Sequence record: DRR378314_578 | DNA: 64,000 nucleotides | Direction: 5' to 3' (one strand) | Shown: one piece after another, positions 1 through 64,000 of the stretch | Numbering within the stretch: the first letter of the stretch is position 1 | Layout: every line of letters starts with the position of its first letter | Made by a program: the position numbers and the translations under genes | The notes under the pieces: generated by a model | What the model was told of the DNA's origin: nothing | Databases searched by the model: none | Seen by the model: the letters and a program-made list of their open reading frames with translations, nothing else

Positions 1-106
1 GCCTAAATGTTTTTAGACGGCCTCTTTTTTTGTTGTCAACTCCCCTACACAGCTTTGATGCTTTATGCTACCCCAATACATGAATGGATCGAATAGCGTA
101 TTTTTT

Positions 107-1018
107 CTATTGATTCTTTTTTGTGTTGAACCAATAAGAGAGTCCCACAGACCAATAAAATACATTCTCCAAATCCTCTTCAAATGTACCCGTATCTGTT
201 GTGAGGGTTGCAGGAGTCTGGGGAAATGCCCAAGTAGGTGTAAACGATAAAATAAATTGGTCGAAATGGTATTCAAAGGGAAAACTCAGCTCCATATTCA
301 GTAGATTAAATTTAGAAGCTTCGGCAATTTGCACTGTTGAAACCTCGGTTCCGGAGTCTAAAGAACCTCCCGGACCACTACCCTGTCCATTACTCCCACT
401 CTTTCTATTGCCCAATCGGCTGGTAGTGAAATATTCTTCATAAAAGTATTGAGATCCAGCATAAACCGAAAATCGAGGGGCAAACAACAAATGATCGTTA
501 AATGCCCTAAAGGTATGATCGGCCATAAAACCAAAAAATATATCGGGTGAGCTATTCTTATTGAAATAGGAACTGCCATAAACTGATAGTTCCAGTAATC
601 TAAAATCGTAACTGATCAAACCCGTAATATCCGCGACCACCTCGGATTGTACATTATAACTCTCTTCATTGTAAAAATAAGCTGTTCCCGAAACACCTCC
701 GCTCCAATTATTGGAATCGAACAAATACCCTCCAGTTAAATAAAAAAGGTCCACACGTTGCTCATCGGAACTTGTTAAATACGATACAGTCGCATCAATG
801 AACAATCCCGACTTGTCATAATATCCAATGGAAGGTAATAGGTACGGGGCCGTTATGGAATCACGCCTACCCATAAATACCGCATCGTTCATATAACTAA
901 CATCCATCAAAACATAAGAATCTTCCCTATTTACCTTTTCCTTATTGGTCTTTTGGGCAAATGCACCTGCCATAATACCCAAACATAATAGTAAGCTTAA
1001 GCGTACATACCGTTTCAT
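107..1018 (-). CDS. Hypothetical secreted protein, probable outer-membrane beta-barrel
   Basis: 303 aa ORF with an N-terminal signal peptide (..AGAFA-Q). Alternating aromatic/hydrophobic beta-strand pattern, C-terminal strand YWSVGLSYWF, and one Gly/Ser-rich loop. Confidence 0.65.
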   Translation of the reverse strand: MKRYVRLSLLLCLGIMAGAFAQKTNKEKVNREDSYVLMDVSYMNDAVFMGRRDSITAPYLLPSIGYYDKSGLFIDATVSYLTSSDEQRVDLFYLTGGYLFDSNNWSGGVSGTAYFYNEESYNVQSEVVADITGLISYDFRLLELSVYGSSYFNKNSSPDIFFGFMADHTFRAFNDHLLFAPRFSVYAGSQYFYEEYFTTSRLGNRKSGSNGQGSGPGGSLDSGTEVSTVQIAEASKFNLLNMELSFPFEYHFDQFILSFTPTWAFPQTPATLTTDTGTFEEDLENVFYWSVGLSYWFNTKKNQ

Positions 1019-1042
1019 GATAAATCATTTACAGATGAATAT

Positions 1043-1073
1043 AAGGGCTTGACCAACCAGAGGTCAAGTCCTT
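1043..1073 (-). terminator. Stem-loop between the repeat protein and beta-barrel genes (weak terminator or mRNA stability element)
   Basis: aagggcttgacc-N7-ggtcaagtcctt, a 12-bp inverted repeat with one mismatch. No strong U-tract. Confidence 0.45.
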
Positions 1074-1085
1074 GATATAGTAACA

Positions 1086-1748
1086 TCACATGACTCCCTT
1101 TTTTTTCTTAAGGGCTGCCTTGTTCATGGATTTTTTGGACTTCATATTCATATTCTTGTTGACCATCATTTTACGATGCTTATACATGTTTGTGAACTTT
1201 TCACCATTCAAATTCAAACATTCGCCGTCTTGAAGCCTCAATTGCTGACGATTTTGATTCATGTAGGTACCGTCTGGATTAACCGTGGTTCCATTTGCAA
1301 GTTCAAGTCGCTGTTGCAATCTATTTTGTGACTGTGCTCTAATTTGATAGACATCTCCGTCAATAAGCATCAATTGGTATCTGTTTTGATTGCGTTGCTG
1401 AACCTGTGCATCGGTAAGTCCTTTGTCGGATTGCATCACTTTGTAACGATACTGATACTCATTACGGTACTTTATTCCATCACTATCCAAACATTCGCCA
1501 TCTCTTAACCTAAGTCTGTCTTGATCTCGGGTAAAATAGGTTCCATTTGGGTTAACAACCGTTCCATCGTTTAGTGTAATGGGATCTTGCAAACGAATTT
1601 GGTCGCGATCACGAATTTGAAGTACATCGCCGTCGACCAACATTAAACGGTCTTGATCGGAATCTTGGACTCTGTCCTTATCCCTGTCCTGTGCCATTAG
1701 TGCCATTGTTCCAAAAACAACAAACACCAACATTAAAATCTTTTTCAT
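1086..1748 (-). CDS. Secreted protein with two tandem DUF6799-like domains and QDRD-rich motifs
   Basis: Likely start MKKILML at 1748 with a signal peptide. Two ~57-aa internal repeats LMLxDGDV..DGTxVNPxGTY..LRLxDGECL, and a Lys/Met-rich tail. Confidence 0.7.
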   Translation of the reverse strand: MKKILMLVFVVFGTMALMAQDRDKDRVQDSDQDRLMLVDGDVLQIRDRDQIRLQDPITLNDGTVVNPNGTYFTRDQDRLRLRDGECLDSDGIKYRNEYQYRYKVMQSDKGLTDAQVQQRNQNRYQLMLIDGDVYQIRAQSQNRLQQRLELANGTTVNPDGTYMNQNRQQLRLQDGECLNLNGEKFTNMYKHRKMMVNKNMNMKSKKSMNKAALKKKKGVM

Positions 1749-1895
1749 GGTACTCGTTTTTATAAAATTAATTGGAACTAAAGTACCACCACCATTGCGC
1801 AGACACAATGACCTGCGTCATCAAGACTCTGAAAACCAATTATTTAAAGTCATTTTTAAGTAACTTATGTTACATGGTGCCAAGAAGAATTTCTT

Positions 1896-4451
1896 TTACC
1901 CTTGATTTACAAATCGATACAGGTCGTCCGAAGCCTGCAACAGTTTTCCTTTGAGCGAAGGTTGGAGCTCTGGATGCTCTTTCAGGTAATTTTCCACTAT
2001 TTGATACGCCTCCAGTGATTGGTATTGTCCCACGGTGGCAGTGAGCCATCGTTTGGGGAAGAAAATATCCCCTGTTTTTTGGATTTCTTCCAGTAGATCT
2101 AGGGCCAAAGGCAAGTGCTTGATTGCAATTTGTTGACGTAAAGGATGATGTATATAGGAACAAGCAGTAACCACCCATGCCTCTTTTTCCCGGTTTTTGG
2201 GGTCTTTTAATGATTCAAAAAAGGTATCCCTCACAGTACCATCAGAAGATAGCGCTGGCAACAAATATTCAAAACGCTTTACCTTATCAGGATTCTTCAG
2301 TGCTGCTTTCGCCTTTTCCAAAATGGTTTCGGCCTGATCATGTTGATAAAGAGCAAGGGACATGGCCATATTGGTGTAATCATCCTGGTTTAGCCTTAAA
2401 TCGGGAATCTCGATAGCTTTCTTCCAAATACGGTACAGTCTTTCCTTCCCTTTTTCCGAATAGGCCAAGTCCTTCCAGAGTCCGAATAGGTTTTTTTTGA
2501 TATTTGGTCCATAGTCCCGTTTTATCAATTCCTTCCAAAGCAGGTCTTCCATAAAAGATTGCTTCCCCTCGCGTTGTTCTTCACTCAAAAAATTCCAAAA
2601 TATAGCGCTTGCTTGATCGCACACCATTCCATGGACCAACTCATTTTCTTCATTCAGGACGCCCTCACGGAATAAATCGAAAGCCTGCAGAGGTGAAATG
2701 TTGCCGGATAGCGCATTTTCGTAAGTATTTACATAGGCATAGCCACGGGCAACTTCATCCTTTATTTGTGGGATAACGAGCAAATCCGAAACATTCAAGG
2801 GAAACACACCATATCCGAAGGCATTGGAATTATATATAATGGAAATCGGTGCAGGCAATCCAACGGCCAACTGTACATCTACACTACTTCCTGCAATATG
2901 CACCGGAAGGGTTCTAATGCTATCCGGGTAGACCAAAGTCACCTCAAAAGACTGTGGCCATAGTTTGTCACTACCATCTTCGGCATGTTGGGAAATGGTA
3001 AAACTTGTTATTTTTCCATTTTCATAGCTGATTTCATCCGTTAAAACGGGCCTACCCGATTGGTTGACCCATACCTCACTCCATTTTTTCAAGTCCTTTG
3101 TAGACTTTTCATCCAAAATGTTCACCAGGTCGTTCCAAGTGGCATTGCCATAAGCATAGGTAGAAATATATTCGCGTATGCCCTCCCTAAAGGCCTTCTC
3201 CCCTATCGCAGCTTCCAATTGGCGCATCATTATGGGTGCCTTGTTGTAAATAATCCCACCGTAAAGACTACCCGCATTTTTTAGATTATCCAATCTTTGA
3301 CGGATAGGATTGGTTCCTCGGGTCCTATCCTCTCCGTAAGCGCCCCGGTAATGGGAAATCATAAATTGTAAGTTGTGATTGATGTCCGGAAAGGCGGGAT
3401 TGATAATCTTATCGGCCATAAAATTGGCAAACACTTCTTTCATCCAAACATCGTTGAACCAGTCCATGGTAACCATATCCCCAAACCACATATGGGAAGC
3501 TTCATGGGCAATTAGTTTAGCACTGCCCATCCGTTGCCGTTCCGTAGCGCTTTCATCCAAAAAAATAGAGGATTGCCGGTATTGAATGGCCCCAACATGT
3601 TCCATCCCTCCGTATTGAAATCCGGGAATAGCAGCAAAATCCAATTTCTGAAAAGGAAACTCATAACGGGTATAATCCTTTAAAAAATCTATAGAACGCT
3701 GATGTATATCAAAAATAATCGGGAGACTGTAATCAATCTTTGCCGAATCTGTTTCGCGATACAGCAAGGTCATATCGAACAAACCCGGGTTTTCGGTAAC
3801 GGATTCAAATTTTCCAGCGACCATAGAAAACAAATAGGTGCTCATGGGGTCACTCTCATCAAAGCTATAGTGGACCTTATCTCCTTTCTCGCCACTTTCC
3901 ACCAAAGGTGCGCCAGATAATACTTTCCATCCGCTGGGAGCAGTAACATCTAAAATATACCGTGCTTTGATGTTGGGTTGATCAAAACAAGGAAACAAGG
4001 TACTGGCCCTGTCCGGCACCAAAAGGGTATATAAAAAGTCATCATTTCGGTTTAAGGACAGTTCCCCTGCATCAAAACTTATTTCAATGGTATTGGGGCC
4101 TTCTTTCAGGTTGTCCGTGACAATAATATGTTCCTTGCTATGGTTAATTTCTTGGGTTTCCCCATTTACCTGAACGGTTTTTAGCAAAGAAGCGTTGGCA
4201 TTAAAATCGAGGTAGAGCGGCTGTGAAAGATCATGGACATCCAAATTCAGTTTTAATCGAGAAGGTATTGGCTCCTCCTTTTCCGAGGGAATATCAAAAG
4301 ATAAGGTATACACTACATTGGACACCTGATTGACTCGGTATTGGGCCATTTTCAAGGGAATGCCCTCTGCCAACAAATCTACTTTAGGACTGGAATCACA
4401 TGCGGCAACAAGGATTACCGAAACAAGGAAGAACACGATATTGTTTTTCAT
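1896..4451 (-). CDS. M1 family zinc aminopeptidase, lipoprotein
   Basis: GGMEH (GAMEN variant), HEASH-x18-E zinc motif and IIYNKA. Lipobox LVAA-C after the start MKNNIVFF at 4451. Confidence 0.92.
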   Translation of the reverse strand: MKNNIVFFLVSVILVAACDSSPKVDLLAEGIPLKMAQYRVNQVSNVVYTLSFDIPSEKEEPIPSRLKLNLDVHDLSQPLYLDFNANASLLKTVQVNGETQEINHSKEHIIVTDNLKEGPNTIEISFDAGELSLNRNDDFLYTLLVPDRASTLFPCFDQPNIKARYILDVTAPSGWKVLSGAPLVESGEKGDKVHYSFDESDPMSTYLFSMVAGKFESVTENPGLFDMTLLYRETDSAKIDYSLPIIFDIHQRSIDFLKDYTRYEFPFQKLDFAAIPGFQYGGMEHVGAIQYRQSSIFLDESATERQRMGSAKLIAHEASHMWFGDMVTMDWFNDVWMKEVFANFMADKIINPAFPDINHNLQFMISHYRGAYGEDRTRGTNPIRQRLDNLKNAGSLYGGIIYNKAPIMMRQLEAAIGEKAFREGIREYISTYAYGNATWNDLVNILDEKSTKDLKKWSEVWVNQSGRPVLTDEISYENGKITSFTISQHAEDGSDKLWPQSFEVTLVYPDSIRTLPVHIAGSSVDVQLAVGLPAPISIIYNSNAFGYGVFPLNVSDLLVIPQIKDEVARGYAYVNTYENALSGNISPLQAFDLFREGVLNEENELVHGMVCDQASAIFWNFLSEEQREGKQSFMEDLLWKELIKRDYGPNIKKNLFGLWKDLAYSEKGKERLYRIWKKAIEIPDLRLNQDDYTNMAMSLALYQHDQAETILEKAKAALKNPDKVKRFEYLLPALSSDGTVRDTFFESLKDPKNREKEAWVVTACSYIHHPLRQQIAIKHLPLALDLLEEIQKTGDIFFPKRWLTATVGQYQSLEAYQIVENYLKEHPELQPSLKGKLLQASDDLYRFVNQG

Positions 4452-4533
4452 AACAGCAGGGTTGGGTTTGCTACTTAAAAGGCACCTATTTTTCCGCATC
4501 CCAATCTTTGAAAGCTTATGCAGGGGGCGGTAT

Positions 4534-5298
4534 CTAGCCCCTTACCACATAATTAATTTTTTCCACACCGGTATTACCTGTTTTAGCGTTAAAAGCATAC
4601 ACCGTAATTTGATAATATCCGCCCTCCGTTATTTTTAAACTGCCCTTAAAGGTGTTTTGAGAAGGATTTTTGAGCGTGATTTCCCCAAATGACTCGCCAT
4701 CTTTATGGATAATGGCTTTTACTTCCATAAGGTTGGAATCCCAAATACCGCCTTTTTCAATGGGGCAACCGCACATCATCACAATATTGGCTTCTATATC
4801 CAGTCCAGTATCCGGGATGGATTCCAATGCAATATATTGATGGGTATTGGGCTTTAAGATATCGATCACAAAACCGGGAATCTCGATGACAATGCCATCG
4901 CCCATGATATGTTTTGCGGGAATAAGCCACAATTCGGTGCTGGCGTGCACCTGTGCATTTTTTCTGTTAATAGGGGACAATACTTCCACTCGGACAAAAG
5001 TAGGTACGTCAATATCTACAACTGCCAAAAATCCAGCAGTTTTATCATCGGAGAGTTGAGTATACCGTTCATGGGCACTTTTCATTATAATATTGGTATT
5101 GCCCGTACTTCCGACTGTATTTCCTTCTGCCAAAATTTCACCGTTCAATGTATTGCGAACAATAACATGGGCTCCGCCTATGGAACTTCCCACAAACTTG
5201 GCATCTTTGGCCTTTGCCCTGACCATGAGCTTGGTCTCGGTGGCAAATGCGTTCATACAAATAGATAGTAAAGCTAGGAGGAGGATTGATTTTTTCAT
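4534..5298 (-). CDS. Hypothetical secreted protein with MMCGCP motif
   Basis: 254 aa ORF with a signal peptide (..NAFA-T) and a beta-rich body. No family recognised. Confidence 0.7.
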   Translation of the reverse strand: MKKSILLLALLSICMNAFATETKLMVRAKAKDAKFVGSSIGGAHVIVRNTLNGEILAEGNTVGSTGNTNIIMKSAHERYTQLSDDKTAGFLAVVDIDVPTFVRVEVLSPINRKNAQVHASTELWLIPAKHIMGDGIVIEIPGFVIDILKPNTHQYIALESIPDTGLDIEANIVMMCGCPIEKGGIWDSNLMEVKAIIHKDGESFGEITLKNPSQNTFKGSLKITEGGYYQITVYAFNAKTGNTGVEKINYVVRG

Positions 5299-5353
5299 TT
5301 CAGATTTATTTCAATCCTAAAGTTACTAATTTTTAGGCCTTTCTACAGCCGAT

Positions 5354-5599
5354 TCATGGGGATATTCCTTTGGAACGTAAACGCTCGATTTCCGCATGGG
5401 CAGCTTCAATCAACTTTGTATAATAATTGGAGTCCTTTTTGGGACAGGAATGTTCCAATTGAAATCGGGAACTTTCGATAAGTCTTTGACAGTAGGAAAT
5501 CTGTTCTTGTAACGGACATTTACATATGTCTTGTCCATAAAGCTGGTCCAATTGGTGCAAGGAAGGTTTTTTGGGGCTATTTTTAAAAAGCTTAAACAT
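5354..5599 (-). CDS. Small hypothetical Cys-containing protein (~81 aa)
   Basis: ORF fills the gap downstream of the response regulator on the same strand. Probable ATG at 5599 (MFKLFK). CKCP motif. Confidence 0.5.
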   Translation of the reverse strand: MFKLFKNSPKKPSLHQLDQLYGQDICKCPLQEQISYCQRLIESSRFQLEHSCPKKDSNYYTKLIEAAHAEIERLRSKGISP

Positions 5600-5655
5600 A
5601 AAACGGCAAACAGATTTTTCAAAAATAGCTTCAAAAACCAAGCCAAAAAACTTAT

Positions 5656-6357
5656 CTATTCTCCTTCAACCCGAAGCATAAAGCCGCGACGACTTACATT
5701 AACAATACTCAGCTTGGGGTCCTTGGACAGGTGTTTCCTCAAATGCGAGATAAAGACATTCAAACTTTTTTTATTGAAATAATCGTTCTTATCCCAAACG
5801 GTGGTCAATATTTCCTTGTGCGTGCAAAGTTGGTTCTTGTTTTTGGCCAAGAGCGCTAAAAGATCGAACTCCTTGCCTGTCAGTTTTATCGGTTTTCCTT
5901 GATAGCTGAGCTCAAAATTGTCCATATTGAGTTTGTAATCACCTATTTCATATTGGGACACCTGTACTTCTTGTTCTCCATCGGTCACCAGTCTGGACAA
6001 TAAGGCATTTATACGGACCACCAACTCTTCCTCGTCTATAGGTTTTTTGAGGTAATCGACCGCTCCCAGGGAAAACCCTTTCAATACATCTATTTTGAGC
6101 GAACGTGCCGTTAAAAAAATAAAGGGCAGCTCTGGGTTGATGCTTTTTATTTTTTGGGAAAGTTCAAAACCATCCATATCCGGAAGCATAACATCCAAAA
6201 TGGCCAGATCGAACACGTTCGTCTTTGTTCTCTGTAAACCTTCTGAAGCATCCTTGGCCCATGTAACGGCAAAACCCTTCATTCCCAAATATTCCGAGAG
6301 CAAATACCCGAGGGAGTTATCATCCTCTACCAGTAGCAAGTTATACTTTTTATCCAT
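5656..6357 (-). CDS. OmpR/PhoB-family response regulator
   Basis: Receiver domain (LLVEDD, ILDVMLP, FLTA, YLKKP) plus a winged-helix domain (LTGKEFDLL, VFISHLRK, RGF). Start at 6357 overlaps the kinase stop. Confidence 0.93.
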   Translation of the reverse strand: MDKKYNLLLVEDDNSLGYLLSEYLGMKGFAVTWAKDASEGLQRTKTNVFDLAILDVMLPDMDGFELSQKIKSINPELPFIFLTARSLKIDVLKGFSLGAVDYLKKPIDEEELVVRINALLSRLVTDGEQEVQVSQYEIGDYKLNMDNFELSYQGKPIKLTGKEFDLLALLAKNKNQLCTHKEILTTVWDKNDYFNKKSLNVFISHLRKHLSKDPKLSIVNVSRRGFMLRVEGE

Positions 6358-7624
6358 TTTTAATGAGTTTAAGGGAAATGGTAAAGGTGGTTCCTTCTCC
6401 CAATTTGCTATCCACCGAAATTTTTCCCCGATGCATTTTAATAATTTTTTGTACATAGTACAATCCAAGTCCATACCCTTTTACCTTATGGACATTTCCG
6501 TTCTTGATCCTAAAATACTTTCTGAATATTTTTTTGATGTCCTCTTGGGCAATACCTTGGCCATTGTCTGAAATTTTTATGTACAACCATCCTTTTTGGG
6601 TGATGGCACTCAGTTTAACTTTAGGCTGGTCCGAATACTTTCTGGCATTCTCCAAAAGATTGCCCACCACATTCTCCAAATGAAACTTTTCTGCCCGAAT
6701 GTAATAGGGCCCCTCCCCTAGTTCATAATCAAACTCAATAGCATCATGCTGGGCGAGCAGGGAAAATCCTTCACAAATACGACCTAAATCGGGTTTAAAG
6801 TCAATTACCGTGAACTGCAGCAGTTTTTTGCCAGACTCCATACCGGCCAGCTCCAAAACTTTATCAATATGCCTTTTTAATCTGTCCGATTCTGAACGGA
6901 TGAGCTCCACCACGGCTTTTTTGTTATCTGATACATCCTCCTCCAAAATCTTGGTGGCCAAGCCAATGGAAAAGACGGGGGTCTTAAGTTCGTGGGTAAG
7001 GTTGTTGATGAAATCGTTCGTGGTGGTATTGATGCTTCGCTGCAAATAAAATGAGCGCAACACCCAGATTACAACGATAACGATCATAAAAAGAAATAGC
7101 AGCCCCGGAATTATCAAACCTCGAATTTGGCCCAAGAAATACTTGTTCAAATCTTCAAATCCGATTTCCAGAACAATTTCCTTTTCCAACAGCTCTGGCA
7201 AATATCCTTTGATTTGGATGGGGTAGGTCAAATTATTGTTGGCCTTAAGATGCGGTCGAACCGAACTCATATAGCTTATGGAGTCACGGGAATATAAACT
7301 ATAGGAAAATGGGGCATCGATTCCCGAAACGTTCAATTGATAAGAGATATAATCATTCAGATAATATTGGGATGCTTTTTCCAAACTGTCCAACCCAATG
7401 TTGACCTCTGTGGTATCTTTTCTAATGGCATTTCCAAGGGTATAGGTGAGTGAGTTTACTTCGGACAGCTCGCTGTTGATGTTTTCCCGCGCCTTATCGA
7501 TTTTATCCGAGAATTGGGCTTTTGCCAAGCCCAAACCTACCCTCAAATATTGGTACTGCACCACCAAAAGGCCAATTACGGCAATTACAAAAACAGATAC
7601 ATACAGATTTCTCTTGGTCAGCAT
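6350..7624 (-). CDS. Sensor histidine kinase (HisKA + HATPase_c, two TM helices)
   Basis: H-box THELKTP, N-box NLLENARKY, G1 DNGQG and G2 GYGLGL. Confidence 0.93.
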   Translation of the reverse strand: MLTKRNLYVSVFVIAVIGLLVVQYQYLRVGLGLAKAQFSDKIDKARENINSELSEVNSLTYTLGNAIRKDTTEVNIGLDSLEKASQYYLNDYISYQLNVSGIDAPFSYSLYSRDSISYMSSVRPHLKANNNLTYPIQIKGYLPELLEKEIVLEIGFEDLNKYFLGQIRGLIIPGLLFLFMIVIVVIWVLRSFYLQRSINTTTNDFINNLTHELKTPVFSIGLATKILEEDVSDNKKAVVELIRSESDRLKRHIDKVLELAGMESGKKLLQFTVIDFKPDLGRICEGFSLLAQHDAIEFDYELGEGPYYIRAEKFHLENVVGNLLENARKYSDQPKVKLSAITQKGWLYIKISDNGQGIAQEDIKKIFRKYFRIKNGNVHKVKGYGLGLYYVQKIIKMHRGKISVDSKLGEGTTFTISLKLIKNG

Positions 7625-7666
7625 ACCGCTAAATAAACAAAAAATCGCCAGCTATTTACCCAATGG

Positions 7667-7712
7667 TTAACCCTATTAATCTTTCATTAACCTTTTTGAT
7701 CTTTTGTTAACC
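7667..7712 (+). promoter_or_regulatory. Tandem TT(A/G)A(C/T)C direct repeats, candidate OmpR-type binding array
   Basis: ttaacc 7667, ttaatc 7676, ttaacc 7687, ttgatc 7696, ttaacc 7707. Spacing alternates 9/11 bp (20-bp period), directly upstream of the kinase gene. Confidence 0.5.
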
Positions 7713-7745
7713 GCTTTGCACTGGGTGAAGGCTTATCTTAGTACT

Positions 7746-7810
7746 CGAGTTTAGTTAACAACATTAGTAGTGAATCTTACAGACCGGTTTCTTGGAGGCC
7801 GGTTTTTTTA
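7746..7810 (+). ncRNA. Candidate small RNA (~60-65 nt)
   Basis: TATCTTAG (-7-like) at 7734-7741, then a short ORF-free U/G-rich stretch, then an orphan + strand terminator. No + strand gene lies upstream. Confidence 0.45.
7781..7809 (+). terminator. Rho-independent terminator (orphan)
   Basis: agaccggtttc-ttg-gaggccggttt followed by a T-run. The stem needs G-U pairs, so it works best on the + strand. Confidence 0.7.
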
Positions 7811-7869
7811 TTTTAGGACAAGATCTTGTTATTTGACTTCTGTCATACCAATTGAGCAAACATATCCTT

Positions 7870-7877
7870 TATCTTTG
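7870..7877 (+). promoter_or_regulatory. Bacteroidota sigma70 -7 element for the phosphatase gene
   Basis: TATCTTTG matches TAnnTTTG, 17 nt upstream of the ATG at 7895. Confidence 0.6.
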
Positions 7878-7894
7878 CAATCCAAATTTTATGC

Positions 7895-8638
7895 ATGTTC
7901 AGTTTTTTTCAAAAGCAAGAATTCTTAGTGGATTATTTACATGGGTTGGTGGATATCCACAACCATATACTTCCCGGTATTGATGACGGTGCAAAAACGG
8001 TTGATGATTCAGTGGATTTATTAAGGGGTTTTTCAGCCTTTGGGGTGACCAACTTTATCTGCACGCCACATATCATGCACAACCATTATGACAATACGCC
8101 CAAAACCATAAAAAAGGCCTTTGATGAGCTATCGGGGGTATTGGATAAAAAAAGCATGACGGATATAAAACTAGACTGTTCGGCGGAACATATGATCGAT
8201 GACAACTTTGAAGCCATTTTGGAGAAAAAGCAGGTTATGCCGTTAAAGGAGCAGTATTTGTTAGTGGAAATGTCCTACCTGCAACCCTCTTTCAATTTTG
8301 ATCTTGCCGTGGAAGAAATAGCGAAGCACAAGTATTTTCCCATCTTGGCACATCCGGAGCGTTATATGTACTATCATGGAAAATATGGCAAGTATCCTTC
8401 GATGAAATCCAATGGTATTATGTTCCAACTGAACTTACTCTCGCTTAGCTCCGAATCCTATGGTTCAGATGTGCAAAAGGTCGCTGAAAAATTATTAAAA
8501 GACGGCTTAATAGATTTTGTGGGAACAGATGTTCACAACATCAGGCAACTTGGTTTATTAAAAGAAACCAAGGTTTCCAAAAAGGTCTTGAACAACGTAC
8601 TACCTGTTATAGAAAATACGATTCAAACTTTTTATTGA
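7895..8638 (+). CDS. PHP-family protein-tyrosine phosphatase (CpsB/CapC/YwqE type)
   Basis: DIHNHILPGIDDG, CTPH, LAHPERY and GTDVH motifs. Adjacent to a BY-kinase. Confidence 0.92.
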   Translation: MFSFFQKQEFLVDYLHGLVDIHNHILPGIDDGAKTVDDSVDLLRGFSAFGVTNFICTPHIMHNHYDNTPKTIKKAFDELSGVLDKKSMTDIKLDCSAEHMIDDNFEAILEKKQVMPLKEQYLLVEMSYLQPSFNFDLAVEEIAKHKYFPILAHPERYMYYHGKYGKYPSMKSNGIMFQLNLLSLSSESYGSDVQKVAEKLLKDGLIDFVGTDVHNIRQLGLLKETKVSKKVLNNVLPVIENTIQTFY

Positions 8639-11008
8639 TCAAGCGAATTTCCACCATTTTTTAACAGATTTTCCGTAGCCATAACCGTATTTTCCACCGT
8701 AACCTAGGTTAGACTGCTTAACATTGTTGACCACAAAAGACAGACCTTTGAGTTTTCCTTCAGCTTTAAGCTTAACAGGGAAGTTAAGCACTTTTTTCTC
8801 TGTGCCTCCCGCCTTTACCACATAAAGAATTTGACTGGCATATTCGCTAATTAACAATGTATCGGTCACCACCATCAAGGGTGCGGTATCCACGATGACA
8901 TAATCATAAAGTTCAGATACTTTTTTAAATAGCTCACCCATTCTATCGTTCATTAACAATTCTGTCGGGTTTGGGGGTATTTTTCCCGAAAAGATAATAT
9001 CAATGGAATTTTCATTTACCTGGGCGGGAATCGTTATGTCTTGCACATTTAAGTTTGAATTAACAAGATATTCCGTCAAACCATTCTTGGTGCTCCTTTT
9101 TGGCTTCATCTTATCGGTCTGAATCATATCGTCCGTTGTAAAAAAATCATACAACTTGGGGTTTCTTATGTCAGCTCCAATAAGTAAAACCTTTTTGCCT
9201 GTGTTGGCATAAATGGCGGCCAAGTTCGAAGAAATAAATGTTTTTCCTTCTCCTGGCACACTCGAGGTAATGAAAATAATATTATTAGGAGTAGATTTAT
9301 GGGATTTTTGAATATAGTTCAGGTTGGTTCTCAATATTCTTAGGGATTCTGCCAGTACAGATCGGTCCTGTTTCGTTACCAATCTATCATCCTTTCTGCC
9401 CAGTCTGGGTACTTCTACAATAACTGGGATATCTTGGGATACTCTTTCCAAATCCAACTTATTGTGTACTTTGTCATCCAGCAAATCCTTTAAATATATA
9501 ATAGAAAAAGGAACAAGTAAGCCCAACATTAATGCTGCCAAATAAATAATTTTGCTTTTCGGAGCCACAGGGAAGGTAGAGCTATAGGCGTAATTAATAA
9601 TCTTTGATTTGGGGGCTGCAGAAGCAAAAGTTATTTGTGACTCTTCTCTTTTTTGTAACAAGTACAGGTATAACGACTCTGTAGTTTGCTGTTTTCTGGA
9701 TATATCCCTTAAAGCCCTTTCATTACTTGGAGCAGCATATATTCTTGAGTTGATTTGAGATAATTGTTTGCTTAAACTATTTACCTGCAAATTAAGGTTA
9801 TTGGTAACATTGTTCAAACTGGATTGCATTCCCTTTCTTAAACCATCCAACTGCTGATCTAGTTTAACAATTACAGGATTCTTCTCATTTGAACTCTCAA
9901 GTAATCTATTTCGTTGCGCCACCAAATTATTATACTGTTGTGCAGTACTGGCAATCCCAGAATCAGTTAAACCGACATTTGTTGGAATAAAATCATATTC
10001 TTCCTGATTGCTCACCAAATCCTCCATAGAACTAGCTATATTCAATTGGATATTTGCTTCTTGCAACTGTTTTTCACTCGCAGCACTTTGCGTAAAATTA
10101 ACATTCGACTGTGATCCTAAATCCGCTATTCCCCTATTTTCCTTAAATGTTTCTGCAGTTTGGTCAACTGATGAAAGATTTGAATAAATTTCAGCAATAC
10201 GATCATTTATAAAAGCTGTAGTTCTGTTTGCAATAGCTTTCTTATCAGCTACAGCATTCTCATTATTAATCTCAACCAAGTTATTTAGTATGTCTATGGC
10301 TCTTTGTTTTTTAGAGTCCATTAGTGAAATATCTATTATATTTGAAAACTCACCTGCAACCTTCATTTTAGTCTTTTCCCTTAGATTTGCAATCACAAAA
10401 GGTAAAGGCTTTATTTCAATTCGGATAAATTTATCTTTATAGTGGTTGATATTTTTTACTTCTGGAAGTAATATAATGTCTCCTATTTGGGTGTTGATTT
10501 TCGCACCAAATGAATGTGTTTTAAAAACTCCATCTTCTTTATCAGAGTAATTAAACTCCGTTTCAGAAATTATTTTTACAAAAAAGGTGTGCTCAAATTG
10601 GTTTACAATAGAGTCTGAAGAAAGAAAATTTATGGCAAAAGGATATTTCGACCCATAAATCTCATTATCACGAATATTACCAATTACAAAAAACCTAGTA
10701 TTTAATTTGAGTTTTTTTATTACTTTTTTGAAGTTGTCTCTTGCTTTCAACAACTCAATCTCATCAACAATCTTAGGACCACCACTTCCACCGGAAAATA
10801 TATCTAGATCTTTTAATATGGATAATTCGGACGCTGCACCTTTTTCTTCTAATATTTGAACCTTTGCGTATGCTTCATATTGTGGAATTGCATATCTCAA
10901 ATACATAAAAGCTAGCAAGCAAGCAAAAAAAACAGAAAGAACAAACCATTTCCAATGTTTGATATAATCATATATAAGACTTTTAAAATCGAATTCTTTA
11001 TTGTTCAT
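8639..11008 (-). CDS. wzc: Polysaccharide co-polymerase / BY tyrosine kinase (Wzc/GumC)
   Basis: Two TM segments, coiled-coil periplasmic region, Walker A GEGKT, Walker B VIVDTAP and C-terminal Tyr cluster YGGKYGYGYG. Confidence 0.94.
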   Translation of the reverse strand: MNNKEFDFKSLIYDYIKHWKWFVLSVFFACLLAFMYLRYAIPQYEAYAKVQILEEKGAASELSILKDLDIFSGGSGGPKIVDEIELLKARDNFKKVIKKLKLNTRFFVIGNIRDNEIYGSKYPFAINFLSSDSIVNQFEHTFFVKIISETEFNYSDKEDGVFKTHSFGAKINTQIGDIILLPEVKNINHYKDKFIRIEIKPLPFVIANLREKTKMKVAGEFSNIIDISLMDSKKQRAIDILNNLVEINNENAVADKKAIANRTTAFINDRIAEIYSNLSSVDQTAETFKENRGIADLGSQSNVNFTQSAASEKQLQEANIQLNIASSMEDLVSNQEEYDFIPTNVGLTDSGIASTAQQYNNLVAQRNRLLESSNEKNPVIVKLDQQLDGLRKGMQSSLNNVTNNLNLQVNSLSKQLSQINSRIYAAPSNERALRDISRKQQTTESLYLYLLQKREESQITFASAAPKSKIINYAYSSTFPVAPKSKIIYLAALMLGLLVPFSIIYLKDLLDDKVHNKLDLERVSQDIPVIVEVPRLGRKDDRLVTKQDRSVLAESLRILRTNLNYIQKSHKSTPNNIIFITSSVPGEGKTFISSNLAAIYANTGKKVLLIGADIRNPKLYDFFTTDDMIQTDKMKPKRSTKNGLTEYLVNSNLNVQDITIPAQVNENSIDIIFSGKIPPNPTELLMNDRMGELFKKVSELYDYVIVDTAPLMVVTDTLLISEYASQILYVVKAGGTEKKVLNFPVKLKAEGKLKGLSFVVNNVKQSNLGYGGKYGYGYGKSVKKWWKFA

Positions 11009-11051
11009 GTTCTTTTAAAAATAAGTCTAAGTTATCGGTAAATTTCAGTTG

Positions 11052-11837
11052 TTAATTTCTGGTCAATAGAATAACTGTAGAGGTAATCAAGGTAGAAATT
11101 ATCGAAATTGCAATGGAAGCTCTTTGATCTAAATTCGATTGTGATTTACCTGATTTATTGGGCTCCACATACACCACGTCGTTTTGGGTAAGGTAGTATA
11201 CTGGGGATTTAAGTGCCTCTTTACTATTAAGATTTATGCGGTTGTACACTTTTGTTCCATCAAAATCTCTGATGACCATCACATTATCACGCTTACCCTT
11301 AATGTTAATATCTCCTGCATATCCCAAAGCTTCCATGATAGTAATCTGCTCGCCATTAATTGGATAGGTACCTGGTCTATTAACCGCCCCTAAGACGGTA
11401 ACCGTAAAGTTTCTGATTCTGATGTTTATAATAGGATCTTTAAGGTAGTCTTTCAGCTTTTCTCTTAACAATTGTCGTGTTTCACTAGGTGAGAGACCTT
11501 CAATTTTAACCTTCCCAATTACTGGAAAGTCGATTTCTCCTTCTTTGTCCACCAAATAATTAACCTGCTCTGGACGCATTGCTCCAGCAACACCTTCCTC
11601 TGCACCCCTAAATAAATTAAATGGAGCACTGGCCTCCGGATCTAGGGTTGACACATGAATACTGACCAAATCATCCACTTTGAACTTGGTTGTGAACGTA
11701 TTGTCATCAACCAAGGTTTCGAATTGGCTGGCATCTTGAAAATAGACTACATCCTTGGACGGTGTGCAGGAGAAAACTAAGCATGTAATGGCAACGTAGC
11801 ATGCCAATTTAAATATTTGGTGCATGGAAATGTTCAT
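11052..11837 (-). CDS. wza: Polysaccharide export outer-membrane lipoprotein (Wza/OPX)
   Basis: Lipobox LVFS-C, Poly_export motif (YLVDKEGEIDFPVIGKV) and SLBB (VTVLGAVNRPG). Start placed at ATG 11837, next to the upstream stop. Confidence 0.9.
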   Translation of the reverse strand: MNISMHQIFKLACYVAITCLVFSCTPSKDVVYFQDASQFETLVDDNTFTTKFKVDDLVSIHVSTLDPEASAPFNLFRGAEEGVAGAMRPEQVNYLVDKEGEIDFPVIGKVKIEGLSPSETRQLLREKLKDYLKDPIINIRIRNFTVTVLGAVNRPGTYPINGEQITIMEALGYAGDINIKGKRDNVMVIRDFDGTKVYNRINLNSKEALKSPVYYLTQNDVVYVEPNKSGKSQSNLDQRASIAISIISTLITSTVILLTRN

Positions 11838-11838
11838 T

Positions 11839-13785
11839 TTAGTTGTTGAGTTGAGGATGTCCAATTTCAGAAGATGTTTTTACCTCCCTGACCGGATTCT
11901 TTTTGTCCAATTTACAAAAATCTGAATTGTTGGAAATATATTCTGGAACAATGTTCTTCATCAATTGAACCACATTGTCCTTAAAGAAAAGATTGGATAT
12001 GCAAAGCTCGTCTATCAAAGCACGAACCTTTGGATAGTTAATCTCCCTTACCTTGCTGATCATGATTTTATCATGGTAAGTAGGAAGGGTATTTTCACCA
12101 TTGGCCAAAAGTTCCTCATATAACTTTTCACCAGGCCTCAGACCTGTAATCTTAATATCTATGTCATCTGGGTAGTGAAGTCCGGAAAGCCGAATCATAT
12201 TCTTGGCCAAATCCATAATTTTTACGGACTCTCCCATGTCGAAAATAAAAATTTCCCCTCCTTTGCCCATAGCACCAGCCTCTAAAACCAACTGAGATGC
12301 TTCGGGAATCGTCATAAAGTATCTGGTAATGTCTTTATGGGTTACCGTAAGGGGTCCTCCTTTTTCAATTTGTTTTCTAAACAGTGGTATAACCGAACCA
12401 TTAGATCCAAGCACGTTTCCAAATCGAGTGGTAATAAATTTTGTTTTGCCTTCTTGCTGCCTACAACTAATGTACATCTCTGCAATACGTTTGGTGGCCC
12501 CCATAATATTGGTCGGATTCACCGCCTTATCCGTGGAAACAAAAACAAACTTCTCCACATCGTATTCCGTTGCCAAGTCTACAATAGTTTTGGTGCCTGC
12601 CACATTGATTTTCACAGCTTCATAAGGATTTTGCTCCATTAACGGAACATGCTTGTATGCTGCAGCATGGAAAATTCTATCGGGTTGATATTGCTCGAAC
12701 AAGACTCGCATTTTATTCTTATCCCGGATATCGCTTACTATAGGCACAAAGTTGAAAAAACCAGCTTGTTTCAATTCTTGTTGAAGATCGTAGAGTGCAG
12801 ATTCTGCCTGATCAATTACAATTAAGGAGCGGTAATTGTATTTGCAAATCTGTCTTACCAATTCACTGCCTATGGATCCGGCCCCACCAGTAACCATAAT
12901 TACCTTATCATCAAAGTCTTTCATAACCTTGCTGTTCCTTATCTCAATAGGTGGCCTATCCAATAAATCCTCAATTTGTACCCGCTTAATTTGCGACACT
13001 TTTAGTTCCCCATTGATCCAATCTTCTACAGGAGGAACAATTTTAACTTTTACAGGAAGGTCGACAATTTCGTTGACCAGGGTTCTCAATTGTTTTGGGC
13101 TAATGGTCTGAATCGAAAAAATAACCTCGGATATACGATGGAATTTAATGAACTCTTCGGTAAGGATAGATTTATCATAAACTTTTACGCCATTAATGTG
13201 CTTACCTACTTTCTTATGGTTACTGTCAACAAAACCAATAACCTTTGCCCCCATTTTGGAATGATTGGTCAAGGTATTGTATGTAATAATCCCTGATTCC
13301 CCTGCTCCATAAATAATCAAATTCTTTGATGGTAACTGACCACTTTTCATCAAGCTCTCATAAGCAATTTTAAACACATACCTTGAAGCAGCAAGCACAA
13401 TAAAGGTCAATAAGCTGTTAATGATGATAATGGACAACGGAATTGTAAAACCATTGACCAAATCCAAATATCTGTTGATCAAAACAACAGCTATGGCCCC
13501 AATACTGGCCAAACATACCGCATTAAAAATTGCATAAACATCTTTAATCCCGGTATGCCTTACAACACCTTTATAGCTCCCTGAAATTAAAAAAGCAGCC
13601 AAGAACAATACAACAACAACTGGAAGTTGGGCCCATAAACGTTGTACGTCGAAATCAAAACTAAGGTTGAATCTAATAAAGTAAGCCAAGATGAACGAAA
13701 ATGAAACAATACATAGGTCTATAAGGAGAACCGTCCATTTTGAAGCATAATGCTTTCCTGTTCTAAAAAAGAATTCTTTGATCAT
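11839..13785 (-). CDS. Membrane-anchored UDP-GlcNAc 4,6-dehydratase (CapD/PglF/WbpM/EpsC type)
   Basis: Four N-terminal TMs, TGGAGSIG, HAAAYKHVP, STDKAVNP, MGATK and RFGNVLGS. Confidence 0.93.
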   Translation of the reverse strand: MIKEFFFRTGKHYASKWTVLLIDLCIVSFSFILAYFIRFNLSFDFDVQRLWAQLPVVVVLFLAAFLISGSYKGVVRHTGIKDVYAIFNAVCLASIGAIAVVLINRYLDLVNGFTIPLSIIIINSLLTFIVLAASRYVFKIAYESLMKSGQLPSKNLIIYGAGESGIITYNTLTNHSKMGAKVIGFVDSNHKKVGKHINGVKVYDKSILTEEFIKFHRISEVIFSIQTISPKQLRTLVNEIVDLPVKVKIVPPVEDWINGELKVSQIKRVQIEDLLDRPPIEIRNSKVMKDFDDKVIMVTGGAGSIGSELVRQICKYNYRSLIVIDQAESALYDLQQELKQAGFFNFVPIVSDIRDKNKMRVLFEQYQPDRIFHAAAYKHVPLMEQNPYEAVKINVAGTKTIVDLATEYDVEKFVFVSTDKAVNPTNIMGATKRIAEMYISCRQQEGKTKFITTRFGNVLGSNGSVIPLFRKQIEKGGPLTVTHKDITRYFMTIPEASQLVLEAGAMGKGGEIFIFDMGESVKIMDLAKNMIRLSGLHYPDDIDIKITGLRPGEKLYEELLANGENTLPTYHDKIMISKVREINYPKVRALIDELCISNLFFKDNVVQLMKNIVPEYISNNSDFCKLDKKNPVREVKTSSEIGHPQLNN

Positions 13786-14915
13786 TGCAGTAACCCTTTA
13801 ATGGTTTCACAAATTCTTTCCAAGTCTTCTGTTTCTAAACTGGAACCACTGGGCAGGCACAACCCTCTTTCAAAAAGATCTTCACTGACACCATTTATAA
13901 ACGAGACATTTTTTTCAAATACTGGCTGCAAGTGCATGGGCTTCCATAGAGGTCTTGATTCTATATTCTCATTTTCCAGAGCAGTTCTTATTTTTTCCCT
14001 TATGTTAAAAGAAGGGGTCAACACACATGTCAACCAGCGGTTGGAATAACTCCCTTCTGGTTCATTGATGAATGTAATTTCCGACAAGTTTGATAAATGT
14101 TGTTTGTAAAATTCAAAGTTTTGCCGTCTTGCCTTCACCCTATCTCCAAGAACTTCCATTTGTCCACGACCGATGCCTGCCAACACATTGCTCATTCGAT
14201 AATTATATCCGATACGGGAATGTTGATAATGTGGCGCATTGTCCCTGGCTTGCGTAGCCAGAAATACCGCTTTTTCTTTTGTACTTTGGTACTTGCACAA
14301 CAAAGCACCACCACCAGAAGTAGTAATAATCTTGTTTCCATTAAAGGATAAAATCCCGAAATCACCGAAGCTCCCACAATTGAAGCTCCTGTACGAACTT
14401 CCCAATGCTTCTGCACTATCCTCTATTACCGGAATTTCGTACTTCCTTGCTATGGCATGAATTTCATCAACCTTATACGGCATACCATACAAATGTACGG
14501 CAACAATGGCCTTAGGTTTTTTTCCTTCGGCCTGTCTAGTTTTTATGGCTTCTTCCAGAAGCTCAGGAGAAATATTCCAAGTTTCCTTTTCACTATCCAC
14601 AAATACAGGTGACGCTCCTAAATAAGTAATAGGATTGGCCGATGCGGCAAAAGTGAAACTTTGACAGATGACCTCGTCCCCTTGACCAATTCCCAATAGT
14701 TCAAGACTTAAATGTATTGCCCCGGTTCCTGAGCTTAAACAAGCGGCATAGGTATTATTCCCAACAAAATCCTCAATGGAGTTTTCAAATTGCTGAACAT
14801 TGGGTCCCAGTGGGGCTATCCAATTGCTGTCAAAGGCTTCTTTTACGTAGGTTTCTTCATTTCCTCCCATGTGAGGAGGTGAGAGCCAAATCTTCTTTAA
14901 TACTGTGGTTTCCAT
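13782..14915 (-). CDS. DegT/DnrJ family PLP sugar aminotransferase (PglE/EpsN type)
   Basis: LSPPHM, NWIAPLG, EDSAEALG, SFNGNKIITT and GYNYRMSN. Confidence 0.93.
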   Translation of the reverse strand: METTVLKKIWLSPPHMGGNEETYVKEAFDSNWIAPLGPNVQQFENSIEDFVGNNTYAACLSSGTGAIHLSLELLGIGQGDEVICQSFTFAASANPITYLGASPVFVDSEKETWNISPELLEEAIKTRQAEGKKPKAIVAVHLYGMPYKVDEIHAIARKYEIPVIEDSAEALGSSYRSFNCGSFGDFGILSFNGNKIITTSGGGALLCKYQSTKEKAVFLATQARDNAPHYQHSRIGYNYRMSNVLAGIGRGQMEVLGDRVKARRQNFEFYKQHLSNLSEITFINEPEGSYSNRWLTCVLTPSFNIREKIRTALENENIESRPLWKPMHLQPVFEKNVSFINGVSEDLFERGLCLPSGSSLETEDLERICETIKGLLQ

Positions 14916-14988
14916 TTCAGTTTTGGGTTGATATAAGTGGGGTGAGAATTTTGTTTCTCGATAGTAAATGTAAAAGGAAAATTGAGCT

Positions 14989-15040
14989 ATCGGATGATTT
15001 GAACCTACTATTCGCCGAAGACAAAAAATAATCGATTAAG
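14989..15040 (-). promoter_or_regulatory. Three-box WTCG-n3-RA direct-repeat array upstream of the aminotransferase-dehydratase-wza-wzc operon
   Basis: atcggatga 14989, ttcgccgaa 15011, atcgattaa 15031 (spacing 22, 20). The same layout occurs at 38769-38820. Confidence 0.45.
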
Positions 15041-15089
15041 TGTTCATAAACCAATGATTGGAAATTCACTAATAAAAATCCATGATTTT

Positions 15090-15136
15090 AATTCAAAAAA
15101 AAAGAGACCCCCGTAAAGGTCTCTTTTTTTTGAATT
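15090..15136 (-). terminator. Rho-independent terminator (bidirectional shape) downstream of the lyase-like gene
   Basis: aattc-A9-gagacc / ggtctc-T8-gaatt inverted repeat. Confidence 0.8.
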
Positions 15137-15154
15137 CACATTTTAACTAATTGT

Positions 15155-16747
15155 TTAGAAATCAATCAGATTCAAAAACTCTTCAATATTTGTGTAGCCA
15201 TCCCCATCCAAATCTTCTGAACTATCATTTACATTTGGATCAAATCCATTTGCTTTTTCCCATTCATCCGGCATACCATCCATATCTGTATCATAAGGAT
15301 TCCCTCGCGAAACTTGATTTATCATAGGAGGGTCATAAACTCCATTATCAAAACCATAATCGCTTCCTGACCCGTTAGTGTTTTCATTATAAATTACATC
15401 ATTAAAATATTGTAACTGTTTGGAATCATACAATACTTGGGTAGTTCCATTAGAATTCAAATACTTGTGTGCGCCTGAATTATTCAAAACATAATCGTAA
15501 GCAACGTTATTTTGGAAAATTTCAGGCCTGATTCCTGAGATATTTACTGGACTAGGCAAACTCCAATCTGAAACAGGTGGCTGAGATGATTTAGCTATGT
15601 TAGTTCCGCTTTCAGCAGCATTAAAAATGTCAGTCGCCACATCAGATGAATTCTCCACAACACCTGTCATAAATGACCAATAGTTATTATCTACGTAAGC
15701 TCTAGCTCCATCATCATCTCGAACTAGGTTAATCCTACTATCCTGACTAAAAAAAGTGGCTGAGCCAGCTTTATAGAAATTACCATAAAAGTTAGCTTGT
15801 GCAGTACAGCTCACCCTTGACAGTCTAGACCGAGAATTATAAACAACATTATTAATGCTCTCCCCTTTTACACTTGCAGTAAAATTGGGATGCCTATGAC
15901 TAATATGTACAAATAAATTTCGAAGTGCGGAGTACTCACCTCCCAAGTTTGTGTTACATTCATCACCTCCCATAAGCACACCTGTATCTCCCTCTCCAAT
16001 GATACAATTTTGCATGGTAGCACCACCAGCAACAAATCCTTCACTGCTCCAAAAATTCATAGCTTCATTCTCATTAAAGACAAAATCACAATTGTCCACA
16101 ATTACATTTTCAGGAGATACAAACTGTATTAACGGTCTTCTTGCAGAAGATGGATCGTTTGGTGCAATTACTTTGGATGGGTCTCCATAAAATTTTACAT
16201 GGCGAAAAACTGCTTCTGTCAGATTGGAAGCATACATACTATACCCCTTAATCATGACCCCATTTGGAGATGTCTGTCCTGCCACATAAACATTGGAATG
16301 TCTATTGCTCAATACAATTCGTCCGCTTAACTCAATTACTCCTGACACATCAAAAACTATAATTCTAGGATAATCTCTAGTTATGGCCCATCGCCAGGTA
16401 CCCTCCTTCACGTTTCCATAATCGTCCTCCAAGGAGGTTACGTGAATCACCGCACCGCCTCTGAAACCATCAGCATAAGCTCCAGCTCCAAAAGCTGTAG
16501 GGAACGCTTTCAATTCCGATGCAAAACCAGGGTCTGTCACAGCAGCACCATCAGGTTCACCAGTACTTTCTCCTCCAGAAGATTCCGATCCAGAATTTTC
16601 TTCTTCTGATCTGTCTTGGTCTTTTATTTCTTCTTGAATACTTTCATCCAATGCTTGTACAAACAAATCTTCATCCTTGGCACAGGAAAAAGTTAATAGT
16701 ATGCTAAACAAGAAAACTATCACATGGTTCAAATTAGGGTATCTCAT
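15155..16747 (-). CDS. Pectate-lyase-like (PL1-type beta-helix) lipoprotein
   Basis: Lipobox TFS-C. AFPTAFGAGA..GG..VTSL, RIIVFDVSG, AGQTSP and HRHP motifs. C-terminal DTDMDGMPDEWE..DGDGYTNIEEFLN tail typical of Bacteroidota PL1-like proteins. Confidence 0.75.
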   Translation of the reverse strand: MRYPNLNHVIVFLFSILLTFSCAKDEDLFVQALDESIQEEIKDQDRSEEENSGSESSGGESTGEPDGAAVTDPGFASELKAFPTAFGAGAYADGFRGGAVIHVTSLEDDYGNVKEGTWRWAITRDYPRIIVFDVSGVIELSGRIVLSNRHSNVYVAGQTSPNGVMIKGYSMYASNLTEAVFRHVKFYGDPSKVIAPNDPSSARRPLIQFVSPENVIVDNCDFVFNENEAMNFWSSEGFVAGGATMQNCIIGEGDTGVLMGGDECNTNLGGEYSALRNLFVHISHRHPNFTASVKGESINNVVYNSRSRLSRVSCTAQANFYGNFYKAGSATFFSQDSRINLVRDDDGARAYVDNNYWSFMTGVVENSSDVATDIFNAAESGTNIAKSSQPPVSDWSLPSPVNISGIRPEIFQNNVAYDYVLNNSGAHKYLNSNGTTQVLYDSKQLQYFNDVIYNENTNGSGSDYGFDNGVYDPPMINQVSRGNPYDTDMDGMPDEWEKANGFDPNVNDSSEDLDGDGYTNIEEFLNLIDF

Positions 16748-17172
16748 GATAATGGGGTGTAAGATTACGGGTTTTAAAATTAAAGCTTCCCAAAAAAAAA
16801 TCAGCCAAAAAACACATTTATTCGATAAACTGCACTTTTTTTAAATGATTTAGTTAACTCCAAAACACATATGCAATTATATCAAAACAACTTTTATACG
16901 TTGTTGACCGAAGAAAAAGATTACTTCGTCCGTTTTTTTAACAGTCTTTCTTAAAATAATCGACAAAATGCACAGAACAATAACATCTCATTAACAACTT
17001 TATGGCGGCCTCGACTTTTCAAAGTTTTTAACCCACTTACATACTCAACTAGCATTAAGAAATAGAACTTGTATACCTTTTCAACGAAATATCTGGTAAT
17101 TGGACAAATTCTCATAATGCCCAGCAGCATAATCGAATTGAATTTTCCATATTTGCAGACATAATTTCTACT

Positions 17173-18216
17173 ATGAAAATTTTGGTTACCGGCGCTGCCG
17201 GCTTCATTGGGTTTTATACTTCAAAAAAGCTTTTAGAGAATGGCCATACCGTAGTTGGTCTGGATAATATAAACGATTATTATGATGTCAACTTAAAATA
17301 CGCCCGATTAGGTGAACTTGGTATCGACAGAAACAATGCTTCTATGCGAAGCCAAATTTCTAGAAGTAATTTATTTGATGGTCGCTTTTCTTTTATTCGA
17401 CTAGACCTTGAGGATCGAACAAATCTTCCTGAATTATTTGACCAAGAGGATTTTGAAGTCGTATGTAATTTGGCAGCTCAAGCTGGTGTCAGGTATAGTC
17501 TTGAGAATCCTGAGGCATACATTGACAGTAATATAGTAGGTTTCCTTAATATTTTGGAATGTTGTAGGAACAACAACATTAAGCACTTGGTATATGCAAG
17601 CAGTTCCAGTGTGTATGGATTGAACAAAAAAATGCCTTTTGACACTAATGACAACGTGGACAATCCAATAAGTCTTTATGCTGCCACAAAAAAAAGTAAT
17701 GAATTAATGGCCCATACCTATAGTCATTTATATGGTATAGCGACAACAGGTCTACGTTTTTTTACGGTTTATGGCCCTTGGGGAAGACCTGATATGGCCA
17801 TGTTCTTGTTTACTAAGGCGATTATAGATGGTAAACCCATTAAAGTTTTCAATCATGGTAAATTGGAAAGAGACTTTACCTACATCGATGATATTACAGA
17901 GGGAGTCGTCCGAATTATTGAAACTGACACATCTGAACGCAAGAAAAAAAATGAGCTTTATAAAATTTACAATATTGGAAATAATAATTCTGTTAAACTC
18001 TTAAACTTTATTGAAGAGATAGAAAATAGTTTGGGCCTAAAAGCTAAAAGGAACAATTTACCTATGCAACCAGGCGATGTAGAAAAAACATGGGCCAATG
18101 TGGATGATTTGATGAAGGATTATGATTACCGACCCAATACTCCAATAGGTGAAGGAGTGAACAAATTTATTAGTTGGTACAAGAAATTTTATGGTATTCC
18201 TGAAAACATATCATAA
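17173..18216 (+). CDS. UDP-glucuronate 4-epimerase (WbnF/CapI-type SDR)
   Basis: GAAGFIG, NLAAQAGVRYS, ASSSSVYG, YAATKK and YGPWGRPDMA. Confidence 0.9.
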   Translation: MKILVTGAAGFIGFYTSKKLLENGHTVVGLDNINDYYDVNLKYARLGELGIDRNNASMRSQISRSNLFDGRFSFIRLDLEDRTNLPELFDQEDFEVVCNLAAQAGVRYSLENPEAYIDSNIVGFLNILECCRNNNIKHLVYASSSSVYGLNKKMPFDTNDNVDNPISLYAATKKSNELMAHTYSHLYGIATTGLRFFTVYGPWGRPDMAMFLFTKAIIDGKPIKVFNHGKLERDFTYIDDITEGVVRIIETDTSERKKKNELYKIYNIGNNNSVKLLNFIEEIENSLGLKAKRNNLPMQPGDVEKTWANVDDLMKDYDYRPNTPIGEGVNKFISWYKKFYGIPENIS

Positions 18217-18278
18217 TATTAATACGTTTCAATTTTACCCCTTTTTAAAAACAAAAATCTTTAATTAAACTTCTAAAA

Positions 18279-19616
18279 ATGAATTTAACAGTAATTGGTA
18301 CTGGTTATGTAGGTCTTGTGAGCGGAACTTGCTTTGCAGAAATGGGTAACACGGTAACCTGCATAGATGTTGATGAAAATAAAATCAATGGTCTAAAACA
18401 GGGTGTAATACCAATATATGAACCAGGGTTAGAGGCTATGGTAAAAAGGAATATTGACAATAAAACCTTACAATTTAGCATTAGCTTAAAAGATAACCTA
18501 GAAAACTGCGACGTTGCCTTTATTGCAGTAGGAACACCTATGGGAGAAGATGGTTCCGCAGATCTTAAATATGTATTACAGGTAGCCAAGGAAATAGGAG
18601 AACATATGTCCACCCCCTTAATAGTTGTAGATAAGTCAACCGTTCCAGTAGGAACCGCTGATAAAGTACATGAGACCATCGCCAACGAGTTAAGAAAAAG
18701 AGATGCAGATATTGATTTTCATGTAGTGTCCAATCCTGAATTCTTAAAGGAAGGGGATGCCATCAATGATTTTATGAAACCGGACAGAGTGGTTGTTGGA
18801 GCAGACGATGACAATGCCGCATCAGTTATGAGAAGGCTTTATTCTCCGTTTTTTAGAAGCAGTATGGATCGCTTGATAACCATGGACGTGAAGTCTGCGG
18901 AAATGACAAAATACGTAGCAAATGCCATGTTGGCTACTAAGATTTCATTCATGAACGAAATTGCCAATATTTGTGAACTGGTAGGGGCAGATGTTAATAA
19001 GGTTAGAATCGGTATTGGTTCGGATAGTCGAATAGGATACAGTTTTATTTACCCAGGAAGTGGGTATGGAGGCTCTTGTTTTCCAAAGGATGTAAAAGCG
19101 CTCAAGAAAACAGCAGAACAGAAAGGATACACGCCAAAGCTGATCACCGCTGTTGAAGACGTAAATGATGTTCAGAAATTAGTGATAGCCAAAAAGATAG
19201 TAGCCAAATATGGTGAAAACTTATCCAATAAAACATTTGCTGTCTGGGGATTGGCGTTTAAACCTGGAACCGATGACATGCGCGAGGCTCCCGCTATCTA
19301 TATCATAAAAGAGTTGGTCAAAAGAGGAGCCAAAGTCCATGCATATGACCCAAAAGCCATAGATGAAGCTAGGCATTTCTACCTTAAGGATGTAGAAGGA
19401 ATAACCTATTTCAATTCGAAATATGAAACTTTAGCTGGTTCAGATGCTATGATTTTACTAACAGAATGGAAGGAATTTAGAGCGCCGGACTTTCACGAAA
19501 TCAAAAAGCAACTTAATCAACCCGTGATATTTGATGGGCGAAATCAATACAATGAAGATATTTTGAATGGGTTAGGTATTCAATATCATCAGATAGGAAA
19601 AACATCATCGCAGTAA
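18279..19616 (+). CDS. ugd: UDP-glucose 6-dehydrogenase
   Basis: GTGYVG, KSTVPVGT, SNPEFLKEG, GYGGSCFPKD and FKPGTDDMRE. Confidence 0.95.
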   Translation: MNLTVIGTGYVGLVSGTCFAEMGNTVTCIDVDENKINGLKQGVIPIYEPGLEAMVKRNIDNKTLQFSISLKDNLENCDVAFIAVGTPMGEDGSADLKYVLQVAKEIGEHMSTPLIVVDKSTVPVGTADKVHETIANELRKRDADIDFHVVSNPEFLKEGDAINDFMKPDRVVVGADDDNAASVMRRLYSPFFRSSMDRLITMDVKSAEMTKYVANAMLATKISFMNEIANICELVGADVNKVRIGIGSDSRIGYSFIYPGSGYGGSCFPKDVKALKKTAEQKGYTPKLITAVEDVNDVQKLVIAKKIVAKYGENLSNKTFAVWGLAFKPGTDDMREAPAIYIIKELVKRGAKVHAYDPKAIDEARHFYLKDVEGITYFNSKYETLAGSDAMILLTEWKEFRAPDFHEIKKQLNQPVIFDGRNQYNEDILNGLGIQYHQIGKTSSQ

Positions 19617-19814
19617 AATTATTGTTGGTTTAAAAGTGAAGTCACCAACCTCATGTTGAATGCCTTTTGATTAGAGGTAAAATGAATGTCACTCTTTACC
19701 ATTCGTTCGCATAAAGCCGACTTATATATCAAATCATTAAATACTGTCTTATCTATTTATTAATCGGACTAGACTTAAGACCGTAACTTATATTAATGAA
19801 ACTTGGGAACTAAT

Positions 19815-20921
19815 ATGGCTACTAAACAGAAAATAGCTTTTGTTCTTGGATCACTTACCTCGGGAGGTGCGGAAAGGGTGGTAACCACATTGTCTAATTC
19901 ATTTATAAAAAAGTATGATGTCACCATAATAACATTCAAGAAAAGTGAACCCTTTTATGAGCTTCATGACTCCATTAACCTGGTGTCATGTATAGATGAT
20001 ATTGCACCATCGAAAACCTTATTGCATTCACTACTTTTAAATTTTAGACTTTTAAGAGAATTAATCTCTTTACTAAAGAAAAATAAGATTGAACTTGTTA
20101 TAGGCTTTATTACAATGGCCAATGTTTTGACCATTATTTCTGCCAAGATTTTAAAAATTTCCTGTATAGTTAGTGAACGAAACAACCCATATATCGATGC
20201 CACTCCAACCTTTTGGAAATTTTGCAGAAAATATATATATCCCCTGACTGATTTCCTTATTGTCCAAACCAATTTAATAAAGAAGTTTTACAGTGAACTG
20301 GTCAAAAATAACAAAATAGAAGTTCTACCTAATCCCATATCCCCGGATTTATCCAGTAAAAGGGTAGTTAATTCAAAGAAAGAAAAAATTATTCTTAATG
20401 TTGGAAAGTTGCATGACCAAAAAAACCATGAACTTTTAATAAAAGCTTTTAAAGATATTGATTATGGGGATTGGAAGTTGCATATAGTTGGAGAGGGAGA
20501 GAATCGACCAATTTTGGAGAATCTGATCAATGATCTGGGACTGAAAGCCAAAGTATTTCTTCTTGGGAGAAAAAATAATATCCAAGACCATTACAACAGT
20601 GCCAAAGTGTTCGCCTTTACTTCCAATTACGAGGGCTTCCCAAATGCATTGATTGAAGCAATGCATTTTGGATTACCCTGTGTGTCGACCGATTGCCCTA
20701 CTGGCCCATCAGAACTAATCAAAGATGGTGAAAATGGCTTTTTGGTTCCTGTAGATGATCAAGAACAACTTAGCAAAAGGCTGCAAATGCTTATTGACGA
20801 CACTGAACTTCAAAAACAATTCTCATCTGGGGCCATGGATGCAACCAAAGATTATAACGCCTCAATAGTAACACATAAATGGGAGCAAACCATAGCAAAA
20901 GTACTAAGCTCAAAAAAATAA
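19815..20921 (+). CDS. GT4 glycosyltransferase (PglH/PglJ-like)
   Basis: GGAERVV N-terminus, SERNNP and EGFPNALIEAM (E-x7-E). Probable ATG at 19815. Confidence 0.9.
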   Translation: MATKQKIAFVLGSLTSGGAERVVTTLSNSFIKKYDVTIITFKKSEPFYELHDSINLVSCIDDIAPSKTLLHSLLLNFRLLRELISLLKKNKIELVIGFITMANVLTIISAKILKISCIVSERNNPYIDATPTFWKFCRKYIYPLTDFLIVQTNLIKKFYSELVKNNKIEVLPNPISPDLSSKRVVNSKKEKIILNVGKLHDQKNHELLIKAFKDIDYGDWKLHIVGEGENRPILENLINDLGLKAKVFLLGRKNNIQDHYNSAKVFAFTSNYEGFPNALIEAMHFGLPCVSTDCPTGPSELIKDGENGFLVPVDDQEQLSKRLQMLIDDTELQKQFSSGAMDATKDYNASIVTHKWEQTIAKVLSSKK

Positions 20922-20936
20922 AACCTCTCCTTTAGT

Positions 20937-22280
20937 ATGAGCATTAAGACAACAATATCAAAACTTAAGGGACGGTTTAAGATTTCCATTGTTAGGAACA
21001 TCATTATTGTTGGGTCGGTTACTTTGTTCGTTAAAATAGCGGGGTTCTACAAAGAAACTCTAGTAGCCTCTAGTTTTGGACTTTCTGAATTGCTAGACTC
21101 TTTTTATTTGGCAATATTGATTCCTTCCTTCATTCAGGCAGTTTTCATAGGGTCGGTAAAAAATATTTTTATTCCCAATTATGTGGCCGAGACCAAAAAC
21201 AGTGAGAATCCAGACATAGGAGGGTTTCAAACATTGGGCTTTTTATTGATTTTTGGTATTGTTCTTTTTTTTATTTTGATAACATTTCTGTTTGGATATT
21301 ACTTTCTCGAAACTGCTTTTCCAAACCATACAGCCTCTTTCTATAATTTGACCAGAACACAACTGTTTATAATGACCCCTTGCCTTCTTTTTTGGGGAGG
21401 GTCTTCCTTATTAAGTGCACTTTTGGATATTGAGACCAAGTTTTTACCCTCGGCCATATATCCAGTTTTTATTGCTCTTTGTACTATCATATTCCTTGTG
21501 TTTTTTAACGAATATTTCGGAGAAATGGTCTTAGCTTTTGGTACACTAACTGGTAGTGCTGTTGGTTTTGTTTTTTTAATGGTCTTTACTTTGATAAATA
21601 AACTTATCTTTTTAAGCAATCCACTGATCAATGAGAATACCAGAATGATGATAAATCAATTACCGCCAAAAATCGCATCTGGTTTTTTAACAGGTATGAA
21701 TCAATTCGTTGATCAGTTTTTTGCTGCCCAACTTGCTGTTGGTTCGATTTCTGCAATCAACTATGGTATTAAAATACCTTCTTTTATTCTAACTTTATCC
21801 ATGGTTGCTACTGGAACGGTATTGCTCCCATATTTCTCAAAAAAAATAATGAAAGATAGGCTTCAGGCATTTAAAGACTTGTTCAAAATCTTAAAAGTGA
21901 TTTTTGTGATAGGCTTACTGGCAACATCTATTATATTCATTTTTTCTTCTGATATCATTAAATTCTTATTCGAGCGAAATGAGTTCACGAGTGATGACAC
22001 CTATATTGTTTCTTTGATTCAGCAAATAATATTGGTTTATATACCGTTCTACCTTTGTGGAAATTTATTGGGCAAGTTTTTAACTAGTATCAATAAAAAC
22101 CGCTTTATGGCTTGGGTCTCATTTTATAACTTGATTGCAAATATTGTATTCAATATCATATTTATGAAAATATATGGTGTCTACGGATTAGCAATAAGTA
22201 CATCATTGACAATAACTATAAGTAGTTTTATTTATTTCTATTATACCTATAAACAATACAAAATGCTTGCTATCAAATGA
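20937..22280 (+). CDS. MOP-superfamily lipid-linked glycan flippase (MurJ/Wzx-like)
   Basis: About 12 hydrophobic segments and a MurJ-like N-terminal motif GFYKETLVASSFG.S..LD.F..A. Confidence 0.8.
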   Translation: MSIKTTISKLKGRFKISIVRNIIIVGSVTLFVKIAGFYKETLVASSFGLSELLDSFYLAILIPSFIQAVFIGSVKNIFIPNYVAETKNSENPDIGGFQTLGFLLIFGIVLFFILITFLFGYYFLETAFPNHTASFYNLTRTQLFIMTPCLLFWGGSSLLSALLDIETKFLPSAIYPVFIALCTIIFLVFFNEYFGEMVLAFGTLTGSAVGFVFLMVFTLINKLIFLSNPLINENTRMMINQLPPKIASGFLTGMNQFVDQFFAAQLAVGSISAINYGIKIPSFILTLSMVATGTVLLPYFSKKIMKDRLQAFKDLFKILKVIFVIGLLATSIIFIFSSDIIKFLFERNEFTSDDTYIVSLIQQIILVYIPFYLCGNLLGKFLTSINKNRFMAWVSFYNLIANIVFNIIFMKIYGVYGLAISTSLTITISSFIYFYYTYKQYKMLAIK

Positions 22281-23386
22281 TGACAGTACTGCGACATATT
22301 GTCCTATACTTATTTGTAATGAATATTTCAAGTGGAGCACTGATGTATATTGGTGCTGGAATCGGATCAATAACAAGCTATCTGTCGTTTATACTCTTAT
22401 TGATTTACTATTTCTTTGTAAAAAAGGGCAAAATCAACTTATGGATGATAGTACTAGGTCTATTGTATTTCGCTTTTGCAGGTTTACAATATTATGATGA
22501 CACAAGTTATTTTATCAATGTCACAATAAAATATTTTATAATTATTCTCGGTGGTTATGAAGTAGTAAAAAGAACATCCAACAAAGAATTTATTGTTGTT
22601 TTATTGTTGGGGTCGATTACCATACTGCTGCATGCAGCTGTATTGGGTGGTGGTTCTGCCGATTATGGCCGATTTAGTGGGTTTTATATCAATCCAAATG
22701 CTGCAGGTTTTATTTGTATCTCGGGTTACGCCCTGGCATATTCATTGGAGAATAAAAGAGTAAGGCTGCTGGCACAAATTATTTTCACCTTGATGGGATT
22801 GCTCACCTTGTCAAGAACTTTTATTGTCTTGTGGATTATGTTAAATTTAATTTCCCTGAAAATAAACATAAAAAATATTCGAGTATTCGTATATGGTTTT
22901 GGTCTTTTATCCCTATTGCTCATTTTTAGTGAACTATTGCCAGTTAAAAATCCCAGAATAGAGCAGCTCAAGGCTATTACAAGTAGTAACGAAGAAGTAA
23001 GTGTGAGTGAAATAAATGAAGACTCAAGAACAGAAACATGGAGTAAATATTTTGATGACATAGGAAACAAGCCATTTTTTGGAAATGGATTTATGTCATT
23101 TACCAAAAAGTCTTTTTTAAGTGAAAAAGTGGGGATACATAATACCTTTTTGTTGGTATGGGGGGAGGCTGGTTTTATCCCTTTTATTATTATTGTTGTG
23201 TTTTATGTGAGAATGCTTGTGTATAGTTTCCGACTGTTCAATCATGAACCAAATCTGTTGATGCAATCCATAGGGCTCTTTTTCTTTCTAATGGCATCCC
23301 ATGTTTTCTTTACACATGCATTTATATTGTTTATTTCCATGTGGATCCAATTTCAAATAGAAAAAAATAAACCGCTGTTAGAATGA
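22277..23386 (+). CDS. Wzy polymerase / O-antigen ligase family membrane protein
   Basis: About 10 TMs with [16 protein letters not shown] and PFFGNG..HNTFL..E.G (Wzy_C-like). Confidence 0.8.
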
Positions 23387-23922
23387 AAAAATTATTTAGT
23401 AAACTCAAGGCATATTACCATTGGTATACCAAAAGCAATAAGGAATATGCTCGGTACCTGGGAGTGGAAATAGGGAAAGACTGCAGAATCTATATTAGGG
23501 ATTTCGGTTCAGAGCCCTGGTTAATTAAAATTGGGGACAAGGTAACCGTTACACATGGTGTCAGATTTATCAACCATGACGGTTCTACATGGCTTATTGC
23601 TGACGAGAAAGGAAGAAGACAACTATTTAAGAGAATCAATATTGGGAATAATGTTTTTATAGGGATGAACTCTATTATCCTACCAGGGGTAAAAATAGAG
23701 GACAATGTTATAATTGCAGCTGGCAGTGTGGTCACAAAATCAATACCCTCTGGTTACATTGTGGGAGGCAATCCAGCCAAAATTATTATGGATTTCGAGT
23801 CTTATGAAAAAAAGGTATTAGATACGTACGTCAGTAATCAAGATCTTGATTTTTCCAAAAACTATAAAGAACGCGTTCTCGACATAGTTGATAATTCCTT
23901 TAAGCCCAATTTAAAACCATAG
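23383..23922 (+). CDS. Hexapeptide-repeat (LbH) O-acyltransferase
   Basis: [42 protein letters not shown]. Confidence 0.88.
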
Positions 23923-23936
23923 AATAAGTAAGGCAA

Positions 23937-25028
23937 ATGAATAATACTAATAGAAAAAAAGTTTGTTTTGTTCTCCCGTCATTAGGAGCGGGTGGAGCCG
24001 AAAGGGTAATTTCATTTGTTGCACAACAAGTAGATACGACTAAATTTGAAGCTGAACTATTGGTAATCGGTTTTGAAAAAGATACCCATTACAAAATCGA
24101 GGGGATTAAAGTGCTTTACCTGAACAAACCAAGGGTCTTAACCTCAATCCCTAAATTATACACCTATCTACAGAGAAGTAAGCCAGATATTGTGCTAAGT
24201 GCAATTGGCCACCTAAATGCTGCAATGGCTTTAATGTCCCCTTTCTTTAAGAAAACAAAATTTATAGGTCGTGAGGTAAATGTTATTAGTGTTTTGAAAA
24301 ATTATTCCCAAACCCAAAGAAAAAGATTGATAAATTTACCCGACTATATAAAACTAAGCTACCCATTACTTGATAAGATTGTGTGTCAATCTAACGATAT
24401 GGCTAATGATTTGATCAAGAATTATGACATAGACCCCTCAAAAATACAAGTCATCAATAACCCGATCACAGGAGGTTTCAGGCTAAAACAAACTCATGAA
24501 AATTCCGGTAAAAATGCGTTCAGGTTAATAACCGTTGGTAGGCTGGCAAAACAAAAGGGGCACCTACGAATACTCGATGCTTTAAAGTTGGTCAAATTGC
24601 CCTTTCATTATACAATCATTGGAGATGGACCGGAAAAGGAAAACATATTTGAAAAGTTAAAACAGTTAGGTTTGTCCAAGTGTGTGACCCATGTCCCACA
24701 TACGGATAAAGTCTCCGATTTTTTGTGCCAGAGCGACCTTTTTATCCAAGGATCTTATGTAGAAGGGTTCCCTAACGCGCTCTTGGAAAGTTGTGCAGTT
24801 GGCACACCGGTAGTAGCTTTCAAGGCCCTTGGAGGTATCGATGAAATTATAGAAAACGGCATTAACGGGTATATCGCTGAAGACATCGAAGATTTTGCGG
24901 GTAAAATAACTCAAATACTATCTTCGCGACAGCAATGGAGACCTAAAACTGTGAGCGATTCTGTTTATGAAAAATATAGTTCAAAAATAATTATTGCTGA
25001 ATACAACAACCTGCTTGAATCCATATAA
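23937..25028 (+). CDS. GT4 glycosyltransferase
   Basis: GGAERV, VGRLAKQKG and EGFPNALLES. Confidence 0.9.
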   Translation: MNNTNRKKVCFVLPSLGAGGAERVISFVAQQVDTTKFEAELLVIGFEKDTHYKIEGIKVLYLNKPRVLTSIPKLYTYLQRSKPDIVLSAIGHLNAAMALMSPFFKKTKFIGREVNVISVLKNYSQTQRKRLINLPDYIKLSYPLLDKIVCQSNDMANDLIKNYDIDPSKIQVINNPITGGFRLKQTHENSGKNAFRLITVGRLAKQKGHLRILDALKLVKLPFHYTIIGDGPEKENIFEKLKQLGLSKCVTHVPHTDKVSDFLCQSDLFIQGSYVEGFPNALLESCAVGTPVVAFKALGGIDEIIENGINGYIAEDIEDFAGKITQILSSRQQWRPKTVSDSVYEKYSSKIIIAEYNNLLESI

Positions 25029-25048
25029 ACAGGCTCCTATACCTTAAA

Positions 25049-26203
25049 ATGAGACAAAAAAAAAGACTGTCAATTTTCATAAACAACCTAAGCCACGGAG
25101 GAGCACAAAAAATTGCTTCCGTCCTTGCCAAGGAACTCATGCTGGAATTTGAAGTTTATCTTGTGCTACTTACCGAAAATATTGTTTATGATGTTCCTGA
25201 AAACATCAAAATTGAAGTGCTCTCGAAAGACAAAAAAGGAAACTTTCTAGATAAACTTGCCAACATTTATAGATACTATGCTTTCTGCAAAAAAAACAAA
25301 ATTGATGTCTCATTATCTTTGTTGACGCAACCAAACTACATATCCGCATTGACGAAGATCCTGGGTTCAAAAACGAAGATCATACTTAGCGAACATACCT
25401 ATCAATCCTTATGGAGGGCCAACGAAAAATTGTATGCAATCATAAAAAAAAATGTAATCCGGTATCTGTATAATAAAAGTGATAAAATCATTACCGTATC
25501 CAATAAGATTAGATTGGACTTAATGGACAATTATGGAATCAAAAAAGAAAAACTGGTGACCATATTTAATCCATATCCCATAAAAAAAATCAGTAGCTTG
25601 TCAAAAGAAGGGGTTGAAAGTTCAAAGAACCATAAAACCTTTACTTTCATTACGGTAGGAACACTATACCATGTAAAAAACCAAGAACTCCTTTTACGCT
25701 CTTTTGCCAAATTAAAAAACAAAGATGTACGTTTGGTCATAGTCGGGGATGGTGAGCTTAAGGATTATTTGACACAATTGAGCAAACAATTGGGCATTGA
25801 GAATTTGGTCAAATTTGTTGGTTTTACTGATAATCCCTTCAAATATTTAGGAGCTTCGGACATTTTTATCCTTAGCTCTAACAATGAAGGCCTACCCAAT
25901 GTAATTATTGAGGCATTAGCTTGTGAATGTCCCGTTATTTCGACCGATTGCATTTCTGGTCCCAGAGAAATATTGGCCCCCAACTCACCCATAGAATTTC
26001 ATTTGACAAACAACATCGAGTTTGCTGAATTTGGTGTGCTCGTACCCATAAAAAATGAAAAATTGATGGCAGAAGCAATGGAATCCCTGCTAGAAAATAA
26101 GGATCTTTTGCGAAAATATAAAAAAGCTGCCTTTGACAGAGCAATGTTCTTTGATTCAAAGAACTCCATAAACAGCTATATACAAAACTTACAGTTAATC
26201 TAA
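25049..26203 (+). CDS. GT4 glycosyltransferase (PglJ-like)
   Basis: GGAQK, EGLPNVIIEA and STDCISGPREILAP. Confidence 0.9.
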   Translation: MRQKKRLSIFINNLSHGGAQKIASVLAKELMLEFEVYLVLLTENIVYDVPENIKIEVLSKDKKGNFLDKLANIYRYYAFCKKNKIDVSLSLLTQPNYISALTKILGSKTKIILSEHTYQSLWRANEKLYAIIKKNVIRYLYNKSDKIITVSNKIRLDLMDNYGIKKEKLVTIFNPYPIKKISSLSKEGVESSKNHKTFTFITVGTLYHVKNQELLLRSFAKLKNKDVRLVIVGDGELKDYLTQLSKQLGIENLVKFVGFTDNPFKYLGASDIFILSSNNEGLPNVIIEALACECPVISTDCISGPREILAPNSPIEFHLTNNIEFAEFGVLVPIKNEKLMAEAMESLLENKDLLRKYKKAAFDRAMFFDSKNSINSYIQNLQLI

Positions 26204-26220
26204 AAATACCTACATATCCA

Positions 26221-28119
26221 ATGTGCGGAATAAATGGAATAATAACAAAACAGGCAACTCCCGGTAATGAAATAGCGAAACTGTTGACAGAGATGAACAA
26301 CCTCATCATTCACCGGGGCCCGGATGAGGATGGTTTTTTTGCGGAAGCCAATGATTCATTTTCCGTGGGAATGGCCATGAGGCGTCTGTCCATTATTGAC
26401 CTAACATCGGGCAAACAACCCATTTTTTCGGAAGACCAACAAATCATAATCGTATTCAATGGTGAGATTTACAACTACCGTGAATTAAAATCTGAACTCC
26501 TTGAAAAAGGGGTGACCTTTAAAACTACAAGTGATACGGAGGTTATCCTAAAACTTTACGAGTTGGAAGGCACAGCTTCCTTTAAAAAACTGGATGGCAT
26601 GTTCGCCTTTAGTGTTTATGACAAAAGAATAGGGAAGTTATATATCGCACGCGACTTTTTTGGGGAAAAACCACTGTATTACACTACTTTGGGAAACCGT
26701 TTTATATGGGCATCCGAGTTAAAATCCATAGTGGACCTATTGGATTCCAAGCCCGATATTTCCCCTAAAGGATTGAACCTGTTTTTTAGGCTCACTTACG
26801 TACCTGCTCCACATACCATTTATGCTGGGGTATATAAGCTGGAGGCCAATCATTTTATGGAGTACGATCTACAGGCCCATACTTTTAACATAAAACCGAT
26901 CAATGAAGAGCCCGAGCCTAGACCTCAGCACATTTCTTTTGATGATGCCAAGAAAAAAGTAAGGCAAATGGTATACCAAAGCGTGGACAGCAGGTCGGTA
27001 TCGGATGTTCCGCTAGGAACTTTCCTTTCAGGGGGGGTCGATTCTTCCATAGTCTCGCTCTGCCTTTCTCAAGCAACCGGCAAGAAAATTGAAACCTTTT
27101 CAATTGGTTTCAAGAAAACACGGTTTGATGAAACTGACAAATCCCAATTAGTGGCAAAACTCATCAATAGTAATCATCATGAATTTATAATTGACGAAGA
27201 CGATCTTAAGGATAACATACATGAAATTCTGATTAATTTTGATGAACCGTTCTCCGACACCGCTTCCCTCCCCACCTACCTTGTTTCCAAAAAAACAAGG
27301 GAACACGTTACCGTTGCACTAACTGGAGATGGTGGTGATGAGGTTTTTGGAGGATACAATAAATACTATGTTGGCAAAATGAACAGTCGATATACCAAAA
27401 TGGTTCCAAAGCTTGTTCATGAACCAATCCGAAAAATGGCCAACACAATTCTTGCCACAAAGGATGATAATAGAGGCAAGCGTTTCAAAATAAAAAAGCT
27501 GCTAAACAGTATTGATTATGACGGTCAGTCTTATTGGGACATTATTTCACTCGCCAATACACAAAGCTTACTTGCCGAAATTCTGCAGCCCAGTCTTTTG
27601 GACCTTGACATTTTTGGGGAGTACAAGCAAAAACTAAATCTTCCCAAGGCAACAACCCTAACCCATTTCAGACAAATTGATAAAATTGTAAGTTTAGAGG
27701 GAGGAATGCTACCAAAAGTGGACCGTACCAGCATGATGAATTCTTTGGAATGTCGTGCGCCATTTTTGAATAGGGAACTGTGGGAATTTGCAAATACACT
27801 TCCTGAGGAGTATTTAATGAAAGGATGGAACAAAAAATATATTCTTAAAGAAGCTTTTAAAAATCAATTTCCAGACCAATTTCTGGAAAGAAGTAAGAGC
27901 GGTTTTGGATCTCCCGTTGGCGATTGGCTAAGACAGAGCCTGAGAAAAGAATTGGAAAGCTACATAGAACCTCAAAAACTTGGTGTCCAGTCCATCTTTA
28001 AGCAAGAGACAATTACGAAACTTGTAAAGGACCATTTAAGTGGCAAAAAAGACAATACTTTTCGGGTATGGGCCTTTTATTGTTTCCAAAAATGGTATTG
28101 GAGCGTATATCTGAAATAA
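26221..28119 (+). CDS. asnB: Asparagine synthase-like glutamine amidotransferase (probably uronate amidation, WbpS/WbqG-like)
   Basis: MCGI N-terminus, HRGPD, RRLSIID, NGEIYN, LSGGVDSS and GDGGDE. Embedded among glycosyltransferases. Confidence 0.9.
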   Translation: MCGINGIITKQATPGNEIAKLLTEMNNLIIHRGPDEDGFFAEANDSFSVGMAMRRLSIIDLTSGKQPIFSEDQQIIIVFNGEIYNYRELKSELLEKGVTFKTTSDTEVILKLYELEGTASFKKLDGMFAFSVYDKRIGKLYIARDFFGEKPLYYTTLGNRFIWASELKSIVDLLDSKPDISPKGLNLFFRLTYVPAPHTIYAGVYKLEANHFMEYDLQAHTFNIKPINEEPEPRPQHISFDDAKKKVRQMVYQSVDSRSVSDVPLGTFLSGGVDSSIVSLCLSQATGKKIETFSIGFKKTRFDETDKSQLVAKLINSNHHEFIIDEDDLKDNIHEILINFDEPFSDTASLPTYLVSKKTREHVTVALTGDGGDEVFGGYNKYYVGKMNSRYTKMVPKLVHEPIRKMANTILATKDDNRGKRFKIKKLLNSIDYDGQSYWDIISLANTQSLLAEILQPSLLDLDIFGEYKQKLNLPKATTLTHFRQIDKIVSLEGGMLPKVDRTSMMNSLECRAPFLNRELWEFANTLPEEYLMKGWNKKYILKEAFKNQFPDQFLERSKSGFGSPVGDWLRQSLRKELESYIEPQKLGVQSIFKQETITKLVKDHLSGKKDNTFRVWAFYCFQKWYWSVYLK

Positions 28120-28129
28120 ATAAAATATA

Positions 28130-29266
28130 ATGTCAAAAAAAAATATTCTTATAGCGTGTTCAATGGATAGATCTTTGGTTGGATTCAGGGGAGATTTTAT
28201 ACAAAATCTACTAAGTGAAGGCTACAATGTATATACTGCCTCTCCCAACCTCACAGAATCTATTGCCAAAAAATTGAAACGTTTTGGAGCAAAGCCACTA
28301 CAATACGAATTGACAAGAGCCGGTATAAGCCCGTTTGGGGATTTAAAATCCATTAGACAGTTAAAACAAATAATGATCAACCATAATATAGATTTGGTTT
28401 TTCCCTATACTATTAAACCCGTTATTTATGCCTCTATGGCCGCAAACAAATTGAATATTCCAGTGATTTCTTTGATTACCGGCCTAGGGTTCACGTTTAC
28501 AGGAGTCTCCTCCAAAGCTCGGATTTTACAGAAAGTGGTCGAATTCTTATATAAAAAGTCGATTAGAAAAAATAGCTTGGTAATTTTTCAAAATATAGAC
28601 GATCAAAAACTTTTCCAAGAACGGGGCATTCTAAAGCTAAATCAGAAAACAGATGTTGTAGACGGTTCTGGGGTTAACTTAGAAAGATATAATTTTAGAA
28701 TAAACAACAAAACTGAGGACAACGTAATTTTCATTTTCGTTGCACGCCTCATAAAAGAAAAGGGAATCCATCTTTTCATCAATGCTGCCAAAGAGCTAAA
28801 GCAGAAATTTCCAAATGCTCAATTTCATGTTGTAGGAGCTCCTGACCAATCACCCTCATCAATAAAACCAGAAGAAATACATGAATTGGATAAAAAAGGT
28901 ATCATAAATTATCATGGTCGGGTAAATAATGTTCCTGAGTTATTGCAACATTCAGATGTGTTTGTTTTACCAACATATTATCGCGAAGGTGTGCCCAGGT
29001 CTATACTCGAAGCTTTATCTGTTGGCCTACCTATTATAACTACCGATACTCCAGGATGTAGGGAAACTATCTTGAATGATCAAAATGGTGTTTTAATTCA
29101 ACCTAACCAACAGGAAGAGCTTACTGATGCTATGCGTTTTTTCTTGGAAAACAAGAAGAAAATCAAGGAAATGGGAAAAGAAAGCAGAAAGTTAGCCGAA
29201 AACAAGTTCGATGTGAACATTATTAATAAAAAATTGATAAATCACATAAACCAAAGCCTATCTTAG
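28130..29266 (+). CDS. GT4 glycosyltransferase (PglA/CapM-like)
   Basis: FRG, YTIKP.IY, ITGLG, GSGV and YYREGVPRSILEA..TDTPGCRE. Confidence 0.9.
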   Translation: MSKKNILIACSMDRSLVGFRGDFIQNLLSEGYNVYTASPNLTESIAKKLKRFGAKPLQYELTRAGISPFGDLKSIRQLKQIMINHNIDLVFPYTIKPVIYASMAANKLNIPVISLITGLGFTFTGVSSKARILQKVVEFLYKKSIRKNSLVIFQNIDDQKLFQERGILKLNQKTDVVDGSGVNLERYNFRINNKTEDNVIFIFVARLIKEKGIHLFINAAKELKQKFPNAQFHVVGAPDQSPSSIKPEEIHELDKKGIINYHGRVNNVPELLQHSDVFVLPTYYREGVPRSILEALSVGLPIITTDTPGCRETILNDQNGVLIQPNQQEELTDAMRFFLENKKKIKEMGKESRKLAENKFDVNIINKKLINHINQSLS

Positions 29267-29354
29267 ATTCGTATTTATAATCAGTACTTGGAACTGATTA
29301 ATTTACTGGAAATTAAAGAGGTTCTTGTTTTCATTAGACTAAAACATTTAATTT

Positions 29355-29972
29355 ATGTACATATTTGGTGCCGGTGGTCATGGAAAAGCAATAATAGACT
29401 TAATCATTTCTGAATTTGGATTAAAAATAGACGGTCTATTTGATGATAATCAAAATGGTGAGATTATGGGAATACCCATCACCAGCATAGAAGACCATAG
29501 TCTTTCTACTGAACAAGATTTCCATATTGCAATAGGGAACAATCAAATACGAAAAGAGATTTCCCATAAGCTGAACGTAAACTATCCAAAGTTGGTTCAT
29601 CCCTCAAGTACGATTTCCAAATTCGCCAAATTAGAAGATGGTACGGTAGTAATGCCACAATCCTCAATTAAGGCAATGACGGAAATTGGAAAACATTGCA
29701 TTGTTAATGCAGGAGCCATTATCGGTCATGACGTAAAGATTGGTGATTACGTCCATATTGCCCCAAATAGTGCCGTGGCAGGTTTTGTAAATATAGAAGA
29801 GGGTGTACATATAGGGCTGGGCGCCTCGGTAATCCAAGGAGTTAATATTGGAAAATGGTCCATAATCGGCGCTGGTGCTGTAATTATCAAAGACGTTCCC
29901 GACTATTCTGTTGTTGTGGGAAACCCTGGAAAAATTATTAAGTCGGTGATACACCACAATACGACTCCTTAA
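29355..29972 (+). CDS. PglD/NeuD/EpsM-type sugar N-acetyltransferase
   Basis: GAGGHG, IAIGNN..R, catalytic-type His in IGHD, and hexapeptide repeats. Confidence 0.9.
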   Translation: MYIFGAGGHGKAIIDLIISEFGLKIDGLFDDNQNGEIMGIPITSIEDHSLSTEQDFHIAIGNNQIRKEISHKLNVNYPKLVHPSSTISKFAKLEDGTVVMPQSSIKAMTEIGKHCIVNAGAIIGHDVKIGDYVHIAPNSAVAGFVNIEEGVHIGLGASVIQGVNIGKWSIIGAGAVIIKDVPDYSVVVGNPGKIIKSVIHHNTTP

Positions 29973-30205
29973 CAACTCCTTTCCCACCGATAGTCTGTTC
30001 CATAGATAATATTATATTGCCAAAATATAGAAAACAAATGGTCTACATAGCTTGTCTCTTGTAATCAATGTTTTAAGCGGACAACAATTAAACTTATTAA
30101 TTAGCCTTTGGTCTATAAAAAATCCATTGTAAGGAACAAATCATTTTTTTTGTTATCCTTAGAAAATGTCTGTTTACTTGTACCATTAAAAATAAATCAA
30201 TCGAC

Positions 30206-30820
30206 GTGTACACCAATTTCATTAAGAGGCTTCTGGACTTTATCCTATCTTTAATAGGGTTTGCAATTTTGTCTCCCATTTTCATTTTCACCTATCTTGT
30301 AATCTTACTTATCAACCATGGAAATCCCCTGTTTTTTCAAAAAAGACCTGGTAAGAATGAGAAGGTCTTCAAAATAATGAAATTTAAAACCATGACCGAC
30401 CAGCGGGACTCAGAAGGAAATTTGTTGCCAGATGAAGAAAGGTTGACCAAAATTGGAGACTTTATGCGTAAATCTTCCTTGGACGAAATTCCTCAGTTAA
30501 TCAATGTTATAAAAGGGGACATGAGTTTAGTAGGACCGAGACCACTGCGGGTTCATTATTTGCCCCATTATACAAAAAGAGAAGCTTTAAGACACACTGT
30601 TAGGCCAGGAATTACAGGGTTGGCACAAGTTTCAGGAAGAAATGCCCTTGGGTGGGATCAAAAATTGGAGAAAGATGTTGAGTACGTGGAAAATCTATCT
30701 TTTGCTTTGGATTTATCCATATTAATGAAGACAGTGGCAAAAGTATTCAAAGGTTCAAACGTAATTCTTGATGATACAATGCAGACTTTTGATGAATATA
30801 GAATGAATCAATCCAAATGA
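30206..30820 (+). CDS. Small monotopic phosphoglycosyl transferase (PglC/EpsL type)
   Basis: KRLLD, F.Q.RPG, KFKTM, SLDEIPQL.NV..GDMSLVGPRP and RPGITGLAQV. GTG start. Confidence 0.93.
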   Translation: MYTNFIKRLLDFILSLIGFAILSPIFIFTYLVILLINHGNPLFFQKRPGKNEKVFKIMKFKTMTDQRDSEGNLLPDEERLTKIGDFMRKSSLDEIPQLINVIKGDMSLVGPRPLRVHYLPHYTKREALRHTVRPGITGLAQVSGRNALGWDQKLEKDVEYVENLSFALDLSILMKTVAKVFKGSNVILDDTMQTFDEYRMNQSK

Positions 30821-31593
30821 GAATTTTATTATTGACAGGTCTTGGCTTAAGGAGCAATATTGTTTATGCACACCTAAATAAGAATCATAAGGTGATTGGT
30901 ATAGTGATTGATAATACCTATAGCCGAAAAAAAGCAATTGCGGATAAAATTAAGAGAAGAATCAAAAAATATGGTTGGATCAAGGTAATCGGGCAAATCC
31001 TGTTTACAAGGATTATGGTTCCGTTGCTAAAAATAGAATCAAAAAAACGAACAGAAAACCTGTTAAAAGATAGGCTTGCAAAAAAGCCTTCCAAACATTT
31101 TAATGTGTTAAAAACCAATGATATTAATAGTAGGGAAGTTCATGATTTTATTCTAAAGAACAATCCTGACCTTATCGTTGTTCACGGTACTACCATAATT
31201 AAAGAAGAAACCCTCTCCATTTTGGACAATAGGCCCATAATCAACTTCCATGTTGGAATTACACCGAAATACCGTGGGCTCCATGGTGGGTATTGGGCGC
31301 TCTATAATGGCGATGAGGCCAATTTTGGATCTACTGTGCATTTTTTGGATAAAGGAATTGATACTGGTGCCGTAATCAAACAAAAAAGAATGAAACCCAC
31401 AAAGCATGACAATTTTTACACTTACTTATTGCTCCAAACCATTAAAGGCCTTAAATCTTTGGATGAGGCAATAAATTTTATCGCCAATGGCGGGAACATT
31501 AAAAAAAGTGAAAATGGTAAAAAAGGTAAATTTTATACGCAACCAACTATTTCGCAATATCTATACAAACGACTTGTATATGGTGTTAAATAA
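30817..31593 (+). CDS. Formyltransferase (N10-formyl-THF-dependent fold)
   Basis: INFH.G..PKYRG and GSTVHFLDKGIDTG motifs. Confidence 0.85.
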   Translation: MRILLLTGLGLRSNIVYAHLNKNHKVIGIVIDNTYSRKKAIADKIKRRIKKYGWIKVIGQILFTRIMVPLLKIESKKRTENLLKDRLAKKPSKHFNVLKTNDINSREVHDFILKNNPDLIVVHGTTIIKEETLSILDNRPIINFHVGITPKYRGLHGGYWALYNGDEANFGSTVHFLDKGIDTGAVIKQKRMKPTKHDNFYTYLLLQTIKGLKSLDEAINFIANGGNIKKSENGKKGKFYTQPTISQYLYKRLVYGVK

Positions 31594-31611
31594 ACTACTA
31601 TTGAGGACAAA

Positions 31612-32481
31612 ATGATTCAACCAATACTAGATAATATATATGTGTATAGAGATGACCTATTCCCCTTCTTAGGAGGCGGTAACAAGGCTAGAAAAATGAT
31701 AGCCCTAGATAATGTTGTTAAGAAAGGGTTATATGATGCACTGGTAACCACTGGAGGTATACAATCTAATCATTGTCGTGCAACAGCACTTTATTGTCAA
31801 AAATTCAATCTTGGCTGCACTCTAGTCATTCATGGCAATGAATCGGAATTCCATGAACAATCCGGTAATGCAAAAATAATGCGGGAGTGCGAAGCAGACT
31901 TAATTTTCTGTGACGCCTCGGAGATTTCCATGGTTATGGATCAGGCAATGGAAGATTACCGAAAAAAGGGACATAAGCCTTATTATCTCTACGGAGGTGG
32001 ACATACTTTAGAAGGTGGAAAGGCTTATTCAGATGAAATTGAAAGGATAGTAAAAAGTGGTTTCACCCCAGAACAAATTTATATTGCATCAGGAACTGGG
32101 TCCACTCAAGCGGGGATTCTTGCCGGAGTCTCCAAACTTGGCCTTGACACTAAGGTAATCGGAATTTCGATTGGCAGACAAAAGGAAAGAGCAGAAAAGG
32201 TCCTTAGGGAGTTTTATGAACAGTTGTGCCATAGCCAAAATATACCATGTACCGGAGAAGTCACTGTAGACGATAGGTTCCTATGTGGCGGTTATCAACA
32301 ATACAATGAGGGTATCCTAAATACCGTAAAAAATTCCCTGGCAAAATATAATATCCTATTGGATACCACATATACCGGAAAAGCGTTTTATGGAATGCTG
32401 GAAATATTGAAAGAAAAACCTAGCCAAGGCAATGTTTTGTTTTGGAACACAGGGGGAATGTATAATTACTTTTCTACATGA
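31612..32481 (+). CDS. ACC deaminase / D-cysteine desulfhydrase family PLP enzyme
   Basis: RDDL..GGNKARK, GGIQSNHCR, SGTGST.AG, D..YTGKA and WNTGG. Confidence 0.85.
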   Translation: MIQPILDNIYVYRDDLFPFLGGGNKARKMIALDNVVKKGLYDALVTTGGIQSNHCRATALYCQKFNLGCTLVIHGNESEFHEQSGNAKIMRECEADLIFCDASEISMVMDQAMEDYRKKGHKPYYLYGGGHTLEGGKAYSDEIERIVKSGFTPEQIYIASGTGSTQAGILAGVSKLGLDTKVIGISIGRQKERAEKVLREFYEQLCHSQNIPCTGEVTVDDRFLCGGYQQYNEGILNTVKNSLAKYNILLDTTYTGKAFYGMLEILKEKPSQGNVLFWNTGGMYNYFST

Positions 32482-33494
32482 TTGAAATAATACATAAAAA
32501 AGAAGATTGGGACCGGGTTTTATCGGAAATTGGCAAGTTTGATTTCTATCATACCTATGGATACCACAATGTACTCGCTAATGAAGGTGAGCAACCATTA
32601 TTGGTGGTGTATTCTTCACAAGATATAATAATCGCTTTCCCATTTGTTAAGCGCAAAATCAATGAGAAATATTACGATATAAAAAGTGTCCATGGTTATT
32701 TGGGGCCCGTGCATACTGACCTACCCCCAGATTTCGATAACACAGATTTTAAATCCGAATTTGAGGAATTATTGGTTTCGGAAAATATTGTTACGGCTTT
32801 TTCCAGACTAAATCCCTTTTTAAACGGACAAGCCAAGGTACTTGAGGCGTTAGGGCAAATAGAGACCATTGGTGAGTTAATCTATTTTGACCAGCAAATG
32901 GACGATGAGACACAAAAGTCCCACTACAACAAAAATACCAGGCGAACTCTAAAAAAATTAAGGCAGACCGCTAGTGTCATTGAAGGGAAAAGCCCATCGG
33001 ACATTGACACTTTCATTGAAATCTACCACAATACCATGCGCCGATTAAATGCCAAAGAAGTTTTCTATTTTGGTCATGACTATTTCAATGAACTGATAGA
33101 CTCTGAGCAAATTAATAGCAAAATATTATTTGCTGTACATAATGAAACAAAGGACATCATTGCAGCTGCCTTTGTTACACATTCTGGTGAGATTTGTCAT
33201 CTTGAGCTGGTGGCTACCAATGAGGACTATTTTAAATATAGCCCTTCGAGGCTTCTTTATGATGAAGCCAGGTCCATTATGAAAAATGATGAAATTAAAT
33301 ATTTGGTGCTGGGCGGTGGCACTGGAGGTAGAGAAGGTTCGTTAATGCGGTTTAAATCATCGTTCACCCAGAATTACATAGATTATAACATCTGGAAGTT
33401 TATAGCAATTCCAGATATTTATGAATCACTACAAAGTGAATTTCAAAGAAACCATGAATCCAATTTTTTTCCAAAATATAGAATACCAGAATAG
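32478..33494 (+). CDS. GNAT/FemAB-like acyltransferase
   Basis: DFYHTY.Y, GYLGP, IY..TM.R..A...YF and LGGG...SL.RFK.SF pattern. Confidence 0.75.
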   Translation: MIEIIHKKEDWDRVLSEIGKFDFYHTYGYHNVLANEGEQPLLVVYSSQDIIIAFPFVKRKINEKYYDIKSVHGYLGPVHTDLPPDFDNTDFKSEFEELLVSENIVTAFSRLNPFLNGQAKVLEALGQIETIGELIYFDQQMDDETQKSHYNKNTRRTLKKLRQTASVIEGKSPSDIDTFIEIYHNTMRRLNAKEVFYFGHDYFNELIDSEQINSKILFAVHNETKDIIAAAFVTHSGEICHLELVATNEDYFKYSPSRLLYDEARSIMKNDEIKYLVLGGGTGGREGSLMRFKSSFTQNYIDYNIWKFIAIPDIYESLQSEFQRNHESNFFPKYRIPE

Positions 33495-33524
33495 GTATTA
33501 AGTATAAAATAAACAAATACTGAT

Positions 33525-34535
33525 TTGAATATATTATTTACATGTGCCGGAAGACGGAACTACCTCATTAACTACTTCAAGGAAGCTTTGAATGGTGAGG
33601 GTACCATATTGGCTGCTGATAACCAATTATCAGCTCCGGCAATGGTTGATGCGGATATCTCAATAAAGGTTCCAAGTATTTATTCCCCCAACTATATAGA
33701 AAAGTTAAAAAGTATCATCCGGGAATATAAGGTGAATGCTATTATTTCACTCAACGACCTAGAGCTACCTATACTTTCCAATAACAAAGTTGAATTGGAA
33801 ACCCTAGGGGTTAAAGTATTGATTTCTGAAAACGATATTGTTGACATTGCTTTTGATAAGTGGAAAACAGTTGAATTTGTGGAAAAAATAGGGCTGAAAT
33901 CCCCAAAAACATTTTTAACAATAGCTGACACTATTAACGCCGTTGAAAAAGGCGCCATCAGTTTTCCTATTGTTATTAAGCCAAGATGGGGTAGCGCTTC
34001 TATAGGAATAGAATTTCCAGAAAACAGGCGAGAATTTGAATTGATGTATGAGTTGCTGAAAATGAAGCTCAAAAAATCTATTCTGAACAATGTAAACGAT
34101 GTTGAGGTTGAAAGTGCGCTTATCTTTCAAGAAAAAATAGCTGGAGATGAGTATGGAATGGATGTACTCAATGATTTTAACGGCAACTATTTTGGAACTT
34201 TTGCCCGCAAAAAATTATCCATGCGGTCGGGAGAAACTGACAAAGCCATGTCTTATATTGATAGTGCATTATCCCAAATTGGTCAAACTTTAGGAGAAAA
34301 TTCCAAATATTTGGGCAATATGGATTGTGATGTCTTTGTCAAAGATGGTCAGACATATGTATTGGAGCTTAATCCACGATTTGGGGGCGGCTACCCATTT
34401 TCACACGAAGCGGGTATCAATACAGCTTCCATTTATATTTCTTGGCTAAAAGGAAACCATGATGTAAGTCAATTTAATAATTACAAGCATGGTTTGGTCT
34501 TTTCAAAATGTGATAGAATGATCAAAATTCGTTGA
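33525..34535 (+). CDS. ATP-grasp domain ligase
   Basis: NIL.T.AGRR, DKW, IKPRWGSAS, QE.I.G.EY and ELNPRFGGG. Confidence 0.85.
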   Translation: MNILFTCAGRRNYLINYFKEALNGEGTILAADNQLSAPAMVDADISIKVPSIYSPNYIEKLKSIIREYKVNAIISLNDLELPILSNNKVELETLGVKVLISENDIVDIAFDKWKTVEFVEKIGLKSPKTFLTIADTINAVEKGAISFPIVIKPRWGSASIGIEFPENRREFELMYELLKMKLKKSILNNVNDVEVESALIFQEKIAGDEYGMDVLNDFNGNYFGTFARKKLSMRSGETDKAMSYIDSALSQIGQTLGENSKYLGNMDCDVFVKDGQTYVLELNPRFGGGYPFSHEAGINTASIYISWLKGNHDVSQFNNYKHGLVFSKCDRMIKIR

Positions 34536-34569
34536 CCATTATTGTTTTAAGACCATTGACTACCAATGT

Positions 34570-35517
34570 CTATTTTCTTTTTGCAAAACCTTCCATTGCC
34601 AACTTGTCCGAAATAAGCTTTGCCAACAATTTTCTACCATTATTGTTCCAATGTTGGTCATATATCAATGTGGTAGGTTCTTTTGATGCTTCAAAAATAT
34701 TGGCATAATCCATGTAGTCGTAGTTATGCCTTTTTAGATAAGACACAAAACGCTCATCAGTCTGGTCTGAGTTCAACAAAAAGATCATCCTTTTCCTATC
34801 AAACCCATATTTTTCTATTACCGATTCAAAGTTACTTGCTCTTGTTGGATAGGTATCTGACATATCAAGATGATCCTCTTTTTTTATGTTCTTTTTCAAA
34901 AACTTAAGAGACATTATATTCCCTACCATATTCTTGATTGGATCAAAAAGGCCAATCATTTTTGCATACACATACAACTTGGAATGGTTTAGAAATGGAA
35001 GTGCAAGTTTTCTTTCTACATATTTATATTCCGCTCTATCCAAATCCCCTTCATAGTCCAGATATATGATTATTTTATCAATCTTGTCAAACTCTTCTTG
35101 ATAAGATTCCATCAAATGCATAGCATCCGCAAAATCATTGCTAGAGTGCCCATATTCATAAACTTTGATTCCAGGCATGCGTTCTTCAATTTTTTTTCCA
35201 ATTGAATTGTCAACATCTTGATGGAATCCTTCAATAAATGAGTCCCCTACAATAGCTACTTCAATACTATCCGCCGACGGGTTAAAATCCTTTTCGGAAT
35301 TAAAACCAGAACTATTGATATGGTATTTAGCAAAATTCTGTCGCCGATTTCCATGTACTGAGTATCCCGTTTGGCCTGGTATCCATTTAAGTATTCCTTT
35401 CTCATCCGTATACCTGATTGGGCGATCGTCATATAAATGAAAAAATCGAACCAATGCCTCAAAAACCAACATCATTAAAATGAAATAGAATACTATTTTA
35501 ACCAAAATCTTTCTCAT
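34570..35517 (-). CDS. Membrane-anchored SGNH-fold protein (AlgJ/PatB/DltD-like acyltransferase)
   Basis: N-terminal TM, block I GDSF and C-terminal DQHWN (DxH). Lies 2 nt downstream of the MBOAT gene. Confidence 0.75.
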   Translation of the reverse strand: MRKILVKIVFYFILMMLVFEALVRFFHLYDDRPIRYTDEKGILKWIPGQTGYSVHGNRRQNFAKYHINSSGFNSEKDFNPSADSIEVAIVGDSFIEGFHQDVDNSIGKKIEERMPGIKVYEYGHSSNDFADAMHLMESYQEEFDKIDKIIIYLDYEGDLDRAEYKYVERKLALPFLNHSKLYVYAKMIGLFDPIKNMVGNIMSLKFLKKNIKKEDHLDMSDTYPTRASNFESVIEKYGFDRKRMIFLLNSDQTDERFVSYLKRHNYDYMDYANIFEASKEPTTLIYDQHWNNNGRKLLAKLISDKLAMEGFAKRK

Positions 35518-35519
35518 CT

Positions 35520-36971
35520 CTAAAACTGAAAATATATAAATGACCGGTCTACTCCATCATCATAAAATAATAGCATTAAAAACACAAGGACGGTATAAAC
35601 AGCAAACCTCACAAACTTACTCTTAAAATTAAATGGATTTCTCTCATCCCTTCGCATGACATATTCAAAGACCACAAAAGCGAACAATAAAACAAAATAG
35701 TCGATCATTCTATAGCCTCTTGGATGCAGGTATGGCCCGTAGGTAAGCCCGAATAACATTTCCTTTAGGTACATCCATGACATTGAAAGACTTTCGCTTC
35801 TAAAAAACACCCAGCCCACCGTTACCAAAAAGAATGTCATCACAATTTGACTACCTTCTATTGCAAAACTTTTAATAGAAGAGAAAACATGGGGAACGTC
35901 CATGAATCGCCTATGCGACTTATTAAAAAATAATGGTATAAAAAGCAAAGCATGAAAAAAGCCCCAAAAAATAAAAGTCCAGTTGGCTCCATGCCAAAAT
36001 CCACTTACTAGAAATATTATCAATACATTTCGTACTGCTTTTATCTGTTTAGTTTTTGAACCTCCAAGAGGGATATATAAATAATCCCTAAACCAAGTGG
36101 ACAATGAAATGTGCCAACGTCTCCAAAACTCCCCAATATCTCTGGAAAAGTACGGAAATTTAAAATTGGACATCAATTCAACACCAAATAGTTTTGCAGT
36201 ACCAATAGCAATATCCGAATAGCCCGAGAAGTCACCATATATTTGAAACGCAAAAAATATAGCTCCCATCGCCAATGTCGATGATGGATATTGGGCTGCA
36301 TTTGTGAAGATATCATCAACCATTGGAGCCAACGAATCCGCAACTACTACTTTTTTAAATAGCCCCCAAAGCATCAACTTTAATCCATCACTTGCTTGTC
36401 CATAATCAAACTTTCTTTTTCTGGAGATTTGTGGCATCAGATTGGATGCACGTTCAATCGGACCAGCCACCAACTGGGGGAAAAAGCTCACGAAAGTTGC
36501 AAATGCAACGAAATCCTTCGTAGGTTTGAGTTTGCCTTTATAAATGTCCAAAGAATAGGACAATGTCTGAAATGTATAGAAAGAAATTCCGACTGGGAGT
36601 ATTATATTCAGTGTCCATACATTACTAATTTGATGGCCGAAGAATGAGAAGGTTTCCACGAAAGAATCCACAAAAAAATTATAATACTTAAAGAATCCTA
36701 GAAGGCCGAGATTACAAACTATACTTACCCAAAGATAGTTTCGCTTTATTTTTCTATTTGTTGTTTTTGCTATTCCCAAGCCAACAAAATAATCCACTAT
36801 TGTTGAGAATAGGATTAGTGACAGAAATCGATAATCCCACCAGCCGTAAAACACATAACTGGAAAATAATAAAAGTAGATTTTGGACCTTTAGTGATTTA
36901 TTGTTCAAAAACCAATATGCAAAATATACTATTGGTAAAAAGACAAAGAACTCTAATGAGTTAAATAACAT
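35520..36971 (-). CDS. MBOAT acyltransferase (AlgI/PatA/DltB type)
   Basis: LPVGISFYTFQ, FFPQLVAGPI, DFSGYSD, FWRRWHISLS.W.RDY and SGFWHGA. C-terminus FIYFQF. Confidence 0.93.
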   Translation of the reverse strand: MLFNSLEFFVFLPIVYFAYWFLNNKSLKVQNLLLLFSSYVFYGWWDYRFLSLILFSTIVDYFVGLGIAKTTNRKIKRNYLWVSIVCNLGLLGFFKYYNFFVDSFVETFSFFGHQISNVWTLNIILPVGISFYTFQTLSYSLDIYKGKLKPTKDFVAFATFVSFFPQLVAGPIERASNLMPQISRKRKFDYGQASDGLKLMLWGLFKKVVVADSLAPMVDDIFTNAAQYPSSTLAMGAIFFAFQIYGDFSGYSDIAIGTAKLFGVELMSNFKFPYFSRDIGEFWRRWHISLSTWFRDYLYIPLGGSKTKQIKAVRNVLIIFLVSGFWHGANWTFIFWGFFHALLFIPLFFNKSHRRFMDVPHVFSSIKSFAIEGSQIVMTFFLVTVGWVFFRSESLSMSWMYLKEMLFGLTYGPYLHPRGYRMIDYFVLLFAFVVFEYVMRRDERNPFNFKSKFVRFAVYTVLVFLMLLFYDDGVDRSFIYFQF

Positions 36972-36995
36972 ATATCAAACTTGGTGGTTAATCCA

Positions 36996-38702
36996 TTATT
37001 TGGTTAAAACGTAATTGCCTATCACCAAAGCATCCAAGCCTGTGGACCAAAAACAGCGGATGGCATCATTGGGCGACTCCACCACTGGTTCTCCTTGGAT
37101 ATTAAAACTAGTGTTCAAAACAACCGGAACACCCGTTTTCTTTCCAAGCTTCTCAATAACTTCATAGTATCTCGGATGCAACTCTTTTCGAACTGTTTGA
37201 AGACGGGCACTTCCATCCACATGGGTCACAGCAGGAATTACTGATTGTTTTTCCGGAAGCACATTACAAACTTTGAGCATAAAAGGGGCTTCAACTTCCA
37301 GATCAAAAAATTCGTCCTTTGCCTCTACAATGGCTGAAGGTGCAAATGGTCGATAGGCCTCTCTGAATTTAACCTCTGCATTAATCTTGTCTTTCATATC
37401 TGGAAATGCAGGATTGGCTAAGATACTTCGACTTCCAAGGGCTCTTGGCCCTACCTCCATCCTATCTTGGAACCAACCAATAATCTTCCCTTTTTGCAAT
37501 AGCTCCGCAGCATAATCACATATATCTTCAACGTATTCATATTTTAACTTAGCGCCATCTAATACAGTTTTAATCTCTTTATTAGAATATTTAGTACCTA
37601 AATAAGGATTATCATGTACAAAATTTCTTGGTCTGTCGAGAATACCGTTATAAAGATAATAAGCTGCTCCCAAAGCAGTTCCATTGTCACCTGCCGCTGG
37701 CATTACATAAACATCTTTAAATTTACTTTCGCGCACAATCCTACCGTTCATTACACTGTTCAAAGAAACTCCCCCTGCGATTACAAGGTAATCTTCCTTT
37801 GTCTTGGCATAAAGTATATCACATATCTCGAGTACCTTATCTTCTAAAACTCTTTGAAATGCTGCTGCTACATCTTGATGCCGTTGTGTGAACTTCTCAT
37901 TTGGCTTTCGGGCTGGGCCAAAGGTTTTTTCAAATTTATCTGAATAACGTTTTGCTGCCAGATACTGAAAATTAAAATAGCTCAAATCTAATTTGAACCT
38001 TCCCTTTTCATCAACGTTAATAATTTTTTTGACCTCCTCTAAATAGGTTTCAGGATTACCCATTGGTGCCAAGCCCATGGTTTTACCTTCATCATAATTG
38101 GGTTTGAAGCCACAAAATTGAGTGACAGCTTCATAAAAAGACCCCAAAGAATGTGGGAAAAAATTCTCACTTATTTTATTGATTTTATTGCCATTGCCTT
38201 GTCCAATCCAAGTGGTTGCCCATTCTCCCGCACCATCAATTCCTAGAAGAGCAGCACTTTTGTAGGGTGAAACAAAGAATGAACCTGCAACATGGGTCAA
38301 ATGGTGTTCAATAAAGTAAACTTTTGGCTTTTTGTCGCTTTTCCCCCAGTTCTCATTGTACCAGGCCCAAAAATTTCGCTGCATTAGATAGGTGTGTCCT
38401 ACGTGGTGCCCAACAAACCTTAAAAGGTTTTTGGACCTCACCAAGCCAAGAAAATATGATATCACATAAATTACCTTGTTCAGCCAATTGTGTTTTGGTT
38501 TTATGGATACAGCTATGTAGTCAACATCCTCATACGTAAGATTCGAATCTTGTAAACATCTCTTAGCAGAAAGTTTAGGAAACTCACGAGTATGTTTATC
38601 CCTATTTAATCTTTCCTCTTCAATTGCAGATTTAAGTTGTCCATCTATCACGACACAGGCAGATGAATCATGGAAAAAATAATTTAATCCAAGTATGACC
38701 AT
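36996..38702 (-). CDS. O-carbamoyltransferase (NodU/CmcH/TobZ family)
   Basis: HDSSA, EEERL.R.KH, HH..H, GGVSLNSVMN, GPRALG.RS, KFRE..RPFAP, THVDGSARLQT and LNTSFN. Confidence 0.93.
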   Translation of the reverse strand: MVILGLNYFFHDSSACVVIDGQLKSAIEEERLNRDKHTREFPKLSAKRCLQDSNLTYEDVDYIAVSIKPKHNWLNKVIYVISYFLGLVRSKNLLRFVGHHVGHTYLMQRNFWAWYNENWGKSDKKPKVYFIEHHLTHVAGSFFVSPYKSAALLGIDGAGEWATTWIGQGNGNKINKISENFFPHSLGSFYEAVTQFCGFKPNYDEGKTMGLAPMGNPETYLEEVKKIINVDEKGRFKLDLSYFNFQYLAAKRYSDKFEKTFGPARKPNEKFTQRHQDVAAAFQRVLEDKVLEICDILYAKTKEDYLVIAGGVSLNSVMNGRIVRESKFKDVYVMPAAGDNGTALGAAYYLYNGILDRPRNFVHDNPYLGTKYSNKEIKTVLDGAKLKYEYVEDICDYAAELLQKGKIIGWFQDRMEVGPRALGSRSILANPAFPDMKDKINAEVKFREAYRPFAPSAIVEAKDEFFDLEVEAPFMLKVCNVLPEKQSVIPAVTHVDGSARLQTVRKELHPRYYEVIEKLGKKTGVPVVLNTSFNIQGEPVVESPNDAIRCFWSTGLDALVIGNYVLTK

Positions 38703-38768
38703 AATTATTTAAGTATTAATAGGGAAAACTTTAAGTATGCTTTAATAAGCCAATGAAAATAGGTTGGT

Positions 38769-38820
38769 ATCCAGTTAATTTATCCAGATATTCGTTAAAC
38801 TTAAATTTTAATCGATAACA
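38769..38820 (-). promoter_or_regulatory. Three-box direct-repeat array upstream of the carbamoyltransferase operon
   Basis: atccagtta 38769, ttcgttaaa 38791, atcgataac 38811 (spacing 22, 20). Aligns with 14989-15040. Confidence 0.45.
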
Positions 38821-38830
38821 GGCTAGTTTA

Positions 38831-40003
38831 TCAAAACTGTTCAATCACAAAATCCGACCTCCTGTTCTTGGAATGCTCTTCTTCGGTACAACGAACACCA
38901 TCCGTACACTTGTTGGTCAATCGGGTCTCTCCATAGGCCTCATGACTGATTCTATCCTCCGCAATTCCTTTGGAAATAACATATTCAACGGTGCGTTCGG
39001 CGCGACGCTCCGAAAGCCATTGGTTATATTGTTCTGTTCCCCTTGAATCGGTGTGGGCAGTTACCTTTATAGTCAAATTGGGTTCATCTTCCATAATAGC
39101 GACCAATTGATCCAATAACTCCCTATCCTGGGAAGTTAGGTAAGATGAATTCAATTTGAAATATACATTGCCCAAATTGTTGATTTTGTTCTGAAGTGCA
39201 GCTCTTCGTGCATCTTCCGCATCTTTTTTGGCCTTTTCTGCAGCGGCAAGCGCGGCGGCCTCTTTTTCTTTTTGTAGTCGCTCCGCCAGTAATCTAGCTT
39301 CCTCTTCAGCTTTGGCTATGGAGTCCTGAACCCTTTGTTGTTCTTTTTCCATTTCCTGCAACAGGGCCAATTTCTCAGCTCCTTTTCTGGAAAGTCCTTT
39401 CTCCACCTCAAACCTATAGGCCACACCCACGGCATGTTGGATATGGTTTGTAGCATTTTCTGTATCCATGGCCCATTTTCCGGTAGAGTTAAAGTCCACT
39501 CCCCAGTGATCGGAGAACCAAGTTCTAAAACCTACAATTGCATTGTAGGTACCCCTGCCCTGGTTGTTGGCATCGGTATAACCAGCTCCTATACCTATGT
39601 AAGGATCAAAGAAACCCGTATGACCTAATATTTGATTGAGATCATAGCTTACTCTAAAATCAAGTCCCCAATAATCAATATCCTCGGGATTGACAACATT
39701 ATCAACTATTTTCCCTTCTTTGTATCGGTTGTAAGAACCAATGGCTTCCAGTCCTATCCCATTTTTAAAATAACGGCCTATGCTTGCCCTAGATGGATAT
39801 GGAACCATGTTCCAACCTTCCTTAAAGTCAAACAGTTCGCCAAATTCATCTCCGGAATCATCTACAGCATTGGCTCCCACGGTAACCAACCAATAGCTTT
39901 GGACAATACTGTCCTTTTTGGTCCATTCAACGTCTTGGGCAAAGGTCAAGGTAAAAGAAAAAATAGCCATGACCAGCATGGTCAAAGGTTTTGAAATATT
40001 CAT
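38831..40003 (-). CDS. OmpA-family outer membrane protein (beta-barrel, coiled-coil linker, OmpA_C)
   Basis: Signal peptide, Ala/Glu/Lys-rich helix, VYF..NS, AHTDSRG..YN..LSERRA and NRRS. Confidence 0.9.
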   Translation of the reverse strand: MNISKPLTMLVMAIFSFTLTFAQDVEWTKKDSIVQSYWLVTVGANAVDDSGDEFGELFDFKEGWNMVPYPSRASIGRYFKNGIGLEAIGSYNRYKEGKIVDNVVNPEDIDYWGLDFRVSYDLNQILGHTGFFDPYIGIGAGYTDANNQGRGTYNAIVGFRTWFSDHWGVDFNSTGKWAMDTENATNHIQHAVGVAYRFEVEKGLSRKGAEKLALLQEMEKEQQRVQDSIAKAEEEARLLAERLQKEKEAAALAAAEKAKKDAEDARRAALQNKINNLGNVYFKLNSSYLTSQDRELLDQLVAIMEDEPNLTIKVTAHTDSRGTEQYNQWLSERRAERTVEYVISKGIAEDRISHEAYGETRLTNKCTDGVRCTEEEHSKNRRSDFVIEQF

Positions 40004-40029
40004 TGTATTCGATTTGAGGTTATCGATTT

Positions 40030-40037
40030 CAAAGCTA
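40030..40037 (-). promoter_or_regulatory. -7 promoter element for the OmpA-family gene
   Basis: Reverse complement TAGCTTTG matches TAnnTTTG, 26 nt upstream of the ATG. Confidence 0.55.
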
Positions 40038-40117
40038 TGTCAAGCTTTTAAAAAAGGAAACTTTGCACTTTAAAGTGCGCTTATTTTCGACGAGAAGTAA
40101 CAAGAACTTTAAAAGCC

Positions 40118-40579
40118 CTAATGATCTACCCTTTGAAAAGTGATGGCTTTATCGACCAAGGGCAATTTGTATAGGTAAAATGGAAAATAAATTGGCTGTA
40201 CCGTTGATTCTCCGTTCTTTTCCTTCTCCAGAACTTCCAAGGCAATCGTCATCCCTTGATCGGTCTCTTTCAATTTGGATAATACCGGTATTTTTTCGCC
40301 TCTTTGTTCGCCCAAGCACACCAAAACCAGTATGTGTTGTGAGAAATCAACCGTCGGTACTGGAAGCCCCGGTTTTCTGGTCTGGTTTATTTGGGAATAG
40401 AATTTTCGCAACGATTTTATATCACGAATCACCCGAGTTTCAAAGGAATCAATATTGGTAAAGTTATCATGGTCCACCAAAACCAAATCCTCAATCTCCT
40501 CCCCTACTGATGCGGCACCTTCTTTTTGGGCCTTACAGGAGAGCAAACAGGTCAACGCTATGAATACAATGTATCTAAT
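40118..40579 (-). CDS. Hypothetical lipoprotein (possibly PrcB C-terminal-like); start uncertain
   Basis: ORF track starts at TTG 40555, but the in-frame upstream sequence reads (I)RYIVFIALTCLLS-C. That is a complete lipoprotein signal beginning at ATT 40579. P.VDF...LV..LGE motif. Confidence 0.6.
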   Translation of the reverse strand: MRYIVFIALTCLLSCKAQKEGAASVGEEIEDLVLVDHDNFTNIDSFETRVIRDIKSLRKFYSQINQTRKPGLPVPTVDFSQHILVLVCLGEQRGEKIPVLSKLKETDQGMTIALEVLEKEKNGESTVQPIYFPFYLYKLPLVDKAITFQRVDH

Positions 40580-40581
40580 GG

Positions 40582-41724
40582 CTAAAAGGTATTTTTAAAA
40601 CGGGATTTAAAGGCCTTCTCATAAAGGTCCTCGTACAACGGCAGAATATGGACAATATCAAATTTGGATGCCACATTGAACGCATTTTCCTTGAACTTCT
40701 CCAAAGTATCATCATCCTTAAGGATTTCAATGGCTTTGGCCGACATGGTGTCCACATCGCCAACATCGGCCAAATATCCGGAGACACCATCAATGTTTAC
40801 TTCCGGTATACCTCCGGTATTACTGGAAATTACGGCTACCTTGTTGATCATGGCTTCCAATGCCGCCAGACCAAAACTTTCTGTTTCTGAGGGTAGCAGG
40901 AACAGATCGGAAAAACAAAGAATCCTATCGATCTCGTTACTATTGCCCAAGAACAGCACCTTGTCCTTTAGTCCCAACGAATCACATAAATCTTCGGCCT
41001 TCTCCTTTTCTGGCCCTTCACCCACCATGATAAGCTTTGCGGGCATTTCTTTTTGAATACGATGGAATATTTTAACAACATCCGGAATCCGTTTGACCTT
41101 TCTAAAATTACTGATATGGGTAATGATCCGTTCGTCTTCCTTCGCCATCATGGTGCGCTGGCAATCGGTGTAATTGTTTTTGTACTTGGTAGTTTCAATA
41201 AAATTGGGGATGACCTCGATATCCTTTTCAATATCAAAAAGTTTCAAGGTCTCCACTTTTAAAGCTTCCGAAACCGAAGTCACCACATCGGATTTATTTA
41301 TACTGAAGGTAACTGCCGGCTTGTAAAATGGATGCTTGCCCACCAAAGTAATATCGGTTCCGTGCAAGGTGGTGATCATAGGGATAAAAATACCGTACTC
41401 TTGAAGCATTTTTTTTGCCATGTAACCGGCATATGCATGCGGGATGGCATAATGTACGTGCAACAATTCGATGTCATGCTGTTTGATGGTATCCACCAAC
41501 TTACTGGAAAGTGCGAGCTCGTAGGGTTGATAATGGAACAACGGATATTCCGGTACATGTACCTCATGAAAATGGATGTTGTTACCCAAAAGCTCCAATC
41601 GTACAGGCTGACGGTAGGTGATAAAGTGTACTTCGTGACCTCGCTCTGCAAGGGCAATACCCAATTCCGTGGCAACAACACCACTACCGCCAAAGGTTGG
41701 GTAACACACAATTGCTATTTTCAT
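40582..41724 (-). CDS. bshA: N-acetyl-alpha-D-glucosaminyl L-malate synthase (bacillithiol biosynthesis)
   Basis: CYPTFGGSGVVATELG, HVHYAIPHA, TTLHGTDITLVG, HISNFRKVKR and ESFGLAALEAM. Confidence 0.95.
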   Translation of the reverse strand: MKIAIVCYPTFGGSGVVATELGIALAERGHEVHFITYRQPVRLELLGNNIHFHEVHVPEYPLFHYQPYELALSSKLVDTIKQHDIELLHVHYAIPHAYAGYMAKKMLQEYGIFIPMITTLHGTDITLVGKHPFYKPAVTFSINKSDVVTSVSEALKVETLKLFDIEKDIEVIPNFIETTKYKNNYTDCQRTMMAKEDERIITHISNFRKVKRIPDVVKIFHRIQKEMPAKLIMVGEGPEKEKAEDLCDSLGLKDKVLFLGNSNEIDRILCFSDLFLLPSETESFGLAALEAMINKVAVISSNTGGIPEVNIDGVSGYLADVGDVDTMSAKAIEILKDDDTLEKFKENAFNVASKFDIVHILPLYEDLYEKAFKSRFKNTF

Positions 41725-41752
41725 AAGACAAATCTAAGGCAATATTTATTAC

Positions 41753-44665
41753 CTAATTAATAATGGAATCATAAATGGCCTGCTGAATACGTGTTCGCAA
41801 ACCCGACTTTATCAACAAAGTATTGGTCGCGGACGGATAGGTCCTGTTCGACAGAAAAACATACACAATTTCTTCATCCGGGTCCGCCCAGGTATAGGTA
41901 CCGGTAAAACCACTGTGCCCAAAACTTTTTCTGGACACACACCCGCAAGTAGGGCCCTTTTCCTCTAACTGGGGCTTATCGAAACCAACGCCTCTTCTCA
42001 CCTTCTTGTTACAGAAATAGCAGGTATTGAACCTTTTTACCGTACGTGCGTTAAAAAACCGCTCCCCTCCATAATAACCGCCCTGCAAGTACATTTGCAT
42101 AATCTTGGCAACCTCGTTCGCTGTACTGAACAATCCTGCATGACCACCGACACCACCCTGCATGGCCGCTCCCATATCGTGAACATAGCCCTGCACCGTC
42201 TGATATCTAAAATAGTCGTCCTCCTCCGAAGGAACTATCGCTTCTTTTGGAAATTTTTTCAACGGATTGAATGTAGTTCGCTGTAAACCCAATGGCCTGT
42301 AGAGAAATTCATCGACCAATTCATTAATGGGTCTTTTATAGGTATCCTCAATATACTCTTTAAAAACATAGTAACCGACATCACTGTATCGGTACCGGTT
42401 GGATTTTAAGCTTTGTCTTCCAATCCTATTGTAAATGGAATCCTTATAGGACCTGGTCAGGTATAAGTGCTCTGCCACTTTATATGGAAAAGCTTCCGAA
42501 GGGTTTTGTCGGTAAAATTCATTGGAAGGCTTTCTGTCCTTGGTCAAAGTATCCAAATAAAAAGCGATCCAAGACGGTAATCGGCCGTAATGGGACAATG
42601 CCTTCAATACAGAAACATCCTTTAACTCGGTATCGGCGTATTCGGGAATCAGGTCTTTAAAGGTATCGTTCAAGGCAATCTTGCTCTCTTCTTCCATCTT
42701 CATGATCATGGGCAAGGTGGACAAAATCTTGGTCAAGGAGGCAAGATCGTAAATGGACTCATCGGTAATCCCATGCTCCGATTGATAGGTCGGTTTTCCA
42801 AAATTCTTGTTATAAATTACTTTCCCCCTACGGGCAATCAACACCTGCGCTCCGGGAAACATCAAAGAATCCAATCCGTTATGAACAAGGGTGTCCACTT
42901 CTGACAGCATCTCGGAACTCATACCAACCCGCTCGGGAACACTGTATCCCAAGCGTTGAATGGCTTGTACATCAACACCCGTGCCTACTGGAAATTCACC
43001 ATGGGCCGATACGGGGAGTTTACCTGTAGCTCCAATCGCCCCAAATATAACTTCAGCTACCTTTTTCTGGGCAATGTCACTATTCTGATACCCTACAACT
43101 ACACCGTCCATCGTATCAAAGTTGAGAATATCCAGCAAGGCATATGGTCTGGCAAACAAAGCCAGAATGGTATTGCTCGTCCGTAATCGTGAAATTTCTT
43201 CCAGCCAAAAACGCTCATTTTTGGAAAATTTATATCCTCTCCATGGACTCGAATTATCTTTATGCAAACCAATAATAACCAGGTTGAACTTTGCCAGTTC
43301 CTTTTTGTACTGAGCAATATCCTTGGCCTTTATGTGGGTCACTTCATAATATTTGTTCAATGCGGCATGAAAAGGGGCGCCGGAATCATCTCCAAAATGC
43401 ACATAAGCAATTTTCTTATTGTCCAGTTTTTTGATGGGCATTAACGAGAAATTATTCTTGGTAACCGAAATGGCCGCTTCAATGGCCTCTTCATAAACCA
43501 CATCGTTTTCGATGCTGTTTAAATCCTCGTGCAAGTTTCCCAAATCCACAGCTTGATACTTATACAGCCCTGCTTTGTATTTGGCCATCAATATTTTTTT
43601 GACGGATGCTGACAGTCGCTCTTCGGTAATAAGGCCCGACTGATATGCCTCAATAAACTTTTCTTTCGCTTTTAGCACATTCTCTGGCATCAAAAGCATA
43701 TCGTTACCCGCCAAAAAGGCTTTGAGCTCTACCTCCCCCTCTGGGGCGAACTGGGATACGGCCTTCATGTTCAAGGCATCGGTAATGACCAGACCTTGAA
43801 AGCCCATCTGATTTTGCAGTACTTCCGTGACAATGTTTTTGGACAATGTTGAGGGATGCCCTTCTCGAGATTCCAAACTTGGCACATCCAAATGCGCCAC
43901 CATTATGGAACTCAATCCTGCTTCCATTGTTTTTTTGAAGGGATAAAGTTCGATAGAATCCAAACGCTCCATCGAGGAATTGATAATCGGCAAGGATTTA
44001 TGCGAATCCGTGGCAGTGTCTCCATGCCCTGGAAAGTGTTTGCCGCTGGAAAGCACCCCCGCCTTTTCCATTCCCCGAACAAAGGCACGCCCCTTTTGGG
44101 CCACATTTTTAGGGTCCTCACCAAAAGAACGGTTTCCTATAATCGGGTTTTCCGGGTTGTTGTTCACGTCCAAGTCCGGTGCAAAATTGATATGCACCCC
44201 CAGACGTTTGGCATGTTTTCCGATTTGATAGCCTACCTTTTCTACAATGGCACTATCCTGTATCGCTCCCAAAGTCATATTCCATGGAAAGGCATAGGTT
44301 GAGTCCAAACGCATGGCCATGCCCCATTCGGCATCAGAACCGATGAGCAATGGTACTTTGGAAACAGCTTGGTATTCGTTGGTCAGTTTGGCCTGTTGAA
44401 CAGGTCCTCCCACTAAAAAGATGACCCCTCCAATACGTTGCTCCTGAATTAAGCTTTTTACCCTGTCCGTTGCCGATTTGCCTTGGTTGGATGCAACGCT
44501 TACCATAAATAACTGTCCTATACGCTCTTGCAAGGACATATTGGCATATTGGTTCTCCACCCAAGCCGTTTGTGGCACGGAGTCTTTGACAACCAACGGG
44601 TTAAATTGCCCGATGGCGTGAAAACAACATAGTAGTAAAAGAGGGAGGTAGCGATTTATCCGCAT
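41753..44665 (-). CDS. GH3 beta-N-acetylglucosaminidase (NagZ-type) fused to a beta-lactamase-fold serine hydrolase
   Basis: Signal peptide and KHFPGHGDTATDSH NagZ signature. C-terminal LASLTK (SxxK), YRYSD and GHSGFTGT. Confidence 0.9.
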   Translation of the reverse strand: MRINRYLPLLLLCCFHAIGQFNPLVVKDSVPQTAWVENQYANMSLQERIGQLFMVSVASNQGKSATDRVKSLIQEQRIGGVIFLVGGPVQQAKLTNEYQAVSKVPLLIGSDAEWGMAMRLDSTYAFPWNMTLGAIQDSAIVEKVGYQIGKHAKRLGVHINFAPDLDVNNNPENPIIGNRSFGEDPKNVAQKGRAFVRGMEKAGVLSSGKHFPGHGDTATDSHKSLPIINSSMERLDSIELYPFKKTMEAGLSSIMVAHLDVPSLESREGHPSTLSKNIVTEVLQNQMGFQGLVITDALNMKAVSQFAPEGEVELKAFLAGNDMLLMPENVLKAKEKFIEAYQSGLITEERLSASVKKILMAKYKAGLYKYQAVDLGNLHEDLNSIENDVVYEEAIEAAISVTKNNFSLMPIKKLDNKKIAYVHFGDDSGAPFHAALNKYYEVTHIKAKDIAQYKKELAKFNLVIIGLHKDNSSPWRGYKFSKNERFWLEEISRLRTSNTILALFARPYALLDILNFDTMDGVVVGYQNSDIAQKKVAEVIFGAIGATGKLPVSAHGEFPVGTGVDVQAIQRLGYSVPERVGMSSEMLSEVDTLVHNGLDSLMFPGAQVLIARRGKVIYNKNFGKPTYQSEHGITDESIYDLASLTKILSTLPMIMKMEEESKIALNDTFKDLIPEYADTELKDVSVLKALSHYGRLPSWIAFYLDTLTKDRKPSNEFYRQNPSEAFPYKVAEHLYLTRSYKDSIYNRIGRQSLKSNRYRYSDVGYYVFKEYIEDTYKRPINELVDEFLYRPLGLQRTTFNPLKKFPKEAIVPSEEDDYFRYQTVQGYVHDMGAAMQGGVGGHAGLFSTANEVAKIMQMYLQGGYYGGERFFNARTVKRFNTCYFCNKKVRRGVGFDKPQLEEKGPTCGCVSRKSFGHSGFTGTYTWADPDEEIVYVFLSNRTYPSATNTLLIKSGLRTRIQQAIYDSIIN

Positions 44666-44756
44666 AAAATCTTGTCTAAGACCTGAACTTATTGCCGATA
44701 AAAATATTGTATTTCATCGAGGAATGCATAGAAATTAAGATAAATTAAGAATTTTG

Positions 44757-45239
44757 CTATACAAATCTGGAGTGCCAACTTTCACTGGCGGGTACTTCCC
44801 AATGCTCTAAATATTCTTGTTTGGTGGCCACCAAATTATTAAAGACAATAGTGTTGGCCGAAACAGATTTGGCCTTTGCCATCTTTTTAAAATCCTTCAG
44901 TGGCTTATAGGCGATATATTCTCCTTGTTTATAGGAAACATTCATTCGGTCTAGCAGCTCCACATTGTATTTCTGTTCCAAGGTTTGAATAAAATGTACG
45001 GAGGCATCAATGGAACAACCCGAAGCACTGACATTGGTCTGGTCCAGCCCGATTACGATAAAGCGTTTGTATTTTATTTCGAAGCCTGCATTGAGATTGC
45101 TGCCATGGGCCGTCCATTCTTTGAGGAAAGCCGTTAAGCTATCTTCCAACTCGTTCAATTCTTCTTCCGTAAAACTCCTGTTGGCCTGATAAATCCAAAT
45201 TCTGGAGTGGTCTGGCAATTCATTAAAATCCACTAGCAT
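44757..45239 (-). CDS. Conserved hypothetical protein with SGCSID motif
   Basis: 160 aa with SRIWIYQ, W.AHG and ASGCSID. No Walker motifs visible. Confidence 0.75.
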   Translation of the reverse strand: MLVDFNELPDHSRIWIYQANRSFTEEELNELEDSLTAFLKEWTAHGSNLNAGFEIKYKRFIVIGLDQTNVSASGCSIDASVHFIQTLEQKYNVELLDRMNVSYKQGEYIAYKPLKDFKKMAKAKSVSANTIVFNNLVATKQEYLEHWEVPASESWHSRFV

Positions 45240-45253
45240 ATTTTTTTTCTTTT

Positions 45254-45303
45254 CGGTCTCGACTTTAGTTTATCCTGGCTTGGTCGAAGGGCTCGACCTG
45301 ACA
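45254..45303. repeat. Degenerate REP-like palindromic element
   Basis: GC-rich cggtctcgact..tttatcctggcttggtcgaagggctcgacctgaca in an AT-rich spacer, with hairpin ggtcga-agggc-tcgacc. Resembles Flavobacteriaceae dispersed repeats from memory. Single copy in this window. Confidence 0.45.
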
Positions 45304-45317
45304 TTTCTACATTAATT

Positions 45318-46109
45318 TTATAATCCTTGGGAATTCGCCAATAATTCAGCTACATCCAAAACAATGACACTATCTTCTTTTTCGTGTGCTTTTATCCCAT
45401 CTGTCATCATGGTATTGCAGTATGGGCAACCCGTCGCAATAATATTGGGATTGGTCTCCAAAGCATCTTTGGTGCGCAGTACATTTACATCCATATCCCC
45501 TTTTTCTGGCTCTTTGAACATTTGTGCACCCCCTGCTCCACAACATAGGGCTGTTTTTTTATGGCGTTTCATCTCCACCAATTCTGCATTGGTCTTGGTC
45601 AGCAATTCCCTCGGTGCATCAAAAATGGAATTGGCCCGTCCCAAGTAACAGGGATCGTGAAAAGTGATTCGCTTTCCTTTGTATCCTTCTCCTTCTATTT
45701 GTAAACGCCCATTATCTATAAGTTCTTTTAAATATTGCGTGTGGTGGACCACCTCATAGCTACCTCCCAGACTTGGATACTCGTTTTTTATGGTGTTAAA
45801 GGAATGTGGGTCACAGGTTACGATGCGTTTTATTTCATAGCCATTCAACAATTCAATGTTCATCATGGCCTGCATCTGGAACAAAAATTCATTTCCGGCC
45901 CTTTTCGCCACATCACCCGTTGAGCTTTCCTCAGGTCCCAAAACGGCAAAATCAACATTGGCTTTGTTCAATAGCTTCACAAAGGCCCTGGAAATCTTTT
46001 TGGCACGGTCGTCGTAACTGCCGGCAGAACCTACCCAAAACAATATTTCCGGTTGTTTGCCCTCCGCCATAAACTCCTGCATGGTCTTCACCTTCAATTG
46101 TTCACTCAT
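45318..46109 (-). CDS. CCG-domain Fe-S protein
   Basis: HDPCYLGR, CCGAGG and CPYC. The first CCG domain is degenerate (SSTGD, TCDPH). Confidence 0.88.
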   Translation of the reverse strand: MSEQLKVKTMQEFMAEGKQPEILFWVGSAGSYDDRAKKISRAFVKLLNKANVDFAVLGPEESSTGDVAKRAGNEFLFQMQAMMNIELLNGYEIKRIVTCDPHSFNTIKNEYPSLGGSYEVVHHTQYLKELIDNGRLQIEGEGYKGKRITFHDPCYLGRANSIFDAPRELLTKTNAELVEMKRHKKTALCCGAGGAQMFKEPEKGDMDVNVLRTKDALETNPNIIATGCPYCNTMMTDGIKAHEKEDSVIVLDVAELLANSQGL

Positions 46110-46119
46110 AATGTTTGAT

Positions 46120-47445
46120 TTATTCGTTTACCCAGTTTAAACGGTCCATTTGATTGTAAGGCCAAGGGGCTCCGTTGTTCTCGATGTTCGACATCATATT
46201 GTTCAACTCTGTAGGTGCGGCCGATTGCTCCATTACCAGATACCTGCGCATTTCCACAATAATGGACAAGGGATCTATGCTAACGGGACATGCTTCCACA
46301 CAGGCATTGCAGGTGGTACAGGCCCAAAGTTCCTCCGTTGTGATGTAATCGCCCAATAATTCCTTGCCATCGGGAACAAACTTTCCTTTATTGGCATCTA
46401 TATTTTTGCCCACTTCCTCCAAACGGTCGCGGGTATCCATCATAATTTTTCTGGGTGATAATTTTTTTCCGGTCTGGTTCGCAGGGCATTCCGAGGTACA
46501 GCGCCCGCATTCGGTGCAGGTATATGCGTTCAACAATTGCACCCAGTTCAGATCCATAACATCGGAGGCTCCGAATTTTTCGGGTTCCGCTGCTTCATCT
46601 TCCGCTGGTGCGGCGTAAGGGTCGGCATCGGGGTCCATCATCAGTTTCACCTCTTTGGTGACGGACTCCAGATTATTGAACTGCCCCTGTGGCTTTGTTT
46701 TCCCGTAATATGTATTGGGAAAAGCCAAAAGGATATGTAAATGTTTTGAATAATATAGATAGTTCAAGAAAGCAAGTATTCCCAGAATATGCAGCCACCA
46801 AGCTGTGCGTTCCACCAAAATCAAAGAGGACTCGGAAAGACTTTCAAATAAGGGAACAATATACTGGCTCACCGGGAAAGCTCCCGCCTGTGCGTAGTGG
46901 TCCACGCCCAATTGCTGCAATTGATAGTCCGCAGCGTTCATCGTCAAAAACAAGAGCATCAGAACAAACTCGATGTACAGAATCAGGTTGCCATCAGTCT
47001 TGGGCCAGCCTTTCATCTCGGGCTTTATGAATCTTTGAATACGGATAATATTTCTTCTGACCCAGAAAACAACTACCGCCACGATGACCAACAGGGCCAA
47101 GATTTCAAAAGAACCGATTAAAAAGTTGTAGACCGCACCAAGGGGTGAAAACAGCCTGTGGGTACCAAATAGTCCATCAAGAATAATTTCCAGCACCTCG
47201 ATATTGATGATGACAAAACCAACATAAACGATGATGTGCATTAAACCCGCAACTGGCCTTACCACCATTTTGGTCTGCCCCAGGGCTATTTTTGTCATAT
47301 TTTTCCACCGTTGTGACTTGTTGTCGCTCACGTCCACATCTTTACCGAGTTTAATGTTACGGGACAACTTTTTTACATTGCGGGCAAAAAAACCAATGCC
47401 CACAATAAGGGCTACGGCAAATATGATATTGGGCAAATATTCCAT
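46120..47445 (-). CDS. Membrane Fe-S oxidoreductase (cytochrome-b-like TM domain + 2x[4Fe-4S])
   Basis: About five TMs with His residues (GLMH, WWLH, SKHLH). CTECGRCTSECP and CTTCNACVEACP. Confidence 0.88.
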   Translation of the reverse strand: MEYLPNIIFAVALIVGIGFFARNVKKLSRNIKLGKDVDVSDNKSQRWKNMTKIALGQTKMVVRPVAGLMHIIVYVGFVIINIEVLEIILDGLFGTHRLFSPLGAVYNFLIGSFEILALLVIVAVVVFWVRRNIIRIQRFIKPEMKGWPKTDGNLILYIEFVLMLLFLTMNAADYQLQQLGVDHYAQAGAFPVSQYIVPLFESLSESSLILVERTAWWLHILGILAFLNYLYYSKHLHILLAFPNTYYGKTKPQGQFNNLESVTKEVKLMMDPDADPYAAPAEDEAAEPEKFGASDVMDLNWVQLLNAYTCTECGRCTSECPANQTGKKLSPRKIMMDTRDRLEEVGKNIDANKGKFVPDGKELLGDYITTEELWACTTCNACVEACPVSIDPLSIIVEMRRYLVMEQSAAPTELNNMMSNIENNGAPWPYNQMDRLNWVNE

Positions 47446-48432
47446 TTATTGATTTTCTTTTTGTTGAATAGAATCCAGCTGCTCGGCCGGGTCGTTCTCC
47501 GGAAGCGTATATTCCTTTTGCTTTTTGCCGAACACTGAAACATTTACATAGCGTTTTGGGTTGAGCCTAAAATCCTGTAACAAAAGGTCCAACTCCTTGG
47601 ATGCCTCGGCCAGATTGTCGTATAGGGCATCGTCTTGATGCAGTTTCCCCAAAGATCCCTCGCCCCTTTCAATCTTGGCCAATATGGCGTTCAATTTATT
47701 GATGGTAGTTTTGAACTCTGTTAATGTACCCCCTAAGTCCGAATTTACAAGCGAATCCGAAAGTTTTGAAAAGTTGGAGGTGATATGACTCACATTTTTT
47801 AAAGAGCTATCCAATTGCATTTTATTGTTGTCGAGCAAAAGGTTCAGATTATCGGCGCTGCCTTTAAAGGATGTTACCACTTGGTTCAATGAGGCTATGG
47901 TCTGTTGCAGTTGCTTTTTTGTGGGGTCGTCCAAAATCTGGTTGAAATTCATCAGTAAAGTATCGGCATGGGATACCGCTCCCTCAATCTTCATCTGGAG
48001 TGGGGTCAATTTTTGCTGTACCAATTCCGTTATTCCAGGTTTTATTTTGGATTGCAGTGTGTCTCCTGATTTAGCTATAGGAGCTTTATCAAAAACAGGG
48101 ACGATTTGAACAGCTTTTCCTCCAATGATACCGGTGTCAAAAAGTTCGGCTATACTATTTTCTGAAAACTCGAAATCATTGTTTACGGTTAAGGTAACAA
48201 GCAGTTTTCCTGAATCATCTTTGAAGCGGATATCGGTAATATTGCCCACATTGAATCCATTTATGGAAACCTGGGTTCCGGGCTGTAGCCCACCTACATT
48301 ATCGTAAACAGCGTAAAATGTCTTGTTGTTTTCAAAAAGAGGAGAGGATTTTAAGTAGCTAAGCCCAAAAATAAAGGCCACGATTCCAGCGACTACGATA
48401 ATCCCAGTTTTAATTTCCCTGGATAGTTTCAA
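47446..48432 (-). CDS. MlaD/MCE family protein
   Basis: N-terminal TM, GL..G..V.ING..VG MCE motif, helical tail and DFRLNPKRYV. Confidence 0.88.
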   Translation of the reverse strand: MKLSREIKTGIIVVAGIVAFIFGLSYLKSSPLFENNKTFYAVYDNVGGLQPGTQVSINGFNVGNITDIRFKDDSGKLLVTLTVNNDFEFSENSIAELFDTGIIGGKAVQIVPVFDKAPIAKSGDTLQSKIKPGITELVQQKLTPLQMKIEGAVSHADTLLMNFNQILDDPTKKQLQQTIASLNQVVTSFKGSADNLNLLLDNNKMQLDSSLKNVSHITSNFSKLSDSLVNSDLGGTLTEFKTTINKLNAILAKIERGEGSLGKLHQDDALYDNLAEASKELDLLLQDFRLNPKRYVNVSVFGKKQKEYTLPENDPAEQLDSIQQKENQ

Positions 48433-48498
48433 AAGATTCGGTTTATGGTTTTAACAAATTTAGGAATAATTATAACAAGAGTGCTTTTGGAAATGAAT

Positions 48499-49692
48499 CT
48501 ACTTCAATGCATCCGTTATCGGTACCCTGACCCCATCTTTGTACGCCACGATGTATGATGTGGTATAGCCCTGGGCATCTGCATCTTTTTTTAACTGCTT
48601 TGCCGCTTCAAAGGTATCGGCATTGCCGTACATATAACGAAACATGTTCTTGTACGGCTCTTTGGACAACTCATTTAAACCATTAAAGTTGCTTCCATTC
48701 AATGGAATGTTTTTTCCACTGGCCATTAATTGTACTTTAAAGACTACTCCGTTGCTCTCTGCTTTCTTTTCTTCCGCGACCTGAACTTCCTCTTGTTTCA
48801 CGGGCTGCTCGTCCTTTATAGGCTCGTCCACTTTAGTGGTCTCGGCCGGCACATTAACCGCTGCTTCGGTCTCTTCAATCTTAGCGGTTTCGGCAACTGG
48901 CTGAGCTATGGCAAAGCCCATATCCTCTTTATAGGCCAGTACTGCATTGGCAATGGCCTTTCCCATTTCGTCCTGTCCTTTTTTGGAGTTCAGGTAGCTT
49001 CCTTCGTTCTTATTGGTCAAAAAGCCTGCTTCTACTAAAACGCTGGGCATAAAGGTTTGGTGCAGTACAATAAAACCCGCTTGTTTCACTTTTCTATCCT
49101 TTCGTTTGAGCTCTTTTGTAAAATTATCTTGCAGTTTTTTGCCCAATTGTATGCTTTGATCCAAAAACTCTTCTTGCATAATGGTTAGTCCGATTACCGA
49201 TTCAGGAGAGTTAATATCGTACTCCGCATATCGCTGCTCGTAGTCATCTTCCAAATAGATTACGGAGTTTTCCTTTTTGGCTACCTCAAAATTTTGACGA
49301 TTGGCGTGCAATCCCAGTACATAGGTTTCTGTTCCGTAGGCATCGGAATTGTGCGCATTGCAATGCACCGATACAAAAAGGTCGGCATTGGCCTGATTGG
49401 CGATCTCTCCTCGTTGGAACAGATCTACAAAAGTGTCATCGCTTCGCGTGTAGACCACTTCGATATCCGGATGTTTTTCTAGTTCCTTGCCTACTTTTAA
49501 TACAATGGCCAAGGCAATTTTCTTTTCCAAATACCCATTTCCAATATTCCCTGGGTCGTGCCCGCCGTGACCTGCATCCAAAACGACGACAAATTTATCT
49601 TTCGATTGAACCTCGGTATCATTTTTGTTGAAAGAGGCCAAAGGGAGGACCAGTAGTAGAAAAACTAAAAATGTTAACCGACTTTTATTCAT
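48499..49692 (-). CDS. N-acetylmuramoyl-L-alanine amidase (Amidase_3) with C-terminal SPOR-like region
   Basis: LDAGHGGHDPG, SVHCN and PSVLVEAGFLTN. Probable ATG at 49692. Confidence 0.92.
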   Translation of the reverse strand: MNKSRLTFLVFLLLVLPLASFNKNDTEVQSKDKFVVVLDAGHGGHDPGNIGNGYLEKKIALAIVLKVGKELEKHPDIEVVYTRSDDTFVDLFQRGEIANQANADLFVSVHCNAHNSDAYGTETYVLGLHANRQNFEVAKKENSVIYLEDDYEQRYAEYDINSPESVIGLTIMQEEFLDQSIQLGKKLQDNFTKELKRKDRKVKQAGFIVLHQTFMPSVLVEAGFLTNKNEGSYLNSKKGQDEMGKAIANAVLAYKEDMGFAIAQPVAETAKIEETEAAVNVPAETTKVDEPIKDEQPVKQEEVQVAEEKKAESNGVVFKVQLMASGKNIPLNGSNFNGLNELSKEPYKNMFRYMYGNADTFEAAKQLKKDADAQGYTTSYIVAYKDGVRVPITDALK

Positions 49693-49768
49693 AAGAACTG
49701 AGTAATTATAGCGTTCCGTAATGGTTAAAAATATTGTAATCCCCAATTAGTAGAACAAAAAATATATG

Positions 49769-49776
49769 TAAGTTTG
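49769..49776 (+). promoter_or_regulatory. -7 promoter element for the lptD-like gene
   Basis: TAAGTTTG matches TAnnTTTG in the divergent amidase/lptD spacer. Confidence 0.55.
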
Positions 49777-49820
49777 ACCCCTAAACTGGGCCGACTAGCA
49801 CAAAAATAGGATTTATCACG

Positions 49821-52508
49821 TTGCAACCAAATAAACATCTTTTACTTTTCCTATTTGTTCTTCTTTGTGGCATCGCTACCTTAAGTGCTCAGGAAGACCC
49901 TATTACCCCCTTGCCCATCAAGGCCGTAAAGGATACCATTTTTGCGCCTTTGATGCCACCAAACATTTTAAACGACTCCATCAAGGTCGATTCCGCAAGC
50001 ACAGATACCGTGCCAAAAAAGCAGCCTTTGTTGTTGGACAAAATCAAATATAAAGCAAAGGACTATGTGAAACTCAGCCAAAAGGACAATAAAATTTATC
50101 TGTACGACGAGGCGGAAATCTATTACCAGGATACCGAACTCAGGGCTGGCGTGATCATTATGGATTATGTTAAAAATGAGGTGTACGCCGGACGGATGAA
50201 GGACTCCCTGGGAAATTACTCGCAGCTGCCCTTTTTTAAACAAGGGGACAACGAGGTGCGTCCTGATTCCATTCGCTTTAATTTTGATACCCAAAAAGCC
50301 CTAATCTGGAATTCAAGGACCGAACAGCAAGCCGGTTTGGGGCAATTGGGAAGCGATGCCATGAAGGTATATGCCCAACGGACCAAAAAAGAGAACGACT
50401 CGGTCTATTTTTTGAACGAGGGGAAACTCACTACCTCTAGCGATACTGTGAACCCCGATTATTACATTAGGGTTCGAAAAGCCAAATTTGTGCCTAAAAA
50501 GAAAATTATTGCAGGGTACAGCAATATGTACATTATGGACGTTCCCACACCGATCGCACTGCCCTTTGCCTATTTCCCCCTAACTACGGGAAGGGTCGCG
50601 GGGATATTGTTCCCTACCTTTGGTAACGATCCAAGGCGAGGTTACTTTATTCAAAATGGAGGGTATTATTTGCCCATAAGTGATTATGTGGATTTGAGTG
50701 TCACAGGAGACTATTATACGAACGGTAGTTATGGTCTGCAGGGAAGGTCCATTTACAGCAAACGCTACAAGTTCAATGGAAATGTCAATATTAGTTATGA
50801 AAATCTGGTGACCAGTCAAAAAGGTTTTGATGATTACAGTAGAACCAGCAACTATAATATTAGAATATCGCATTCGCAAGATACCAAGGCAAGTCCCAAT
50901 TCGCGATTTTCAGCATCGGTGAACCTGGGGTCCAGTCAATATTACACCAACTCCCTGAACCAGGTCAACAGGAACAATTCACAGACCAACACCTTTGCCT
51001 CGTCCATAAGTTACTCCAAAACGTTTCCGGCTTACCCTTCGGTAAACACGAGTTTAACAGTGAGCCATACCCAAAACTCAAGAACGCAACAAATCAATAT
51101 GTCGCTCCCGACCTTTCAGGCCAGTATGGAACGTATTTACCCTTTTGTAAAGCGGGACGAAATAAAAAAGGGCGTTTTTGAGAACATCAATTTTCAATAT
51201 GATGTAAATGCCCAGAACAGCATAACCACTACGGAGGAAAACTTCTTTAAAAGCGGTATGTTCGATGATGCTCGGATTGGTGCGCGACATAGAATACCTA
51301 TTGCCACCAACTTTAAATTGGCCAAGTACCTGAGTGTGAGTTTAAGCGGGAACTACGAAGATATTTGGACCATGGAAACCATTAGGCGAGAGTATAATGA
51401 GGAAACCGAAGAAGTAGTCACCGATACCATTGCAGGATTCGACCGTTTTAACCGATACAGTCTCGGAACCAGCATCGGTACCACCATGTACGGTACCTGG
51501 AATTTTGGGGAAGACAAAAAAATTCAGGCGCTCCGACATGTCATGCGTCCATCCATTAGTTATGGATACACCCCTTCCTTTGAGCAGTTTTATGATTCCT
51601 ACACCAATCAAGATGGCGAACAGGTGGAATATACACCTTACGAAACAAGTATTTATGGCAGGCCCTCCTTGAACAAGGGAAGTTCATTGAGTTTCTCCTT
51701 GCAAAACTCCTTGGAAGCCAAAGTTCGGGACAAAGATTCCACCGCGACCGAACCCAGAAAGGTGAAGATTTTGAGTAACCTCACCTTCAATGCGAGTTAC
51801 AATCTTGAAGCGGATTCGCTAAAGCTCAGCCCCATTAGTATGAGCGGCGCCACCGAAATCATCAAGAATGTCCCGATAAATTTCGCAGCTACCTTTGATC
51901 CCTATGCCATAGACAACAACGGGCGAAGAATAAACACCCTGAACATTAACAATGGTGGGGGTATTGCGCGTTTGACAACGGCAAGGGTAAACACCAGTTT
52001 TTCCCTGAACAGTGAAATGTTCCAAAAGGGCGGCGCCAAAGAAGAGAGCGATGAAAAAAAGCAAAGGGATTTTAGTGACAACCCATTTGCCATGGACGAT
52101 GTGAGGGGGGAACGATCTGATTTTGCTAGGGGAAACAGCCGGGGAAACAACAGCAAGGGAAATGAAGAACAGCCGATATACAACAATAAGTTACCGTGGG
52201 ATGCCCGGTTTACCTATGTTGCCTCCTACAACAACAACAATCGACAGAGTGAAATCACCAATCACTCTTTAATGTTCTCCGGAAACATACAGCTTACGCC
52301 CAAATGGGATATTGGTTTCAATTCGGGCTACGATTTTAAGAACAAAGGATTTACGGATACCCGTTTTGCCTTTAAACGTGATTTGGGAAGCTTTAGGCTG
52401 AGTTTTGATTGGACCCCTTTTGGACGATTTGAGCGCTGGTACTTCTTTATTGGTATAAAGAGCTCCCTGTTACAGGACCTTAAATGGGAAAACAGGAGTC
52501 AGCGCTAA
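49821..52508 (+). CDS. lptD: Putative LPS-assembly protein LptD (Bacteroidota type)
   Basis: 895 aa with a signal peptide, an N-terminal jelly-roll-like region, P.P..LPF.YFP and a large beta-barrel. Divergent from the amidase gene. Confidence 0.75.
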   Translation: MQPNKHLLLFLFVLLCGIATLSAQEDPITPLPIKAVKDTIFAPLMPPNILNDSIKVDSASTDTVPKKQPLLLDKIKYKAKDYVKLSQKDNKIYLYDEAEIYYQDTELRAGVIIMDYVKNEVYAGRMKDSLGNYSQLPFFKQGDNEVRPDSIRFNFDTQKALIWNSRTEQQAGLGQLGSDAMKVYAQRTKKENDSVYFLNEGKLTTSSDTVNPDYYIRVRKAKFVPKKKIIAGYSNMYIMDVPTPIALPFAYFPLTTGRVAGILFPTFGNDPRRGYFIQNGGYYLPISDYVDLSVTGDYYTNGSYGLQGRSIYSKRYKFNGNVNISYENLVTSQKGFDDYSRTSNYNIRISHSQDTKASPNSRFSASVNLGSSQYYTNSLNQVNRNNSQTNTFASSISYSKTFPAYPSVNTSLTVSHTQNSRTQQINMSLPTFQASMERIYPFVKRDEIKKGVFENINFQYDVNAQNSITTTEENFFKSGMFDDARIGARHRIPIATNFKLAKYLSVSLSGNYEDIWTMETIRREYNEETEEVVTDTIAGFDRFNRYSLGTSIGTTMYGTWNFGEDKKIQALRHVMRPSISYGYTPSFEQFYDSYTNQDGEQVEYTPYETSIYGRPSLNKGSSLSFSLQNSLEAKVRDKDSTATEPRKVKILSNLTFNASYNLEADSLKLSPISMSGATEIIKNVPINFAATFDPYAIDNNGRRINTLNINNGGGIARLTTARVNTSFSLNSEMFQKGGAKEESDEKKQRDFSDNPFAMDDVRGERSDFARGNSRGNNSKGNEEQPIYNNKLPWDARFTYVASYNNNNRQSEITNHSLMFSGNIQLTPKWDIGFNSGYDFKNKGFTDTRFAFKRDLGSFRLSFDWTPFGRFERWYFFIGIKSSLLQDLKWENRSQR

Positions 52509-52553
52509 TTGCTATTGCTTTATTCTTTACCTTAACCCTTCAAAAACAATCAG

Positions 52554-52934
52554 ATGAAAAAAATAATAAACACTCCAAAAGCACCGGCTCCGATAGGCCC
52601 TTACAATCAAGCTGTACTTATAAAAGATACCCTGTACATCTCCGGGCAGATTCCAATTGACCCAGCTACGGGAGCATTGGTCGAAGGCGATATAAAAGCC
52701 GAGACCAAACAATCCATGGAGAACTTAAAGGCTATTCTTGAAGAAGTGGGGTTGACTTTTGAACACGTTATAAAATCCTCCATATTTATCAAGGATATGA
52801 ATCAGTTTGCTCAAATAAATGAGGTGTACGGCACTTATTTTGATGCCGATACCGCACCGGCAAGAGAAACTGTGGAAGTTGCCAATCTGCCCAAGTTTGT
52901 GAATGTGGAAATATCTATGATTGCTGTTAAATAG
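52554..52934 (+). CDS. ridA: RidA/YjgF family enamine/imine deaminase
   Basis: APAPIGPYNQA, SGQIP, N.VY..YF and PARE.V.V..LP...VEI. Confidence 0.92.
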   Translation: MKKIINTPKAPAPIGPYNQAVLIKDTLYISGQIPIDPATGALVEGDIKAETKQSMENLKAILEEVGLTFEHVIKSSIFIKDMNQFAQINEVYGTYFDADTAPARETVEVANLPKFVNVEISMIAVK

Positions 52935-53778
52935 TCCCTCGGTGGAATTCCACGAGGCCTTCTATGGGTCTACGACGGATAACGCCCAAAATTAAATCGT
53001 TGCGTTCCAAACAAGCGGTAAGTTCATCTTGTAAAAAGTGTGCTATGCTACCCACAAAACTAATGGGCACTTTGGTTGCGAGCTCATACTGCATAATGTA
53101 ATTGTTCACGAACTGCTGTAGCCCTTTTTCAATTACTCCTTTGCAATACGGATGCTCCTTGTTCTCGATAATAAAACGGGCAAAGGTCGCCAAATAGGTA
53201 TTTGGATTGGGTTGCTTGTACAAATGGTCTTTTATGACATCGGCATCAAGGTCAAACTCCTTGGCAAACTTTATCCCAAGATCTTGGGGCATTTTATGAA
53301 AATAATAATCACGGACCAGTTTTCTTCCGAAGAAGTTCCCGCTTCCATCATCCATTAGAATATAACCCAAAGAGGTCACTTTTTGGATCAGTTGATGCCC
53401 ATCGTAATAACTACAGTTAGATCCTGTGCCCAAAATGCACACAATGCCCTGCTTGCCTATTTTAGTGGTCGAGTAGATTGCGGCATAGGTGTCTTCCCGT
53501 ACCTCAGCTTTGGCATTGGGAAAGAAATCCTTGAAAATGCCTTTTAAAAAAGTCTTCATTCTATCGGTTCCGCAACCGGCTCCGTAAAAATACAATTGAC
53601 GTACTTGTTCCTTGTTCTTGGAAAGTTCAAAGTTATTGGCCAATCGGTCCTCTATAACTTCTTTGGTCAACACTTCGGGGCTAAGTCCCAAAGTTTGGGT
53701 CACAAATAATTGTTCCCCTTTTTCATCCAGGGCAATCCAATCGGATTTAGTGGCACCACTATCCACGATCAAAACCAT
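52927..53778 (-). CDS. BadF/BcrAD-family sugar kinase (GlcNAc/MurNAc kinase-like)
   Basis: DSGATKSDW, FYGAGC, ILGTGSN, LGYILMDDGSG and FVGSIA. Confidence 0.82.
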   Translation of the reverse strand: MVLIVDSGATKSDWIALDEKGEQLFVTQTLGLSPEVLTKEVIEDRLANNFELSKNKEQVRQLYFYGAGCGTDRMKTFLKGIFKDFFPNAKAEVREDTYAAIYSTTKIGKQGIVCILGTGSNCSYYDGHQLIQKVTSLGYILMDDGSGNFFGRKLVRDYYFHKMPQDLGIKFAKEFDLDADVIKDHLYKQPNPNTYLATFARFIIENKEHPYCKGVIEKGLQQFVNNYIMQYELATKVPISFVGSIAHFLQDELTACLERNDLILGVIRRRPIEGLVEFHRGTI

Positions 53779-53799
53779 ACGTCGAGATTTTATATTGAA

Positions 53800-53830
53800 A
53801 TCCTGAAGAGCGGAATCCGCCCTTCAGGAT
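53800..53830 (-). terminator. Stem-loop downstream of gap (terminator or stabiliser)
   Basis: 14-bp inverted repeat atcctgaag(a/g)gcgg with a 3-nt loop. The mismatch becomes G-U on the minus strand. Confidence 0.7.
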
Positions 53831-53851
53831 AAAAAATTTATGAGATAAAGA

Positions 53852-55862
<2,011 letters not shown>

Positions 55863-55879
55863 TCAAATTTTTAAGAGGT

Positions 55880-55957
55880 CAAAGCTAGGAAACTTTATTC
55901 AAATTTTGAATATCTTAATAATATATTTGAATTGAAGCATTTTCTCAAACGTTTTCG
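55880..55957 (-). promoter_or_regulatory. pfkA-gap promoter region with -7 element and two palindromes
   Basis: TAGCTTTG (reverse of 55880-55887), perfect palindrome tattcaaa-t-tttgaata at 55896-55912, and LacI-like ctcaaacgttttcg at 55944-55957. Confidence 0.5.
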
Positions 55958-56005
55958 TAATAAATTAATACAAAAACACCTAAAAATATAAATCAAATAT
56001 GCTAC

Positions 56006-59000
56006 TTAGGGCAAATTGATGGGCTTTTGTGAAAAACGTATCAAACTATCCTTCCCCATTACCTGAACCGGTTGTTTCCGCGGGGATGGTTTTTGCTCTT
56101 CTTCGGGATTCTCTTTTTTATTGAAGACTTTTCGCATCAACTCTCTAAAACTATCAAAATCCACTTGGTACGATAGACCAACCCCTTGGGTATAGCCCTG
56201 CCTTTCCACCAAAAACTGCTGTATCTGGTTTTCACGGTTAAATATTTTCGCGCTCAAGGTCCCTTCATCATTCAATAATACCTGAACCTCAACGTCCCCG
56301 GCCACAACAGTTTCCGATACACCACCGACGGGAACCCCTACCCTTCCGTTTACCAAAATACGGTCAGATAGCTGGGTGGACACGGTAACGCCTATCCTGT
56401 CTTCTGTGGCGATGTCCGTATTGGGGTCATTATACCCCTGCTCGTAGGATACCCCAAAATTAAGTTTGTCGTTATTGCCCGAGAGAATTTGATTGAAAAG
56501 TCCCGAAGCGGTTTGAATTAGATTTCCCGTAACGGCCTGTTGGTTGATTCCTCCCGATTGCGGATCAACAAAGGTGCCCTGTGCCAGTAAGAAAAAGGCA
56601 TTTCTTTCCTTAATGGTGGGGTCTTGCAAACGATACTCCAATTCCGACTGCACCACGGAATTTGTCCCGGGGAAATCGATGCCAAAGTTGATGTTGGGAC
56701 TTTCCAGCTCTCCATCCAAGCGGACCACGACCTCTGTCGGTATTCTGCCCGTATATCCTGCGTTGTCCAAAAGTGGGGCCGGGTTGGCATTTAGGGAATA
56801 TACGGCTTCCAGGTTCAATTGGGCGGCCAAGGGGTCGCGTTCCCATAAAATTGTTCCTCCAGGGCGTACTTTGAACTTCTTATCAATTACACCGCCGTAT
56901 TTAAAGTTATATTCTCCGGAAACCACAACAAAATCGCCGTACATATTAAACTTACCATTAGTGTTGATCTCGATCAACAAAATACCTTCTCCGGTTCCCT
57001 TTAATGAACTTCCCGTACTTTGGTCCACCACAATTTCCACTTCTGCATCGGGTGTAACAGCAAGGTCAAATGCCATTTCCAAACCTTGGTACTCGTCCAA
57101 AACGCGCTCTTCCTCAAAAGTTCCTGATTCGCCCTTTTCCACGAAATTGATGAACGAATAATCCCCAACGCTTGTTACATCGCTCAAAGGTATTTTAAGC
57201 GAAGAACCTGCTCCTGTGGTCGCATCTACCGAAATGGTCATTGCATCAATGGGGCCATAGATACTTCCGGTACCGTTGATGAACCCCGTTCCGTAATACA
57301 ACGATTCTTCATCGTACTCGGTATTCAAAATCATAAAACGGTTGTTTTGGGTATCCACATCCAGCCCTAAATACCAATCGTCAAAACCGGTATGGCTTAT
57401 AGTTCCGTCCAAAATGGCAGTGGTGCCCTCTTCCACATCCGAGAGTTCCATATTCTCAAAATAAAAAGTCTGGTCAAAAAGCCGGATTTGTGAACGGGGG
57501 GCAAAATCATAATCCACATTAAGGTATGGAATGCCCAAACCTGCATTATTAAGTGTGAGCAAACCGTTGATTGAAGGATTTTCAACATTACCGGTTATGG
57601 TTGCATCTCCGCTGACCACCCCCCTTATGTTGGAAATGATATCCTGGCCTAAGGGTTTGAAAGGATCTAGCATAAAGTCGGAAAAGTGCGCCTGAAGATC
57701 CAGTTCTCGCTTGTTATCCCTATTCAATACCCTGCCATTTAAGCTCATACGTTCCTTACCATCATCGTTCAGCCAAGTACTGACCCCAAATTCGGTAAGG
57801 TCGTTGTTTCCATAAATTCCAACTTCCAAATCCCCCATGCGCATGTCATTGATGCTAAAGTTTTGGATGTTTAAACTGGATGTGGGCAGATAGTTACCAT
57901 CTTTTTGTAAAATGTTGAGAAAACCCTCCACCTTACCGTTCATTTTTAAACTGTCTATGGCGGGGGTTATTTTTTCGAGCGATACCAGTTTAAATTGAAG
58001 ATCGATATCCTTATAGGTCGAATCGGCAAACTCCCCTCGTAATCTGATCTGTTCTTCGTTGTTGTTATCCATGACCACATCCTCTATACGGATACTATCC
58101 AAGGTACTGTTGAAAATTACCTTGTTCTTGTTGTTCCCGTTCTTATTGAGCACCCAAGTGTTCCCCTTAAAACTGACATCTGATTTTTTAAGCCCTATCA
58201 CCGACCTGTTGTTTTCGTTAAAGGTGTGGTAAAAATTCAGGTTGTAGCTATCGTTGTACTCACTGCCGCCTTTAAACTCCGTTCTAAAGAAAAGAGTATC
58301 CTTTATGGTGGTGTTGATGAGACTGAAATCCTTAATATCGTAATACACCGTGGACATATCATCAACAGAAACGAAGGTGTTGAACAACGGATTCTTATTA
58401 TCGATTTTCAACTCAATATTGTCAAAGATATTTCCATAGGCCTCAATGCTCGGTGATTTAAACGTGAGCTTAAAATCGCTTTGGTCCGCCTCAATGGACC
58501 CTCTGATGTAGGTGTTTGGATCAAAAGCGATTTCGGGCACAAATACATCTACGATCTTATTGTAGATTTTAAAATTAAAGTCCAAATACTGCCCGTCAGA
58601 AACTTTAAAGGGTTGATAATTGGTATAGATACTACCAATGGAATTCTGCAGCAATCTACCCAGTTCGCCCACCTTAAAATGCCCCCTCATATATCCCGTG
58701 ATGATATCGGGAGAGTTGATTTCCACGGTACGGATGGTATCGCGTTCAAAAGAGGAGGTTACACTAAAATCCTCAAAATAATAGGTATCGTTTATGTTTT
58801 GGTAGGTGGTGTTTGTAAACTGCAACTGACCGGCCATATCGTCAAGGTTATTGCCTTCGATATCCATATCCACGTGCCCCCTAAAAATGGCAATACTATC
58901 ATTGATAAAGTTTAACTTCTTTAGGTCGGCATAATCCACAGCCGCCACAAAATTGAACTTGTTCTGCCGCGCTCCAAAATTTGCCAGCCCTTGAAAATCG

Positions 59001-60457
59001 AACCGAAAATTATCGTCGTTGCACAGCAGGACACCATCGAACAATTGATTTCGGAGCACCCCGGAGACATTGATCTTATTATATTCGTAATTGTTGAATT
59101 CAAACTTGTAGATGTCACCTGAAAGTTCCGTGTTCAAGCTTTCCGCCACGAAACCCTTTCCTTCCACGTTCATGTCCATAGAGGCCAGCCCAAGGTCATC
59201 GTTATCGATAAATCCGCCCAAATCAAAATCGATCAAAGAAATAAAACCAATGTAAGAAGCATCCTCAATGGTCTGTACATTGGTCATTTGAAGGTCCACA
59301 TAGCTATCCCCCACCGCAGTATTCAGGTTAACGGTAACATCGATGGAAGTTTCGGTAACCTCTACATCACCCCTAACGGTGAACTGACCGAGCTTTTGAA
59401 CAGATTCGGGAATGTTTCTCCCTAAAATTTTGGGCAAGATACTTCTTAGCTGATAGTAACTGGAGGTAAGGTTATCTACATCTCCCCGAAGAACGAATGG
59501 TGCTTGTTCGCTAAACATATTATCAAACCTAAAATCACCCCGAATACCGGTATTGTCCGTAAAAAGGAACAGGTCATCCACCTGAAGCTGGTTGAGCACC
59601 CCACTGAAATTCCCGGTAAAGGTGACTGTTTTATCCTGGCCGAATTCATCATAAAAAGCATTTATCTCGTTAAGGGAGACGGAAGATTCCGTAAAATTGG
59701 CATCTATTTCCACTAAATTGATGAAATCCGCCAAATCTTCACGTTTATAATTGAACACCAAATTGCCTTTGAGTTCTGATTCATCGGTATCTATCAGTAA
59801 ATCATCAAAACGCATTTGTTGTTTGGTATATTTAAAATCAGTTGCCATTTTCCGCAACCGTATTCCACGCTTTGCCAAGGTGGAGAGGTCATCAATTTTT
59901 AAGGAAACATTGGGGCCAAGGATTTGAAAATCGTGGGACAAAATTTCAATTTCAGAGAAATTCAACACTTTCGGTTTTTCCAAATTCTCATCGATCAACC
60001 TAAACTTCCCACCGTGGATCTGAATCTCGTCCGCGGACATAAAAAAAGGTGGGGTGCCCGGATCTCTGGGTTTTCCATCGTCCAGTTTTGCCACAAAAAC
60101 ATCCAAATTGGTCTCCGTCTCCCCTTCATACGTTTTCAAATTAAAGGTGAGCCCATCCAATTCCATATCACCAAAGGCTATCTTGTTATTGACCATATTG
60201 CGAAGGTTTAGGATGGATGTTGAGAGTTTATGGATATGGATGAGGGTATCTTTTTTGTAGTCCTCCACATAAATACCTTTGATTCCAGCATTTAGATTAA
60301 AAAGAGACGCGCCGATTCGCTCAATTTGAATGTTGGTCCCAAACTTCTCGTTCAACGTATCCGTAGCGTACTTGCCCAATCTGGTCTGAACCGCGGGAAT
60401 GGAAAGTAGCAGCGAACCCAATACCATGATCAAGAGGATGACTAAGAGGATACGCAA
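56006..60457 (-). CDS. tamB: Translocation/assembly module TamB-like protein (AsmA-like, DUF490 C-terminus)
   Basis: 1483 aa, beta-rich, with an N-terminal membrane anchor and P.VQT motif. C-terminal G.I.W..DP..A.LN and YTQGVG. True start may lie slightly upstream. Confidence 0.85.
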   Translation of the reverse strand: MRILLVILLIMVLGSLLLSIPAVQTRLGKYATDTLNEKFGTNIQIERIGASLFNLNAGIKGIYVEDYKKDTLIHIHKLSTSILNLRNMVNNKIAFGDMELDGLTFNLKTYEGETETNLDVFVAKLDDGKPRDPGTPPFFMSADEIQIHGGKFRLIDENLEKPKVLNFSEIEILSHDFQILGPNVSLKIDDLSTLAKRGIRLRKMATDFKYTKQQMRFDDLLIDTDESELKGNLVFNYKREDLADFINLVEIDANFTESSVSLNEINAFYDEFGQDKTVTFTGNFSGVLNQLQVDDLFLFTDNTGIRGDFRFDNMFSEQAPFVLRGDVDNLTSSYYQLRSILPKILGRNIPESVQKLGQFTVRGDVEVTETSIDVTVNLNTAVGDSYVDLQMTNVQTIEDASYIGFISLIDFDLGGFIDNDDLGLASMDMNVEGKGFVAESLNTELSGDIYKFEFNNYEYNKINVSGVLRNQLFDGVLLCNDDNFRFDFQGLANFGARQNKFNFVAAVDYADLKKLNFINDSIAIFRGHVDMDIEGNNLDDMAGQLQFTNTTYQNINDTYYFEDFSVTSSFERDTIRTVEINSPDIITGYMRGHFKVGELGRLLQNSIGSIYTNYQPFKVSDGQYLDFNFKIYNKIVDVFVPEIAFDPNTYIRGSIEADQSDFKLTFKSPSIEAYGNIFDNIELKIDNKNPLFNTFVSVDDMSTVYYDIKDFSLINTTIKDTLFFRTEFKGGSEYNDSYNLNFYHTFNENNRSVIGLKKSDVSFKGNTWVLNKNGNNKNKVIFNSTLDSIRIEDVVMDNNNEEQIRLRGEFADSTYKDIDLQFKLVSLEKITPAIDSLKMNGKVEGFLNILQKDGNYLPTSSLNIQNFSINDMRMGDLEVGIYGNNDLTEFGVSTWLNDDGKERMSLNGRVLNRDNKRELDLQAHFSDFMLDPFKPLGQDIISNIRGVVSGDATITGNVENPSINGLLTLNNAGLGIPYLNVDYDFAPRSQIRLFDQTFYFENMELSDVEEGTTAILDGTISHTGFDDWYLGLDVDTQNNRFMILNTEYDEESLYYGTGFINGTGSIYGPIDAMTISVDATTGAGSSLKIPLSDVTSVGDYSFINFVEKGESGTFEEERVLDEYQGLEMAFDLAVTPDAEVEIVVDQSTGSSLKGTGEGILLIEINTNGKFNMYGDFVVVSGEYNFKYGGVIDKKFKVRPGGTILWERDPLAAQLNLEAVYSLNANPAPLLDNAGYTGRIPTEVVVRLDGELESPNINFGIDFPGTNSVVQSELEYRLQDPTIKERNAFFLLAQGTFVDPQSGGINQQAVTGNLIQTASGLFNQILSGNNDKLNFGVSYEQGYNDPNTDIATEDRIGVTVSTQLSDRILVNGRVGVPVGGVSETVVAGDVEVQVLLNDEGTLSAKIFNRENQIQQFLVERQGYTQGVGLSYQVDFDSFRELMRKVFNKKENPEEEQKPSPRKQPVQVMGKDSLIRFSQKPINLP

Positions 60458-60496
60458 CAGTATTTTACGAAGTTTTTTGATAGGGCTTTTATGTTT

Positions 60497-60504
60497 TACC
60501 TTTG
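60497..60504 (+). promoter_or_regulatory. -7 promoter element for tsaD
   Basis: TACCTTTG matches TAnnTTTG, 25 nt upstream of the GTG. Confidence 0.55.
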
Positions 60505-60529
60505 ATGACCAATTTTTGTTCCAAAACGA

Positions 60530-61558
60530 GTGGAAAATTTAAAAAAATACATACTTGCAATCGAATCATCCTGTGATGACACCTCTGCTGCCGTACTTTG
60601 CGATACAAAAGTACTGAGCAATGTGGTAGCTACCCAAGAAATTCACAAGCAATATGGGGGGGTTGTCCCAGAATTGGCCTCAAGGGCACATCAGCAAAAT
60701 ATTGTTCCCGTGGTACACCAAGCCTTGGCCAAGGCAAATATCGATAAAAAACAACTATCCGCCATAGCATTTACACGTGGCCCTGGACTTATGGGCTCCT
60801 TATTGGTAGGGACTTCTTTTGCCAAGTCGTTGGCATTGGGTCTGGATATACCTTTGATTGAGGTCAACCATATGGAAGCGCATATTTTGGCCCATTTTAT
60901 TGATGATGAAAACCAGGCCGCACCAACATTTCCGTTTTTGGCCATGACCATTAGCGGAGGGCATACACAAATTGTAAAGGTCACAGATCATTTTACTATG
61001 GAAGTATTGGGCGAAACCTTGGATGATGCCGTAGGTGAAGCGTTTGATAAAAGTGCAAAATTGATGGGACTTCCCTATCCCGGAGGACCATTGATAGATA
61101 AATATGCAAAGCTGGGCAACTCGAATGCTTTTGCATTTCCCAAACCAAAAGTGGATGGGCTGAACTTTAGTTTTAGCGGACTCAAAACAAGTATATTGTA
61201 TTTTTTACAGCGCGAAACCAAAAAAAATCCGGATTTTGTTCAGCAGAACATCAATGACATTTGTGCTTCGGTTCAATTTACCATTTTAGAGATTTTAATG
61301 GACAAGCTGCAATTAGCTGTTGACCAGACGGGTATCAAACAGATTGCTATAGGAGGAGGTGTTGCGGCCAATTCCGGAATACGGGAAAGGCTCAGAGATG
61401 CAGAGGAAAAGTTGGGCTGGCAAACCTTTATTCCTAAATTTGAGTATTGCACGGACAACGCCGCAATGATCGGCATTGTTGGTTACCTTAAGTTTAACAA
61501 AGGGATTTTCACCGAGCAAAGTATTGCTGCCAAAGCGCGTTATGCCATAGGCAGCTAA
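60530..61558 (+). CDS. tsaD: tRNA N6-threonylcarbamoyladenosine transferase subunit TsaD
   Basis: IESSCDDT, GGVVPELASRAH, HMEAH, SGGHT, DDAVGEAFDK, FSFSGLKT and CTDNAAMI. Confidence 0.97.
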   Translation: MENLKKYILAIESSCDDTSAAVLCDTKVLSNVVATQEIHKQYGGVVPELASRAHQQNIVPVVHQALAKANIDKKQLSAIAFTRGPGLMGSLLVGTSFAKSLALGLDIPLIEVNHMEAHILAHFIDDENQAAPTFPFLAMTISGGHTQIVKVTDHFTMEVLGETLDDAVGEAFDKSAKLMGLPYPGGPLIDKYAKLGNSNAFAFPKPKVDGLNFSFSGLKTSILYFLQRETKKNPDFVQQNINDICASVQFTILEILMDKLQLAVDQTGIKQIAIGGGVAANSGIRERLRDAEEKLGWQTFIPKFEYCTDNAAMIGIVGYLKFNKGIFTEQSIAAKARYAIGS

Positions 61559-61575
61559 TTATTTAAACCGTAGCT

Positions 61576-62283
61576 ATGCAGCTTTTTTACAATCCAACAT
61601 TGGACAATAGTGCCAAGCAGTTTATTTTTCCTCCGGACGAAAGCAAACACATTGTCAGGGTCCTTAGAAAATCCGAAGGTGACACAGTGCACATTACCAA
61701 CGGCAAAGGATATTTGTTCGAGGCCGAAATTCTCGAAGCCGATCAAAAAAAATGTAGGGCACGTATTACTTCACAACGCAAATCAATTCCAAAAAGATAC
61801 AAACTGCATATGGTGGTCGCTCCAACCAAAATAAACGACCGCTATGAATGGTTCTTGGAAAAAGCCACGGAAATAGGTGTGGATGAGATCACCCCTATAA
61901 TTTGCGATCATTCTGAGCGAAAGACCATCAAATTGGAACGCATGGAACGTGTATTGCAAGCGGCAATGAAACAATCTTTGCAAACCGTGCTACCCCAAAT
62001 AAACCCACCCATTTCTTGCAAGGAGTTTTTGGAACGGGACAATACGGTTGGCTACAGATTTATTGCCCATTGCCAAAATGGTGACAAAATGGAGTTAAAA
62101 CGTAGGGTAATCGCCGACAATGATGCCACCATACTGATTGGTCCCGAAGGTGATTTTTCAAAAGAAGAGATTGATTTGGCCAAGGAAAAAGGCTATGTCC
62201 CTATCTCATTGGGAAGAAATAGGCTCCGCACCGAAACGGCAGCTATCGTGGCATGTACCACAGTAGCCATTATCAACAACTAA
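61576..62283 (+). CDS. rsmE: 16S rRNA m3U1498 methyltransferase
   Basis: H..RVLR, EKATEIGV, IGPEGDFS and LRTETA. Confidence 0.95.
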   Translation: MQLFYNPTLDNSAKQFIFPPDESKHIVRVLRKSEGDTVHITNGKGYLFEAEILEADQKKCRARITSQRKSIPKRYKLHMVVAPTKINDRYEWFLEKATEIGVDEITPIICDHSERKTIKLERMERVLQAAMKQSLQTVLPQINPPISCKEFLERDNTVGYRFIAHCQNGDKMELKRRVIADNDATILIGPEGDFSKEEIDLAKEKGYVPISLGRNRLRTETAAIVACTTVAIINN

Positions 62284-62347
62284 AACGGTCAACACATCAT
62301 TTTTACAAATGATTATCCTATTTTTAATGTCGGTTAACTGCACCCAG

Positions 62348-62998
62348 ATGAAAAACAACATCCTTTTTATAGTTGTGCCGCTCTTTTTTGCAATAACGGC
62401 AACAAATGCGCAGCAAATTGCCATACTCAAATATGGTGGAGGTGGCGATTGGTATTCTAATCCAACGGCCTTGCCCAACCTGATTCAGTTTTGCAACAGC
62501 AATATCGATACCAAGATCAACCCGGAGCCGGAAACTGTGGAAGCCGGGAGTGTTTCTATTTTCAAATATCCTTTCTTGCATATGACAGGGCACGGCAATG
62601 TTTTTTTTAATGATGAAGAAGTTCTAAATCTGAGGACATATCTTTTATCGGGCGGCTTTTTGCATATTGATGACAATTACGGCATGGAACCCTATCTAAA
62701 AAGAGAATTGGAAAAAATATTTCCCGACAAGCCACTCGAAGAGCTGGGCGCCGACCATCCCATATTTTCGCAAAAGTTCAGCTTTCCCGATGGACTGCCA
62801 AAAATTCACGAACACGATGGAAAACGACCCCAGGCCTTTGGTATTTTTGACCAAGGTAGACTGGTGTTGCTCTACACCTACGAATGTGACCTTGGAGATG
62901 GTTGGGAAGACCCTACGGTGCACAACGACCCCGAGGAGGTACGGTTACAAGCGCTGCAAATGGGTGCCAATATTGTGCAATATGCATTTAAAAGTTAA
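62348..62998 (+). CDS. DUF4159 domain protein
   Basis: Probable start MKNNIL at 62348 with a signal peptide. KY.GGGDWY.NP, MTGHG, GGFL.IDDNYG and DLGDGWED. Confidence 0.8.
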   Translation: MKNNILFIVVPLFFAITATNAQQIAILKYGGGGDWYSNPTALPNLIQFCNSNIDTKINPEPETVEAGSVSIFKYPFLHMTGHGNVFFNDEEVLNLRTYLLSGGFLHIDDNYGMEPYLKRELEKIFPDKPLEELGADHPIFSQKFSFPDGLPKIHEHDGKRPQAFGIFDQGRLVLLYTYECDLGDGWEDPTVHNDPEEVRLQALQMGANIVQYAFKS

Positions 62999-63001
62999 TC
63001 G

Positions 63002-64000
63002 ATGAACGCAAAAACAATTGCCAACGGAATATTGAGGGCCATAGCCATACTGGCAGGGGTAGTACTTCTATGCTGGTTTTTTTACAAAATACAATCGGTA
63101 CTCGCCTATTTGGTCATTGCGGCCGTTTTAGCTTTGCTGGGAAGGCCCGTTGTGTTGTTTTTACGAAGAAGACTTAAATTTCCCAATACCTTGGCAGTTG
63201 TGGCCACTATGCTGTTTATGTTATCTATATTTTTAGGCATTCTGGCACTTTTGATCCCGCTGGTAGCAGAACAGAGCAAGAATCTATCTTTGTTGGACAT
63301 CGAAGCGCTTAAAGGTGATTTGAATACGCTCTACATCCAAACTTTGGAATACTTTGGAGCCTCCACCGGAAACGTCAATAATTTGTTGAGCGAATCCAAG
63401 ATCGAGGAAAATATGTTGAAAGGATTGGACTTGCGCTTTATACCCGACTTCCTAAATTCAATTGTCAACACTTTGAGTAATTTTAGTGTCGGCCTTTTCT
63501 CCGTAATCTTTATTTCGTTTTTCTTTTTGAAGGATAGTAAATTGATGCAAAATGGAATCTTGACCTTTGTTCCGAATAACAAAGAAAGCAACTTGGTAAA
63601 GTCCATTGATAAAATCAATAATCTGCTCGCCAGATACTTTGCCGGAATCTTGTTGCAACTTTTTATTCTCTTCGTAATTTACACGATTTCATTATTCGTT
63701 GTAGGGGTAGAAAATGCCATTGTAATTGCGTTCCTCTGCGCACTCTTCAACATCATTCCGTACATAGGCCCGATCATCGGTGGAGTAACTATGATCACCT
63801 TAACCATGACCAGTTTTATAGATTCTGATTTCAGCACCGTGATTCTACCCAAGGCCCTGTATGTTTTTATAGGTCTGACGGTGGGGCAATTGATCGATAA
63901 TTTCTTTTCCCAACCCTTGATTTTTTCGAAAAGTGTTAAATCCCATCCTTTGGAAATTTTCTTGGTCATCATTATTGCAGGGCTACTTTTTGGGGTGGTG
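63002..64000 (+). CDS. AI-2E family transporter (runs off the window end)
   Basis: Own translation from ATG 63002 reads MNAKTIANGILRAIAILAG.., continuing to NIIPYIGP, QLIDNFFSQP and SHPLEIF. Missing from the ORF track because no stop falls in the window. Confidence 0.88.
   Translation, partial: MNAKTIANGILRAIAILAGVVLLCWFFYKIQSVLAYLVIAAVLALLGRPVVLFLRRRLKFPNTLAVVATMLFMLSIFLGILALLIPLVAEQSKNLSLLDIEALKGDLNTLYIQTLEYFGASTGNVNNLLSESKIEENMLKGLDLRFIPDFLNSIVNTLSNFSVGLFSVIFISFFFLKDSKLMQNGILTFVPNNKESNLVKSIDKINNLLARYFAGILLQLFILFVIYTISLFVVGVENAIVIAFLCALFNIIPYIGPIIGGVTMITLTMTSFIDSDFSTVILPKALYVFIGLTVGQLIDNFFSQPLIFSKSVKSHPLEIFLVIIIAGLLFGVV

Follow-up and report, generated by a model that had tools for sequence, protein, structure and literature searches.

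A carbamoyltransferase gene joined to an MBOAT–SGNH pair at the end of a polysaccharide locus, and its possible relation to tyrosine-tailed acyl shuttles

The window analyzed here (the whole 64-kb stretch of DNA from sequence record DRR378314_578) carries three adjacent genes encoding a carbamoyltransferase (CT), a protein of the MBOAT type and one with an SGNH fold, which are separated by only 24 nt (CT/MBOAT) and 2 nt (MBOAT/SGNH) and form one co-transcribed unit where a sugar-polymer locus ends (Table 1). Since the last plus-strand ORF stops at position 34535, this unit and the polysaccharide locus converge across 34 nt, and the ORF coordinates thereby bear out a preceding sequence-only reading of this DNA, which had described three tightly linked genes convergent on a glycosyltransferase operon. 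A Pfam scan of the polysaccharide locus revealed an epimerase, a UDP-sugar dehydrogenase, GT4s, a MurJ-like flippase, Wzy, an AsnB-like protein, hexapeptide and PglD-like acyltransferases, an initiating transferase, a formyltransferase-like protein and a PLP enzyme, together with FemAB/GNAT-like and PylC-like ATP-grasp genes that make up the end of the plus-strand operon, 34 nt from the trio. A sigma-70 promoter scan, the model of which does not cover Bacteroidota promoters, returned 27 sites vs. 20.6 expected from shuffles, an excess too small to be of use.

Table 1. Position of the trio, its motifs and its surroundings in the window
Feature	Position	Strand	Basis
Two-domain carbamoyltransferase (CT) of the CT-A clade, soluble, 568 aa	36996-38702	-	ORF + Pfam
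MBOAT of AlgI/PatA type, 483 aa	35520-36971	-	ORF + PF03062
C-terminal hexapeptide FIYFQF (FxYxxF acyl-shuttle motif, Tyr480), MBOAT residues 478-483	35523-35540	-	Translation
Membrane-anchored SGNH-fold protein (P0003), 315 aa	34570-35517	-	ORF, motifs, AlphaFold2 model
GDS block of the SGNH protein, Ser93 predicted nucleophile	35239-35247	-	Translation + conservation
DQH block of the SGNH protein (Asp287, His289)	34651-34659	-	Translation + conservation
Wzx/Wzy-type polysaccharide locus	17173-34535	+	Pfam scan
OmpA-family gene, upstream of CT	38831-40003	-	Pfam scan

The CT has the Kae1-like N domain and YrdC-like C domain of NodU/CmcH/TobZ-type enzymes, with full-length matches, each over its cut-off, to both Carbam_trans_N (PF02543; 224.6 bits, E 3e-66) and Carbam_trans_C (PF16861; 236.5 bits, E 2e-70). 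Residues H133, H134, H137, D156 and D339, presumably the metal site as in TobZ, and the GPRALG stretch (G418 to G423), presumably the nucleotide site, are invariant among 47 aligned CTs. The protein is not a NodU equivalog, since its score of 142 bits falls far short of the 1000 required by NCBIfam NF041651.

The MBOAT matches PF03062 with 97.2 bits (cut-off 27) and is not a DltB equivalog (TIGR04091; 158.8 bits vs. a cut-off of 375). Its H287, H327 (in WHG) and tail residues F478, Y480, F481, Q482 and F483 are invariant among 40 aligned MBOATs, and its translation ends in RSFIYFQF, as had been read at the position listed in Table 1, so that the FxYxxF motif forms the last six residues. An acyl-shuttle role of this motif is described in PMC12148441, where O-acetyl-FIYANF is reported to have been used as a donor peptide for PatB. 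The tail is not a chance string, since an FxY..F C-terminus is kept in 118 of 119 homologues among the matches listed and in all 96 full-length MBOATs from the fetched loci. No other ORF in the 64-kb window ends in FxYxxF.

The third protein yielded no Pfam or NCBIfam match at E≤0.01 and no solved relative among PDB sequences. Its AlphaFold2 model (mean pLDDT 90.6) comprises an N-terminal helix (residues 2–25) and an SGNH core, and a Foldseek search with this model matched GDSL/SGNH chains, including the peptidoglycan O-acetyltransferase PatB (7TRR, E 2.8e-5). The GDS and DxH motifs that had been noticed in the letters correspond to G91-D92-S93 and D287-Q288-H289, with S93 invariant and D287 and H289 nearly invariant among 33 SGNH sequences. 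Modeled fold and motifs thus make the protein a probable SGNH/GDSL member, and the MBOAT would have a directly adjacent partner with a predicted Ser-His-Asp triad and membrane anchor. A pairwise BLASTP alignment of the window protein with the SGNH protein of locus L105 was limited to the two motif blocks, and relatedness emerged only when iterated profiles were run against the fetched ORFs, a small database.

The association of the three genes was surveyed in 401 family genomes, with linkage defined as a distance within 8 kb and MBOAT orthologues as proteins of at least 60% identity. CT orthologues were found near an orthologous MBOAT–SGNH pair in 15 of 23 cases, and the 17 genomes holding both CT and MBOAT orthologues had them within 5.6 kb of each other in 15 cases and directly adjacent in 14. 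At least five gene orders occurred (i.e., CT>MBOAT>SGNH, MBOAT>CT>SGNH, MBOAT>SGNH>CT, a convergent arrangement, and CT before two pairs), and in two loci (L008 and L127) the CT stop overlapped the SGNH start by 4 nt. CT also adjoined non-orthologous MBOAT–SGNH pairs (L051, L114 and L007). In members of other families, the neighbors were divergent CTs and divergent MBOATs (L330, L331 and L279). The SGNH profile did not match the putative partners in L330 and L331, which are SGNH-like by eye-read motifs only. From the MBOAT side, a CT was nearby in 15 of 65 orthologue-bearing genomes and no linked CT was present in the other 50. The linkage is real but one-sided: the co-occurrence that the sequence-only reading had proposed to examine holds for the CT, far beyond chance and in several gene orders, but most close MBOAT orthologues have no CT beside them, which that reading had named in advance as refuting its proposal that the CT could feed the MBOAT. 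Because our trees were obtained by neighbor-joining, with midpoint or outgroup rooting and without support values, they are not used to order gains and losses.

Every locus examined is the end of a polysaccharide locus, a variable place that might simply collect accessory genes, and the pair and the CT each also occur alone, so that the CT and the MBOAT–SGNH pair could be hitch-hikers with different targets. We regard this as improbable, since random placement in genomes of ca. 4 Mb would give well under one case of the proximity seen in 15 of the 17 genomes, and the adjacency has outlasted five rearrangements, including an insertion of the CT between MBOAT and SGNH.

The PylC-like ATP-grasp and FemAB/GNAT-like genes close to the trio, families that neighbor CT orthologues in other genomes as well, might instead hint at an MBOAT–SGNH pair that moves an acyl group other than acetyl or carbamoyl (e.g., an aminoacyl group supplied by these genes), with the CT acting independently. 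That MBOATs can move aminoacyl groups is described for Dlt in PMC12148441. Nevertheless, we saw no gene for a carrier protein, the MBOAT scores under the DltB cut-off, and its fused tail is typical of acyl-CoA users, leaving this explanation with a slim chance.

Several of the loci bear on how far the CT depends on its neighbors. In 8 of the 23 loci the CT orthologue was intact and retained its position next to the OmpA-family gene (as in L112, L118 and L131, relatives that lack the pair), with no MBOAT or SGNH gene within 8 kb and no SGNH relative detected by iterated profile search. In one genome with such a solitary CT (G322; a single contig, 99% complete), a genome-wide search retrieved neither PF03062 (at E≤1e-5) nor PF19451 (DUF5989), indicating that a tyrosine shuttle is not needed for this CT clade to function. 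Moreover, the loci of the nearest CT sister clade (L133, L134 and L136–138) surround the CT with glycosyltransferases and contain no tail partner. Conversely, in L007 the CT is shortened (530 aa), yet three MBOAT–SGNH pairs remain.

Alignments of the MBOATs and of the SGNH proteins revealed no residue change marking the CT-linked members of either family, and the conserved Arg, His and tail positions are the same in linked and unlinked MBOATs. Seven most discriminating MBOAT positions (239, 244, 274, 282, 296, 312 and 387) were considered as marks of adaptation to the CT and rejected, since they mark a derived, mostly CT-free subclade, with the CT-linked MBOATs in the outgroup state.

These observations are accommodated by the explanation that we favor, at about even chances, in which the trio is a decoration cassette combining cytoplasmic O-carbamoylation with ordinary MBOAT/SGNH O-acylation of the same polymer, i.e., the polysaccharide made by the adjoining locus. 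Judging from its family, the CT would convert carbamoyl phosphate and ATP to carbamoyl-adenylate in the cytoplasm and add carbamoyl, in O-linkage, to a sugar in the nascent repeat unit or to its precursor. By analogy with PatA/PatB and Dlt, the MBOAT would acylate Tyr480 of its own tail, most likely with acetyl taken from acetyl-CoA, on the outer side of the membrane, from where the SGNH protein would transfer the acyl group to the exported polymer, so that the carbamoyl group would bypass the tyrosine altogether. The three genes would then be co-transcribed and co-inherited because all of them dress the same polymer. The intact catalytic motifs of all three proteins, the solitary CTs and G322, the many MBOATs without linked CT, the three pairs kept beside the shortened CT of L007, the outgroup residues and unchanged key positions of CT-linked MBOATs, and the glycosyltransferase-embedded sister clade all agree with such a cassette. 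What it leaves less well explained is an adjacency much tighter than sharing a locus requires, which recurs in five orders, includes the 4-nt CT/SGNH overlaps and extends to non-orthologous and divergent MBOATs.

A further observation that sits uneasily with the cassette comes from paralogous CT loci. Among the 401 family genomes, all 24 DUF5989/SxtK microprotein genes lay beside a paralogous CT and all 24 products ended in PF[IV]Y[ST][LI]F, thus conforming to FxYxxF; world-wide, an FxYxxF ending was found in 135 of the best 150 representatives among 3338 family matches. A FIY-like ending of SxtK/DUF5989 peptides next to carbamoyltransferases, mentioned in the sequence-only reading, is hereby confirmed. 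Relatives of the window SGNH protein (iterated profile, E 1e-9 to 1e-76) were present in 21 of the 24 DUF5989 loci vs. 2 of 16 paralogous CT loci without DUF5989, and 80 diverse metagenome CT loci contained a tail microprotein in 24 cases, an SGNH relative in 26 and both in 15. One metagenome operon (L287) joins all four elements as SGNH>MBOAT>CT>DUF5989 with overlapping or 5-nt junctions; SxtJ is absent from it, as though the MBOAT stood in its place. In another locus (L164) SGNH and CT are fused. A 79-aa soluble ORF beside this fusion ends in FIYEMF, and was set aside as possibly due to chance since it has no homologue but itself. The window itself lacks SxtJ and DUF5989, with no tail-bearing small ORF in its 64 kb, and a search of the nearest genome (G001) for PF19451 was negative as well.

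The small membrane proteins SxtJ and SxtK next to the CT SxtI are, in PMC2885083 and bioRxiv 10.64898/2026.06.11.731795, 'hypothesised to work in conjunction' or left uncharacterised. The loci above may tentatively be read as a CT family that feeds an FxYxxF-tail tyrosine shuttle, with the tail on the MBOAT in the window and on DUF5989/SxtK, together with SxtJ, in thousands of loci. For the trio itself, this would amount to a trans-membrane carbamoyl relay, in which CT-activated carbamoyl passes to MBOAT Tyr480 (as an O-aryl carbamate), on to the SGNH serine and finally to the exported polymer, which would become O-carbamoylated. Hand-over from CT to MBOAT might proceed by docking at the cytoplasmic funnel of the MBOAT or via a CoA-bound thiocarbamate, and in the paralogous loci SxtJ and the SxtK/DUF5989 tail would stand in for the MBOAT.

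In general chemistry, active-site serines are open to carbamoylation by aryl carbamates, and HypF, which is a relative, carbamoylates a thiol. The tight linkage of the CT to MBOAT–SGNH pairs in five orders, the constant tail of the CT-neighboring microproteins, the enrichment of SGNH relatives around them, and the L287 and L164 arrangements likewise argue for the relay. On the other hand, a CT that feeds a relay would be expected never to be kept without a tail-bearing partner, and it is kept with no such partner within 8 kb in 8 of 23 loci, among them that of G322, where the whole genome yielded none. In addition, most MBOAT orthologues lack the CT, CT-linked MBOATs and SGNHs carry no distinguishing residue change, and outside the CT-A clade few CTs adjoin an MBOAT (2 of 80 and 2 of 27 loci). 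SxtJ lacks any conserved His, Cys or Ser of the kind expected in a catalyst, and no donor is known that an MBOAT could accept from a CT. A literature search for a trans-membrane carbamoyl relay found no description. On balance we consider the relay possible but rather unlikely.

MBOAT–SGNH pairs are understood to carry acetyl or D-alanyl groups outward on tyrosine. New here are the company that a CT keeps with such pairs and the perfect tie that its paralogues show to SGNH proteins and to a DltX-like microprotein with a tyrosine tail; taken together, both associations suggest that the tyrosine route may carry carbamoyl too. No description of a CT co-transcribed with a PatA/PatB, AlgI/AlgJ/AlgX or WssH-type pair was found in the literature searched. 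If the relay were true, extracytoplasmic O-carbamoylation would be a new chemistry of envelope modification, and DUF5989/SxtK and SxtJ would gain a first testable function. If instead the cassette of two independent modifications holds, the trio would still be a clear example of two modifications kept together in one conserved cassette for polysaccharides of marine Flavobacteriaceae.

Compared with known systems, the MBOAT–SGNH pair resembles PatA/PatB, AlgI/AlgJ/AlgX and WssH-type pairs in that the MBOAT bears a fused FxYxxF tail at its C-terminus and that a membrane-anchored SGNH protein with Ser-His-Asp comes next. It differs from them in its probable target (a Wzx/Wzy polysaccharide), in an SGNH protein without Pfam match and in the co-transcribed CT. 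The Dlt system (DltA/C, DltB, DltX and DltD) shares the logic by which a cytoplasmic activator works with a membrane protein, an element bearing a tyrosine tail and an SGNH transferase on the outside, a four-part layout that is mirrored by the paralogous loci with CT, SxtJ, DUF5989 and SGNH. Unlike in Dlt, a carrier protein and an adenylating DltA are absent, the MBOAT scores too low for DltB, DUF5989 has no match to the DltX family in Pfam, and the group moved would be carbamoyl rather than D-alanyl. NodU, NolO, CmcH and TobZ share the same two Pfam domains and the conserved metal and nucleotide motifs with the window CT, which scores far below the NodU cut-off, whereas they act directly on soluble or lipid-linked cytoplasmic acceptors. 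Finally, the SxtI–SxtJ–SxtK set of saxitoxin loci (SxtJ, PF19588; DUF5989, PF19451) has a CT of the same family, with the difference that in the window, which is devoid of SxtJ and DUF5989, the tyrosine tail is fused to the MBOAT instead.

Three open reading frames (ORFs), encoding a NodU/TobZ-type carbamoyltransferase (CT), an MBOAT protein and a membrane-anchored SGNH-fold protein, lie head to tail with intergenic gaps of 24 and 2 nt, and converge with a long plus-strand operon whose last gene ends at 34535. The sequence-only reading had described this trio (i.e., its gaps, convergence, FIYFQF tail and GDS/DxH motifs) correctly in every detail, and had proposed a possible relay in which carbamoyl would pass from the CT via the tail Tyr of the MBOAT (Tyr480) and the SGNH protein to an exported polymer. 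The CT matched Carbam_trans_N (E 3e-66) and Carbam_trans_C (E 2e-70) in Pfam, with a score far under the NodU equivalog cut-off of NCBIfam, and the MBOAT matched its Pfam family at 97 bits, with a score under the DltB cut-off of NCBIfam. The SGNH protein had no match in Pfam, NCBIfam or PDB sequences; it carries G91-D92-S93 and D287-Q288-H289, and its predicted structure (mean pLDDT 90.6, built on an alignment of 33 relatives) consists of an N-terminal helix (residues 2–25) and a core that resembles GDSL/SGNH enzymes via Foldseek, including PatB, which O-acetylates peptidoglycan (7TRR, E 2.8e-5). The top Foldseek match was CgnD (8A2N, E 3.9e-7), an SGNH-like crocagin-biosynthesis "esterase" described as working as a very slow leader protease, whose gene cluster also contains the carbamoyltransferase CgnI and for which the authors suggest that carbamoylation might come before cleavage (PMC10070186).

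Features of the trio and its surroundings in the window
Feature	Position	Strand	Remarks
CT ORF	36996-38702	-	568 aa; two-domain carbamoyltransferase
MBOAT ORF	35520-36971	-	483 aa; PF03062
SGNH ORF	34570-35517	-	315 aa; third gene of trio
MBOAT C-terminal tail RSFIYFQF (FIYFQF hexapeptide)	35523-35540	-	
Wzx/Wzy-type polysaccharide locus	17173-34535	+	Pfam
End of polysaccharide operon	30817-34535	+	formyltransferase-like, PLP-dependent enzyme, FemAB/GNAT-like and PylC-like ATP-grasp genes
Genes upstream of CT	40582-44665	-	GH3-beta-lactamase fusion (970 aa), GT4; then an OmpA-family gene at 38831-40003, next to the CT

Homologue names place the window near Flagellimonas/Allomuricauda (Flavobacteriaceae), with the nearest genome having 37% of sampled words in common with it. 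The four gene families at the end of the polysaccharide operon hint at an amino-acid-decorated sugar, and also occur beside CT orthologues in loci L112, L118, L120 and L131. The GH3-beta-lactamase fusion-GT4-OmpA-CT block recurs without the MBOAT/SGNH pair in L118 and, as far as fetched, in L112, and since relatives share this block without the pair, the latter appears to have been gained or lost at one constant position.

Among 401 genomes of the same family (a sample, in which relatives are not independent of one another), orthologues of the CT formed a sharp clade (CT-A) in 23 genomes, with 67–74% identity against 42% for the next-best matches. When 8 kb on either side of all 23 genes was fetched, an MBOAT (61–68% identity) together with an SGNH relative was found at 15 loci, directly adjacent in 14, so that synteny was borne out from the side of the CT clade, in several gene orders. 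These were CT>MBOAT>SGNH (as in the window; five loci), MBOAT>CT>SGNH (L122, L126, L127, and L115 with SGNH inverted), MBOAT>SGNH>CT (L119, L125, L128), a convergent arrangement (L121), a CT followed by two MBOAT-SGNH pairs (L114), and a CT and pair separated by 5.5 kb (L129); L008 and L127 show a 4-nt overlap between the CT stop and the SGNH start. MBOAT orthologues (a clade scoring at least 644 bits) occurred in 65 of the 401 genomes, i.e., in 17/23 CT-A genomes vs. 48/378 others, and both genes were at most 5.6 kb apart in 15 of the 17 genomes containing both. This closeness is far beyond chance or a mere common locus type, and supports a shared target for the CT and the pair. We give about even chances to the ordinary explanation that the CT would O-carbamoylate in the cytoplasm and the MBOAT/SGNH pair would O-acylate the same polymer, with both inherited as a cassette.

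From the MBOAT side, a CT was nearby for only 15 of the 65 orthologues, and in 4/20 cases when named genomes were sampled independently around the MBOAT; orthologous MBOATs are therefore mostly CT-free, an outcome that the sequence-only reading had itself named as refuting the relay. A neighbour-joining tree (the method used for all trees) and residue signatures divided the 65 into a basal grade, with 11/16 CT-linked, and a derived subclade, with 4/49. At the discriminating positions the basal grade has the same residues as CT-free outgroup MBOATs, and no residue mark of adaptation to a new donor was found in this mostly CT-linked grade. Furthermore, eight CT-A genes, all intact and in polysaccharide loci, had no MBOAT or SGNH relative within 8 kb, three of them keeping the window's OmpA-CT position. 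MBOATs were only distant and unlinked in 4/5 lone-CT genomes tested, and the fifth, G322 (single contig, 99% complete), yielded neither an MBOAT match (E ≤ 1e-5) nor DUF5989 (PF19451, the SxtK-type tail microprotein). These lone intact genes show that the CT-A clade is able to work without any tyrosine shuttle. In L007 (Flagellimonas sp. S174; 2946-12829, plus strand), three successive MBOAT-SGNH pairs persist downstream of a C-terminally truncated CT (530 aa); every MBOAT ends in FIYFQF, and the second and third pairs are separated by a deacetylase-like gene. In another family of the phylum, a contig-end fragment (L303; G444:C17:3-1082) 68% identical to residues 1–366 of the window's CT could be transfer or contamination.

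Forty paralogous CT genes (31–42% identity) of these 401 genomes were retrieved together with 6 kb of flanking sequence, and 24 of these loci contained, within ~1.5 kb of the CT, an ORF of 49–53 aa that combines a basic N-terminus and a single hydrophobic helix with the terminus PF[IV]Y[ST][LI]F. Pfam assigned this microprotein to DUF5989 and the adjoining small membrane protein to SxtJ (PF19588); both SxtJ and SxtK are termed uncharacterised in passages of saxitoxin papers (PMC2885083; bioRxiv 10.64898/2026.06.11.731795). A DUF5989 search of the 401 genomes gave 25 matches, i.e., the 24 CT neighbours and a weak one inside a 207-aa frame, while world-wide 3338 representative clusters were found at E ≤ 0.001, the best 150 of which include 135 ending in FxYxxF and 8 more with an internal motif. 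The FIY-like tail that the sequence-only reading had named for SxtK/DUF5989 beside CTs is thus real, and the association stronger than claimed. With profiles iterated over the fetched ORFs (a small local database), SGNH-like relatives of the window's SGNH protein were found at 21/24 DUF5989 loci (one of the other three being a contig of only 2.7 kb) vs. 2/16 paralogous loci without DUF5989. One of these two exceptions is a 951-aa protein without membrane segment in which an SGNH-like domain is fused to a full CT (L164:5941-8796, minus strand), after which a 79-aa acidic soluble ORF ends in FIYEMF (L164:5692-5931, minus strand), with MacB/FtsX permeases flanking both; this tail may be chance, since the small ORF has no homologue except itself. 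In a DUF5989 locus (L141:9336-11465, minus strand), an AT3-family acyltransferase gene (PF01757) adjoins one of two SGNH-like genes, so that both kinds of tyrosine-using acyltransferase system meet beside a CT.

Across 80 diverse metagenome CT loci, the tail microprotein was found in 24, an SxtJ relative in 29, an SGNH relative in 26, tail and SGNH together in 15, and an MBOAT in 2. Of 27 further CT loci, taken from other families within the phylum, 14 carried the microprotein, and 2 an MBOAT at no more than 1.5 kb; when extended, the latter read SGNH-like>MBOAT(FIYFQF)>CT and CT>MBOAT(FIYFRF)>AlgJ-like protein, with partners that are putatively SGNH by their motifs only. Most telling of the metagenome loci is L287 (1790-6862, plus strand), where SGNH (656 aa, with PD40 repeat), a short MBOAT (412 aa, ending in FFYFKF), CT and DUF5989 follow each other in this order; the junctions overlap or span 5 nt, SxtJ is absent, and the operon lies outside any polysaccharide locus, with a nuclease gene and an ion channel gene as its neighbours. 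Locus L332 (5831-8731, plus strand) encodes a 966-aa protein whose carbamoyltransferase is preceded by a long N-terminal extension that looks GT4 glycosyltransferase-like in its first residues.

That two CT clades are tied to FxYxxF-ended membrane proteins and to one SGNH family, and that a hybrid operon (L287) unites SGNH, MBOAT, CT and DUF5989, would be expected under a carbamoyl relay. A tyrosine O-carbamate is moreover an aryl carbamate, chemically well suited to donate carbamoyl to an active-site serine. Nevertheless, we know of no donor form that the MBOAT could take from the CT, which weighs against this hand-over, and with orthologous CTs standing alone, orthologous MBOATs mostly CT-free and no sign of donor adaptation, passage of carbamoyl through Tyr480 in the window's system appears rather unlikely. 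In DUF5989 systems a relay is on balance probable, although even there SxtJ shows no conserved catalytic-looking residue that would account for the membrane-crossing step. Hitch-hiking or another acyl group jointly take up the remaining probability. Judged by titles and abstract openings, literature searches returned no publication that connects a carbamoyltransferase with either a tyrosine shuttle or an SGNH transferase.

The MBOAT tail is kept in 118/119 homologues listed and in 96/96 full-length MBOATs of the fetched loci. In the shuttles described so far, the microprotein DltX receives D-Ala from DltB on the invariant Tyr of its FxYxxF tail, PatA acetylates itself on the Tyr of a hexapeptide fused to its C-terminus, PatB has an O-acetylated FIYANF peptide as donor, and a fused tail motif is also reported for other MBOAT-SGNH pathways (PMC12148441). 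Since published systems have the same fused motif, the window's MBOAT and SGNH protein, taken alone, are an ordinary member of this kind. Specifically, the window's MBOAT resembles PatA-type shuttles in having the tyrosine hexapeptide fused at its C-terminus, whereas in DltB/DltX the tail resides on a separate microprotein.
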